Assembly: GCA_030390025.1 (NCBI GenBank)
Contig: CM059453.1
Coordinates: forward strand, 310,001 to 374,000
DNA length: 64,000 nucleotides
Source: Squalus acanthias
Lineage: Eukaryota
Direction of reading: 5' to 3'
How positions within the stretch are numbered: the first letter of the stretch is position 1; every line of letters begins with the position of its first letter. Positions 1 through 64,000 of the stretch are shown one piece after another. A model generated the notes under the pieces. That model saw only the letters and a program-made list of their open reading frames with translations. It searched no databases and was not told the origin of the DNA. Both the position numbers and the translations under genes were made by a program.

Positions 1-205
1 TCTGATTTAAGAAATTCCTCGTCATCTCAGTCTTTAATGGCCGGCCCCGAACCCTGAGGCTATGCCTCCTAGTTCTATAATCTCCAACTAGGGGAGACAA
101 CCTCTTAGCATCAATCCCGTCAATACACTTCAGAATCTTATATATTTCAATGAGATCACCTGTCATCCTTCTAAACTCCCGAGAATGTAGGCCCAATCCA
201 CTCTA
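1..205 (-). mobile_element. CR1-type LINE 3' ORF2 fragment
   Basis: Reverse complement resembles the RT C-terminal segment (RRMRGDLIETYKI...GHSLRI) of the CR1 copies at 9874-10785 and 40667-41848. Confidence 0.75.
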
Positions 206-1962
206 CTTCCCCTCCCATCTATCCTTCCTCTTGCACTCTGCAGATATTTAAGCATTATTCTGTCCTAATCAAACTGCTTGCGTTGTCTGAGCTTCCTTCC
301 TACATTTCACTTCTTCACTGTTTACAAGCCACTAAGGACATGCTTGTTTTTCAAAAGTTCATTGCGTATTACCTTTACTTTCTCAATTTGTACCTAATCC
401 CTTCTTGTTCATTGTGCATATCTTTACAGTCTCCCTCTCGCTGTCTTCCTCTCCCATTCTCTCGGTGCCTTGTTCTACCTAGTTTCGTAAAGGTGACAGG
501 GATTTTCCGCTGGTGGCTTAATTGCAAACTGCACCCAGAATACGCTGGAAATCGCGCCACTTTTGACTAGCTGAAGTTAAGTCCCCAATGTAAACTCTCC
601 CATGAACCTGGGCAATTGAGCGGATTCGATGCGTGACTGGAACAGGGGGCATTTCTACAGCATCACAAAGCGGAGTGGGTTTCTTGAGAAATGAGACCTT
701 CTTGCACTTCTCTGATTGGCCGGTGAGGATGGCGTGTCACCAATCTAACAAGAATTAACGCAATTGCCCCATTTTTACGCTGAATCAAAAAGGTCCAAAT
801 TGTCATTAAATATAAGGAGAAACTTTGTGAAATTATAGCATTGTTGGCCGTATCGACAATGCTCTCTTGTCCCTCCGGTCTCCACCGCTCGCAGAAGGCC
901 TCAAACATACCGGGAATCACCGCATGCTTCCACTCCAGGGACACAGGAACGTGTTGGGAGACAGGCATCAGACCAAGTGGTCCCCTGGAACGGGTGCTGC
1001 CTGGACCTGTGAATTGTCACCTTGGCCAAGCCCAGGAGCTGACCCACGAGGAGGTTCGGCGATTCCCCTCCGCACCAGGTGACCAATGAGAATTACTGTG
1101 TCTCCCTATATTGAACACACTAATCTGTTTGGCCGAAACTATTGCTTCAATCAATTTTATCTGTGTCTGTTGCAGCAATATTTGTATTTACGACAGGAAT
1201 CTTAAGTCCATTTCACAAGTCACAGACCTCATAACTAAATTTTAATAAAGGCACTGCAACAAATAGGGTGAAATTTGTGTTTAGTTCTGCAAAATTACTG
1301 AGCTCGAGTGTGAATGTAAAGAGTTAAATCAATCAGAAAACAGTTTGTTTACCACAGCGTCAAACGGTTTACTGTCAAACAGCTCCGATCTGCGACGTCA
1401 CAGATGCATATTGGAGAGTTCCTTAACGAAGGTGACGAAACCGCACGTCTGCAGACTGCAGCAAGCAAACTAACTGTAGTGACACCTCGACAACATTCAG
1501 CTCGTATTAGCTGCCAGAAAGCGGAATATGTGTGAAATGTGAGTCATAGGCGTCTGCAAGCGTAAGCGGTGCCATTCTGACGCAGATGCCAATATATCAA
1601 TATCATAAGTAACAGTACATTTGGTGTTTGTGTGTGTTTGTTCGAGAAATAGAGAGATTTTGCTTCGGTATTGAGTATTCTTAAATAACAGTTAGAAATA
1701 CCATAAATCATATTCAGTAACAGTCGGTCACACGCAGCCCATGTAAATGATGTGCTCGCAGCCGACCTCACCAACGGAGCTGATTGAGTGAGCACTGTTC
1801 CTGCAGATCGGTATGACTCGAATCGGACTTCCCCGATAGTCTGAAGCTGATAATCAAATAAATCCAACATGTGACTGGAAAGAAGAATGCTGAAATCTGA
1901 ATGGTGTAAATTGTGGACTGGGTTCTTCATTTTGCGAGTGAAATCGGCAGCAGTTTCCAGCC

Positions 1963-2005
1963 ATGAGGAGTTCCGTGCTGCTGCCTCTCATAATGTTGAC
2001 AGGAG
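1963..2005 (+). CDS. Siglec-like receptor exon 1 (signal peptide MRSSVLLPLIMLTG)
   Basis: gccATG context, hydrophobic leader, phase-1 donor G|gtacat in frame with the V exon. Confidence 0.8.
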
Positions 2006-2641
2006 GTACATTTCTCATGCTTTTTTACAATTTATGAAAGTGATTTATATCTTGTGGGAAAGGAACAGAAAAATAACGAATATGAATGTTTTTTTTGTTA
2101 CTGATTTCAGAACTTTTGAAATAGGAATTTCATGAATGTTTAACACATGCGCTGTTGTTGTATTATAGCGTATACAGCCTTTTCAAATAATTTTTAAAGA
2201 CAGGCATTTTCAAATTATTTTTATTGTAAAGCACATTTAATAAAATTTACTTCATATTGATTGAGTGATTCAAAGGAGATTCAATAGATGTTTAATATTT
2301 ATTTTGATCAATATTTTAATATATATTTAATGAGCATGTTTATTGGGCGTTTGTTTATTTGTTTGTGGATATGTATACGGTTTTTAGATGAGTATTAAAT
2401 ATGTATATTAACGGTTCATAAATCTCCCATTAAATAGGTATTGCTATGGCGATTTCCATAGGTGTTGTGATTGGTAATTATTCAGTATTTTTTCTTGATT
2501 TTGAAAATACCTTCACTGATATTTGAATTGCTATTGTGATGGGCGATTATTTGTCAATTAACAAATACTTGACTGGATGATAAAGATGTAGAAATGCATG
2601 TTGAATGTCTAATTAAAGGGTGTCTAATTTATTTTTCTCAG

Positions 2642-3022
2642 TTGTTTTTAGTGCTGAATTCTCTGTGATGATAACAAAAGTTGTGTCGGCGGTGGGCGGT
2701 TCATGTGCAGAGATCCGGTGCACGTTTGATTACCCAGCTTATCGGAGAATCGCTAATGTGACGTGGTTAAAGAGGGAACATGCTCCTGGTATCCCAGGCT
2801 TCCCCATTATCTATGATGATAAAGATCCATACAGGCAGCATTATAACTATCGTGGAAGAGCTGAGTTGAAGGGTAGCATTGCAAAGAAACAATGTTCCCT
2901 CCTGCTAAAGGATATCAGGAAGAGTGATGAGGGTACATACCAACTCATCATCGAGTTGGCTTCGGCCAGCTATTTTCATGGACGTCGGACTCTGCGTACT
3001 GACGTATTTCTTTATGTATTAG
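2642..3022 (+). CDS. Siglec-like receptor exon 2, V-set Ig domain
   Basis: ttctcag acceptor, G|gtgagt donor; Siglec Cys pattern GSCAEIRCTFDYP...RGRAELKG...QCSLLLKDIRKSDEGTY (B-E strand disulfide plus interdomain Cys). Confidence 0.92.
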
Positions 3023-5214
3023 GTGAGTTTTACCTTTGTTCCATTTGTACATTTTCACTCCAGTGCTTCAGTATGAATCAACCTATGTGTTATGTGGGCA
3101 TATATTATAATGTCCCTGACCGATCTCAAACGGTAGTTGAAACTCAGTCTGCAGGGATACTAATAAGATTCGCAGATGTCTGATATCCGAAATACAGAAG
3201 TATATTGAAATTACAGCAGTAAAACAGGCCGTTCGGCCCAGCCAGTCAGTGTTGCTGTTTGTCCTTCACATGAGCAACACGCCGAATCGCATGTGCCTGC
3301 TCAGTTCCCATATCCCTTTATTGCAACTCCCTTCAAACACATGTCGAGCCTATTCTGAAAATGTCCACATGAAGACAGATTAGTACTTGTTGACTGAACC
3401 TAAAACTGACGTTGTAGGTCTTACTTACAATACATAAACCAGCAGCTCATTGTTTCCAATGAAATGAATGGTAATGAAACTAGGACGGTTGCAAGAATGT
3501 GTGACTTATCTGGAATGAGAGATTTGACCAGGGCGGCCATTTCAAATTCTACTTAAGTCTGCTTCTATCTCCTCTGTCCTGTTGCTTAATAAGTTTAAGC
3601 ACTTCTGTCAAATTATCCCAAAGTCTGTTTTAGCCTTATAAGATCTGCCCCAATTATTAAATACTTGCTTGGTAATTATACATCCTCATACCAGCCAGAA
3701 ACTACGCGAATCCGCCGTATATCCTTCCTATATTCTGGAGCCCAATATCTGCATTCTTACTCCAACTGTGAACTGACTACTGCTCTCGTTAGAATCTCCA
3801 CTATTGTCGAATTTATGTTATTGATCTCTTGCCATTAAACCCAGAGCTCCAGAAACATCTCCATACACTTTCCCACTGGAGGTGCTACTTTTGCTGTCTC
3901 ATGAACTTGACCCCAAATTCCCCTGCTCTTCCACATCTCCCAGCTTCCTACGGTTCAAATTAAAACTAGCACCTCATATTTTATGACCTTTAATTATATC
4001 TGCCTCTTACGTCCCCATTCTACTATATCTCCACTATCCGTTTGAAACTCGCTTTAGTTCTCTAGTCATCTCCTGGGAGTTGTACTTGCAAGGTTGGCAT
4101 GGGTGTCAATCTGGCGATATTGGATGCGCCTCTCATTGTACACCCCGCCCAATTTTCATTTTCATGTTATCCAATTAATTAATCCCGGGAAATGTTGACA
4201 TCATTCTCTTTATCCACCTTCTTCAAATTATTGATGCACACAGTGAGTAGAAGCAATCCCACAGGAAAGCTCTGTGGGACACCGTACTGGGATCCAACTA
4301 TTCTGAGCAACTGCGCTAAATGGCGACTCGCTGCATCGTCCCTTCCAAACAGTTTGTATTGCAATTTCTACCTTATCCTTAATTCTAAACATCTTCATAT
4401 CTTCTCCAATAATCTCCTGTGTTTCCCGTCGGTAATGGCTGCCTGATTACATTTCATGTTACTTTTTGGTGAAGCGACTTTTGACGTCGCGAGTACATAA
4501 AAAGCGTTGAATTAATGCAGGTTTTTTTCGTGCCTTTCCATATCCAGCGCTCATTAATCCCGCTTTTAATTACATCTTAATTAAAAAGTAGATATATCAG
4601 TAACGTGAAAATCAGGTCAAGTTATAATTTACTTATTCATTCAAATCCCACGGCTGCAAATACTATTGCTACTGAAGCCTTGTGCAGATTTACAACCGAG
4701 GAACCTGCGTTGCTTCTCCCACACAAGGCGGTGTTACCCGTCGTCTGTCTGGTCTGTCCTTGTCTTGAGCATTGTCGTTCCATATTGACGTTTTTTGACA
4801 ACAGAATCGAGATCTCTCTGGGTCTGCATTAATCACCATCACATAGGTCAGTGCTGGTGCAGAACGAAGCATAGGAGAGGATGAAATATTCGTGACATTT
4901 GAGGAGTTAACGTTGATTCTAAGTCCAGCCTGCGAAATTGGTTGACTGGTCTACAGCTAACATATCCATGATATCGATAATTTAGGAGAAAAAACGTCTA
5001 AAGTTTAACATATGTTACCCGACGAGGCGCAAAACTACATTACAACTGCGAGGAGTAATTCAGAATGTTGAACACACTTGCAACACGTAGCAGCGAAAAA
5101 GGAAATAAATGTAATTTTCATTTCACCTCCTTCTCACATTTAGCTGGAAGCCAACACTTGTCCGTTGTAACGCTGAAATGTACCTAACACGCAGTTTTTT
5201 TCCCGTTTTAATAG

Positions 5215-5526
5215 AAACGCCACGTATTTCAAGCTATGGCGAACTGATCGCTGGAAAAACTGCACGATTCACCTGTTCCATCCCACACAACTGCCCGAAT
5301 GGCAACCTGCAACTGAGGTGGATTAATTACAATGTGTCCCTTCCTCTTCCGTGGGATACACAAGAAGGAGCAGGAATGATCAAAGAACATTCAGATTCTC
5401 GGACAGTTTCATCCGTGCTGACCTTCACTCCTTCATCTGCTCATGACGGGAACATTCTGGGATGCACAATTCTAATTGATGGAATTCCTTCTCCTTCAGC
5501 ACAAAATCTTATTTTGGAGATTAAAT
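5215..5526 (+). CDS. Siglec-like receptor exon 3, C2-set domain 2
   Basis: aatag acceptor, T|gtaagt donor; ETPRI..GELIAGKTARFTCSIPHNCP...SSVLTFTPSSAHDGNILGC, typical Siglec D2 with the extra Cys. Confidence 0.92.
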
Positions 5527-6111
5527 GTAAGTGTCCGGTCTAAAGTAAACAGACTTATCCTGTCGGTCAACCGGCTCAAAATTTGCACTTTAACCACAGG
5601 TAATTTAGTCGGGGTTAGAACTGCATCAAAGAATGCATCATGACAATCTCAGCCTCTGTACCAGGAGAGCTCACTTCGAAAATCAATGGTTCAGAATGGC
5701 TCTCTTCTAATGCTCATCAGTCATATTACATTAGAAACATTCATATCCATGTATCAATGATGGTGCCTCCAACAGATTTTTTAACGTGATTCTTAATCTT
5801 TATTCTAAGAACTTAAGTCAGGTTCTGAGTTTAGTCAGTCATAAATGGAAGCAACAAAGGCCATGCCGAGTTAGGATCTGAAGCTATGGCAGCAGATCTC
5901 AGCTCTGGTTGGGCTTAATAAGAATTTATGAATTAGGAACAGGAGTAGGCCATACGGCCCTTCCAGCCTCCTCCGCCACTCCGGCAATCATGGCTGACCA
6001 TCGAACTCAACTTCAATTTCCCGCCCGATCCCCATACCAAATATAATGAATTAATTTGGAGCTCAATTGTGCTTATTCGACAATCACGTTTTGCATTAAT
6101 GCCTGTTTCAC

Positions 6112-6369
6112 ATGGACTGGAAATCCCAACGGTCAACTCCTCTATAGTAGCTGTGGAAGGAAGTGCATTATTATTATACTGCACAGCCTGGGGGAAACCC
6201 CATGTCAGTTTAAGATGGGTGAAAAATGGTGATGAGATGAGCAGATCTTCCACTGGTGAACTAAAACAGATATTCCCCAACATTCGTTCTGAGGACGACG
6301 GTGAATATTGGTGCATAGCTGAAAATGCCGTGGGCACCACAAACCGCTCCACACAGATTTCTGTACAAC
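6112..6369 (+). CDS. Siglec-like receptor exon 4, C2/I-set domain 3 (expected acceptor reads AC)
   Basis: AVEGSALLLYCTAWGKP..W..EDDGEYWCIAENAVG; donor C|gtaagt; 5' boundary inferred from phase and the YG junction; in-phase AGs also at 6146-6150. Confidence 0.8.
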
Positions 6370-7298
6370 GTAAGTATGTATTAATTTATCAATTAGATAG
6401 TAGCCTTTCATTTCAAAAACACTAGATTAAATTCTAATTTTCTCTTGCCTGCTTGCTGGAAGGCGCCCATGTGCATGAGTTGGGGATAGTGTCACCCCTT
6501 CCCGCGGAAATAGCGGCAAACTACCTCGATGGCTCCAATAATGGAAAGTAACCTGGCATCTCGCTCAGTATGACAGGAGTGGAATATGGGACAATGTGGC
6601 ATAAATGCAGTAGGTCTTACGGTTATATGTTTGCAATACAAGCACATTTACTGGGACCTTCACTCTACAACTAATTGTTCATAAATTATACTCGTCGTCT
6701 GAAATAAACAACTTTCCTATTATTAGAACTGACATGCAGCAATTTGATGAGTAGAAATTCTTTCTAAAAAATGTGAGATAAAATGGTGTTAAGACAACTC
6801 CTGTTACTTGTATTAATGTTGAGTTAATTGTGTAATATTCTCGAAACTTGGTTATTTGAAATGTCGCCTTGTATACCGGACGTTTATTGAAGAATCACCT
6901 CAGTCCACCACAAATGCAGATGTTTAATACATTACACAAATTGAAGACATTGACATGAATTGGCCTTTTAAAACAGTGACGGGTGAGACACGTTTGTGGG
7001 TATATTATGCATTATCAAATCTCTGAGCTAGCTCCGTCTGAGGGTCCCTCACAACATCTGTCAGGAGATGTATTGATGGACTGAACACTCATTGGATTTA
7101 ATATGCAATTGTTCCTAACGAGCTCACCTGTTATAAGTGAAAATATAATAAGCCATGAACTGGTGCAACATCGGCTGATACATCTTAAAATATAACAACC
7201 AGAACTATTATTGTTCGTTCAACTCATTACTTAATTGTGTGTCGACACTACAACTGGTTACATGATCATTTCCTGTTGAAGTTTCCATTTTTTTTTAG

Positions 7299-7586
7299 AT
7301 AAACCCACAATTTTAGCAGGCCCGACATGCACCAGCTCTGAGAATTGGACGAATTGTAGCTGCCGGATCAGAGCCAATCCCCCGGTAAACATCACTTGGG
7401 GCCTTAATGGGATAATCCTCACTGGGGACAGGTCAGATGTGGAAATCATCTCCTGGGCGGCGAATAGTCACCTCATGGAGAGCTCCCTGAGATTGACTCA
7501 CCCAACCGGAATCGGAAACCTGATCACATGTGTTGCAGCAAACGAGCACGGTGTTTCTGTCAGTAAATACCAGCTCCACTCTAAGG
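7299..7586 (+). CDS. Siglec-like receptor exon 5, membrane-proximal C2 domain (missed by the ORF track)
   Basis: ttttttag acceptor, G|gtacgt donor; open frame HKPTILAGPTCTSSENWTNCSCRIRANPPVNITW...ITCVAANEHG with the C-x8-CxC pattern of MAG D5 and the last domain of Siglec-5/10. Confidence 0.9.
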
Positions 7587-8405
7587 GTACGTGTTTAATT
7601 TATCTGTAATTTAATACTATAAGGGAGTTGGTGCATCACTGGTCAGTCACTAACTGAACGGTGTTAGTGTCAGCAAATACCAGCTCCACTCTGCAGGTCC
7701 ATACTGGATCTCTCTCGAATTAGTTTAAGGACCTACTTTCAACAGTGGTCAATCACCAACTGAAAGGTGCGGTCGGCATTATTCATTTTAACTTTCATTC
7801 TTCTGCAACTTGTTCGGTTTATATTTTCAAGATAAGTTGAAATTATCTGAGCACCACGAATAGCCAGTGATCTTGGAAAACAAATTCTTCTGAATTAAGA
7901 TATACCCTTTAGAAAATCCGAAATTATCACAATACATGAGAGCAAACTTCAATCTACCCTTTAGTAGCTACATTCTCATTTCTAACTTGTTCAGACTAAT
8001 TTGTGTATGTAGAGACGATATTTAATAACCGAAGCAAAATTAAATTATCGCTATAGATTATAAATCTTACCGCTGTAACTGGTGACCTTCGCGGGCCTGT
8101 ATGACGATCAGATTAACCCCATTGTTTTTCTTAGGGTGGGAGTGGAGTGAACTTAATTTGTTAATTGAGATTTTTACATCAGTGAATCTTAATGTATTAA
8201 TTCAAATTTAAGCCAGTCCGCAACACTGGAACAAAAGGCTTTACAAAAGGATCAACAGGTTGAGTCAAGTGGAGTACATCATTTACCATTAGCTTTGTGA
8301 TCCGAACATAAAGGAAACTTGCTTCCTCACACTCATAAATGTGCTTCCAAGATTTTTGTTTTGAACCAAATTCCTAATATATAGCAATGTTATCCAACAT
8401 TTTAG

Positions 8406-8499
8406 GAATATTCTCCAGGACAATCGTCCTCATAATAGGAGGAGGAACCATTGGGCTTGTTATTCTAATTGCAGCCGTACTCACGCTGAAGATAAAAAG
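8406..8499 (+). CDS. Siglec-like receptor exon 6, transmembrane
   Basis: tttag acceptor, AG|gtaggt donor; GIFSRTIVLIIGGGTIGLVILIAAVLTLKIK with an uncharged TM. Confidence 0.88.
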
Positions 8500-9406
8500 G
8501 TAGGTGTGATTCTTAATTATACAGAATTAAGTTTCAAAGGAAACCTTCATCAGAACGTCCGTGTATCAAAATCTACTTTAAATTAAACTCCCGCGAGTAC
8601 GGTGGGCATCAGCCTAAACTGGTGCGTAAAGTAGGAAGGTCAATCATCCCTGACCAGTAGTTCGCAACTCCAAGCATCAAATACAGCGTAATATTAGTGG
8701 CTGCTTGAATCAGGCTGTCTGTACATTCTTCCTGTTACGTTATTGGGGTCTGTTTCCTTCTGTTTAAAGTGGACATTTTTGGAATTCTGATCGCTGGCGC
8801 TTTTTTTGCCAGGGAATGTTTACACTTCCCGTGCAATCAGAATAAAGTTTTCAGTATGCTCAAAGAATGGGCTTACAATCCCTTTCAGTTTGTTTCTGCT
8901 TCTGGTTTTATGGTGCACCCTCACACGAGCCTTCTTATCCTGACTGACTCTCAGCATAACACTGCACCAGATTGACAGTGAAGTTCTATCAATCAAGCTA
9001 GTCCTGCAAACAGCAAAACAACAAGCAAATAGTAAAATTAACGTGACACATACGTTTACAGTAGTCGTTAAGTTTGCTTGGCTCAAGGAAAATAACATTA
9101 TATTTCAAAATTGGGCGTGACTGATGTGCTGAAATATGATATTAGCAGTTTTTTATGTTGCACTTGTTATCTTATTCTTACCAGTGACTTAAGCTATTTG
9201 GACTGACTAGCTCTCTTTGAAAGCTCTAGGACAGACTCGCTGCTTTTAATAGACAGGCTGATAATTACCTTCAAAATTGTGACCGGCTCCAAATGAATTC
9301 AAATAATACCCAGTTCGGTTTACAATCTGTTGCCAATCAAATTTATCCTTCAACCAATTGGACAGGATGTTTACAATTGAAATCTATGACTTTGCTTCTC
9401 GGATAG

Positions 9407-9469
9407 GCGCCGCCCCTCAACAGTCAATGTTTCGCCAACAACAGCAACAACATGAGCCAGAACACTCTT
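9407..9469 (+). CDS. Possible alternative cassette exon with in-frame stop (RRRPSTVNVSPTTATT*)
   Basis: tttgcttctcggatag acceptor and CTT|gtgagt donor; phase-2 entry gives a basic juxtamembrane run, then TGA at 9453-9455. Confidence 0.35.
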
Positions 9470-9789
9470 GTGAGTGGTGCTAGCTTTTACCCCTTCATGT
9501 ACCATGATATATTTATAGAAGGCAATTCCATGCTTAATAATATCAACTAATCAATGATCGGAAAAAGATTGATGAGGAATATTGATGTATTCCTAATTTC
9601 TAACTCCAATGTGTTGAAGGGGTGTACCTAATAATAGACAGGACTGCGTTGACTAATTGAAACACTTGCATCTGATATTTACCCATGTTGAAATCATTAA
9701 TAAACCTCCCACTGACAGTTATTTATCACAATCAACTTTCACCTGGAGCAATCAGCACCGTATCATTAACGTACACTAATGCCCATCAT

Positions 9790-11025
9790 AGATAAATTAA
9801 AAAGCAAAGAGTTGGGATAAATGGTTCATTCTCAGACTGGCAATCAGTAACTAGTGGTGTTCCACAGGGGTCAGTGCTGGGTCCCCAACTCTTCACAATC
9901 TATATTAACGATTTGGAGGAAGGGACCAAGTGTAACATATCAAAATTTGCAGATGATACAAAGATGGGAGGGAAAGTAGTGAGTGAGGAGGACATAAAAA
10001 ACCTGCAAGGGGACATAGACAGGCTAAGTAAGTGGGCAGAGATTTGGCAGATGGAATACAACACTGGAAAGTGTGAGGTGATGCACTTTGGCAGGAAAAA
10101 TCCTAGAGCAATTTATTATCTTAATGGCAAGAAACTGGAGAGTACTGAAGTGCAAAGGGATCTGGGGGTCCTGGTGCACGAAACTCAAAAGGTTAGTATG
10201 CAGGTGCAGCAAGTGATTAAGAAGGCAAATGGAATGTTGGCTTTCATTGCTAGGGGGATAGAATATAAAAATAGGGAGGTACTGCTTCAGTTGTACAAGG
10301 TATTGGTGAGACCGCACCTGGAATACTGCATACAGTTTTGGTGTCCTTACTTAAGGAAAGACATCCTTGCTCTCGAGGCAGTGCAAAAAAGGTTCACTCG
10401 GTTAATCCCGGGGATGAGGGGGTGGTCATATGAGGAGAGGTTGGGTAGATTGGGACTCTACTCATTGGAGTTCAGAAGAATGAGAGGCGATCTTATTGAA
10501 ACATATAAGATTGTGAAGGGGTTGGATCGGGTGGATGCGGGGAGGATGTTCCCGATGACGGGTGAGACGAGAACTAGGGGACATAGTCTTAGAATAAGAG
10601 GCTGCTCTTTCAAAACTGAGATGAGGAGGAACTACTTCACTCAGAGGGTGGTAGGTCCATGGAATATGCTGCCACAAAAAGCTGTAGAAGCTACAACATT
10701 AATTAAATTTAAAACAGAAATAGACAGTTTCCTAGAAGTAAAGGGCATTAAGGGTTACGGGGAGCGGGCAGGAATTTGGACATGAGTCTAGGTTCGGATC
10801 GGTCATGGCCCTGTGGGTAGTGGAGCGGGCCCAGGGACTGTGTAGCCTGATTCTGCTCCTATTTCGTGTGTGCAATTCTGTTAGATGCAGGAGATGGTTC
10901 TGTGATAGATAGTAGATTGGCGGTTAGGATCAGATCAGCCATGATCTTATTGAATGGCGGAGCAGGCTCGAGGGGCCGATTGGCCTACTCCTGCTCCTAT
11001 TTCTTATGTTCTTATGTTCTTATGT
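9790..11025 (+). mobile_element. 5'-truncated CR1 LINE, uninterrupted RT C-terminal ORF (9874-10785) and 3' UTR
   Basis: PQGSVLGP, FADD and RPHLEYC motifs; (CTTATGTT)n tail. Confidence 0.95.
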
Positions 11026-11119
11026 AAAATGTTCCCTTTTGAAATGTTGGCTGGTGGAAATTGAAAATAATTGGGTTGCGGATCTGGTCTGTACTAATCG
11101 GGAGAAGTAAAAGACAAAA

Positions 11120-13050
11120 GGTGGCACATAAAAGGGTATTACATAAGTTTAGGGCTCATGGGGTTGGGGGGTAATATACTTGCATGGATAGAGGATTGGT
11201 TAAAAGACTGAAAACAGAGAGTAGGTATAAACGGATCTTTTTCAGGTTGGCAGGCTGCAACTAGTGGGGCGCCGCAATGATCAGTGTTGGGTCCTAAGCT
11301 ATTTACAATCTATATTAATGATCTAGATGAAGGAACCGAGTGTAATGTATCCAAGTTTGTTGATGATACAAAGCTAGATGGGACAGTAAGCTGTGAGGAG
11401 AGCACAAAGAGTCTGCTAAGGGATATAGATAGACTAAATGGGCCAGAAATTCGGGTCGGAGGCTTCTCGCGGGTGCAAGCCCCCGACATTCACTTACCCA
11501 GCGCGCCTGCCGTTGTGCTGTGGGCCCGCGTGGAATTCCGAACCTGTGCCTCCTGCAGGTGGCGGTGTGCAGTGCTTGCGTATCCCAGGGGCACAGCAAG
11601 TTCGAAGCATCCCCTGGGTTCACGTGGGCCATGGGAGCCAATCGAAGCAGTGAATCTGCATTCATAGATTTGACAGGAAGACCTGTCAAATCTATGAATA
11701 GAGAACAACACCCAAAACCTAAAAGAAACTTCAGATACATTTTTTTAATCACATTTTTAAAATAACTAAAAATTACATAAATTAACTATTTTAATCAAAA
11801 ATTTAAATTTTTGTAAAAGTTAATTGCAGCTTTTAACGGGTCTAAAAATAAACTTACCTTTCTTTAAAGTATTTATAAAAGATAAACCTGTGGAAAAAAT
11901 TTTAAATTTCACTTAATTCACCACTTACCTTGTTAAAAGCAGGCCTTGCGCCTTATTTTCCCGCGCAGCAGCCAGGGACTTAGCCACACTTCAAAACCTG
12001 TAAAAAAAAATGGAAGTTCGCTGCTGCGCGCTGCCTCTCCGGCACACGCATTTGACCTCTGAACCCCTTCCTTCAAGGGAACGGAAGTTCCGGTTTACAG
12101 CGCATGCGCAGTGCATGCGCAAAACCGGCACTTTCTTTGGGTCAACCGGTCAGTACACCGCGCGTACTCACCCGTGGAGACCCGAATTTCTGGCCCATTG
12201 ACTGGGCTGTAAGGTGGCAGATGGAGAATAATGTAGGGAAATGTGAGGTTATTCACTTTGGTCGGATGAATAGCAAAATAGAATATTTTTTGAAGGGTAA
12301 GAAACTTTCAAATGTTGGTATTCAGAGAGATTTGGCTGTCCTCGTCCAAGAAACACAGAAAGCTAGCATACAGATACAGCAAGCAATAAGGAAGGCAATG
12401 GTATATTGGCCTTTATTGCAAGGGTGTTGGAGTATAAGAGTAAGGAAGTCTTGCTACAATTGTACAGGGCCTTGGTGAGACCACACCTGGAGTACTGTGC
12501 ACAGTGTTGTTCTCCTTCTCTAAGGAAGAATATACTTGACATGGAGGCGGTGCAACGGAGGTTCACTAGATTGATTCCTGGGATGAGAGTGCTGTCCTAT
12601 GATGAGAGATTGTGAAGAATGGGACGAGATTATCTGGAGTTTAGAAGAATGAGAGGTGATCTCTTTGAAGCATTCAAGATTCTGAAGGGGATTGACAGGC
12701 TAGACGCTGACAGGTTGTTTAACCTGTCTGGAGTATCTAGAAATAGGGGGCATAGTCCCAGGATAAGGGGTAGGCCATTTAAGACATAGCTGAGTAGGAA
12801 ATTCTTCAGTCACAGGGTTGTGAATCTTTGGAATTCTCTGCCCCAGAGGGCTGTGGATCCTCAGTCTTTGAGTATGTTCATGGCTGAGATAGATAGAATT
12901 TTGGACTCAAGGGGAATCAAGGGATATGCAGATCCGACGGGAAAGTGAAGTTGAGGTCGAAGTTCAGCCATGACCTTATTGAATGGCGGAAAAGTTTCGA
13001 GGGGCCGTATGGCCGACTCCAGCTCCTAATTCTGATTTCTTATGTTCTTA
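11120..13050 (+). mobile_element. Degenerate CR1 LINE interrupted by a MITE
   Basis: RT motifs with stops and frameshifts on both sides of 11440-12196; CR1 3' tail. Confidence 0.9.
11440..12196. mobile_element. Non-autonomous TIR element (PIF/Harbinger-type MITE)
   Basis: Perfect TIR GGGCCAGAAATTCGGGTC/GACCCGAATTTCTGGCCC, 3-bp flanks aat/att, splits a CR1 reading frame. Confidence 0.85.
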
Positions 13051-13158
13051 AGTCTTTCCTGCCCCACTGACGTCCTTCATCGCGCAGGCGCAGTTTGTTT
13101 TCACTAAAAATACCAGTTAATTAAGGGAAGTGCCTCGTTTGCATTTGTTATTATTCAG

Positions 13159-13246
13159 GAAGAAACACGGAGAAGCTGCACGTGTCTCCGAAGCACACGA
13201 TGATTTGGTGATTTACAGTCGGGTGCAGTACGCACTGAAGGCTGAC
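13159..13246 (+). CDS. Siglec-like receptor exon 7, cytoplasmic, ITIM VIYSRV
   Basis: ttattcag acceptor, GAC|gtaagt donor, phase 2 to 0; RKKHGEAARVSEAHDDLVIYSRVQYALKAD. Confidence 0.85.
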
Positions 13247-13679
13247 GTAAGTGATGCCAAGCTGGGCTGACATTTGAAGGATGTTTGGTGTGCATTCAAC
13301 CAGCAATGACTCATAACGTGCAATACCCAACAGATAAACTGGAGTGTCAGAAACTTGTTAACCATTAAGGGAGGATTAACCGCCTCACGTCACGAAGAGT
13401 GCAACATAGCTACAAACTCTACGTGTAGTGACCTACTAAATCCAATTAGGGAGTATTTCTCACCTTGCCGTTCCTTCTAAAAAAAAATTCTTAATATAAG
13501 AATGCCTTTCCAATGCCATCTTACCCCCTACCAATTAGGTCTCATCTGTTAAATGCCCAAGAAGATCACAAAGTGTCAGCGACCACAGAGGGGATAATCG
13601 TTGCCATTCCTCAGGTTTATGTGCAACTTTCGAGTTGCATCTTGCTGCCGATGTGGGCCGCATGTTCCCCACCTTTGGG

Positions 13680-14020
13680 TAAGAAGGTTGTGGCTTCAAG
13701 CTTCGCTCCAGCTTTTGAACATATGATCTGGGCTGAAACTTCATTTCAGCGCTGAAGGTGTGTAGCATTGCCGGAAGTCCCGTCCTTTCGATTAGATGTT
13801 AAACGAGGCCCTGTTTGTTTGCTCCTATGGAGGGAAACGATCATATGGTCCTACTGTGGGGACGGATGAGAGGTGTCCCAGTGCCCTTGCTAACATTTCT
13901 CCCTCAATGAACACAAGCTACAACTGATTAATTCGCCATTCATCCAATTAACTGGTTTGCTGCATTTTTCCTACAACAGTGGCAGAATTCAAAAGTTATT
14001 ATTTGCATAGCAGCGCTTCG
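13680..14020 (+). mobile_element. Degenerate SacSINE1/DeuSINE-type SINE
   Basis: Diverged similarity to the copy at 19824-20290. Confidence 0.6.
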
Positions 14021-14034
14021 GTCTTAATAATCAC

Positions 14035-15440
14035 AGAATCATACAGACAAGAAGGAGGCCATTCAGCCACGGTGCCTGTGCTGGCTGTTTGAAACAGCTA
14101 AATAATTAGTCACACTACACTGCTTTTTACCCTTAGCCCTGATTTGATGTTTTTTCATGTTCATGCATATATCCAATTCCCTTTTGAAAGTCACGATTGA
14201 ATCTGCTGCCACCGCCATTTCAGAAGTGCATTCCAGATCACAATGGCACAAAAATTTGGCCAAGAACGGGTGAGTACTCAGGGCGTACTCACCCGTTTTC
14301 GATCCCGAAGTGCCAGTTTCCTGCATGCATTGCGCATGCGCGGGAAACCGGCACTTCCGGTATGGCGTAGGGGGCGGTTCCAAGGTGAACCGTGTGCGCA
14401 CTAGAGGCTGCACGCACGCAGCACACTTAGGTTTTTTTTCAGGTTTCAACGCGAGGGTAGGTATGGATGTTTCTACGCAAGTAAAAAGGAGGCGTAATAC
14501 CCCTTTTGAACAAGGTAAGTAGTTAAGTAAGTATAATTTATTTTTTTCAACAGGTTTATCTTTTTTAGAGACTTTAAAGAAAGGTAAGTTTATTTTTATA
14601 ACTTTTAAAAAGAATTTAATTGTTTCAAAAATTAATTTTTTGTTTAAAATAGTTAATTTATTTAGCTATAGTTATTTTAGTAATGTGATGGTTTTTTTTT
14701 AATTTATTTGAGGTTTAGCTGTTCTTTTGGGGCCGATTTCAATTCATAGATTTGACAGGTCTCCTGTCAAATCTATGAATGAACGATGGTCTGCTGCCAT
14801 TGGCTCTCCATGGCCAACGTGATCACAGGGGTCGCATCGCATTAACTGCGCCCCTGGGACACGCAAGTACTGCACGCCGGCTCTTGGGAGAGGCCCAGGA
14901 CCCGAAGTTCCTGTGGGCCCAAAACACAACGGTGGGTGATATCGCGCGCGATCCTTACCCCCGCGGCAAGCCTCCGAATCGAATTTCGAGGCCAATAACT
15001 CGCTGAGTTAAAAAAAAAAGCTTCTCATCTCTCATTTTGTTCTTGACCCAAATCTCTTCAATCTGTGTTACCTGGTTAGCGAAGCTCCTGCCAGTGGAAA
15101 CAATCTCTCCTTATTTACTGTATCAAAATTCTGCAGAATTTTGATCACCAATATCTAATCTCCCTTTATCATTCTCTACACTCAGGAGAATAACTCCAGT
15201 TTCCCTAGATTGTCCGTTTAAGTGCAGTCCCTCATTTCTCGTATAATTATAGTAAATTTGCTCTGTACGCTCTCTAATGCATTGACATCCTTTTGACAGT
15301 GTTATGCAAGACTTGGACACAATACTCCAGCCGAGGCACAACCACTGGTGTATAAAGGTTCAGCGTATCTAACTTGTTTTCATAATCTGTACCTCCATTT
15401 ATTAAAAACCCGGATCAAGTATGCTATTTAGAAGCCTTAG
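14035..15440 (-). mobile_element. Old CR1 LINE fragment interrupted by a MITE
   Basis: Reverse-strand CR1 3' tail and RT C-terminal remnants on both sides of 14245-14993. Confidence 0.7.
14245..14993. mobile_element. Harbinger-type MITE, opposite orientation to the 11440 copy
   Basis: Ends GGCACAAAAATT...GAATTTCGAGGCC, TSD aat/aat, same central hairpin. Confidence 0.8.
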
Positions 15441-15742
15441 AATCATATATTTTACTGCACAGAAAGCGACATTTCTGCCCGTTGTACCTGTGCTGGCTGT
15501 TTGAAAGAAGTAACCAATTTAGTCCCACACCCCAGCCTTATCGACTATCCGGATATACAATTGCAAGTTCTTTATTTCTTGCATCAAGACTGAACAACGC
15601 TCATTTCATGGATAAGCGCCTTTAGACAACTTACCAGTGATAAAATAGTGAGATTTCTTCTGTTGCAGACAGCACACTCCCATCGCATTCTGCTCCATAT
15701 CTGCAATAACTCCACATCTAACACAAATACCTTCCGTTACAG

Positions 15743-15910
15743 AGGGACGATCAGTGTACAGAGGTTGGTCGTGGCGCTGCACAATCGAATAAACCAGCTC
15801 AGAATGACGAGATTGCGTACGCGACCGTCAATGTCTCCAAATTCCGCAAACATCATCAATATATTCAAAATGAGGAGACCTGCGAATATGCAGCAATTAA
15901 ACAGAACTGA
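15743..15910 (+). CDS. Siglec-like receptor exon 8, ITIM IAYATV, distal ITSM-like TCEYAAI, stop
   Basis: cttccgttacag acceptor, phase 0; RDDQ...DEIAYATVNVSK...EETCEYAAIKQN*; the 8 exons sum to 1632 nt, in frame. Confidence 0.85.
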   Translation, partial: RDDQCTEVGRGAAQSNKPAQNDEIAYATVNVSKFRKHHQYIQNEETCEYAAIKQN

Positions 15911-16290
15911 AAGTTAACAGGAGTTATACTGTCAGCGCGGATGGTCTTGAGAAAGACAATACTTTAAAACACCTGATGACATAAAGTAAATCAAACACCT
16001 TTTCATTGCAACAAGGACTATGAGAATGGTGGTCGTTCAGAAAATCGGTCGCATGTTTTGATTTACGTTCCCAAAGTCGAGTTCATTGGAATAGTTTTGA
16101 CAGTGTGAATTTTTCATTAATGTAACTTTTCAAATTGTTTTATATATTCATTTAAAATATCAATTTTACGAACCATTACTAAGTTTGTCTCTGTCTGTTA
16201 ATCTATTGAAATCCATTGGCCCGCAGTATGAACCCTCACAACCGGGGACCAGGTTGCCAAAAAAGCTTGCAATGAAACCCCAGAGACAAT

Positions 16291-17259
16291 GGCCCTGAAT
16301 TTCCGTTCGGAGGCTTCCTTCGGGCGGATGACTCCGATCGGAAAAAAATAGAACAACTTACCTGCTGGTTTTGTCGATACCGAGGCTTGCGATCCTGGGT
16401 CTCTCCTCTTTGAAATGCGCAGAAGCCAACGTATCCCAATTTGTGCATGCGCTACGCAAGCGCCCCTGGGTTCACGTGGGCCAGGCGAACCACTGGAATA
16501 AGGGAATCCCACTTCTAGGCCAAGAAATTGATCTCGCTCTGTTCCCGCGGGGGTAAGCCTTCCCCGCGATGTCTCACCTCGCTTATGCTTTTTCTGATCC
16601 AGCTCGCACGAACTTGATGTTCCAGACATCAGCTGTGCTGGGCTTGCGTATCCCAGCGGCGCAGTTAATTCGTGCGAGCTGTGGGATCACGTGACTCAGT
16701 TAGAGCCAATGGCAGCACACCATCTTCCATTCATAAGTCTCACAGCATAGCTGTGAGACTTATGAATCTTACACCCCCCCAAAATAACAGCTAAACCTCA
16801 ATTAAATTAAAAAAAAAACCATCACATTAATAAAATAAGTATAGTTAATTAAATTAACCATTTTAAATAAAAAATTAAATTTTTGAAAAAATTTAAAATC
16901 TTTTAAAAAGTTATAAAAATAAACTTACCTGTCTTTAAAGTCTTTAAAAAAGATATACCTGTAAAAAAAAATTCAAAAAAATACTTAATTCACTACTTAC
17001 CTTCTTAAAAGCGGGTCTTACTCCTCCTTTTTACATTTCCAAAATCTTCCCTACTTACCTGCGCGTCCAAAGCATGAAGTGCACAGCGTGCGCGCAGCCT
17101 GTAGCGCGCACGCGATGCACTCAGGCCCCGCCCCCTTTTCGGAAGAGCAATTGCCGGTTTTCAGCGCATGCGCAGGGCATGCAGAAAACCGGCAATTGGA
17201 GTGGGAATACGCGAGAGTACGCAGTGCGTACTCTCGCGTCCCGGGATCAATTTTCGGCC
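16291..17259. mobile_element. Harbinger-type MITE, long variant, downstream of the gene 1 stop
   Basis: Ends GGCCCTGAATTT...AATTTTCGGCC; internal homology to the 17842 and 38322 copies. Confidence 0.8.
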
Positions 17260-17841
17260 CATGCATATCTTTGAAAGTTCCATACGCACAGAACTGTCAA
17301 AATTATGAATGGGGATGACTAAAAAAATGCACCAACACACTGAAATAAATAAAGAAAAAGCATTACATATATAACATTAATTCAGAAGCCATTTATTTAA
17401 ATATATTAAGCAAAAATTTAATTTTTTGAAAAATATATTTAAATGTTTTAAAGGGGCTAAAAATAACCTTACTTTTTGCACAGGTTAGTTAATGTTGAAA
17501 TGATTGGAAGAAAAATTATTTTATTTTAAACTCTTCTGCTGGTAAGAATTCTTTGGACTTTCAGCGGGCGGAAGTCGTACAAAAAGAGCAACTTTCCATC
17601 GCAGAGTCCCATCTTCCGCAGATGCGGAGGATCTGTGTGCAGTAGTTGGGCAAATAGCCTAACTGTGCACCAGCGAAGGTGATTTATCTGTCGGTTCTTT
17701 AGATCTGTCCAGGCGTACCTTCACAGATCGCATGTCCGCGTTTGCGCGCATGTGCAACACATTTGTAGACCCGGAATTTCTGGTGCCCAAACTGAAGGAT
17801 TAGGATGGCATAGGCTGTGCGTATGCCGTCAAAGACATCAT

Positions 17842-18458
17842 GGACCAAAAATCCGTGAGGAAGCCTTCGTGCGAGGGTAAGGCTTCCCCGCGATCTCTCA
17901 CTGCGCGTTGGCTTTTTCAGTTCCAGCTCGCACGAACTTGATGTTCCAGACATCAGCTGGGCACTGCTTGCATATCCCACCGGCGTAGTGAATTCGTGCG
18001 AGCTGTGGGATCACGTGACTCAGTTAGAGCCAATGGCAGCACACCATCTTCCATTCATAAGATTCACATACGTGCTGTGAAATCTATGAATCTTACACCC
18101 CCCCAAAATAACAGCTAAACCTCAATTAAATTTAAAAAAAAACCATCACATTAATAAAATAAGTATAGTTAAATAAATTAACCATTTTAAATAAAAAATT
18201 AAATTTTTTAAAAAATTTAAAATCTTTTAAAAAGTTATAAAAATAAACTTACCTGTCTTTAAAGTCTCTAAAAAAGATATACCTGTTAAAAAAAATTCAA
18301 AATAATACTTAATTCACTACTTACCTTGTTAAAAGTGGGTCTTACTCCTTTTTTATGTGTAAAATCTTCCATACTTACCTGCGCGTTGAAACCACTAAGT
18401 GCACAGCATGCGCGCAGCCTGTAGCGTACTCTCGCGTAGCGGCACTAATTTTTGGGCC
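17842..18458. mobile_element. Harbinger-type MITE, internally deleted
   Basis: TSD cat/cat; near-identical to 38322-39058 except for an internal deletion. Confidence 0.85.
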
Positions 18459-19823
18459 CATAAATTCAGGCCCATTGAGTTTGGTGGAATGAAGGTAATT
18501 ATGAATAAAATTCAAATTCTGATAATTGTGTAAGTTTTACATTTGGGATTGCACTGCATGTCGATAGGGGATTCCCGTCGTGAATGACTGCAATGTAATT
18601 CTCCTTTGTCATTGGAGGACCAGGCCCATGTGATCCCAGGTACGCTTCCGCATCGCCTGTGTCCCTGGGATCCGTGGTCCATTAGACTGCACTCCGACAC
18701 GAGCCCTGAGACCGCATCTTTTCGCAGCCTGGCCGCCAGCAGGTAATTTCGTAATTGTTTGGGGGGTCGGAGGCGTACTCTGGAGGTCCGCCTCTGACCT
18801 CAATTTCCAGCCCATCATTTATTTCGAACTTTTTGATTTGAGCCCCCAATGTGCATCTGGGCAAAAAAAAATCACAGGACCTGTCAATCTGTTTTCCACT
18901 CACTCCCGACAGACAACACGTGAATTTCTGCTAGTTTTTATTGAAGATTTAATTGGCTCCAATCAGGCTCCGCCCGCAAAGCTGGCCGTGCATCCGGGTG
19001 AAATTGTGAGATTCGCCCAAAGCAGTACAAGATATCATGGAAATTTAAACGTAAGTCAGCTACATGCAGGACCACTTACGCTCATGTTTTCCATCGTCTT
19101 TTACGCTGTTTCAAGATTTCATTTGCCCCAATCAGGCTCCACCCAGAAAACTGGCCTTGCCCCCAGGGCGAAATCGCGAGATTGCGGTGGTTCTGGAATG
19201 AGCTTAAAATTGCCTTCATCTGCTTTGGTGTACAGGCAGTAGTCGGCATATTTTAAAAGTTTCCTCATAACAAAAATATTTAATTTTGAAGAAAACGACA
19301 AGACCAGTAAACTATTAAATGTTTCAGTATCATATTTTCAGTCATTTTAAATCAGGTTACTCACAGGTGGAAGTCTGGTCACCCGTACGAAATATGTTTA
19401 CTTTTACTGATGAATCCATATTTACCTGTATTCATAAAACTGCACCAGTTGACATTCTTAAAAGGAATTCTATTTGATGGCAAAACAACTAATAATTCCA
19501 TTCTAGTACGATGCCCAATTGTGCTGCTTCATGTATGATCTTACGTTTGTGATCTGCAAATAAATGTTAGCGGAAACCTGAAGCCTAACGTAAGCAGCGC
19601 AATTTTAAGTGCAACATTTCCTCTTTGGAGATAATCTGGAAATTGCGACCGAATACGCTTCAAATTGCGCTGGTTAGGTTAAGTATTTCCATATGTCAAT
19701 GATTAATTCCTATCTCCATCTATATACCGGAAATACCTTATGGAAAGATGAATCACTGTAATTATACCCTGCTGGGATTGGTGGGACTGCAGTGCTTCAA
19801 CTTCCGGGAGGGTGCAATTGCAG

Positions 19824-20290
19824 TGTCAGCTGTGGCTCAGTAGGTAGCCCACTCGTCTCTGAATTAGAAGGTTGTGGATTCAAGTCTCACTCCAGGGACT
19901 TGAGCACCTAAAGCTAGGCTGACACCCCACTGCAGTGCTGAAGGAGTGCTGCACTGTCGGAGGTGCCGTCTTTTGGATGAGACTTTAAACCGAGGCCCCA
20001 TTTGCTCTCTCAGGTGGATGTAAAATATCCTATGGCACTATTTCGAAGAGAGGCAGGGGAGTTATCGCCGGTGTCTTGGCCAATATTTATCCCTCAAGCG
20101 ACGTAACAAAAACAGATTATCTGTTCATTATCACATTGCGGTTTGTGGGAGCTTGCTGTGCGCAAATTGGCTGCCGTTTTTCCAACGTTACAACAGTGAC
20201 GACACTCCAAAAGTACTTCATTGACTCCAAAGCGGGTTGAGACGTCCGGTAGTCGTGTAAGCCGCTATATAAATGCAAGTCTTCCTTTTT
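19824..20290 (+). mobile_element. Full-length tRNA-derived SacSINE1/DeuSINE-type SINE
   Basis: A box (tggctcagtaggt), B box (gattcaagtct), Deu-like core, L2-type tail gcgctatataaatgcaagt-like. Confidence 0.85.
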
Positions 20291-21204
20291 TTGAGTTCAC
20301 ACAGACAGGTCTCATTAGAAATGAGGGCAAAAGTTTGTCTGGAATTGCATCAGATGCATTTTTTTGAAACTTTATTAGTCTATCTTCCCAATCACACGAC
20401 GCGTGGCAGGTCAGAGAGTGTGGTCACCATTACCTGTCTCTGAGGACTTCTCATTGCCATTTTGCACCCTCTATTTCCTCTTTCGCTTCTCTCCCTCTCT
20501 CGTTCAATCGTTCTCTGATCCCTTGTGCTTCTCACCCATTAACGCTTTCCACTTCTGTCTCGCCCCCGTCTAACTCTCTGTATTTCTGTAACTTTCTTAT
20601 GTCCTTTCAGTGTCACTGCTATTACATGGTCCGGTGCGGAAAGGAGTCACCAATGCCTGTATTTTGAATTTGTCCTGACAAATTCAGGCAAAATGCGGTG
20701 ACAACAACTTCCTTCCCACCTGTACGCTAATCATTTATGCTTCCCCAATCTCCTCAATCCAATTACATCGCCTACTCCATCACCTTCTCACAACTCCCTC
20801 ACGTTGCTATAATAGCCACACTACTAGAATTAACCATACCTCAGTCAACTTCCACTTGCTCCTTTAGTAACCGTCCCTTCACTAGAATAGTTTGTCATAA
20901 GGGTAAAACCAGAGCTCCTTCTCTCGAAAATTCTTTCCCCGGTCTCCTTTCCCTCATGATCCTATCCTCCTTTCCTCTTTCTGCCCCTCAAAGATGCACA
21001 GTTCGATTTCCAAATAAAACATTTTTTTATGAAAGGAAATGACCTTACAGTATTGAAGTAAACCAGACAGACAGCCGATGACAGATAAATAGATACAGGG
21101 ATGCAAAGAGAGAGTGAGAGAGATGAATAGATAGAAAGATAGATAGTCACAACAGCAAAGAAGGAGGGCATTCGGCCCATCGACTCCATGCCGGAAAAGT
21201 CGTC

Positions 21205-21276
21205 CCAGCTTTCGGGGAATTGAACCACGGCCTCCCACGTAACAGGCGTGGATACTCTCTACTACACTAACGAGAA
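21205..21276 (-). pseudogene. tRNA-Asp-derived pseudogene (anticodon mutated GTC to GTT)
   Basis: Reverse complement ttctcgttagtgtagtagagagtatccacgcctgttacgtgggaggccgtggttcaattccccga aligns to vertebrate tRNA-Asp(GTC) with many substitutions. Confidence 0.8.
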
Positions 21277-21295
21277 AATGACAGATAGATAGACA

Positions 21296-21495
21296 NNNNN
21301 NNNNNNNNNNNNNNNNNNNNNNNNNNNNNNNNNNNNNNNNNNNNNNNNNNNNNNNNNNNNNNNNNNNNNNNNNNNNNNNNNNNNNNNNNNNNNNNNNNNN
21401 NNNNNNNNNNNNNNNNNNNNNNNNNNNNNNNNNNNNNNNNNNNNNNNNNNNNNNNNNNNNNNNNNNNNNNNNNNNNNNNNNNNNNNNNNNNNNNN
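21296..21495. other. Assembly gap (200 N)
   Basis: Run of N next to a GATA/GACA microsatellite. Confidence 1.
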
Positions 21496-22086
21496 CCATT
21501 GTGCTATATCTTCAATTACACCCCGCCACAAAATTGGAGCTGTGGATTTTCCGTTAATTTTTTAATATTAATGGACATTCCAATTACAACGGCCGAGCTC
21601 ATGTTAATAATCTAAAACGATGTATTTTCAATGTGCTGTTTAGAATTCCTATGCTATTCTGACACAGTGATATCTCAACACTAGTTTCTCCCTTGTACCG
21701 ATTCTCAGATTGCCATTTCAAGTTGTGTATGTGTTTAGCATTCGTAAGTTATTTTCACAAAATATTAATCTAAGGCTAGTAAATTATTCATGCACAACTA
21801 TCACACCGCGCCATTTAAAACCAGTCCTGTATTTGTACATGGTCAAACAATATAATTTAAAGGCTGTAAATGTTCCATTTCTTATCGTGCAATCAAAACT
21901 CGGTTAATCAAAGAGAAGAATTCCATCTGTATCACTTGAATGAAGCTTTGAGCTCATCGGTTCTCATTTTGAATATACATGAATCTATGGACTGCTGCAT
22001 GTTGGAAATGCAGAACCAGCAATAAACTAATTCGAATATTGTCGATTCTTATTAATAGTCTTAATTCAGGAAAAGACTGGGTCCAA

Positions 22087-22800
22087 TGGGCAAAAATTGC
22101 GCTTGGAGGTGTAACTCCAGCGTACGCCTCCGACTGGTGAAAAAATTATGCACCTACCTGATGGCGACGAGGCTGCAAAAACTTGCGGTGTGAGGATGCG
22201 AGGCGGAGGGCTGTGAAAGGGCTTTAAGATTCCAGGGACGCAGGCGTAAGTGTACCTGGAGTCACGTGGGCCTGGTCCTCCAATCACAAAGCAGAATTCG
22301 ATTTTAATAATTTCCGAGTGGAATCCCGTAATGAGATGTAATAGAATCCCGAAATCTAATCTAATTACAATTTACAGAATTGGAATTTAGACCGTAATTA
22401 GCTTCATTCCACCAACCTCACTAAATATTTAATTTTTTCATAATAATTTTCAACATCTTTAAAAGTCTAATCTGGGACACTATTTGCGGAAACTCATTTT
22501 ATACAGTGTACGTGGAGAATTTACGATGTTAAAATGTTTCAATCATGCCTGAAAAATCCCCTTACGCAGATGCACACATACCCTTCGCCTGTGCGCATCA
22601 ACCTTAAAATTTCCGTGTCCAATTTCTGGCAAGCAATTGCTTTCTCTTGGTCCGCGCGGCTGTCCTGTCAACACGTACGCTGACAGAACGCAAAATCCAG
22701 AAAGCGCATGCAGAAATCCCGAACTTGCGGTGGATTTCAAAGGAGGAATTGCACCGTAACAAACCCCGCAACAACAAATACAAAATCCGCGCCAGTATAA
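22087..22800. mobile_element. Related Harbinger-type non-autonomous element
   Basis: GGGCAAAAATT terminus; 5' part is an inverted homolog of about 18610-18813 (tccag.gtacgcctccgac, tgggcctggtcctccaat). Confidence 0.5.
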
Positions 22801-23394
22801 AATATTGTGGCTAAAGTGCAAAGTGAGAGAACGAATCATTACATCGCCTACCTTCACCAATTGAAAACTAACTCAGTGAAATGCGATGGGAGCTCTTTTT
22901 GTTGATAGCTATAAGAGTTTGATATGGGGAGTTTGAGCAGTGCCATGGATAGGGAATGGGACAAACATCAAAATGGGTCATCTGTAATTCATCGTTAAAC
23001 TGACAGTAATTCAGAGCGAGGCTAAAAAGGCGTGAAATTATTTAAACGTCAAACTTATGCAGGAGAGCTGTTGAACTGGGACTGTTGTAAACGTAACTGA
23101 GACAAGAGATGCACCGTGTGATGTGTGCATTCGCACCAGCAATGGTTCCTGAAGATTATCTCCAATTTGTATTCCCACTGAAATCGAAAAGATTTGAAGA
23201 CAGACCGCATACCAGACAAAAGTATTTTCTAATGGATCCAATCTAGCAGTTTGCACTGTTTATAAATGGGGAAAAGCACAACTAAATATAGGTCATATGC
23301 TGAAATCTAACTCAGAGATTCAAATGGCTAATATGTACATTATCACATATCGAACAATGACTTCGCGATTGGATTCTGATATATTGCTTTGGGT

Positions 23395-24010
23395 GTTTTA
23401 TATGTAGAATAACAGATACCTGGGAGTGAGTTACAGGCTGGAATCTAATGGAGAGTTACGGGGGTTTATATATAGAATATCAGATACCTGGGAGTGAGTT
23501 ACAAACTGGAATCTAATCGAGTAGTCGGGGGGTTTATATATAGAATAACAGATACCCGGGAGTGAGTTACAGGCTGGAATCTAATCGAGGAATTCGGGTG
23601 GTTTATATACAGAATAATAGAATCCCCGGAGTGCGTTACAGGCTGGAATCTAATCGAGGGGTTCGGGGGGTTTATATACACAATAACAGATACCTGGGAA
23701 TGAGTTACAGGCTGGAATCTAATCGAGGGGTTCGGGGGGTTTATATACACAATAACAGATACCTGGGAATGAGTTACAGGCTGGAATCTAATCGAGGGGT
23801 TCGGGGGTTGATATACAGAATTACAGAAACCCAGGAGTGAGTTACAGGCTGGAATCTAATCGAGTAGTCGGGGGTTTATATATAGAATGACAGATACCCG
23901 GGAGTGAGTTACAGGCTGGAATCTAATCGAGTAGTCAGGGGGTTTATATATAGAATAACGGATACTCAGGGAGTGAGTGACAGTTTGGAATCTAATCGAG
24001 GGGTTCGGGT
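23395..24010. repeat. 68-bp minisatellite, about 9 copies
   Basis: Unit tatatagaataacagatacccgggagtgagttacaggctggaatctaatcgagggg...; gatacc recurs at 23415, 23483, 23551. Confidence 0.95.
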
Positions 24011-24048
24011 TAATTATATCCTAATTGCCTCGCTGGTTTATATCACAG

Positions 24049-25590
24049 CTAACACATGCGCTCTGAGGGTGAAGTCTGAGCCAGGTATAATCTGCTACCA
24101 TGCTTCAATCACAGGTCTGTGCCAGGCTGGCAGCCACCGCACTATGAATGACATCGACGTTGAATGGAATGAAACAGCCAGTGATCCAATTCCTGATCAC
24201 TGTCGAGTGACCCCTTCCCAAATGTTCACCGTGCCCGTATCTTGGCTGGGTAAATCCAGGATCAGGAACAACTGTGAGTACGGAGCTCACTGGCAGTCAG
24301 TGCGCTTGAGTTACCAACGTCCACTGGATCCAAGAGAACAATTGAAAGTCCTATAACCGTGCGCTAGCGGAGTAGAAATTAATCGCAGGCGGTAGCATAA
24401 AACTGGCTTCATCGCATAGCAGGGAATTAAATAGTAAAAGGGGCGTATGAGAGGCGGCCGTTCCGTTATGCGCTTCTGTGCAAGACAAATCCCACTCCAA
24501 CGTGTTCTGAAACGGAAGGATACATTGGGAAGGGAAAAGAACAGTCAGTTAGTTGTAAATAGCTTTAGATCTCCCGTGTACTGACAGTGTGTCACGTGAT
24601 TAAATACAGTGGATCAACCGCGCCACCTACTGGTCGTAGCCAGATACTGCACATCCATCCGAACTCGCCATAATAACTATATTTACATGTCGCTAACAAA
24701 CAGAGTGCCAAGGTAAGAGAGACCAGTGTGAGTCTCTCTATCCACGTATGTTTTGTTTCCCAACAATGATTCTGTTTAAATCGAAGCAGAAAACGTTTTT
24801 GGTATCGCTTTGCCACGTGTTCTTTGTGCATCTCTATCACGTGTTCTTTGTCTATCTGTACCCCATGTTCTGATTGGATCAGTACCACGTGTTATTTGTG
24901 TATCTGTACCACGTGTTCTTTGTGTATCTGTACCACCTGTTCTTTGTTTATCTCTACCACGTGTTCTTATTGGATCGGTACCACGTGTTCTTGGTGTATC
25001 TGTACCACGTGTTCTTTGTGTATCTGTACCACGTGCTCTTATTGGATCGGTTCCACGTTTCCTTGTTGTAACTGTACCACGTGTTCTTTGTGTAACTGTA
25101 CCAACTGTTCTTTGTCTATCTCTTACACGTGTTCTTATTGGATCAGTACCACGTGTTATTTGTGTATCTGTACCACGTGTTCTTTGTGTATCTGTACCAC
25201 CTGCTCTTTGTTTATCTCTACCACGTGTTCTTATTGGATCGGTACCCCGTGTTCTTGGTGTATATGTACCACGTGTTATTTGTGTATCTGTACCACGTGT
25301 TCTTTGTGTATCTGTACCACCTGCTCTTTGTTTATCTCTACCACGTGTTCTTATTGGATCGGTACCCCGTGTTCTTGGTGTATATGTACCACGTGTTCAT
25401 TGTGTATCTGTACCACGTGCTCTTATTGGATCGGTTCCACGTTTTCTTGGTGTATCTGTACCACGTGTTCTTCGTCTACCTGTGCCACGTGTTATTTCTG
25501 TATCTGTACCACGTGTTCTCTTTTATATGCAGCACGTATTCTTTCTGTTGCAAAGACACGAGCGAATATGCAGCTATTAAATTTACCTGA
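24049..25590 (+). pseudogene. Decayed remnant of a gene 1 paralog (possible last Ig exon, TM-position exon, terminal exon)
   Basis: 25556-25590 encodes DTSEYAAIKFT*, with 19/20 nt identity to the gene 1 EYAAIK and the same stop position; upstream exons 24049-24320 and 24610-24712 are only weakly supported. Confidence 0.5.
24810..25520. repeat. 24-bp minisatellite, about 30 copies, with 120-bp higher-order unit
   Basis: Unit tgtgtatctgtaccacgtgttctt; lines starting 25201 and 25321 are identical. Confidence 0.95.
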
Positions 25591-25997
25591 AAAGGACCAG
25601 AACTTAGAGAGGACGCTTCCCTGAATTTCTAAAATTTCAGTTTATTTGTCTAAAGGAACCAATTATGACAACGAAGAGATACGACAAGTTTTTACATTCA
25701 AGACATTGGAAAAGCTCGTTGTTCTTGCTTGCAGTATTTTCCCTAATATTCTCCACTTCCAACTTGAACGCTTGCTGGAGTTCGATTTCTCCAATCTCTC
25801 GCTTAAGCTGCTTTTTTGCAGATGCATTGCTTCACCATGATGTTTCTACCGCGGCCCAATAACTCGGAGTCTGCTCCTGTCCTCACTGGATATCGAAAAG
25901 GCTACTTGCAGCAGGGTTCACTGAACAGCGATAAATACTATGGATGAATTGCCCCTCTCTAACCCAGGGCTCCGAGTCCATTTGGATTCCCTCAGCC

Positions 25998-26385
25998 AAG
26001 ATAAAATTCTGACAGGGCTAGACAGACTGGATGCAGGGAGGAGGTTTCCTCTGGCTGGGGGCTCTAGACCGAGGGGTCACAGTCTCAGGATACGGGGTAG
26101 GACATCTAGGGCTGAGATGAGGAGAAATGCCTTCACTCAGACGGTAGTTAACATGTGGAATTCTCTACCACAGAAGGCTGTCGAGGCCAAGTCACTGAAT
26201 ATATTTAAGAAGGAGATAGATATATTTCCAGACGCAAAAAAGGTCAAGGGGTATTGGGAGAGAGCGTGAATATGGTATTCAGATAAAGGATCAGCCATGA
26301 TCATAATAAATGGCGGAGCAGGCTCGAAGGGCCGAATCGCCTACTTCAGCTCCTATTTCTCTATGTTTCTTTCTAGGTTTCTATG
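25998..26385 (+). mobile_element. CR1 LINE 3' end
   Basis: KILTGLDRLDAG...GHSLRIRG...WNSLP plus 3' tail. Confidence 0.9.
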
Positions 26386-26917
26386 AGCGACTTGATTACT
26401 TTCGGAACTGCATTGCTCAACTGCATCGGTTCAAGCCATTGAGAGCAATTGTGCGATGCAAGTCACTGCCACCCCCCGGGTAACCTAAAGCTGATTTATT
26501 ACATAAGGAGGAAGCGTCCGCGAACGAAGGAATGAGGTGAAAGGGGAAACCGTGCACTCTGGTATCAAAGATGCCACATTTCCAAGTGTCCAACCGATAG
26601 ATACAATGTAAGGGAACTCTGACGGACACTTCACAGCCTTCTCATCGGATTAGACATGTTAAACACGCTGTACACTGATGGAAGTTTTGGACCAATCAGT
26701 GCAGTGCAGACCCATGTTGCGGCCTGTGAACACAAAAAAATTCAAGCTACTTCGTTTGTGTTGACTATTGCCTGTTATTGAATCACTCTAAGCTGCTTCC
26801 AACCATATTATGCAATGTATTAATAGACGATTAAACAGGAGAGCCAACCGGATTATTAAAGAGCTTTCACTGCAAGGATGATTCGTAAACATTTTTTGGG
26901 CAATTTGCAGGTCCACA

Positions 26918-27300
26918 TAGTGGTTGTGTTACTGGAGTAGTAAACCAGAGGCCTGGACTAATGATCCGGAGACATGAGTTCAAATCCAACACGGCAGCCG
27001 GGGAATTTAAATTCAGTTCATTAAACAAATCTGGAATAGAAAGCTAGCAAGAGTAATGCTGATCATGAAACTACCGGATTGTCGGAAAAACCGAATTGGT
27101 TCACGAATGTCTTTTAGGGAAGGATATCTGCTGTTCTTACCCGGTCTGGCCTACATGTGACTCCCGAACCACAGCAATGTGGTTAACTCTTAACTGCCCT
27201 CTGAAATGGCGGAGCAAGCTACTCAGTGAAGGGCAATTAGGGATAGGCAATAAATGCTGGCCTTGACAGCGACGCCCAAATCCCCTGAATGAATAAACAA
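26918..27300 (+). mobile_element. tRNA-derived SINE whose 3' tail is shared with the LINE end at 39262-39375
   Basis: B box gagttcaaatcc; tail gggcaattagggat.ggcaataaatgctggcctt..cagcgacgccca. Confidence 0.75.
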
Positions 27301-28384
27301 AAATATTGCACCTGTTCAAAAGGCGCCTCAGCAGCCACTTCTAAAGGGAAACTAGGGATGGGCTATAAATACCGGATTTACCAGCGACACCCACCGCCGA
27401 GAGTTATTTTAAAAATGTCCCTGCATTTTTCCAAGCAAATTTGCCAATTATGCCCCCTTCTGGACATCTTGTTTCTTGTTGAAATGTGATTCCCGCCGGT
27501 AGCACTCAAATAATCAGATCTTAGCTTACAAGATTCAAAGCGATTATCGGCGGGATTTTTAACAGGAGCGGGAGCCCTGACTGACCTTTAAGTGACTAGC
27601 CCAGTTGAGCTAGACAGCGGACAGGCTAATTGCTGTATTGGTCTTTGGTTTTTCAGATTGTTGGACAATCTACAATCGCAATTTAAATTGCAGTTTTTTG
27701 TAATTGCTCTGATTCCTCCTTCTGCCCGGGCTCTCGCTTGTTCCATGTTCTGTGTGAATGAAGGCTTCGCAATCCAGCACAGTGGCAGGCCGACAGCATT
27801 ACATAGGCGATCTGTCACTGTATCATCAGACACATCTGAGTCCAACAGGGGCAGAAATCCCGCATCTTGCGCAGACAAACTGCTAGTTTACCTCACCCTC
27901 CCCAACATAGACTGTTTAAGTATGTACAGGTGCGCTGACCGAAGCAGATGTGGCTGGAGAATGTGCTCTGCTTGATGCGATGCAACTGCTTCCTTTGTCC
28001 GTTAGATGGCGTGCGCTGTGATCTGGTCGCTTTGTGCACAACCTGTCGAAGCGCCAAAGAACCATTTGATCCAATTTGCAGAGCCAGCAAAGGACGCTTC
28101 AGTTAGCTGACGGGAATCTTAACCAGGAAACGCAGTACATCTTGTAAAGGTCCTGTCGGAATGCCTGTTCCATTTAGCAATACCTCCTGGGTGTATTATG
28201 TTGAATTAAAGCTAAGTTTGGCGATTTACCAAGGTGACTCTTTGCTTCACTTCATGCATATTTTCTGGTTGCCGTTGGAACACAGTCATTTTATGGCAAT
28301 CAACCTGCTTTTTAAATGTGACTGGGACATTGGAATCTGTAACAATGTGACTGCAAATAAATTATTGTGGAGGCTGGAAATCTT

Positions 28385-28900
28385 AAATTAAAACAAAAAT
28401 TCTGGAAATACTCAGCAGCTCAGGCAGCATCCGTGGAGAGAGAAACAGTGTTAAAGTTTCAGGGCGATGATCTTTCGTCAGAACTGGAAATTTTTTGAGA
28501 AACACAGGTTTTAAGCAAGTGTAGATGCAGGGAAAGGTGGAGGGGAGGAAAGAACAAAAGGGAAGGTCTGTGAAAGGGTGGAAGGCAGGCGAGATTTTAT
28601 GACAAAAAGCATGATGGTGCGAGGCGAAAGGAGGTGGTAATGGAACAAGTAAAGAAACAGAAGATGGATTTAGAGGGGGTGTAAATGGTAATAGCAGAAT
28701 CACCAGCAACTGCTTCCGTCTGAAAAAATGCGGGCAGAGCTTATGAACTGAAAAGTGGAACTCAATGTTGAGTGTCAAGGCTGTAAAGTGCCTAATCGAA
28801 AGGTGAGGTGCTGTTCCTCGAGCTTCCATTAAGCTTCATTGGAACAGTGTAGGAGGCGGAGGACAGAGAAGTCAGAGTGGGAGTGCGGAGCTGAATTAAA
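28385..28900 (-). mobile_element. Penelope-like element 3' fragment
   Basis: GIY-YIG C-terminal remnant LLHCSNEA..KLEEQH..RLG...LNIEF on the minus strand; terminal gatgctgcctgagctgctgagt. Confidence 0.8.
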
Positions 28901-29404
28901 GTTTGTTTCTTGCTGTCCCATCCGGTTGGGAATGCAGTGAGAGTAATCCAGAGAACAAGAGTTCAAATCCAAACATGGCAGTTTCAGAATGTGAATGCAG
29001 GTTTTACAAATCTGCACGTAAAAAACCTGGAATCTCAGAGAGTGACCTTATAGCTGGTGAATGCTACTCAGTCGAATCAAACTAAGTGCAGCCATGGATG
29101 AGAAAGAAATGCAGTCTCTGTCAGCCTCCATCTAGGTCGCGAGTCGAAAATTATTCTAAGCATGAAACTCAAGTTGAAATATTCGCACACCCAACATTTT
29201 ATTATTCCATCCTTTCAGAAGGATACAGAAGGAATCAGGATAAATATTTATGAAAGTTTAGCTGCGGTCGTGAAGGAAACTGGGGGAGGTTGTCACGAAG
29301 GTGAACGTTAATTTCACTGGGATGGGAGAGGCTGCAAAACTATCGCCGCCAGATGAAGAGAGAATCAACCCTGTCCGGCAGGGCAATTTAAGACGATAAT
29401 AGGG

Positions 29405-30665
29405 AGGGGTCCCGATCCAGAGACATGAGCAGAAACATCTAGGCTGGCACTCCAGTGCAGTATTGAGGGAGCGCTGCACTGTCGGATGGGCAGTACGGAG
29501 GGAGCGCTGCACTGTCGGATGGGCAGTACGGAGGGAGCGCTGCACTGCCGGAGGGCAGTACTCAGGGAGCGCTGCACTGTCGGAAAGGCAGTACCAAGGG
29601 AGCACCGCACTGTCGGAGGGGCAGTACTGAGGGAGCGCCGCACTGTCGGAGGGGCAGTACCGAGGGAGCGCCGCACTGTCGGAGGGGCAGTACCGAGGCA
29701 GCGCCGCACTGTCGGAAAGGCAGTACCGAGGGAGCACCGCACTGTCGGAGGGGCAGTACCGAGGCAGCGCCGCACTGTCGGAGAGGCAGTACCGAGGGAG
29801 CGCCGCACTGTCGGAGTGGCAGTACCGAGGGAGCGCCGCACTGTCGGAGGGGCAGTATTGAGGGAGTGCCGCACTGTCGGAAGGGCAGTTATGAGGGAGT
29901 GCTGCACTGTTGGAGGGGCAGTACCGAGGGAGCGCCGCACTGTCGGATGGGCAGTATTGAGGGAGCGCCGCACTGTCGGAGGGGCAGTAGTGAGGGAGCG
30001 CTGCACTGTTGGAGGGGTAGTTGAGGGGGCGCTGCACTGTTGGAGGGGCAGTACTGAGGGAGTGCCACACTGTTGGAGGGGAGGTACTGAGGGAGCGCCA
30101 CACTGTCGGAGGGGAAGTACTGAGGGAGCGCTGCACTTGTCAGAAGGGCAGCACTGAGGGAGCGCTGCACTGTCGGAGCGGCAGTACTGAGAGAGTGCTG
30201 CACTAACGGAGGGGCAGTACTGAGGGAGCGCTGCACTGTCAGAGCGGCAGTACTGAGGGAGCGCTGCACTGTCGGAGGGGCTGTACTGAGGGAGCGCTGC
30301 ACTGTCGGAGGGGCAGTACTGAGGGAGTGCTGCACTGTCGGAGGTGCCGTCTTTCGGATGAGACGTTAAACCAAGGCCCCGTCTGCCCTCAGGAGTGGAC
30401 GTAAAAGATCCCATGGCCACTATTTCGAAGAAGAGCAGGGGAATTATCCCCGGTGTCCTCGACCAATATTTATCCCTCAATCAACATGCCAAAAACAGAT
30501 GATCTGGTCATTATCACATTGCACTTTTTGGGAGCTTGCTGTGCCCCAATTGGCTGCCACGTTTCCTTCATTACAACAGTGACCACACTTCAAAAGTACT
30601 TAATCGGCTGTAAAGAACTTTGGGACTACCTGAAAGGCGCTATAGAAATGCAAGTCTTTCTTTTG
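29405..30665 (+). mobile_element. SacSINE1-type SINE containing an expanded 33-bp minisatellite
   Basis: SINE head and Deu core/tail flank the array. Confidence 0.88.
29457..30345. repeat. 33-bp GC-rich minisatellite, about 27 copies
   Basis: Unit cagtactgagggagcgctgcactgtcggagggg. Confidence 0.95.
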
Positions 30666-31334
30666 TTTTCGTCGGAAATAAAAGCAAAATTCCAATTAGG
30701 GAAAATGTTATTTTATTATTAAAGAAGAAAAAAAGTTTAAAAATTACACTGACCATTCCCGCCCCCTTCCTGCACCGTTTCGGAAGTATTCTTGCAGTGG
30801 ACAATCTTTGGGATTGTAAATCAAACTGTCTCACGAAGAGATTTTAAAATGTTAGCTGTCACTCGCTGAGAGATCTCCATTATCACAGCACCTCCTGGAA
30901 CAGTTCCATCTGTCAGAATAGGGTGAATGCCGCTGATTTTCAATTGCATTTATTTGCGGCTTATTCACTGGACTCCTCGTGCTGGAGATATCGCTCCTGC
31001 TTTCGAACCTTTGAAACACTGACTGCTGCTTACAGGACCTCTTCACTTTGAGCTGACTGGTTTGATGGATCCCCTCTCACACCAATGTTTCTATACTTGT
31101 CTTGTCTCTGTAACAGAAAGTAGTGCGTTAGGTGTGGAGATACTGAACCGGGTGAGAGTCTGGTTACTGTACCAGAATAACCCGCTTTATTCCATCACTG
31201 CCACCATTCTAATTTTCCTATTCAGCACCTTCTGCCTCGAAAAGGAAACCGTGGGCTTCCCCTGGCCCCGAGTACCGCCGCGCCGATAGTATTCGCCCCT
31301 CCTCAACAATTACCCGACTGCTGCGGGGCAGTTC

Positions 31335-31835
31335 CCGCGTGTCCCCCTGGGCCAGCTTGATTTTAGTTCTCCGCTCCACTCCCACTCTGACCTCTCTGAC
31401 CTCGGCCTCTTACACTGTTCCAATGAAACTCAACAGAAACTCGAGGAACGGCACCTCCTCTTTCGATTAGGCATTTATCAGTCTTGCAGGCTCAACATTG
31501 AGTTCAACAATTTCCGGACGTCACCACTGCCCCCATTGTTTCGGACGGTAGTTGTTGGTAATGGTTCTGCCGTTGCCATTTACACCTCCTCTAGACCCAA
31601 TTTATATGGATTTACTTGCCCCATTACCATTTCCTTTTGCCTCGCACCATCATCCCTTTTGTCATTTAATCTCTCCTGTCTTCCACCCTATCACACAACT
31701 TCCCTTTTGTCCTATCCTCCTTTCCCTACCTCTGCACTTGCTTAAAAAGTCATCGACCTGAAACGTTAACACTGTTGCTCTCTCCACAGATGCTGCCTGA
31801 ACTGCTGAGTATTTCCAGCATTTTCAGTTTTTATT
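31335..31835 (+). mobile_element. Penelope-like element 3' fragment
   Basis: LLHCSNETQQKLEERHLLFRLG...LNIEFNNF and the same terminus as the 28385 copy. Confidence 0.8.
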
Positions 31836-31959
31836 ATAGCCAATGATTTAAGTCGGGTTCGGGTCAGAGTCGGGGTTGGATATTGAATTAAGACCACGGA
31901 TTTAAAATCTGTCCGGGCTTGGACATTGAAGCCTATTGCTCACCCAGGCCCCTCGCGTG

Positions 31960-32810
31960 GAATGTTGCATATATAGGGGGTGGGACATATTGTGTCAAGG
32001 CAGGTGCGTCCCACTACCAGCATGGACACTTCTGGTGTCCGGTAAGTGACAGCAGTTTCTGCTTTAAACCCGAGGCAGAAGTTCAAGTGGCCCAGGAACG
32101 GATTGTCCACAATCCTGAACCCTCCACTGTCCACCTCACTGTAACAGAAAGCATCACCAACCTGAAAAAGTATGTGACTTACTTTGGATATAAAATTCCC
32201 CCTCCACCCGAACATCTTACCATCCTACTTAAAGCTGTAGAGATTTCACAAAAAACATTTCTACACCCTGGAACAGAAAACAGTTGAAATAGGAGCAGAG
32301 ATTTTGGATACAGTAGTTCCACCCTGGTGGGATATTTTCGAGAATATAGAGGTGCCTTCCTGGATCAGGATGGCTTCCCATCTTTTGGTGGTCTGCCCGC
32401 TCGGGATAGTTCTCTACCTGCCGTGTACAAAGTGCAGGGGAAGGGACGGGGAGCTCCGTTCCAGAAACGAAGACACGTGGGAAGTGCATCAAAATAAAGG
32501 TTATGGCCAGGGATGGAACGAACCTTGATTTTGTTTCTTTAATAAAAATTGTTGCGTGTGTGTTGTATCATTTTTATGATGTGTATAATGTGTTTTCCCA
32601 AGCTGTGCAGGGGTGTCGGACCCTGTCCGTGCTGGGATGTGAAATAAAGATTGATTCTTACCTGAATTTATATGAAACACCTCTTTTAAAACGGGAATGT
32701 AAGTTTGGGATTTTGGTTTAGGTAATACAGCGTAAGGTTGGTTTTCGGGGATCAGAAATTTTGTTCACCTGTTAATGATACTAATTCAGGTTTAGTATCA
32801 AAGGGGGGAG
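31960..32810 (+). mobile_element. Internal 3' end of an LTR retroelement: frameshifted env-like remnant and polypurine tract
   Basis: Cys-rich segment followed by WWDIF...WIRMASHLLVVCPLGIVLYL (TM-anchor-like); PPT aaaggggggag at 32800-32810. Confidence 0.6.
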
Positions 32811-34144
32811 TATAGGCTTCGCAAACTCCCCCAGAAACTCGAACAGAACCCTAAAGGGAGTGATTTTTGTACCTTTTATACAAACTTGGGATGATGGGAC
32901 CTAAGTGAAGTGATTTGAGGTAAAAATATCAGTTTTGATTGTTTAAAGATCAGGGAAGAAAAACCCTGAGGAAAATTACTTTTGAATCTTACTGTTGAGA
33001 AAGACACCTTTCACAGACACAGACAGGCTTGTGAGGGGCGTGGCCAGGCAGTGGACAGCTTTGCGTGTTGGGGCCCAATCAAGCTGTCTGGGAATTGTTT
33101 ACACTGCATTCCTACCAAGGAGGAAGAGACAAACCCAAAGCCTCACACACACATCGAAATATGAATAATCAAGACATCTTTTGAAATTCCCAGGCCCAAA
33201 CAGGATATCAGAAGCCTGAAATCGATAAAAAATATAGTACCCCGATTACTTCATCACAAACCAACCAACCAGGTATCCACAGGGACAGATTTACAAGCCC
33301 GCCAAAAACCTAGGACAATAGGGACAGGATTTGGAGCGCAGATAAAGACCTGCCTAAATGGGAATCATCGGATGCCATCAGGATATGTTTAACACCAAGT
33401 TAAAGCCATCGAAACTGACAAGCCCGCCAAAACTAAACAATGGAATAAACAGGCTCATTTGAAATCTAAAGAAACCGATTTAGAAAGGGGTTTTGGGCAC
33501 GAAACGGACAATGGGACTGAACAGTATAATTGGGCGCCGAAAACCCCAAGACAGTCTGTCTCTCTCGCTGGGCTCTCTGACAACGCTCTCAACGCTCGCA
33601 CAGCTCTCTCTCTCTCTCAGCTCTGTTCCAGCAAGACACCAACAGCCACGAGTAGGAGGAGGAAAGAAGGACAACAACTTCACAAGCAGACCAACACGCA
33701 AGAAGAAACCAGAATGACTGCCTCAGTGACCATCGGACACCTCGCGGCAACAAGGGACTTACGAAAATTTTACTCAAAATACTCTAAACGCTAACTCTCA
33801 ACTGTCAAGGATTCGTTTGGTGAGCATTATCCCTGATCTCCCGGAACCAAAACCTAGCTAGATAGTGGGATTTTTGGGAGGGATAAGGTTTTTTGGGATA
33901 TTGTTTTTCTCCCTCGAATGTACCGTGTGTTCCCCAATCTGTGTTTAACTGTTAAGTGTGTTTTAAGTTTCTTACCTCTTTTTCTTTTAATAAAGTCAAA
34001 ATTATTTTATCAGAGCCTGTTGTCTACTGCGTCTTTGTTCACCATCCCTAAATAAGTCCAAAGTCTAGAACCAGGGGCGTGGGAGCGATTCGAGCCGCTC
34101 ACTGACTCAGAGGTGAAGGCTGACCCCACGCACCACCCCCTACA
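32811..34144 (+). mobile_element. 3' LTR, about 1.33 kb
   Basis: Directly follows the PPT; termini TATAGG (from TGTAGG)...CCTACA; tataat at 33525, AATAAA at 33989. Confidence 0.8.
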
Positions 34145-34499
34145 TGGGTTGCAGTTGACTGTTAGAGGTATGTGGTTGAATATGTTGTGGGTGGGAGTGG
34201 GCCAGTTTCCAATGCTTAGAATCTGATTAAAGAACCAGATATGCCTTTTGTCTCTGTTTGAAAACAAACTTACGATCCCAGAAGAGGCAATACATTCATT
34301 AAAAATATCTATAAAATGTTGAAACACACTATGGGTCGGCCAGCGCCTGAAAGTGAAGACAACGTTTTTCATCCGTTTAATCAAATAAATTTGCACTTTT
34401 TTTTGTACTGGAGAGGGGAAATTGTGGCATAAACATGTTATAAATTTGTTAATAACGTCACATGCAGCAACATCTAAGTGGAGAACGTTGTAGATACAA

Positions 34500-34880
34500 T
34501 GGAAGAAAGAAGTTACATTTCACCACCTCAGGACGACCCAAAACGTTTTACAGCCAATTAAGTACTTTTGATGTATACTCACTTTTGTTATGTATGAAAC
34601 GTTGCAGACCATTTGAGCACAGCAAGCTCCCACAAACAACTATCTGACAATGACCGGATAATTTGTTTTGGTGATGTTGGTTGAAGGATTCGTATTGGCC
34701 CAGGACACCGGCAAGATCTTTGCTGCTCTTCTTCGAAATAGTGGCAGACTTTTATTTTTAGGATGACTAAGAGGAAGGAACGGGCCACGCTTTATCGTTT
34801 CATCTTAAAGACAGCAGCTCCGACAGAGCAGCACTGCAATGATGTGCCAGCTTAGAATGTGTGCTCAAGTCTCTGGACTT
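34500..34880 (-). mobile_element. SacSINE1-type SINE (degenerate)
   Basis: Reverse-complement homology to 19824-20290. Confidence 0.75.
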
Positions 34881-35434
34881 TCAGTCACAGCTGATTATTA
34901 ATAGCGAGATAATTATTAGCAGGTATTATTTGTTATCTCGATATATTATTAATATGGATGCAGTGGGCTCTCACTTTAGACTACAGCTTAAACGTGCAGC
35001 TGCAAACATTATAGGTCATTTCACAATACAGCACAAAGTATAACCGGATGCTGCCTGACCACAATTAACCTCATTCTGGTTCAATTGTCCAAAATGATTT
35101 ACTCCCTAAGACGTAACAGATGGCCTGCAGTCACCACAACTATTTGGGCTCTAAATAGAACCGAGCTCTGCACGCCTCTGCTCTAGAGCTGGTACAGGCA
35201 CTAGGCGTAAACAAACCCACCGCGGAGCAGCACATCAAAACAGAACAGTGGGTGAGAAACCGAAGATGCTTCATATGAACCGGCAGTATTAAACCCAAAC
35301 TGGGTCTCAGAACTAAACACACATCCCTAAACTAGTCAAAAACATAACTGGTACCTGGATGATAAAAAATGTCCCTAAATTGGTCACTAAAACCAAAATG
35401 GGGCATGAATCTGTACCAATTTCCCGAAATTATT

Positions 35435-35680
35435 CAACAACAACAATAACAACAACTTGTATTGATATAGCGCCTTTAAGGTCGTAAAACATCCCAAGGC
35501 GCTGCACAGGAGTATTTTAAGACAAAAATTGACACCGAGCCACATAAGGATAAATTAGAGCAGGTGACCTAAAGCTTGGTCAAAGAGGTAGGTTTTAAGG
35601 AGCGTCTTAAAGGAGGAAAGTGAGGTAGCGAGGCGGAGAGGATTATGCAGGGGATTCCAGAGCTTAGAGCCTAGGCAACA
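35435..35680 (-). mobile_element. L2-type LINE 3' end
   Basis: (aac)n tail followed by ttgtattgatatagcgccttt; inverse of 44690-45180. Confidence 0.65.
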
Positions 35681-35835
35681 CGTTGCTGTGTGTGTGAACT
35701 TGCTGCTGCTAATTGGCTGCTGCGTTTCCTACTTTGCAAAATTGCTACACATCAAAAGAACATAACTGGCTGTAAAGCACATTGGGGCTTTAGGTGGTCG
35801 TGAAATGCGCGATATAAATGCAATGTCTTTCTTTT

Positions 35836-36635
35836 TAGAATCATAGAATCATAGCAAGTTACAGCACGGGAGGAGGCCATTACGGCCCATCGTGTCCGCG
35901 CCGGCCAACAAAGAGCTATCCAGCCTAATCCCACTTCCCTGCTCTTAATCCGTAGCCCTGCAGGTTACAGCATCCCAAGTGCAAATCCAAGTACTTTTTA
36001 AAGTTGGTTAGTGTTCCTGCTTCTACCACCCTTTCAGGCAGTGAGTTCCAGACCACCACAACCCTCTGGGTGGAGAAATTACCCCTCAAATTCCTCTAAC
36101 CCTTCCACCAATTACTTTAAATCTGTGTCCCCTGGTTTGTGACCCTTCTGCAAAGGGAAATCGTTCCTTTCTATCCACGTTATCTGTGCCCCTCATATTT
36201 TTATACACCTCAATAAGGTCTCCCGTCAGCTTCCTCTGTTACAAGGAAAACAGACCCAGCCTATCCAGTCTTTACTCATTGCTAAGATTCTCTACTCCCT
36301 GCAACATCCTTTTACATCACCTCTGTAACCTCTCTAATGCAATCACATCTTTCCTGTAATGTGGTGACCAGAACTGCACGCAGTACTCTAGCTGAGGCCT
36401 AACTAGTGTTTTGTGCAGTTGAAGCAAAACCCCCCCTGCTCTTGTGTTCTATGCAACGGCTAATAAAGGCAAGTATCCCGTATGCCTTCTTACTCAGCTT
36501 ATCTACCTGGCCTGCTTCCTTCAGGGATCTGTGGACATGCACTCCAAGGTCACTTTGTTCCTCTACCCTATTCAGTGTCCTACCCTTTAATGTGTATTCC
36601 CTTTGCTTGTTAACGCTCCCCAAATACATTACCTT
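35836..36635 (-). mobile_element. CR1 LINE 3' fragment
   Basis: DLGVHVHRSLK and KAYGILAFISR on the minus strand; (atagaatc) tail. Confidence 0.9.
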
Positions 36636-36799
36636 TTAGATAAATAGAGAAATTAACGCTAATAATAGATGAGCTTGTGAAATTGAATTACACAGTTGGG
36701 GTAGCTAAGCAGAAGATTCAGTTTTGAGAGAGAAATCCGCTGAAGCAGGGTAAAGTAGGAATGAGTTGAGACAACTAAATCAGTTAGATTTGGACAGAT

Positions 36800-38258
36800 T
36801 AGAGCATTACATTTCTCTAGAGTGTAAGAGGAAGGGAAGGAAAAAACGGAGGTGGGTGGCAGAATTGCACAAGGAGAATATTACAGTGCTGGAGAGAAAG
36901 GATATCCTGGCAGGGGCCAAGGACAGAATCTATTTGATTAGAGTTGAGTAATAATAGAGGTGCCATTGCACTTCTAGGTGTATTCTATAGGCCACCAACT
37001 AGTGGGAAATATATAGAGGAGCAACTTTGCAGGGAAATTGCAGGGAGGTGCCAGAAATATAGAGTATTGATAATGGGGGACTTCACCTTTCCTAATATAG
37101 CCTGGGATAGTAATAGTGTAAAGGGCAGAGAGTGGCAAGAATTTCTGTAGTCTGTTCAGAACTACTTTCTTGATCCGTATGTTTCCGGCCCAACGAGGAA
37201 GGAGGCATGGCTGGATCTGGTTCTGCGGAATGAGGTGGGTCAAGTAGAGTAAGTATCAGTAGCAGCACATTTAGGGAATAGTGATCACAGTATCATAAGG
37301 TTTAGATTAGCAATGGAAAAGGATAGGGAGCAATCTCCAGTAAAAATACTTAATTGGAGGAAGTCCAATTTCAGTGGGTTGAGAATGGATCTGGCCCAGG
37401 TAAATTGGAATCAAATATGGGCAAGCAAAACTGTAATCGAACAATGGGCAGCCTTTAAAGAGGACGTGGTTTGGGTACAGTCGAGGTACATTCCTACGAG
37501 GGGGCAAGGTGGACCGACCAAAGCCAGAGCTCCCTGGGTGACGAAAGAGACAATGAGTAAGATGGAGCAGAAAAAGGACACGTATGACAGCTGTCAGGTT
37601 GAGAATACAAGTGAGAACCAGGCTGAATGTTGAACGTTCAGAGGGGAAGTGAAAAAGGAAATAAGAGGGGCGTAGTGAGAGTATGTGAATAGTTTGGCAG
37701 CTAACATAAAAGGTAATCCAAAAGTGTTGAATAGGCATATAAATAGTAAACGGGTAGTAAGAGCAGGAGTGGGGCCGAATAGGGACCAAGATGGAAACCT
37801 ACGCATGGAGGCAGAGGGCATGTCTGAGGAACTAAATGAGTACTTTGCATCTGACTTTAAGAAGGAAGAAGATGCTGCCAAATTCATGAGGAAAGAGGAA
37901 GTAGAGAGCTACTGATGGGATAAAAATTGATAAGGAGGAGGTACTAGAAAGGCTGACTGTACTTAAAATAGATAAGTCAAAAGAACCGGATGGGAGGCAT
38001 CATAAGATGCTGAGGGAAGGAAAAGTGGAAATTGCGGAGGTACTGTCCATAATCTTTCGATCCTCCTTGGATATGGGGGTGGTGCCAGAGTACTGGAGAT
38101 TTGCAAATGTTACACCCTTGTTCAAAAATAGATGTAAGAATCAACCCAGCAACAACAGGCCAGTCAGTTTAACCTCGGTAGTGGGGAAGCTTTTCGAAAC
38201 AATAATCTGGAACAAAATTAACAGTTACTGAGACAAGTGTGGATTAATAAAGGAAAGC
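36800..38258 (+). mobile_element. Degenerate CR1 ORF2 (endonuclease to early RT)
   Basis: GVFYRPP, MGDF, SDH and RPVSLTSVVGK motifs with stops. Confidence 0.9.
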
Positions 38259-38321
38259 AATGCTTAGTGTCTGATAAAGGAACCAAAAATGGCTTTTGTC
38301 TCTGTTTGAAAGAAATATAAT

Positions 38322-39058
38322 GGCCCAAAAATTCGTGAGGAAGACTTCGTGCGAGGGTAAGGCTTCCCCGCGATCTCTCACTGCGCGTTGGCTTTTTCAG
38401 TTCCAGCTCGCACGAACTTGATGTTCTGGACAGCTGCTGTGCTGGGCTTGCGTATCCCACAGGCGCAGTTAATTCGTGCGAGCTGTGGGATCACGTGACT
38501 CAGTTAGAGCCAATGGCAGCACACCATCTTCCATTCATAACTTTCACATAAGTGCTGTGAAAGCTATGAATACTATAGCCCCACAAAAGAACCGCTAAAC
38601 CTCAATTAAATTTTTTTTAAAACCCATCACATTAATAAAATAAGTATAGTTAAATAAATTAACCATTTTAAATAAAATTAATTTTGAAAAATTTAAATCT
38701 TTTAAAAAGTTATAAAAATAAACTTACCTGTCTTTAAAGTCTCTAAAAAAGATAAACCTGTTAAAAAAATTCAAAATAATACTTAATTCACTACTTACCT
38801 TGTTAAAAGTGGGTCTTACTCCTCCTTTTTTTATGTGTAAAATCTTCCGTACTTACCTGCGCGTTGAAACCACTCAGTGCACTGCATGCGCGCAGCCTGT
38901 AGCGCGCACGCGGTTCACGTAGGAACCGCCCCCTTTTCCATTCACCAAGTGCCGGTTTTCAGCGCATGCGCAGTGCATGCAGAAAACCCGCAATTGGAGA
39001 CAGAATACGCGAGAGTACGCAGTGCGTACTCTCGCGTAGCGGCACTAATTTTTGGGCC
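38322..39058. mobile_element. Harbinger-type MITE
   Basis: TIR GGCCCAAAAATT/AATTTTTGGGCC; empty paralogous site at about 34270. Confidence 0.88.
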
Positions 39059-39419
39059 ATTACAATCCCAGCAGAGGCAATCCATTCATAAAAAAAGAGA
39101 TAACATGTTGAAATACACCGCGGGTCGGGCAGCAACTGAAAGTGAATTGGAAGCATATGATCCGTATATTTCAAAGAGATTTATACCATTTTGAAATACT
39201 GGAGTAGAGAAATTCGGGATAATGACGTTAAAGGTGTGTCATTGCGGGAGTCCCTTCACCACACGGACTGCAGCGGTTCAAGAAGGCGGCTCACCACCAC
39301 CTTCGCAAGGGGCAATTAGGGATGGGCAAAAAATGCTGGCCTTGCTAGCGACGCCCACATCCCATGAACGAATAAATTTGAAAAATTAACGCTACAAAGC
39401 AAGATCTTCGAGGAGACAG

Positions 39420-39750
39420 TAGAGAAATAATTGAATTTCTATAGCGCCTTTCACGACCTCAAGTACTACTAAAGCGCTTGACAGCCAAGGAAGTACTTTT
39501 GATGTGTAGTCAGTGTTGTAATGTAGGAAACGCGGCGGCCAATTGAGCACAGCAAGCTCCCATAAACAGCAACGTGATATTATTTTATTGGCGATGGTGA
39601 TTGAGGGATAAATATTGGCCCAGGACACCGGGGAAATCTCTGTGGCTTTTCTTCGAAATAGAAGCAGCGGATTGGTTAGGTCTGCCAGCGAGAGAAGACG
39701 GGGCCATGTTTTACTGTCTTCATTGAAAAAGCTGACCTTCGACACTGCAG
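39420..39750 (-). mobile_element. SacSINE1-type SINE
   Basis: Reverse-complement homology to 19824-20290. Confidence 0.75.
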
Positions 39751-39786
39751 CTCGCCCTCCGTTCTTTGATGTTTTTTAATCGGAGC

Positions 39787-39958
39787 CTCGCCGCTGCCGC
39801 TGTTTTAATTCAGGTCCGCTCTCGGGCCGCTCTTTATCCTCTCGCCGCTGCCTCTGTTTTAATTCAGGTCCGCTCTCGGGCCGCTCTTTATCCTCTCGCC
39901 GCTGCCGCTGTTTTAATTCAGGTCCGCTCTCGGGCCGCTCTTTATCCTCTCGCCGCTG
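39787..39958. repeat. 54-bp tandem repeat, about 3.2 copies
   Basis: ctcgccgctg recurs at 39787, 39841, 39895, 39949. Confidence 0.92.
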
Positions 39959-40566
39959 CTACTGCTGGGTGTGAGTGTAAGATTCATAAGACTCTCCGTA
40001 CTCATCGGCTGGAATAACGATGTTTACGGCCATGGAAAGAATAGTCACGTGGCGGCCCGTAGGACTCATAATCCGACGCCGACGAATCCTTCCGCTACAA
40101 CATACGATGCTACTCGGGAAGAGTGGAGGAAATCTCATTTGCTTCGAATAAGTTTTCATCCAAAGTCAGTCTGTAAAAACCCACGTCAAAACTGGTGGAA
40201 ACACCGGAGATAAGCTTCAAGCACAAGCCTTATTTCATCCTTTACTGCTACAATCTGAAAAGTGGAGCATTTGATCAGAAAGAGAGTGCAGTTCAATTTT
40301 AACCTGACAGTGTAAATTTTAGATGATGCATATAGAAGTTGCAATATTTAGTTGAAGCATAAGGCCTTCCATTATTAGCTGTCTCTGCAGACACCCCCCA
40401 AGCACAACCCCCACCCCACCCCCCATGGTGCTGCTCACCAAGTGTCAGTGGATACAGTGGGAAAGGACGCTGGGATGATGAAACGCCACCGACTGGCTCC
40501 AAAATGCAACTACAGCATTTCGGCACATCCTTACACTGAGAATTCACATTCTAACTTGACACAGAC

Positions 40567-41805
40567 ACATAGATACATAGATACATAGAAGATAGGAGCA
40601 GGAGTAGGCCATCCGGCCCTTCGAGCCTGCTCCGCCATTTAATGTGATCATGGCTGATCCTCCAATTCAGTATCCCGTCCCCGCCTTCTCTCCGTAACCC
40701 TTAACCCCTTTTGCCTGTAGAAATATATCTAATTCCCTCTTAAATATATTTAATGAGCTGGCGTACACTGCCCTCTGTGGCAATGAGTTCCACAGGTTCA
40801 CCACTCTCTGAGTGAAGAAATTTCCCCTCATTTCTGTCCTAAATGGTTTAGCCCTTATCCTTAAATTATGTCCTCTAGTTCTGTTCTCACCCGCCAAGGG
40901 AAACATTCCTTCTGCATCTAGTCTGTCTAGACCTGTCAGAATTTTATACACTTCTATGAGGTCCCCTCTCAATCTTCTAAACTCCAGTGTGTACATCCCT
41001 AAACTACATAGTCTCTCCTCATAGGTCAATCCCGCCATTCCTGGTATCAGCCTGGTGAATCGCCGCTGCACCCCCTCCATGGCAAGAACATCTTTCCTCA
41101 GATGAGGCGACCAAAACTGTACACAGTACTCGAGGTGTGGTCTCACCAGTGCCCTGTACAGCTGCAGCAAGGTATCCCTGTTCCTGTATTCCAACCCTTT
41201 TGCTATGAAGGCCAGCATACCGTTTGCCTTCTTGACCGCCTGTTGCACCTGCATGCTCGCCTTCAGTGACTGGTGTACAAGAACACCCAGGTCTCTCTGT
41301 ACTTCCCCCTCTCCCAATTTATTGCCATTTAAATAATAATTTGCCCTCCCGTTCCTGCACCCAAGGTGGATAACTTCGCACTTGTCCACATTATAGTGCA
41401 TCTGCCATTTATCCGCCCAATCACCCAGTCTGTCCAAATCGCTCTGGAGCTTCCTGATCTCCTCCTCTGAGCCCACCCCCCCTCCTAGTTTGGTGTCGTC
41501 TGCAAATTTGGAAATGCTGCATCCGACTCCCTGATCCAGGTCATTAATGTAAATTGTGAACAGCTGGGGACCCAGGACAGATCCCTGTGGTACCCCGCTT
41601 GTTACTGCCTGCCATTCAGAAAATGAGCCGTTTATTCCAACTCTCTGTTTTCTATCTGACAGCCAGTTCTCTATCCACGTCAATACTTGCCCCTTTATCC
41701 CATGAGCTTCAATTTTCCATGCTAATCTTTTATGTGGGACCTTATCGAAGGCCTTTTGGAAGTCCAGGTACACCACATCCACTGACTCTCCCTCATCCAC
41801 TACTA
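40567..41805 (-). mobile_element. Young 5'-truncated CR1 LINE with uninterrupted RT
   Basis: Open frame with YLDFQKAFDKV, PQGSVLGP and FADD; (catagata)n tail. Confidence 0.95.
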
Positions 41806-41944
41806 AATGTTGTAAAAAGAAGGTTAAAAATCGCGATAAAGGAAACAAAGATTACGGACAGGAAGTCCACACTTACACAATGTTTGTACTCATTTCGATA
41901 CAGACATTTCTTATTTTCTCTGTATTCGCACGTTGTTTTCTCAG

Positions 41945-42082
41945 ATCCAACCAAGGCTTCGAAGAGAATTCCAATCATCACAGGTGCAACAGTCGGTCTG
42001 GCGGTGTTAGTTCTTGCCACGATTCTCATTGTTGTGCTGATCAAGAAAAAGCACAAGTCAGCAAAAGAAAAAGAGGAATCCG
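41945..42082 (+). CDS. ITAM receptor transmembrane exon (GC-AG donor)
   Basis: gttttctcag acceptor; DPTKASKRIPIITGATVGLAVLVLATILIVVLIKKKHKSAKEKEES; donor G|gcaagt, phase 1, matches the next exon. Confidence 0.85.
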
Positions 42083-42194
42083 GCAAGTACTGTTTTACAT
42101 TTTCAGTTATGGTGAGGTTCTTCTACCTATTCCATGGATCAATTTTACACAATTGTAGCGTCCAGTCTCCCACTCCCTCTCTTTCAAATATTCT

Positions 42195-42395
42195 AATCTC
42201 TCTCTCTCTCTCCCGCTGACGATCTATCTCTCTAGATTAATCTCTCGAGATTTATCTCTATATATTTATCTCTCTATAGAGATTAATCTCTCCAGATTTA
42301 TCTCTATATAGTGATCTATCTATCTATCTATCTATCTATATATTTCTCTGTCTATATACTTCGCTATCTGCATAGCTAACTCTCTATCTATCTAT
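42195..42395. repeat. TC/TCTA low-complexity microsatellite
   Basis: Direct reading of the sequence. Confidence 0.85.
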
Positions 42396-42739
42396 TGATC
42401 TTTTTAACTATCGTTATGTTATTCATAGTTTTACTTTCTTCCCTAGTCTTAATATTTTATGAAGGACATAAAGTGACCATACAATTGAGAGTTATCCACC
42501 CATTGAGCGAAATTTGCAAGAAAAAAATCAGAACAAGTTTCTGCAAAGAGGGATTAGAACTTTTCTATTTAATGTTTAACTGTTTCTTAAAGTGAGGTTT
42601 CTTCGTTGCCTCCTTCCCAATGGCTATCGATCAATCTTGGCTTCACAATCTCAGTGTGATGAACATTGGTGAGAAATGTTAAATTGATGGTGATAACAGT
42701 GTCATACTCAAATCTTGAACAAAGGAACAACATGTTTGT

Positions 42740-43090
42740 ACACAATGACTTGTGTAGTCACTGCTGTACTGTAGGAAACGAGGCCGGCCATATATGCACA
42801 GCAAGCTCCCACAAACAGCAATGAAATAAACATAAGTGTTGGGAAAGACACCTCGAGAACGTCCCTGCTCTTCTTTCGGTAGTGCCGTGGGGTCTTTGAC
42901 GTTTACCTGAAAGGGCAGAGAGGGCCACGGTTTAATGTGTCATGTGAAGGATGGCCCCTCGGACAGTGCAGCGCTCCCTCAGTACTGCACTGGGAATGTG
43001 AGCCCAGATGATGTGCTCACTTCGCTGGAGTGGGATTCGAATCGGCAACCGTGCGTCTCAGGGTGAGAGTACTACCACAGAATCAATGCT
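42740..43090 (-). mobile_element. SacSINE1-type SINE
   Basis: Reverse-complement homology including gacagtgcagcgctccctcagtactg. Confidence 0.8.
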
Positions 43091-43452
43091 AATGCCTCAC
43101 CTCAGCATCAATCGTTAGCACTCGACCCTCCCCGCAGAGTCAGATATCTAACACATGAATCTCAATGGGACAGTAGAATCCATAAGTAATAATCAAAAGC
43201 ACTATTGGTCAATAGCAGTGCGTTAGCAGACACGCTTCATAGAGGCGTAGACTCTATTTTAAGATAAAGTAGGGAATGCTGGAGGTAAACCGCCAGTCAG
43301 GCAGTATCTATAGAGAGAAAGGGAAGAGAGAGCTGTAGAATCTTCATCAGAATTAATGAGCTGGGCAACATCAGTATATTTAATGGCATTTTTCAGGCAG
43401 CACTGAAAACATGAATTTGCAATGATTCAACTCTCCTACTTTATCCTTTCAG

Positions 43453-43499
43453 AGGGACCCTACATCAACGTTCCTCCTCAAAGGAAGAAAACTGAGCAG
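43453..43499 (+). CDS. ITAM receptor cytoplasmic exon EGPYINVPPQRKKTEQ
   Basis: tcctttcag acceptor, CAG|gtgaat donor, phase 1 to 0. Confidence 0.8.
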
Positions 43500-44031
43500 G
43501 TGAATCCAATTGATATTTTGTCTCTTAAAGCTTTCCTTTTGAAAGTGGACAGCCATGTCGACAAACTAAATGGTGTGCTTCCAATCTTTGACTGAAACCG
43601 AGTCCCTAACCAGAAACTCGCACTCGAATCACAGTTTCAGGCAATAGCTTACCAACTCTTAGCTCCTTTAACTTAAGCGAGTTGACTTCTTAGTTACAAT
43701 ACCGGACAAGGCAACCGTAAAAACCACTGTGAAGCGCCTCCGCGCTATTATTTCAGACAGTTATACCCGGCCTATACCACGTACATCAATTGTTCCGATG
43801 CCTTTGAATCATTTCTCAGTAATTCCTTACAGACGGTGCATTAATTCCCTCTGTTATTTTCTGTGGAAAGAACTGCTGATTGTGTTTATTTCTGTAATTT
43901 TGAGCTCAATGTACTTTTGACACATTTCTACCCGCCTCTTTCCACGTGTATATCACCAGTGGTCTTTGCTCTTCTGTCGATGCTGATGTCTCAATGCTCC
44001 TGTACTTAACTTTAGAAACTTTATGTTCCAG

Positions 44032-44061
44032 GATGAATCTGATTTGAACTCCACTTACATG
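44032..44061 (+). CDS. ITAM receptor micro-exon DESDLNSTYM
   Basis: tgttccag acceptor, ATG|gtaagt donor, phase 0 to 0. Confidence 0.82.
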
Positions 44062-44163
44062 GTAAGTGTATGCAACAGTCATACGGTTTCCAGCACAACC
44101 TCGTTTTATCTCTGAATTATCGAGTGATCGGGAATGCTCACTTATTGTGCCATCTTCTCACAG

Positions 44164-44207
44164 GGTTTGAAGTTAGAGGAGCAATCGGTTTACAGCCAAC
44201 TGCAGAG
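44164..44207 (+). CDS. ITAM receptor exon GLKLEEQSVYSQLQ(R)
   Basis: ttctcacag acceptor, AG|gtatgt donor; completes YMGL-x7-YSQL. Confidence 0.85.
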
Positions 44208-44449
44208 GTATGTTATATACTGTTTAATTAATAGTTGGTCTATCTATCATCATCTATCTATCAATCAATCAATCTACATTTATATGCCTTCACAGTATTA
44301 CTTATCTTCACCATCTGAACTGCTTATGAATGTCCATTCAAAGCAATTATTGCTGGTTTCCTATTACAATAACTATTGCACTGTGTCCATTTATTTTACA
44401 CATATTGATCCTCTGGCAGTTACACATCTAACTCATTTTCCTTTTTCAG

Positions 44450-44453
44450 ATAA
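44450..44453 (+). CDS. ITAM receptor terminal exon (last base of Arg plus TAA)
   Basis: Strong acceptor ttttcctttttcag|A TAA, phase 2. Confidence 0.7.
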
Positions 44454-44689
44454 GGAGCTCGTATGTCTTCTGGGAATATTAGAACAAGCACAACTTATCC
44501 ACACCCGGAGAGTGTTCCATCCTCCACTGGGTGCTGCTACTACTCATGCTTTATGTGGGCTCGCTTATGGAAATTACGTTCTGAGGGACATTATATATAT
44601 ATCAGCGCTTCTGTTAGAAAAATAGTAAGAAAACGTTTTGAGTTAAAATCTTGCTGATAATGCATCTTTTAGGATATTTCCTCAACTAG

Positions 44690-45180
44690 AGCTCATCCAG
44701 AACTCTGCCGCCCGAATCCTAATTCACGTCAAGTCCCGTTCACCCATCACCCCCTGCACTCGCTGTACTTCATTGGCTCCCAATCCGGCAATGCCACGAT
44801 TTCAAAATTCTCATCCTTCTTTTCCAATTCCTCCATGGCACCGCCCCTGCTTATCAGTGTAACATCCTCCAACCCGCCGAGATCTCGGCACTCCTTAATC
44901 TGGCCTCCTGCTTATCACCAATTGTCTTCATTCACCATGGACGGCCGTGCCTTCCGCTCCTGAGAAATTAAGCTGTGGAATTCCCCTCCCCAAAACCCTC
45001 CCCCTTTCTACCTCACTCTCCTCCTTTAAGATGCTCTTGAAAACCTAAGTCTTTGACAAAGCATTTGGACACCTGTCATAATATCTCCACGTGGCCCATT
45101 GTCAAATTTTATTGGAAGCGCTTTGGGAGGTTTAATTACATTAAAGGCGCTATATGTGTGCAAGTTGTTGTTGTTTTGCC
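44690..45180 (+). mobile_element. L2-type LINE 3' end
   Basis: LIQNSAARIL...SPITP...LHWLP motif; tail aaaggcgctat...(ttg)n. Confidence 0.8.
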
Positions 45181-46727
45181 CTCTGAATTATATTAATATA
45201 CAGCTTTAATGTTTGTATACATTCCTACAGCAAAAATGCAGAGACTGCACGCAAGAGATGTAATGGTTTGTACATGATGCTCTGCAATAATCAATTATAT
45301 ATTAAACTGATGTACAGGTTCCACATTCTAATTGTACTGCACCAGTAGGGGGCTCTGTGAGGTAATGCTCTGTGACACAGAATATTGTGGGGTGTAAACA
45401 AACTGTATGTGACAGCCCACTACTAAGGCCTCAATTGTGCAGAGCCGCAACCACTAACGAAGGAATCGTAATATGGGCCGCCAAGTATCATTCCCGAGAG
45501 GAAATAATGTCCTCCCAAAATATGGTGTAGCTCTCACTTAAAGTGACAACTCGCGCAGAAATAAATCTCTCAATATATAAATCACCCATTCCCAAGAGCG
45601 TCAATCTGAACCCTTCCAGTAAATACTGAACTTAGTTTAAGTGGCAATCAGTGCAAGAACAAACCTTACTGATTGGACAAACCATGGAATGCAAACTACA
45701 CCTACCCGAGATGTAGCTTGTCAAGTGACAAGGCCTGCCCACTGACATGAAAATCATCTTGCTCAAACTCCCCAAAACTCACCCCCACTGTGACACAAAT
45801 AGGTCAGTGCTGCCTCCTGAATACAACAATGCCCACCTCAAATTATTCACATCGCTGGCCTCCACCCACTGTCCACTGACGGCACAATCACCTGCGAAAC
45901 TTTTGTCTTTCATCGTAGCTTCGAAATTAACGGGTCAGATATTAGAGTGGCCAGACGTAACGCCTTTCGATGACGCTGCTTTGAAAGCCACGATATCGTA
46001 GTTTTTAACTAATTTCTTTACAAGGCGTTCTGGAATCTTGAACACCCCCGATTTGAATCGCTCCAACATTGGTGGCCCTGCCTTCAGCTGCCAAAGACCT
46101 AAGCACTGCAATTCCCTCCCTAAACCTCTCCGCCTCTCCACGGCCCGGAAATCGGACCCGTTTGCACCGGCGTTTCAGGCCGGTTTGGAAGAAAAATGGG
46201 CTAAAATTGGAGAGAGCTGGAAACCTGCCAGTGCCACTGCAGGTCAGAGTTCACGGCCGCCGAAATTAACGGCACTGGCAGGAACGCAATATTGGTGCTG
46301 GCTGCTAATTAACATTATCCCAGCGCTAAACTTACCGTGCAAGGCCGCCTTTCCTGGCGGTAGTCTCAGCAGGAAGCCCAATTATGCGTCGCCATAGCGT
46401 CATTGCAGCTAGAACAGCCTTTTCTTAAAGCAAGACTGTCATTTTAGAATCAGTGCCATTCCTTAAAGGGGAACTGCCTTCTAAAATAAAAATCATTTAA
46501 AAATCAACCGTTTTTTTCGCTTATAGCTCAAATACCTTCTGAAAAAGATAAACATTAAAACGTGTTCTCAAATGCCAGTCTTCAGCTGTTAAAAATGAAT
46601 TGCCTCCCGAACCTTAAAAAATGGAATAAGGGCTTCAGCACGAACACAAATGGCTCTGCAAGCCAGGGAAGGGCATGCAGGGTCTTGCAGGCAGTACTCC
46701 AGCTTTGTGCAGGGCTTCAACACTGTA

Positions 46728-47650
46728 CATAGGAACAGGGGTAGGACATTCAGCCCCTCGAGCCTGTTCCACCATTCGATGAGGTTATGGCTGATCTACG
46801 ACCTAACTCTATATACCTGCCTTTGACCCATATACCTTAATACCTTTGGTTAACATAAAGCTATCAATCTCCGATTTCAAATTAACAATAGATGTAGTAT
46901 CAATTGCCCTTTGTGGAAAAGAGTTCCAACTTCTCCCACCCTTTGTACTTAGAAGTGTTTCCGAATTTCACTCCTGAAAGGTCTGGCTCTAATTTTTAGA
47001 CTATACCCCCTCGTCCTAGAATCCCCAAGCAAAGGAAATAGTGTCTCTCTATCTACCCTATCTGTTTCCCTTAATATCCTGAAAACTTCGATCAGATCAC
47101 CCCTTACCCTTCTAAATTCTAGGAAATACAACCCTAATTTATGTAATCTCTCCTTGTAACTTAACCCTTGAAGTTCGGGTATCATTCTGGTAACGCTATG
47201 CTGCACTCCCTCCTAGGCCAATCTATCTTTCCTAAGGTGTGATGCCCAGAACTGCTCACAGCACTCCAGGTGTGGTCTAACCAGGGCTTTGAATAGATAC
47301 AGCATAACTTCTACCCCCTGTATTCTAGTCCTCTAGATATAAAGGCCAGCATTCCATTAGACTTTTTGATTATTTTCCGTACCTGTTTATGACATTTTAA
47401 TGATCTATGTACCTGAACCCCCAAATCTCTTTGGATATCTACTGCTTTTAGCATTTTACCATTTCGAAAGTACCCTGTTCTATCCTTTTTAGGTCCAAAG
47501 TGCATGAAATCATATTAGCTTACATTGAAATCCATCTGCCACAGTTTTGACCCCTCACATAATCTATTAATATCCCTTTGTAATTTTATGCTTTTGTCTA
47601 CACGGCCTACAATGCCACCTATCTTTGTGTTATCGGCAAATCTGGATATA
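46728..47650 (-). mobile_element. CR1 LINE fragment
   Basis: RT C-terminal peptides in ORFs 46949-47206 and 47311-47505. Confidence 0.9.
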
Positions 47651-50600
47651 CTGCAAGAGAGTTCCTCTACCCATAGGGGCCAGGAGGCCCTCCAGAATGA
47701 AGGGTGTCGGACCAGATCACCGAGGCCGTCATTGCCAGCAGTTCACCCTCAACACCTGACTCCAGTGCCAAAAAACATTCATGACCTCAGACCAGTGGTC
47801 AAGTTCATTGAATGCAAATTCAAAAGGCATCTACTGGCAACTGCACCACTAGCCTCACACACTTCTCAATGCAGGACAACCGCCCCCGCCCCCCCTCCCC
47901 ACCATCACTCATCTACCAATGAACTTTACCAAACACGAGGCACATCTCGCATTCCTAGCTTCACCTCACCCTCTTGGAGGAGACGGTGTTAGTCATTCTT
48001 GGTAGGGGCACATTGCTGAGGGCTTAGCCAGTGGCGGGGATGCAAGGAAACAAAATGCTGGTATCGTCATATGTTATCCTCCTTCTCGCATGCAACTCTT
48101 GCTTTCCCGCCCTGCCCTCACCACAACTCCACCCTCTGCCTTCCTCTTTGCACACACCCAAGAAATGCAGCCTACCCAGCCAGTGGGTGTCCAAGAAGAG
48201 GGGGAGGCGAGTGAAGAAGAAAAATAAGAAACACCGTCGATCGATTTCACACTCCCCGCCACCAGCTCCTCAAGGTCGACCTGCAAAGCCATTTGAAGTG
48301 TCCCCCACTGAAAGTCAGCAGGTATGCTGCAGGCTGGGGGAGCACCACGTGACATCAGTAGGATAGAGAAAGGCACACACAAGACAGTCATTCGGGGAAT
48401 GCATAAGGGTGATTAGTTAATTTAATGATGTCATATTGGATGGATAGATGTATGAAGTTGGATTGGAAAGTTTGATTTGTGGTGGCTTTTATTTCAGCAT
48501 TGTGGCCAAGAGGACGGTGTGATGGTCAGTAACAGAGGGATGCTCAATAGTGGAACAAATGTTGAAAGGGGAATTGGGGTAGTGTTCACTCATATCGCTG
48601 GTGGATGATTCAATCCCGTACGTCCCAGCCAGAAAGGGGCTGTCTGGGTTGCCTCCTTCCCTCTGCTTCCTCCTCATCGGCTTCCTCCTGATCTGCTTTT
48701 TCATCTTCTGCTTTTTCCACTTCTGCTTCCTTCTCTTCCGGTTCCTGCTTCTCGTCTTCCTCCATCTCCTCCTCCCTCTGCGAGCAGCTTGTCCCCTTGG
48801 CTGCAACTAAAGAGCCCAGGGTTGGGAGCAAGTGGTGTTCTCAGAGGCCGTCCTTTAAGAGCCAAAGCATTGCAAAAGCCCAGCAGCACTCCCTGCACTT
48901 CCTTCACACTTTAACTACTTTTTAAATATATTGCACAAAGCCACTGCCCCAATAAAATGTAAAGAAACCAGTACAAATGCAAAAATCTAAACTTACATGA
49001 AAGTTGCCTCTGTCTCTTTAAGAAGCGCTGCACGCACGTTCTGACAGGTGTGCTTTGGACAGGGCGTTAATAGGAGCAGCGACATCCAAAATACCAGATC
49101 GTGCATCAATTCAGATTTGCGTGTCGATTGACGTCAGGATCTGGCTCATCTATTTCTGTGAATGCGGCGCAAGCAACCGCAGCGCTGCCCACTGCCTAAA
49201 ATGGCAGCCGCCGCGTTCACCGCCGGAAGTGGATGACATCGAGGCAGTCGCCATTGGGGGGAAATCGTCTGTTTAACGCCACGAGGTCCCGCAGTTTTCC
49301 TGAGGAAATAAGGCTCTTCCGCCCTTCTCTGGCGCGGGACTCGGCTGCCGCCATTTTGGTAAGGGCCATGGCGCTGTCGGTAGCAGCACAAGCCCTGGAC
49401 ATGCAAATTTGGAGAGCGTGAGGTCACGCCAAACTGACACCACGCTCTGCGAACTTGGACTTTTGCGCTGAGTTTGGCGCTGGGTCCTCAGCTCGCTGTG
49501 AAACGAGTGCGTGCAGGAGACTGACAGAGACGCGATCTGCACCTCTCAATGGGACACACACATCCTTCAGGGAAGTTTGCATTGAAGCTATTGGACTGGA
49601 TTTAAAAAAATATTTTATTGAAGTAGTGGCTTGGTGCAATAGATGTTAAACGTTTTCAAAGTGTGCAGAGAGTGCAGGGGGATGCTTTTGGACGCTTGCA
49701 AGGACTTGGATGATAGAGGAAGGCCTCTGAGATGACAGAAAATGCTGGAAATACTCAGCAGGTCAGGCAACATCTGTGGAGAGAGCAACAGAGTTCAGGT
49801 CTCAGGTCGAGATGCTGCATGACCTGCTGAGTATTTTCCGCATCTTCTTTTTTTATTTCAGATTTCCTGCATCTGCTCACAGAGGGAAGAGCAAGACGCA
49901 GCAGAGCAGGAAGCAGAAGGAAGGATGCAACCCAGAAAGCCCCTTTCTAGCCGGGATATCCGGGATAGAATCCTCCACCTGCGGTACCAGTGATCACAAT
50001 CCCAATTCCCGTTCCAACATTTGTCCCACACTTTACCTTCCCTCTGCCACTGGGGGCACTAGTCTTGTGCATTCCCTTAGTAAGTGACTTGAGTGTGCTT
50101 TTGCCTATCATTGTGCTCTTACGCAGTGCTGCAGCATGGCTGGTGGTAGGCTGCGACTTTGTGAGTGTGAAATCGAGTGATGGTGTTTATTCTTCTTCTT
50201 CACTCTCCGCTCCATCTTTTTGGTCAACCATAGCTGGGGAGACTGGATTTCTTGGCTGTCTGAAATGAGGAAGGCACAGGTGTAGGTTTGAGGTGAAGGC
50301 AGGGGGTTCAAGCAAGAGGTGCATGCTTATGCCATATGCATCTTGTAAATCAGAAACGATTGTAGGATGAGGATGTAGTGGGATGTGAAAGGAAGGATAA
50401 GGCAGGAGGATACCGGCATTTGTAGTATTTCTACCGCGTTGCTGGCCAAGGGCTCAGCCAGGCCCCTGTCAAGATTGGTCAGCACCGTCTCCTCCAAGTG
50501 TGTGAGAGGAAGATAGGAATGTGAAATGTGCCTCGTGTTTGGTAGAGATTGTTGGTAGATGAGTGATGAGGGGTTTGTGCATTGAGCAGTGTGTGAGGCT

Positions 50601-50900
50601 AGTGGTACAGTTGCTAGGAGATGGCTTTTGAAGATGCATTCACTGACCTTGGCTAATGTCTGAGGTCATGAAACTTCTTTGGGCACCGGAGTCTGGTATT
50701 GGTAGTGCCACTTCAGGCAGTGAGTTTCTGCACTGCATGAAGGAGATGGTTCATACTTCAGCTGCAGTGCGCATGTGGTAGGGGCAGTGCATACTGAGTC
50801 CGGTGGCACGGGCGCAGACCAAAAAAGTCTTGGTGCTTCATTGTTTTGAACATTGTGTGTGCTGTGGGGGCTGCACCCAATCAAGTGACTGGGACGTATT
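47651..50900. mobile_element. Two inverted, decayed Harbinger-derived segments with Myb/SANT-like remnants
   Basis: QC.KK F.DL-like motif at about 47762 (+) and about 50660 (-); 48550-48680 is a reverse-complement homolog of 49905-50030. Confidence 0.55.
49735..49876. mobile_element. Short Penelope-derived inverted-repeat element
   Basis: atgctggaaatactcagcaggtcaggcaacatc ... gatgctgcatgacctgctgagtattttccgcat. Confidence 0.7.
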
Positions 50901-51254
50901 CATCATGCCCCTAAACTGTGCTTTGTAAATGTTGGAGAGACTTTGAGGGGCAAAGTGGTGAGTCAATCCTCGCAGAGTACCCAGCCTCTGCCCTGCTCTT
51001 TCGTCACTGTGTTGTTACGCTTGATACAGTTAAGCTTCTCCGCAGTGTTGTCTTTCAAGATGTTGTTGGGTCATTCAACAATGGTGGTGCTGTTGAGGGC
51101 CAGGGATGGTCTTAAGGCTTATTCCTGTTCGAGACGGTGATTAACTAGGAATTAAGCACCGTGAATGTTGTCTACCCCTATTGATGGCGAAACCAATTCT
51201 TGATGTCGAATCAACTGGATTCCAGTTAGTGACTGAGGAAATGCTAACCAATAA

Positions 51255-51312
51255 TCACGTGACCGAGCCTGATATATATTTTTAACAACAGGAAACGAGA
51301 ACTTCCTCTTGC
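51255..51312 (+). promoter_or_regulatory. Putative leukocyte-type promoter: E-box, ETS and PU.1-like sites
   Basis: cacgtg at about 51256, caggaa at about 51290, acttcctctt (reverse complement AAGAGGAAGT) at 51301, about 70 bp upstream of the leader ATG. Confidence 0.4.
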
Positions 51313-51373
51313 TTTTCTAACTGACACGCTCGGTCAGTTCTCTGCGTTTAGTTCACACTCAACAGCAGCAAGT

Positions 51374-51425
51374 ATGAAGTGTTCCATTCTCGAGGTCTCC
51401 CTTCTACTGGCCGTTCTAAATTCAG
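51374..51425 (+). CDS. IgSF gene 3 leader exon MKCSILEVSLLLAVLNS
   Basis: agtATG context, hydrophobic peptide, phase-1 donor CAG|gtatga. Confidence 0.7.
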
Positions 51426-52311
51426 GTATGATTTAAAATCAAATTCACTTTTATTTTTAGTTGAGTATTGAAAAACATAGTCTCCAGCACTGTTGCTTGT
51501 GTGGATATATCTGTCCCCAACGGTCTAATGCTTCCGTGTTGAGGTCTCAAAACGGTAGCTGCATTTCAAAGTGGGCCGTGCTTATATTCCGTTCGGTATT
51601 GGCGAACGCGTAGCAAGAATTATCAAATTAATCTCGAAGTTATTTTGAACCTAACAATAAATGGCGATATCACTTGCTTGGTAATACTGAGGATCTGTGT
51701 AGAAGCGGCCTTTGAAACAGCGCCAGGCACAAACATTACATGACCCCGCCATTTCCCTTATTCGCTAAGTTTATTAACACAACAGCATCGTTCATAATGG
51801 ATCAGCAACGCAAACTACCATAAATTATGCGCAGAAATGGCCATCAGTCCACATGTAAATTAACCAGCTCCCGCTCAGTGAGAGTCTGCGATTGAAACAC
51901 CGAGAAAGAGAAACAGTATTAGACAAAAGACAGGACCTAGTTTCAGAGCCCCTGTGATACTGCTGTCTTCAGAATGCAATTGCTCTATCGTGTCGCTGCA
52001 GTTCCGGGTCTCGTTTAATGACACGCGGGGGCAATTTATTATTCAAATACCGAAATAGATAGAGTCAGCTGAAATATTTCAGTTCACGTTGGACAAGGCA
52101 GCACATTGTGCAAAGCGATCTGTGTCCGGGAGGCTCTGCAATATTTACTGAACAAAGGAAAAATGGCGTCGAGATAGATTTAAGGAAGTAACTCAGAGGG
52201 TGGAGAGCATGTGGAGCTCGCTACCACAGGGACTGATTGGAGCGAATAGTCTCGATGCATTTAATGGGAGGCTGGGTAGGAATATGAGGAAGTAGGGAAT
52301 CGAGGGTTATA

Positions 52312-55300
52312 GAACATCGAAACATAGAAAAATAGGAGCAGGAGTATGCCATTCGGCCCTTCGAGCCTGCTCTGCCATTCAACATCATCATGGTTGATCC
52401 TCTATCTCAATGCCATATTACCGCTCTCTCCCCATACCCCTTGATGCCTTTTGTGTCTAGAAATCTATCTATCTCCTTCTTAAATATATTCAGTGACTTG
52501 GCCTCCACAGCCTTCTGTGGTAGAGAATTCCACAGGTGCACCACCCTCTGAGTGAAGAAATGTATCCTCATCTCAGTCCTAAATAGACTCATAGAGTCAT
52601 AGAGCTATACAGCACAGAAAGAGGCCCTTCGGCCCATCGTGTCCGCGCTGGCCATCAAGCCCTGTCTATTCTAATCCCATTGTCCAGCACTTGGTCCGTA
52701 GATTTGTATGCTATGGCGTTTCAAGTGCTCATCTAAATGCTTCTTGAATGTTGTGAGGGTTCCTGCCTCTACCATCCTTTCAGGCAGTGAGTTCCAGATT
52801 CCAACCACCCTTTGGGTGAAAAGTTTTTTCCTCAAATCCCCTCTAAACCTCCTGCCCATTACCTTGAAACTATGCCCCCTGGTTAGTGACCCCTCTACGA
52901 AGATAAAGTTAATTTTTATCTACCCTAAGTATGCCCAATATAATATTGTACACCTCAATCAGGTCCCCCCTCAGCCTTCTCTGCTCTGAGGCAACCAACC
53001 CCATTCTGTCCAGTCTCTCTTCATAGCTGAAGCGCTCCAGCCCAGGTAACATCCTGGTGAATCTCCTCTGCACCCTCTCCAATGCAATCACATCCCTCCT
53101 ATAATGTGGAGAATAGAACTGCAGTATTCCAGCTGTGGCCGAAGTAGCGTTTTGTACAGCTCCATCATAACCTCCCTGCTCTTGTATTCTATGCCTCGGC
53201 TAATGAAGGCAAGTTTCCCATATGTCTTATTAACCACCTTATCTACCTGTCCTGCTGCCTTCAGGGATCTATGTACATGCACACCATGGTCCCACTGATC
53301 CTCTGCCCTTCCTAGGGTCCTACCACTCATTGTGTATTCCCTTGCCTTGTTAGTCCTCCCAAAATGCGTCAGCTCACACTTTTTAGGGTTAAATTCAATT
53401 TGTCACTGTTCTGCCCATCTAACCAACCCGTCTATATCGTCCTGTAGTCTGAGGCTTCCCTCCTCGCTATTTACCACTCCACCAATTTTCGTGTCATCTG
53501 CGAACTTACTCATCATACCTCCTACATTCATATCTAAATCATTAATGTACATTACAAACAGCAAAGGACCCAGCACCGAACCCTGCGGTAGACCACTGGA
53601 CACAGGCTTCCAGTCACAAAAACAACCTTTGACCATCACCCTCTGCCTCCTGCCACTAAGCCAATTTAGGATCCAATGTGCCAATTTGCCCTGGATCCCA
53701 TGGGCTCTTACCTTCTTGAACAGTCTCCCATGTGGGACTTTGTAAAAAGCCTTACTGAAATCCATGTAGACAACATCAACTGCACTACCCTCATCCACAC
53801 ACTTAGTCACACCCTCGAAAAATTAAATCAAATTGGTTAGACATGTTCACCCCCTCACAAAGACATGCCTACTCTCCTTGATTAATCCTTGCCTCTCCAA
53901 GTGGAGACTAATTCTGTCTCTCAGAACTTTTTCCAATAATTTCCCTACCACTGATGTTAGGCTCACTGGCCTGTAATTCCCTGGTGTATCCCTACTACCC
54001 TTCTTGAATAATGGTACTACGTTAGCTGTTTTCCAGTCCTCTGGCACCTCCCCTGTGGCCAGAGAGGTTCTGAAAATTTCCCTCAGAGCCCCTGCAATCT
54101 CCTCCCTTGCCTCACACAGCAGCCTGGGATACATCTCGTCAGGGCCTGGGGATTTATCCACTTTTAAGCCCACTAAAACCGCTAGTCCCTCCTCCCTCTA
54201 AATACTAATTTGTTCCAGTATATCACAATCCCCCTGCCTGATTTCTATGCCTACATCGTCCCTCTCCATAGTGAACACAGCTGCAAAATATTCATTTAAA
54301 ACCTCACTTACATCTTCCGGCTCTATATACAGATTGCCACTTTGGTCCCTAATGGGCCCTACTCTTTCCCTGGTTATCCTCTTGCTCTTAATATACTTAT
54401 AAAACACCTTGGGATTTTCCTTTATTTTGCCGGTCAGTGTTTTTTCATGCCCCCTCTTCGCTCTCCTAATTTCTTTTTTATGTACCCCCCTGCACTTTCG
54501 ATATTCCTCTAGGGCTTCAACTGTTTTTAGTCCTTTGTATCTGCTAAAAGACTCCCATTTTTTTCCGAATCCATTCTTGTATATCCCTTGACATCCAGGG
54601 TTCCCTGGGTTTTTTGGTCCCATCCTTGACCTTTACGGGAACATGTTGGCATTGTACTCTCTCTATTTCCTTTCTGAAAGACTCCCACTGCTCTGATGTG
54701 GATTTTCCTACAAGCAGCTTATCCCAGTCAACTTTGGCCAGATCCTGCCTTATCATATTAAAATCGTCCTTCCCCCAATTTAGAACCTTTATTTCCGGTC
54801 CATCTTTGTCCTTTTCCATGACTACCTTAAATCTCACCGAATTATGGTCACTGTCACAAAATGCTGTCCTACTGACACTTCTATCACTTGCCCGGCTACA
54901 TTCCCTAGAATGAGGTCCACTACCGCCCCCTCTCTTGTAGGACTTTCTACATGCTGGCACAAAAAGCTCTCCTGGATGCACTTTAAGAATTCTGCACTCT
55001 CTAAGCCTTTCACATTCTGACTATCCCAGTTAATATTGGGGAAGTTCAAATCTCCTTCTATTATTACCCTATTATTTCTACACTTCTCTGAGATTTGCCG
55101 ACATATCTGTTCCTCAATCTCCCCCTGACTGTGTGGGGGCCTATAGTACACTCCCAGCAAATTGCTTGCCCCCTTTTTGTTTTTAAGTTCTACCCATATG
55201 GCCTCATTAGAGGAACCTGCTAAGATATCATCCCTCCTTACAGCAGTAACTGAATCCTTGATTAATATTGCGACACCCCCTCCTCTTTTACACCCCCGTC

Positions 55301-58300
55301 TGTCTCGCCTGAAGATTCTATACCCCGGAATAATGAGCTGCCAGTCCTGCCCCTCTCTCAACCACGTCTCTGTGATAGCAACAATATCATACCCCCATGT
55401 GTTCATCAACACCTTCAATTCATCTGCCTTACTCGCAAGACTCCTTGCATTAAAATAAATGCCATCCAGCCTTGCCATACTCCCTTGTGCCGTTACATAT
55501 TTGCTCTGCCTTCCAGGCTGACTTGTTTGTTCCTCTATATTTGGCTGTGCATCACCCCCTACTATAGCTCCACTCCGTATCCCATCCCCTGCCAAGTTAG
55601 TATAAACCCCGCCCCCACCCCCCCAACAGTACTAGCATACCTCCCCGCAAGGATGTTGGTCCCGTTCCGGTTCAGGTGCAACCCGTCCAACTTGTACAAG
55701 TCCCACCTTCCCCAGAAGCAGACCCAGTGATCCAGGAAACTAAAGCCCTCCCTGCTGCACCAACTCTTTAGCCACGCATTCATCTGTTCTATCCTCCTAT
55801 TCCAAAAGTCACTAGCACGTGGCACCGGGAGTAATCCAGAGATTACAATCTTTGAGGTCCTGCTTTTTAATCTGCTACCTAGCTCCCTAAATTCTTGTTG
55901 TAGGACCTCATCCCTCTTTCTACCCATGTCGTTGGTACCAATGTGAACCACGACCTCTGACTGTTCGCCCTCTCCCTTCAGAATACCCTGCAGCCGTTCA
56001 GTGACATCCTTGACCCTGGAGGCAACATACCATCCTGGAGTCACGTCTGCGGCCACAGAAAAGTTTATCTGTTCCCCTTACGACAGAATTCCCTACCACT
56101 ATTGCTCTCCCACTCTTTTTCCTCCACTCCTGTGCAGCTGAGCCACTCGTAGTGCCACGGACTTGGCTCTTTTTGCATCCCCCTGAGAAACAATCTCCCC
56201 CAGCAGTATCCAAAACAGAAAATCTGTTGGAGAGGGAGTTGGATCCAGGGGACTCCTGCACTACCTTCCTAGTTCTTTTACTCTGTCTGGCGGTCACCCA
56301 TTTCCTTTCTGCCGGTACACTGTTTACCTGTGGTGTGACCACTTCGTTAAACGTGCTATACACGAAGATCTCAGCTTGCGGATGCTCCCTGACTCACCCA
56401 ACTCGCAGCACTCTGTTTAAAACGCACTTAGTGCAAAATCGCCCTTCAAAGCCTGGTTTTATAGGCCCTGAAACAAAGGAGCATGCTGGGTTCGGCTAGA
56501 GGAGAACCAGTTTAATCTAGTTTCCCTAATTAACTGCCTTCAGCTGCTCTGAATGGTAGGCCTTGTATATCCCTTTATAACCCTGATTAAAGCTGGGAAA
56601 TTTAGATTTTAAACAGTAAACAGTAACAGTAAATGTGAAACAAACAAAAGTTTGATTTTAGCAAACATTTAAGACTCCCTTACTCACCCAACTCGCAGCA
56701 CTCTGTTTAAACCGCACTCAGTGTGTCCTACCCTGTAACCTGAGACTGATCCCTCGTTCTAGACACCCCTGCCAGGGGAAACATCCTCCCTGCTTCCAGT
56801 CTGTCTTGCCCTGTCAGAATTTTATACGTTTCAATGAGATTCCCTCTCATTCTTCTAAACTCTAGTGAATACAGGCCTACTCGATCCAATTTCTCCTCAT
56901 ACAACAGTCCTGCCATCTCAGGAATCAGTCTGGCGAACCTTCGCTGTACTCCCTCTATGGCAAGTATATCCTTTCTTAGGTAAGGAGACCAAAACTGCCC
57001 ACAGTACTCCAGGTGTGGTCTCACCAAGGCCTTGTATAACTGTAGTAAGACTTCCTTGCTCCTGCACTCAAATTCTCTTGCAATGAAGGCCAACTTACCA
57101 TTTGCCTTCCTAACTGCTTCCTGCACCTGCATGTTGCTTTCAGTGACTAGTGTACAAAGACACCCAGGTCTCTCTGTACATCAACATTTCCCAATCTATC
57201 ACCACTTAATAAATACACTGCCTTTCTGGTTTTCCTACCAAAGTGGATAACTTCACATTTATCCACGTTCTACTGCATCTGCCATGTATTTGCCCACTCA
57301 CTCAACTTGTCTAAATCGCCTTGAAGCCTCTTTGCATCCTCCTCGCAACTCACAATCCCGCCTAGTTCCATTTCGTTAGCAAACCTTGAAATAATACATT
57401 TGTTTCCCTCATCCAAATCATTGATCTATTTTGTGAATAGCTGAGGCCAAAGCACTGATCCCTTCGGTACCCCACTAGTCACTGCCTGCCACCCCGAAAA
57501 AGACCCATTTATTCCTACTCTCTGTTTCCTGTCTGTCAAACAATTTTCAATCCATGCCAGTATATTCCCCCAATCCCATGTGCTTTAATTTTGCACACTA
57601 ACCTCTTATGTGGGACTTTATCAAAGGCCTTCTGAAAATCCAAATACACCACATCCACTGGTTCTCCCTTATCTATTCTAGCAGTTACATCCTCAAAAAA
57701 CTCCAGTAGGTTTGTCAAATACGATTTCCCTTTCATAAATCCATATTGACTTTGTCTATTCCCCTTCATATTTTCTTAGTGTCTTGTTATCACATCCTTT
57801 ATAATACACTGTAGCATTTTCCCTACTACTGATGTTAGGCTAACCGGTCTGTAGTTCCGTGTTTTCTCTCTCCCTCCTTTTTTAAATAGTGGGTTCCATA
57901 TGCCACCCTCCAACCTGCAGGAACTGTTCCATAATCCATAGAATTTTGGAAGATGACAACCAATGCATCCACTATTTCCATGGCTGCCTCTTTTAAGTAC
58001 TTTAGGATGCAGATTATCAGGCCCTGGGGATTTATCGGCTTTCAGTCCCATTAATTTCTCCAGCACTAATTTATTGCTAATACTAATTTCTTTTAATTCC
58101 TCCTTCTCACTAGACCCTTGGTTCCCTAGCATTTCTGGGTAGTTATTTGTGTCCTCTTCCGTGAAGACAGAACCAAAGTATTTGTTTAATTGCTCTACCA
58201 TTCCTTGTTTCCCATTATAAATTCTCCCGTTTCTGACTGTAAGGGACCTACATTTGTCTTCACTACTCCTTTTCTTTTTACATACTTGTAGAAGCTTTTA

Positions 58301-58470
58301 CAGTCCACTTTTATGTTCGATGCAAGTTTACTCTCATGCTATATTTTTCCCCTCTTAATCAATCTCTTGGTCATTTTTTGCTGAACTTGAAACTGCTCCC
58401 AATCCTCAGGCTTGCTACTTTTTTCTGGCAACTTTATATGACTCCACTTTGGATCTAATACTACCTCTTT
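52312..58470 (-). mobile_element. CR1 LINE (host) split by a second CR1 insertion
   Basis: 3' end at 52312-52585 resumes at about 56728 with RT peptides. Confidence 0.85.
52586..56727 (-). mobile_element. Near full-length degenerate CR1 LINE (ORF1 SGNH esterase, ORF2 endonuclease-RT)
   Basis: IVVGNSVVRG, VVVHIGTND and DGLHLN (ORF1); YFNARS, ITETWL, YYRPP, GDLN, PQGSVLGP and FADD (ORF2); multiple frameshifts. Confidence 0.93.
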
Positions 58471-59303
58471 GTATCTAATACTACCTCTTTGGATCTAATA
58501 CCAATACAATTAGACGAGGAAGGATGGGGAAAGGCTCAAGAGGAGCATAAACGCCGGCATGGTCTGCTTGGACCGAATGGCCTGTTTCTCTGCTGTGTAT
58601 TCTACGTAATTCTATGTAACATTTTCAGCCAATAGTCCTGCTTCCTGGTTCGAGCCAGACCTGCTATTCTCATGCGAGGTGGAATCGCTTTATGTGATAA
58701 CACATCAACATTAATTATAAGATAGCATCGGGGTAACATAGAGGCCAGTCGCATTTCCGAGGCAGAGTTAACGCGTCCACTAATGCTAAATAACGCAGAT
58801 TAAAATATTTGTTCAGAAGTATTGAATTATAACTACGTTACCGTTTCACTAAGAAAAATATTCCTTTTGAATCGCTGTAGGATCCAATCACATCTGACGT
58901 TACGTTTGCAAACATCTCCCTGTTTGCGCACATCTGACGTTGAGCGGGCTGGGGGAGGGGAGCAGACAGCAAGATGCTGTCAGCCTCCATGTTCCGCTTC
59001 CTCTGACCACACAGGACACAGTTCTCTGCAGCTGAAAGGCTCACAGTGAAGCACAAAGTGTTGGAGATGGTTAAATGCAAAACGACTAAAGAAATAAACT
59101 AGATAAGGAGACACTGGGATAATATGGGGTCGGAAACTCAGCTCAGGGTCAAATAGGACGCCAAGGTTGCGAACGGTCAGCTTCAGACTCAGGCAGTTGC
59201 CAGGGCGAGGGATGAATTCGGTGGATAGGGAACGGAGGGTAAAGGTGGATATTTATCCAGCTGTGTCCGGTCCGGTTTAATATCACACTTTACTCCTGCG
59301 CAG

Positions 59304-59659
59304 GTACCGCTGAGGATGGAGATCATGAAGATGTTCCGGAAGTGATTTTTTCGAACGGGTCCAGTCTGGTTTTGCTGCCTTGTTCCGCGCAGTCTCACAC
59401 CCACATTACACAGATTCAGTGGATATTTGAACCTGCCTCAGGAAACAATAGGAGAGAATTTGTACTATTGATGACAGCACCCCTCAGTGCAGCTCCCCGC
59501 GGTTCCCGCATATAACACTGGCTGAGACTGATGGTTTCAGGACGGGGAATTACTCTCTTTTGTTCACAGCGACAATGGAAGATGCCGGAAATTACAACTG
59601 TTTTCTGTATCCTGAACACCTGAACAAAAGGATGAAAATCCGCCTCATAGTGATTAATG
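59304..59659 (+). pseudogene. IgSF gene 3 V-set exon with one frameshift near 59450
   Basis: LVLLPCSAQ...IQWIFEP in one frame, RICTIDDSTPQC...GFRTGNYSLLFTATMEDAGNYNC in another; canonical ag/gtgagt boundaries; 356 nt. Confidence 0.8.
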
Positions 59660-59974
59660 GTGAGTTACTGAAACCAGTTTATGGTGTAGTTATATGTGTA
59701 TGAAAGTCTCTGACACAAACTGTTTCACCATTTTCCGTATTTGCGCCAATGTTCCGTTAAACACCGGTTCATTAAATACCAGAATTGTGGTCATTTGTTA
59801 CGTGGAAAAACGTAGCATTAAAACACTCAGCAATTTACTCATCTTTATTGAGAAAACTAGAAGAAATCCCGCAGTAAAGTCTCAACCGGTAAAGATCGGT
59901 TCCATTTCTGCAACTTTCCCTCAGCACTTCTGCTCAATACTCACTGGGGTAGAAATTTACTTCAATGGAGCTGA

Positions 59975-61485
59975 ATATCGGGCGGCGGGTGTAACAGGCG
60001 GCCAATACATTACCACACGTTCTACGCTGTCGTTTAAGATGAATTTCCAGCCCACAGGCTCGGTCTACTGAGGTTCCAATATGGCGGGCAGGAAACGTGT
60101 GTACATTTGTGACTGGAAGTGCGCCGCCTGGCATATTGGGTAAGAGCGAACTAGAAGCGTCCTTGACCCATGCCTGAAACAGGTGTTAGGCTCTTTGCAT
60201 TTGTTACTTTGAGGCCCCCTCTGTAAGATTGGTTTATCATGAGGCAGCCAGGGCCCTCACCAGATGCACTCTTCGAAACCAGCTCTAGGTGTTGCCTGCA
60301 ACAAAGAAGCTAACAAATAAAAGTCCCCAAATTAAAGGAACCCATCGCACCTCCGACGCCCCCCTCCCCGTCGCTCCAAACCCGACCTGCTGATCCCGGG
60401 ACCCTGACCCCCTACATCCTAGATCCAGGCCCTGATCCCTGACTAAGTTCAATCCCTGATCTGAGGCCCAGACCTCTATCGTCGAGCCCCAACCATGGCT
60501 GTGAACCCGATCACCGATCCATGCCCCCATCCCCGATTCTCGACTCCGGCCCCAATCTCCGACATTTGAAACAGGCCATTTTCACCGAATGCAGAACCCC
60601 GTCCCAAACCCAGACCCCTGACCCCAGCTTCAATCCCCGATACAAGCCCAGACCCCTGATCCCCGACCAAGGCAAGGATTCCCGAACCTGGTCTTCACCG
60701 GCGAGCTCCTTCTGGAACCCAGCATGTGCCTGCAGCACATTGGTCTGACATTAATGAGGTCCATGGCCAGATGGGCCTACCTGTTTAGAGGTTGTGCCTG
60801 TCCTGATAGAGTAGTTATTATGCACTGTGTAATAGTGGTGAGTATGAGGAGAAGGAGCCAAAGTGGTTTGGTGCATTGATTTCAGGAGAGTGAAGGGAAA
60901 CGGGGTGGTTGTATTGTGAGTATTTTAAATAATGTTGCTGGTAATGGTAGAGCTGTGAGCGTAGAGAAAGAGCAGTATCGATACCTTGACAACTCTCGTG
61001 AGGCCATTGAAGTTCTTTCAGCATGGGAGCCACGTGCTGGGATGTACGTTCCTTGCCTTGATCTCTTCAGCGACCTCTCCTCACTGGCGGTGGAGGTGTT
61101 TGGTGAACAGGATGTCCCTCCTCCCGTCCACTGTCTGCATTAGTGCCACCAACGTGACATTGGAGAACCTTGGGGCCCTACCTGGCTCGCTTTCAGCAAT
61201 ATTATCCCTCTGACAACGTTTCCCGCTGTCTGTAGCCAAAGTGCACCTCCCTTTTAAGAGTTGCTGACTGCCTTTAAGGGGCGTGAGACACACTCGTTTT
61301 CGGGACCTAACCCGAAACACGAAAAATGCCACTAAACAGCGGGGAAGCGCTGCCGTCACGTGAATCATTTAATGAGTTCCGAGCACGAATTTAAGGTGGT
61401 GCCTGGGACTATGTGACGTGGCGCATGCAGCATGTGCGCCTGCCCCCTGTGCGCTCGTGTTCGGCTGCGAATGCAGTTCTGGGCC
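59975..61485 (-). mobile_element. Harbinger-derived element with Myb/SANT-like remnant
   Basis: RAPRFSNVTLVALMQTVDGRRDILF and KNFNGLTRVVK on the minus strand; boundaries approximate. Confidence 0.55.
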
Positions 61486-61540
61486 AAAATTTAATCTGTG
61501 GTGTCTTTTGTCAGTTTAACCAGTTATCCTCTTCCCACAG

Positions 61541-61846
61541 TGTCTGTGACCCCAAACGGCCCGATTCCCCTGGGAACCTCCATAAATCTGACCTGTGAGA
61601 TGTCCGACCCATCATATTTCAACAGTATCGATTGGAGCATTGAAAATACCCAAGTAACTGCGAAAGGGAATAGAATCCAGTGGAAACTGAACAACGCGCT
61701 AATTCATAAAGACAAGCGGCACACGTTCGATTTCAGAAGTTTAAACATCAGCAATTTTCAACTCCACGATGCGGGACGCTACACATATACCGTAAGATTG
61801 AAGAATGGAAAGTTTTGCTCTTATAGCCGTCTCTTGGAGATATCAG
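61541..61846 (+). CDS. IgSF gene 3 C2-type exon (F-strand Cys replaced by Tyr)
   Basis: cttcccacag acceptor, G|gttagt donor; VSVTPNGPIPLGTSINLTCEMS...W...LNISNFQLHDAGRYTY. Confidence 0.8.
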
Positions 61847-62708
61847 GTTAGTCCGCATCTCAAACAATACTTCCATTTGCCTGCGATGATTGATATCAAT
61901 AACTCCCCAGTTTCACTGTTAGAAAAGTGAAGTTGGCAGCCGGCTCTTTCCTGCATGGTGCTGAGCTCCCCGAGTGCATTCAGCCGACTGGTGAGTCTTC
62001 CATTTCACACCGCACTTGAGCAATGAGGAGGGAGAAACAGCTTCGAGGAGTCAGGAGGTGATCCAAATCACCGCACAGAACCCAGCCTCTGCCCTCCTCC
62101 TGGATCCACAGTGGTCTGTTTAAGCTTCCGGTCAGTGATGACTCCCAGAATGCTACCAGCCGGCTGGGAAATGGTGGTGCTGTTGAAGGTCATGGGGAGG
62201 CAATGATCATTCTCTTGTTCCATTTCAATAGGTCAACACCTCAGTTTGATTATTTGGCAGAGTAATATCAATTAATGAGTTTCGTGCCCGAAATGTAACC
62301 TGAGCTGTTTTATGCTGATCTGTTCTCTGAGATAGTAGAGCCTGAGCACGTTCTAAACTCTATTGGACACCCTGGAACCTTGCTTAAAAAGGCTTCAAAT
62401 CCAAAGATTACAATCCTTATCTCCAGAAACCAATGTTTGTGTATATGTTTTAGTCTGTTCTTCAGATGCAGATGACGCTGGTAAGACCGTGTTTATTGCC
62501 CATTCCTAGTTGCCCCAAGGCAGTAAGATTCAACCACCTAGTAAGGGACTGGAGTCACATGTAGGTCCTTCCCTGAAGGACATGAGTCAATCATTTGGGT
62601 TTTCATCATGTATGGAGAGCTTCCATCAGTTTGGTGTCAATTTTCAGCCCCAGTGTCTATTTTGTTCAAATTGGTTTACTCATATTAATGTTTTCATATT
62701 TTTTATCG

Positions 62709-62759
62709 GAACTGCACCAACCTCTCTCACTACAGAGAATCCGCGGACAGGAAGATCAG
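62709..62759 (+). CDS. Possible stalk exon of gene 3 (acceptor reads CG)
   Basis: Long T tract, GTAPTSLTTENPRTGRS, donor CAG|gtgaaa, phase 1 to 1. Confidence 0.35.
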
Positions 62760-62944
62760 GTGAAACTTTTCTTTCATGAAATCCACGTTTCCTTTGTGCT
62801 TCTTGCTGTCGTGTAGCTGATTTCACCAGCAGAGAGCAGAGTGAAAAGGCTGAGGTGATTTGCAGTGAACAGGTTGTTGCATTCACGAACAGTACCCAGA
62901 GGAAGTGTGTGTAGGTGTTAATTATAAAGTGAGCAGAAAAGAAC

Positions 62945-64000
62945 CAGTCAGGAAAGCGAGACTTTCTAACATAGACCAGTCCCTTTAGACATGACCAGTT
63001 ACTGGGGAAAGAGGGAGCTGTTCCGTTGGGACAGGCTCCACTTAAACTGGGCTGGGACCAGTGTCCTGGCGAACCGAATAACTAGGGCAGTAGACAGGGC
63101 TTTAAACTAGTGAAGGGGGGGAGGATTAAGGAAAGAGTAAATTTAAAAGCAGCGAGAGAAATGTCAAGACTCTCGAGCAGAGTAGAGTTTTGGGTAAATA
63201 TAAGCAGAGTGTGTCAGGAAGGGACAGAGTGTGTAACTAAGGTAATAAGGCATCAGTGACTAACGTGACAGCAGGGTAACATAGAAATAAGTCAAAGCTA
63301 AAGGCACTATATCTGAATGCGCAAAGCATTCACAACAAAATAGATGGATTAATAGCGCAGATAGAAATGAACAGGTTTGATCTAATAGCCATAACGGAGA
63401 CGTGGTTGCAAAGTGGCCAAGGTTGGTAACTAAATATTCCAGCATACTTACATTTTAGAAGAGATGGGCAAAATGGAAAAGGAGGAGGGGTAGCCCTGAT
63501 AATAAAGGATGGTATAAAGACAGTAGAGAGAAAGGAACTTATCTCCGAAAATCAAGAAGTAGAACCAGTTTGGGTGGAGCTAAGAAACAGCAAGGGGCAG
63601 AAAACATTGCTGGGTGTTGTTTATAGGCCCCCAAACAGTAGTTGTAATGTAGGGCAGAGTATAAATCAGGAAATTAGAGGCGAATGTAACAAGGGTAATA
63701 CAGTGATCATGGGGGACTTTGATCTACATATAGACTGGGCAAACCAATTTTGTATTAATAGTGTGGAGGACGAATTCATGGAATGTATGCAGGATAGTTT
63801 TCTAGATCAGTATGTTGAGGAACCAACTAGGGAACAGGCTATTTTAGATCTAGTATTGTGCAATGAGAAAGGGTTAATTGATAACCGTCTAGTAAAGGGG
63901 CCTTTAGGGAGGAGTGACCATAGTATGACAGAATTTTATATTCAGTTTGAAAGTTATTTATTTAAATCCGAAACTAGGGTCTTGAATATAAAAAAGCAAA
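62945..64000 (+). mobile_element. Degenerate CR1 LINE (end of ORF1, ORF2 endonuclease)
   Basis: YLNAQSI, AITETWL, VYRPP, MGDF and SDH motifs. Confidence 0.9.

What the first reader, a model, noticed from the sequence alone, without database searches (positions are those of the whole stretch)
41945..44453. Hidden, intact ITAM plus YINV signalling module with no recognisable ectodomain
Seen: five small exons, invisible as a unit in the ORF track, splice in phase to DPTKASKR-[uncharged TM]-KKKHKSAKEKEESEGPYINVPPQRKKTEQDESDLNSTYMGLKLEEQSVYSQLQR*. This contains YMGL-x7-YSQL. Established: YxxL-x6-8-YxxL is an ITAM; a phase-0 intron inside the first YxxL also occurs in FcR-gamma/CD3-type genes; pYxN binds Grb2. 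Inference: this is an activating receptor that signals through its own tail, comparable to teleost G6F-like or CEACAM3. Every exon is open, yet I found no leader or Ig exon in the 16 kb upstream, so its ectodomain source is unexplained.
Basis: partly seen in the sequence, partly recalled or inferred. Interest (0 to 1): 0.85.

Follow-up and report, generated by a model that had tools for sequence, protein, structure and literature searches.

The report
Expressed shark ITAM receptor tail
These five small exons are real and are spliced into RNA: they encode the membrane anchor and activating signalling tail of an immune-type receptor in a probable shark, and the outer part of that receptor lies somewhere I could not locate rather than being absent.

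Summary
They give an uncharged TM, a basic stop-transfer, YINV, then YMGL-x7-YSQL and a stop.

Spliced contigs from four public runs (two studies, two coded organisms) carry these junctions. Introns 1, 2 and 4 are joined in 4 of 4 runs and intron 3 in 1 of 4. Intron 1 is GC-AG.

"No ectodomain" is only half right. No Ig exon lies in the 26 kb upstream, but one RNA contig carries 145 further letters 5' of exon 1. That upstream exon seems to end in TCAG. No exon of the complete ITIM-bearing Siglec-like gene at 2-16 kb ends that way. A 200-N gap sits at 21.3 kb.

The tail's layout matches teleost G6f-like: YxN, then an ITAM split by a phase-0 intron. Xenopus activating CEACAM tails share it.

Most likely this is the 3' half of an activating Ig-superfamily receptor. 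The scan noted the same stretch again (s1-890775) as a possible tail switch.

I rate it a new member of a known kind, of moderate interest.

The parts
41945..42082 (+). Exon E1. It encodes an 8-residue outer juxtamembrane piece, a 25-residue uncharged TM, and KKKHK plus an acidic/basic stretch. It enters and leaves in phase 1 and has a GC donor.
   Evidence: sequence, translation; joint 42081/2>43452/3 in 4 of 4 runs; X2 record 11 lies on 41941-42081; only sub-threshold Pfam matches, all to single-pass TM/juxtamembrane models (TM_ErbB1 0.0022, Syndecan 0.0086).
42083..43452 (+). Intron 1, GC-AG, 1370 nt. It holds a CTAT-type microsatellite and a high-copy repeat at about 42780-43170.
   Evidence: table 5 (ends GG..CA with one ambiguous letter, which reads as GC..AG) and table 2 (very high depth over 42779-43172).
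43453..43499 (+). Exon E2 (47 nt, phase 1 to 0), carrying GPYINV: a YxN site of the Grb2 SH2 type.
   Evidence: joint 43499>44032 (GT..AG) in 4 of 4 runs.
44032..44061 (+). Exon E3 (30 nt, phase 0 to 0), ending in ..NSTYM. This is the first half of the first ITAM YxxL.
   Evidence: joint 44061>44164 (GT..AG) in X2 only (1 of 4). X3 shows an odd 44062>44504 record.
44164..44207 (+). Exon E4 (44 nt, phase 0 to 2), GLKLEEQSVYSQLQ. This is the second half of the ITAM.
   Evidence: apart from hits in the intron-1 microsatellite and one weak minus-strand hit (11377-11412), the only half-ITAM exon-like hit in the window; joint 44207>44450 in 4 of 4 runs.
44450..45160 (+). Exon E5. It supplies the last base of the Arg codon, the TAA stop (44451-44453) and the 3' UTR. 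The 3' end is inferred, not shown.
   Evidence: contigs lie on 44448-44664 and 44546-45087/8, and depth falls after about 45090. ATTAAA near 45140 followed by a GT-rich stretch (my reading).

Best explanation
This is the transcribed 3' half (stalk end, transmembrane helix and about 77-residue cytoplasmic tail) of a type I activating immunoreceptor gene in a probable shark. The receptor signals through its own tail. Inferred mechanism: when the still unlocated ectodomain is clustered, Src-family kinases phosphorylate the two ITAM tyrosines (YMGL, YSQL). A Syk-family kinase then docks by its tandem SH2 domains. The phosphorylated YINV site recruits Grb2. The layout is TM, then YxN, then an ITAM at the C-terminus with the first YxxL split by a phase-0 intron. 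That is the layout of teleost G6f-like and of Xenopus activating CEACAMs. The 5' exons exist in the mRNA but are not in the resolved DNA between 16 and 41.9 kb. They lie either in or behind the gap at 21296-21495 or further upstream, across a transposon-filled intron of at least 20 kb. Shown: the exons, the splicing, presence in RNA, and the existence of a 5' exon. Inferred: membrane topology, kinase and adaptor binding, an Ig-type ectodomain, and G6f-like kinship (about 0.3 on its own).
For: Exon structure and frames. Splicing: with introns 1, 2 and 4 joined in 4 of 4 runs from 2 studies and 2 coded organisms, and intron 3 in 1 of 4. RNA origin: joint contigs have depth 40.9-166.3, while unspliced intron contigs have 2.9-19.6 (tables 5 and 8); equal depth would be expected from DNA. 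5' exon: X2 record 11 is 316 letters long and only letters 146-286 lie on 41941-42081. Possible constraint, from my hand sums table 8: non-repeat intron pieces differ from the window at 19 of 731 letters (organism A) and 33 of 1026 (organism B), E1 differs at 1 of 138 and 2 of 141, and no difference is listed in E2-E4 although rows of depth 4 are listed. Layout like G6fL: passages and the Constructs section of PMC3528668 give YxN at Y499 and ITAM at Y515/Y527, with the ITAM split over two exons. The mutagenesis primers there read ..Y-MDLK.. and ..DV-Y-KELER.., against Y-MGLK and SV-Y-SQLQR here. Xenopus CEACAM tails: the legend of Additional file 1 of PMC5112662 describes a phase-0 split of YxxL plus conserved YxNx. 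TM character.
Against: No ectodomain or leader exon was found. All 34 + strand open frames of 81 aa or more between 16.9 and 41.3 kb that are free of N and do not cover E1 lack any Ig-type Pfam match at E<=1. tblastn with the window's seven Ig/V pieces finds nothing there. E1 has no relative in any protein search: one search gave one spurious repeat protein, and searches were blank for lengths 25-383 aa. Conservation is therefore shown only in two close relatives (2.6-3.2% intron difference). The runs are labelled 'RNA?' as a guess. The canonical acidic residue at -3 of the first ITAM tyrosine is N here. Similarity to G6fL rests on a few residues read from primers. The YxN-to-ITAM spacing differs (21 versus 16). 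The spliced protein as a whole was not searched.
Confidence: 0.6

Rival explanations
1. Tail switch. E1-E5 would be an alternative 3' block of the upstream Siglec-like gene (leader 1963-2005, V 2642-3022, three Ig exons up to 7586). The same ectodomain would then carry either its own TM plus ITIM tail (8406-8499, 15743-15910) or this ITAM tail 34 kb further on.
For: Both lie on the same strand. The last Ig exon ends in phase 1 and E1 starts in phase 1. No other Ig exon lies between them. The two TM segments share 8 of 15 residues, which is not significant (E 0.13-0.56). Note s1-890775 of this scan raised the same idea.
Against: The one informative contig (X2 record 11) matches the genome from 41941. 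Its upstream exon therefore ends in TCAG. The gene-1 exons end in GGAG (leader), TTAG, AAAT, CAAC, AAGG and AAAG (TM exon). Gene 1 also has its own complete TM, ITIM tail and stop codon. A scaffold gap lies between the two. This rests on one contig of one run.
Confidence: 0.12
2. Free-standing adaptor. The upstream exon(s) would encode only a start codon and a leader or a few residues. The product would then be a small membrane protein with almost no ectodomain that lends ITAM and Grb2 docking sites to other receptors.
For: No Ig exon lies within 26 kb upstream. 145 letters of upstream transcript is a plausible size for a 5' UTR plus a leader exon.
Against: The TM has no charged residue. The 8 outer residues hold no cysteine. 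Both differ from what I recall of DAP12, FcR gamma and CD3 zeta. No leader-like exon ending in TCAG|GT was found in 1-41944.
Confidence: 0.13
3. Transcribed relic. The tail of a broken or rearranged receptor gene would still be spliced, but behind a non-coding or transposon-derived first exon, so no functional receptor is made.
For: The upstream 26 kb is full of LINE fragments and tandem repeats. A LINE reverse-transcriptase frame on the other strand ends 94 nt before E1. All protein database searches with E1 were blank.
Against: All frames and splice sites are intact. The same splicing occurs in two organisms. Fewer differences are listed in the exons than in the introns. Contig depth is well above that of the introns.
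Confidence: 0.1

Closest known systems
Teleost G6f-like (G6fL), the ITAM-bearing collagen receptor of fish thrombocytes (PMC3528668: abstract, passages and Constructs section seen. Ohashi et al. 2010 was not held; only its title was seen in reference lists.)
   Same: Single TM and a short tail with a Grb2-type YxN N-terminal to an ITAM near the C-terminus. [quoted passage not shown] Local residues agree beyond the motif: M at +1 and K at +4 of the first ITAM tyrosine, and V at -1 and R at +5 of the second. The zebrafish residues were read by eye from the published mutagenesis primers.
   Different: G6fL has four Ig-like domains; here no ectodomain exon is located. The YxN-to-ITAM spacing is 21 residues here against 16. 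The ITAM spacer is x7 against x8. Orthology, thrombocyte expression and collagen binding are untested. That G6F-like is linked to CD4/LAG-3 and to 19q-type genes is my recollection of the 2010 abstract, not something I saw.
Xenopus activating CEACAMs, and mammalian CEACAM3 (PMC5112662: abstract, passages and the legend of Additional file 1 seen; the file itself is closed)
   Same: Multi-exon cytoplasmic tails in which the YxxL of the ITAM or ITAM-like motif is split by a phase-0 intron, with a conserved YxNx Grb2-type site. They sit in paired-receptor clusters beside ITIM-bearing relatives.
   Different: No CEACAM-type N domain was found here. The neighbouring ITIM gene has a Siglec-type V domain (PDB sialoadhesin 9e-13), not a CEACAM one. 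No tail alignment could be made.
ITAM adaptors DAP12, FcR gamma and CD3 zeta (features recalled, from no call)
   Same: An ITAM whose first YxxL is split by a phase-0 intron.
   Different: Those adaptors have an acidic residue in the TM and a cysteine in a very short ectodomain. This TM is uncharged, and the 8 outer residues seen have no cysteine.

Membership tests
ITAM-bearing signalling tail | Two YxxL/I motifs 6-8 residues apart (6-12 in PMC3528668) | tested here: met
   YMGL-x7-YSQL across E3/E4. The junction is seen in X2.
ITAM-bearing signalling tail | First YxxL split by a phase-0 intron (called characteristic in PMC5112662 and PMC3528668) | tested here: met
   E3 ends ..TAC ATG|gt and E4 starts ag|GGT TTG.
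ITAM-bearing signalling tail | Acidic residue at -3 (D/ExxYxxL/I, as the consensus is written in PMC5112662) | tested here: not met
   The residue at -3 is N. Acidic residues sit at -5, -7 and -8.
ITAM-bearing signalling tail | Phosphorylation-dependent binding of Syk/ZAP-70; Grb2 binding at pYxN | not testable with these tools
   Needs phosphopeptide pull-down or a reporter assay.
G6f-like (G6fL) | Four extracellular Ig-like domains | tested here: inconclusive
   No Ig exon between 16 and 41.9 kb. A 5' exon exists in RNA but was not seen. A gap lies at 21296-21495.
G6f-like (G6fL) | Short tail with YxN followed by an ITAM that is split over two exons | tested here: met
   against the passages of PMC3528668.
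G6f-like (G6fL) | Sequence kinship of tail and TM with G6fL/G6F | tested here: inconclusive
   Only short primer-derived stretches could be compared by eye. The joined protein was not searched. E1 alone finds nothing.
G6f-like (G6fL) | Expression on thrombocytes; collagen response | not testable with these tools
   The runs are coded and their tissue is unknown.
Siglec (as the activating partner or isoform of the upstream gene) | This tail spliced to a Siglec-type V-set ectodomain | tested here: not met
   The upstream exon in X2 record 11 ends in TCAG. No gene-1 exon ends that way. The basis is one contig.
DAP12 / FcR gamma / CD3 zeta type adaptors | Charged (acidic) residue within the TM (feature recalled) | tested here: not met
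   IPIITGATVGLAVLVLATILIVVLI holds no charged residue.
CEACAM activating receptors | IgV-like N domain exon upstream of the TM and ITAM exons | tested here: inconclusive
   No V-set match in the 34 open frames tested. The upstream exon is unseen.

The most novel reading that the evidence does not exclude
The mRNA's upstream exon encodes only a start and a leader. The product would then be a free-standing membrane adaptor carrying an ITAM and a Grb2 site, with an uncharged TM and almost no ectodomain. I know of no described adaptor of that kind (from recollection). It would have to pair with receptors by means other than a charged TM residue.
Probability: 0.12. Interest if true: 0.7.

Novelty: new member of a known kind. 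Interest (0 to 1): 0.4.

Why it matters
Receptors that carry their own ITAM together with a Grb2 site are described in teleosts (G6f-like, a thrombocyte collagen receptor) and in frogs (activating CEACAMs). An intact, expressed tail of the same design in a cartilaginous fish would place this design, including the phase-0 split of the ITAM, at the base of jawed vertebrates. It would also give a handle on what activates shark thrombocytes or leukocytes. In the paper library searched, no paper pairs G6F with shark, cartilaginous, chondrichthyan, elasmobranch or catshark terms except as a cited reference. For genome annotation, it is an example of a well-expressed receptor 3' end that is cut off from its 5' exons by a transposon-filled intron and a gap.

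Tried and rejected
Protein searches with E1, all blank. HMMER against 1.84 billion representatives returned only a 631-aa repeat protein at E 1.6e-05, which I take as spurious. Word-index searches covered candidate lengths 55-175 aa, 120-383 aa and 25-80 aa. Longer proteins could not be reached. E2-E4 (15, 10 and 14 residues) are too short for any search tool.

Looking for the 5' exon in the window. All TCAG|GT sites upstream of E1 were listed (12 sites; sites with a GT or GC donor and 25 or more open codons). None has a good donor with a credible coding or leader frame. A leader-like scan found only the gene-1 leader at 1963-2005 and nothing convincing in 16-41.9 kb. The only Ig exon ending in TCAG|GT is 61495-61848, which lies downstream of the tail. 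I treat that as a weak lead to the type of exon, not as the partner.

Tandem duplication. blastn of 58001-64000 against the whole window gave no non-self match at 1e-5.

Other ITAM exons in the window: none.

Classifying the downstream V/Ig pair. Pfam gave nothing for the V pieces. PDB gave MXRA8 at 9e-06 and LAG-3 at 0.007 for the second half of the V, nothing for the first half, and only generic Ig hits for the second exon. The ESM Atlas gave only generic V-set clusters. The WxC motif that PMC10768021 section 3.6 calls typical of CD4/LAG-3 D2/D4 is absent from 61495-61848 (W-S-I).

Findings look-ups by sequence and for 'YINV' gave nothing.

Ohashi et al. 2010 is not held. Supplements are closed: Additional file 1 of PMC5112662 (tail alignments with exon phases) and the supplementary files of PMC10768021 might bear on the comparison and were not seen.
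Full report
1. THE OBSERVATION. The window is repeat-rich vertebrate DNA with one 200-N run at 21296-21495. At the stated place the + strand holds five exons:
- E1, 41945-42082
- E2, 43453-43499
- E3, 44032-44061
- E4, 44164-44207
- E5, from 44450

Translated one exon at a time, they give:
- E1: DPTKASKRIPIITGATVGLAVLVLATILIVVLIKKKHKSAKEKEES
- E2: GPYINVPPQRKKTEQ
- E3: DESDLNSTYM
- E4: GLKLEEQSVYSQLQ

The split codons are G|AG (Glu) and AG|A (Arg), and TAA follows at 44451-44453. The E1 donor is GC (G|gcaagt); using the nearby GT instead would run into a stop (my reading). The first Asp needs a G from the preceding exon. E1 contains no ATG, so the start codon must lie upstream. E1 gives only sub-threshold Pfam matches, all to single-pass TM/juxtamembrane models. 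A motif scan of all six frames found no second ITAM-type exon in the window; the other hits lie in a CTAT microsatellite or are weak.

2. RNA EVIDENCE. The look-up of sequencing runs listed 8 runs from 2 studies and 2 coded organisms that hold 0.16-0.32 of the sampled words. All are labelled 'RNA?' as a guess. I laid 4 of these 8 (X1-X4, two per organism) on 41400-47300. The contigs show these joints:

| Intron | Joint | Ends | Runs |
|---|---|---|---|
| 1 | 42081>43452, one ambiguous letter, so 42082>43453 | GC..AG | 4 of 4 |
| 2 | 43499>44032 | GT..AG | 4 of 4 |
| 3 | 44061>44164 | GT..AG | 1 of 4 (X2) |
| 4 | 44207>44450 | GT..AG | 4 of 4 |

X3 instead shows a record joining 44062 to 44504 with non-canonical ends. 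I take this as a contig whose short E4 piece could not be placed, but I cannot show that.

The joint contigs have depths of 40.9-166.3. Contigs lying unspliced in the introns have 2.9-19.6. The tool warns that contig depth is a poor measure. Still, equal depth would be expected from DNA, so I read these runs as RNA with some pre-mRNA.

Against the window, non-repeat intron pieces differ at 19 of 731 letters (organism A: records 1, 18, 20) and 33 of 1026 (organism B: records 12, 26, 27). These are my hand sums from table 8. E1 differs at 1 of 138 letters in A. In X2 it differs at 2 of 141: 42051 G>A, which is synonymous and seen in all four runs, and 42019 A>G, which is Thr to Ala in the TM and is seen in X2 but not in X4 of the same organism. 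No difference is listed in E2-E4. The table is truncated (114 rows not shown) but does list rows of depth about 4. This suggests, rather than proves, purifying selection among close relatives.

3. WHERE IS THE ECTODOMAIN? X2 record 11 is 316 letters long. Letters 146-286 lie on 41941-42081 and the last 30 lie on E2. So 145 letters of transcript lie 5' of E1 and are not in 41400-41940. The mRNA therefore has at least one further exon.

The match begins 4 letters before the exon start, so that upstream exon appears to end in TCAG.

On the same strand, at 2-16 kb, lies a complete receptor gene:

| Part | Position | Evidence |
|---|---|---|
| Leader candidate | 1963-2005 | |
| V exon | 2642-3022 | Pfam V-set 1.3e-09 and Ig_CD22 4.4e-07; PDB sialoadhesin 9e-13, MAG, Siglec-5, CD33, |
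| Three Ig exons | ending near 5526, 6369 and 7586 | |
| Own TM exon | 8406-8499 | |
| Last exon, with IAYATV and CEYAAI before a stop | 15743-15910 | |

Its exons end in GGAG, TTAG, AAAT, CAAC, AAGG and AAAG. None ends in TCAG.

Between 16 and 41.9 kb I found no Ig exon. tblastn with the window's seven Ig/V pieces gave nothing better than E 0.1 there. There are 39 + strand open frames of 81 aa or more starting in 15950-41900. Three of them span the N run and two cover E1. The other 34 were all scanned against Pfam, and none gave an Ig-type match at E<=1. C2-type exons shorter than 81 codons could have been missed.

None of the 12 TCAG|GT sites upstream of E1 has a good donor with a credible frame. 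The only Ig exon in the window that ends in TCAG|GT is 61495-61848. It lies 17 kb downstream of the tail, so it cannot be the partner in this assembly. Four letters are a weak clue at best.

The interval is filled with LINE fragments and tandem repeats. The 5' exons are therefore in or behind the gap, or further upstream.

4. DATABASES. E1 found no relative. One spurious repeat protein came out of 1.84 billion representatives. The spliced model was searched exon by exon only. In practice that meant E1 alone, since E2-E4 are below every tool's size limit. The joined protein was not searched.

5. WHAT IT RESEMBLES. PMC3528668 (abstract, passages and Constructs section) describes zebrafish G6f-like as follows:
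- It has four Ig-like domains, one TM and a short tail.
- The tail has a Grb2-binding YxN (Y499) and an ITAM (Y515, Y527).
- Both ITAM tyrosines are needed for signalling to collagen in a reporter line; the YxN tyrosine is not.

The present tail has the same order. The spacings are 21 and 11 residues, against 16 and 12 in zebrafish.

Read by eye from the published mutagenesis primers, the zebrafish sites are ..NI-Y-ENPD, ..AV-Y-MDLK.. and ..DV-Y-KELER... Here they are GP-Y-INVPP, ST-Y-MGLK.. and SV-Y-SQLQR. Four non-motif positions agree. That is suggestive only.

The legend of Additional file 1 of PMC5112662 states that in Xenopus CEACAMs the YxxL of ITAM and ITAM-like motifs is characteristically split by phase-0 introns. 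It also states that YxNx sites are conserved in most ITAM-bearing members. So this design is not unique to G6f-like.

First-stage notes of this scan list many Siglec-like paired receptors and receptors with intrinsic ITAMs elsewhere in this genome. One note describes a four-domain gene of CD4/LAG-3/G6F-like architecture on another piece (s1-890662). These are unchecked leads.

The downstream V/Ig pair at 59.2-61.8 kb is V-set-like. Its second half matches PDB MXRA8 at 9e-06 and LAG-3 at 0.007. Its second exon lacks the WxC motif that PMC10768021 (sections 3.1, 3.2 and 3.6 read) calls typical of CD4/LAG-3 D2/D4.

My recollection that the 2010 G6F-like paper reports linkage to CD4/LAG-3 and to 19q-type genes could not be checked, because the paper is not held.

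6. MECHANISM. Shown here: an intact, spliced, expressed open frame for a TM helix and a tail with the three tyrosine motifs. Inferred from established knowledge of ITAM and pYxN signalling, and from the G6fL experiments in PMC3528668:
- Clustering leads to phosphorylation of both ITAM tyrosines by Src-family kinases.
- A Syk-family kinase then docks.
- Phospho-YINV recruits Grb2.

The uncharged TM argues that no charged-residue pairing with an adaptor is needed.

7. RIVALS.
- Tail switch of the upstream Siglec-like gene (0.12). It fits strand and phase. The TCAG junction and the gene's own complete 3' end speak against it.
- Adaptor without an ectodomain (0.13). Nothing seen excludes it, but it lacks the charged TM and the cysteine that I recall as typical of such adaptors.
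- Transcribed relic (0.10). The intact frames, the shared splicing in two organisms and the low number of exon differences speak against it.

8. VERDICT. "No ectodomain" reflects a long transposon-filled intron and a gap, not a stand-alone module. The same stretch was noted a second time in this scan as a possible tail switch (s1-890775). I rate it a new member of a known kind: an Ig-superfamily-type activating receptor with an intrinsic ITAM plus YxN, closest in layout to G6f-like. Interest is 0.4. It would rise if the 5' exon proves it a shark G6f-like orthologue or an ectodomain-less adaptor.

Noticed in passing
window 1963-15910 (+): A complete inhibitory Siglec-like receptor gene. It has a leader candidate (1963-2005), a Siglec-type V exon (2642-3022; PDB sialoadhesin 9e-13), three Ig exons, a TM exon (8406-8499) and a last exon with IAYATV and CEYAAI before the stop (15743-15910). 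The TM exon ends in phase 2 and the last exon reads in phase 0, so at least one small cytoplasmic exon between 8.5 and 15.7 kb was not located.
   Followed up: partly
window 7657-7716 (+): About 60 nt just after the fourth Ig exon repeat that exon's last 20 codons (70% identical at protein level, E 0.005). This is a small local duplication that includes a ..GCAG|GT site.
   Followed up: no
window 59243-59700 (+): A V-set exon whose open frame changes by one letter around 59450-59512. This is either a broken gene or an assembly indel. Its second half matches PDB MXRA8 (9e-06) and LAG-3 (0.007), and its start has an ..IFxxG..VxLPC pattern like the D1 start described for CD4/LAG-3.
   Followed up: partly
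window 61495-61848 (+): An Ig exon with a B-strand cysteine and the tryptophan, but Y-T-Y-T-V where the F-strand cysteine is expected and a cysteine further on (..KFCSY..). It lacks WxC. It ends in ..ATATCAG|GT, the only Ig exon end in the window that fits the junction letters seen in RNA upstream of E1.
   Followed up: partly
window 21296-21495: A 200-N run flanked by simple GATA/CTAT-type sequence. It is the only unresolved stretch between the Siglec-like gene and the ITAM tail. I did not fill it.
   Followed up: no
window 40670-41851 (-): A 394-codon open LINE reverse-transcriptase frame on the opposite strand that ends 94 nt before the E1 acceptor. Further LINE fragments lie at 9.8-12.6, 36.4-38.2, 46.9-47.7 and 52.7-58.3 kb.
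   Followed up: no
window 23500-25620 and 29260-30480: Two long tandem-repeat blocks that stay open in several frames on both strands (periodic peptide repeats in the ORF list).
   Followed up: no
window 42019 and 42051: 42051 G>A (synonymous) is seen in all four runs. 42019 A>G (Thr to Ala inside the TM) is seen in X2 but not in X4, which is labelled as the same organism. This looks like a polymorphism.
   Followed up: no
window 44062-44504: In run X3, one contig joins 44062 to 44504 with non-canonical ends (TA..CA) instead of showing the E3-E4 and E4-E5 joints. It is probably a placement artefact of the short E4, but an alternative 3' form is not excluded.
   Followed up: no
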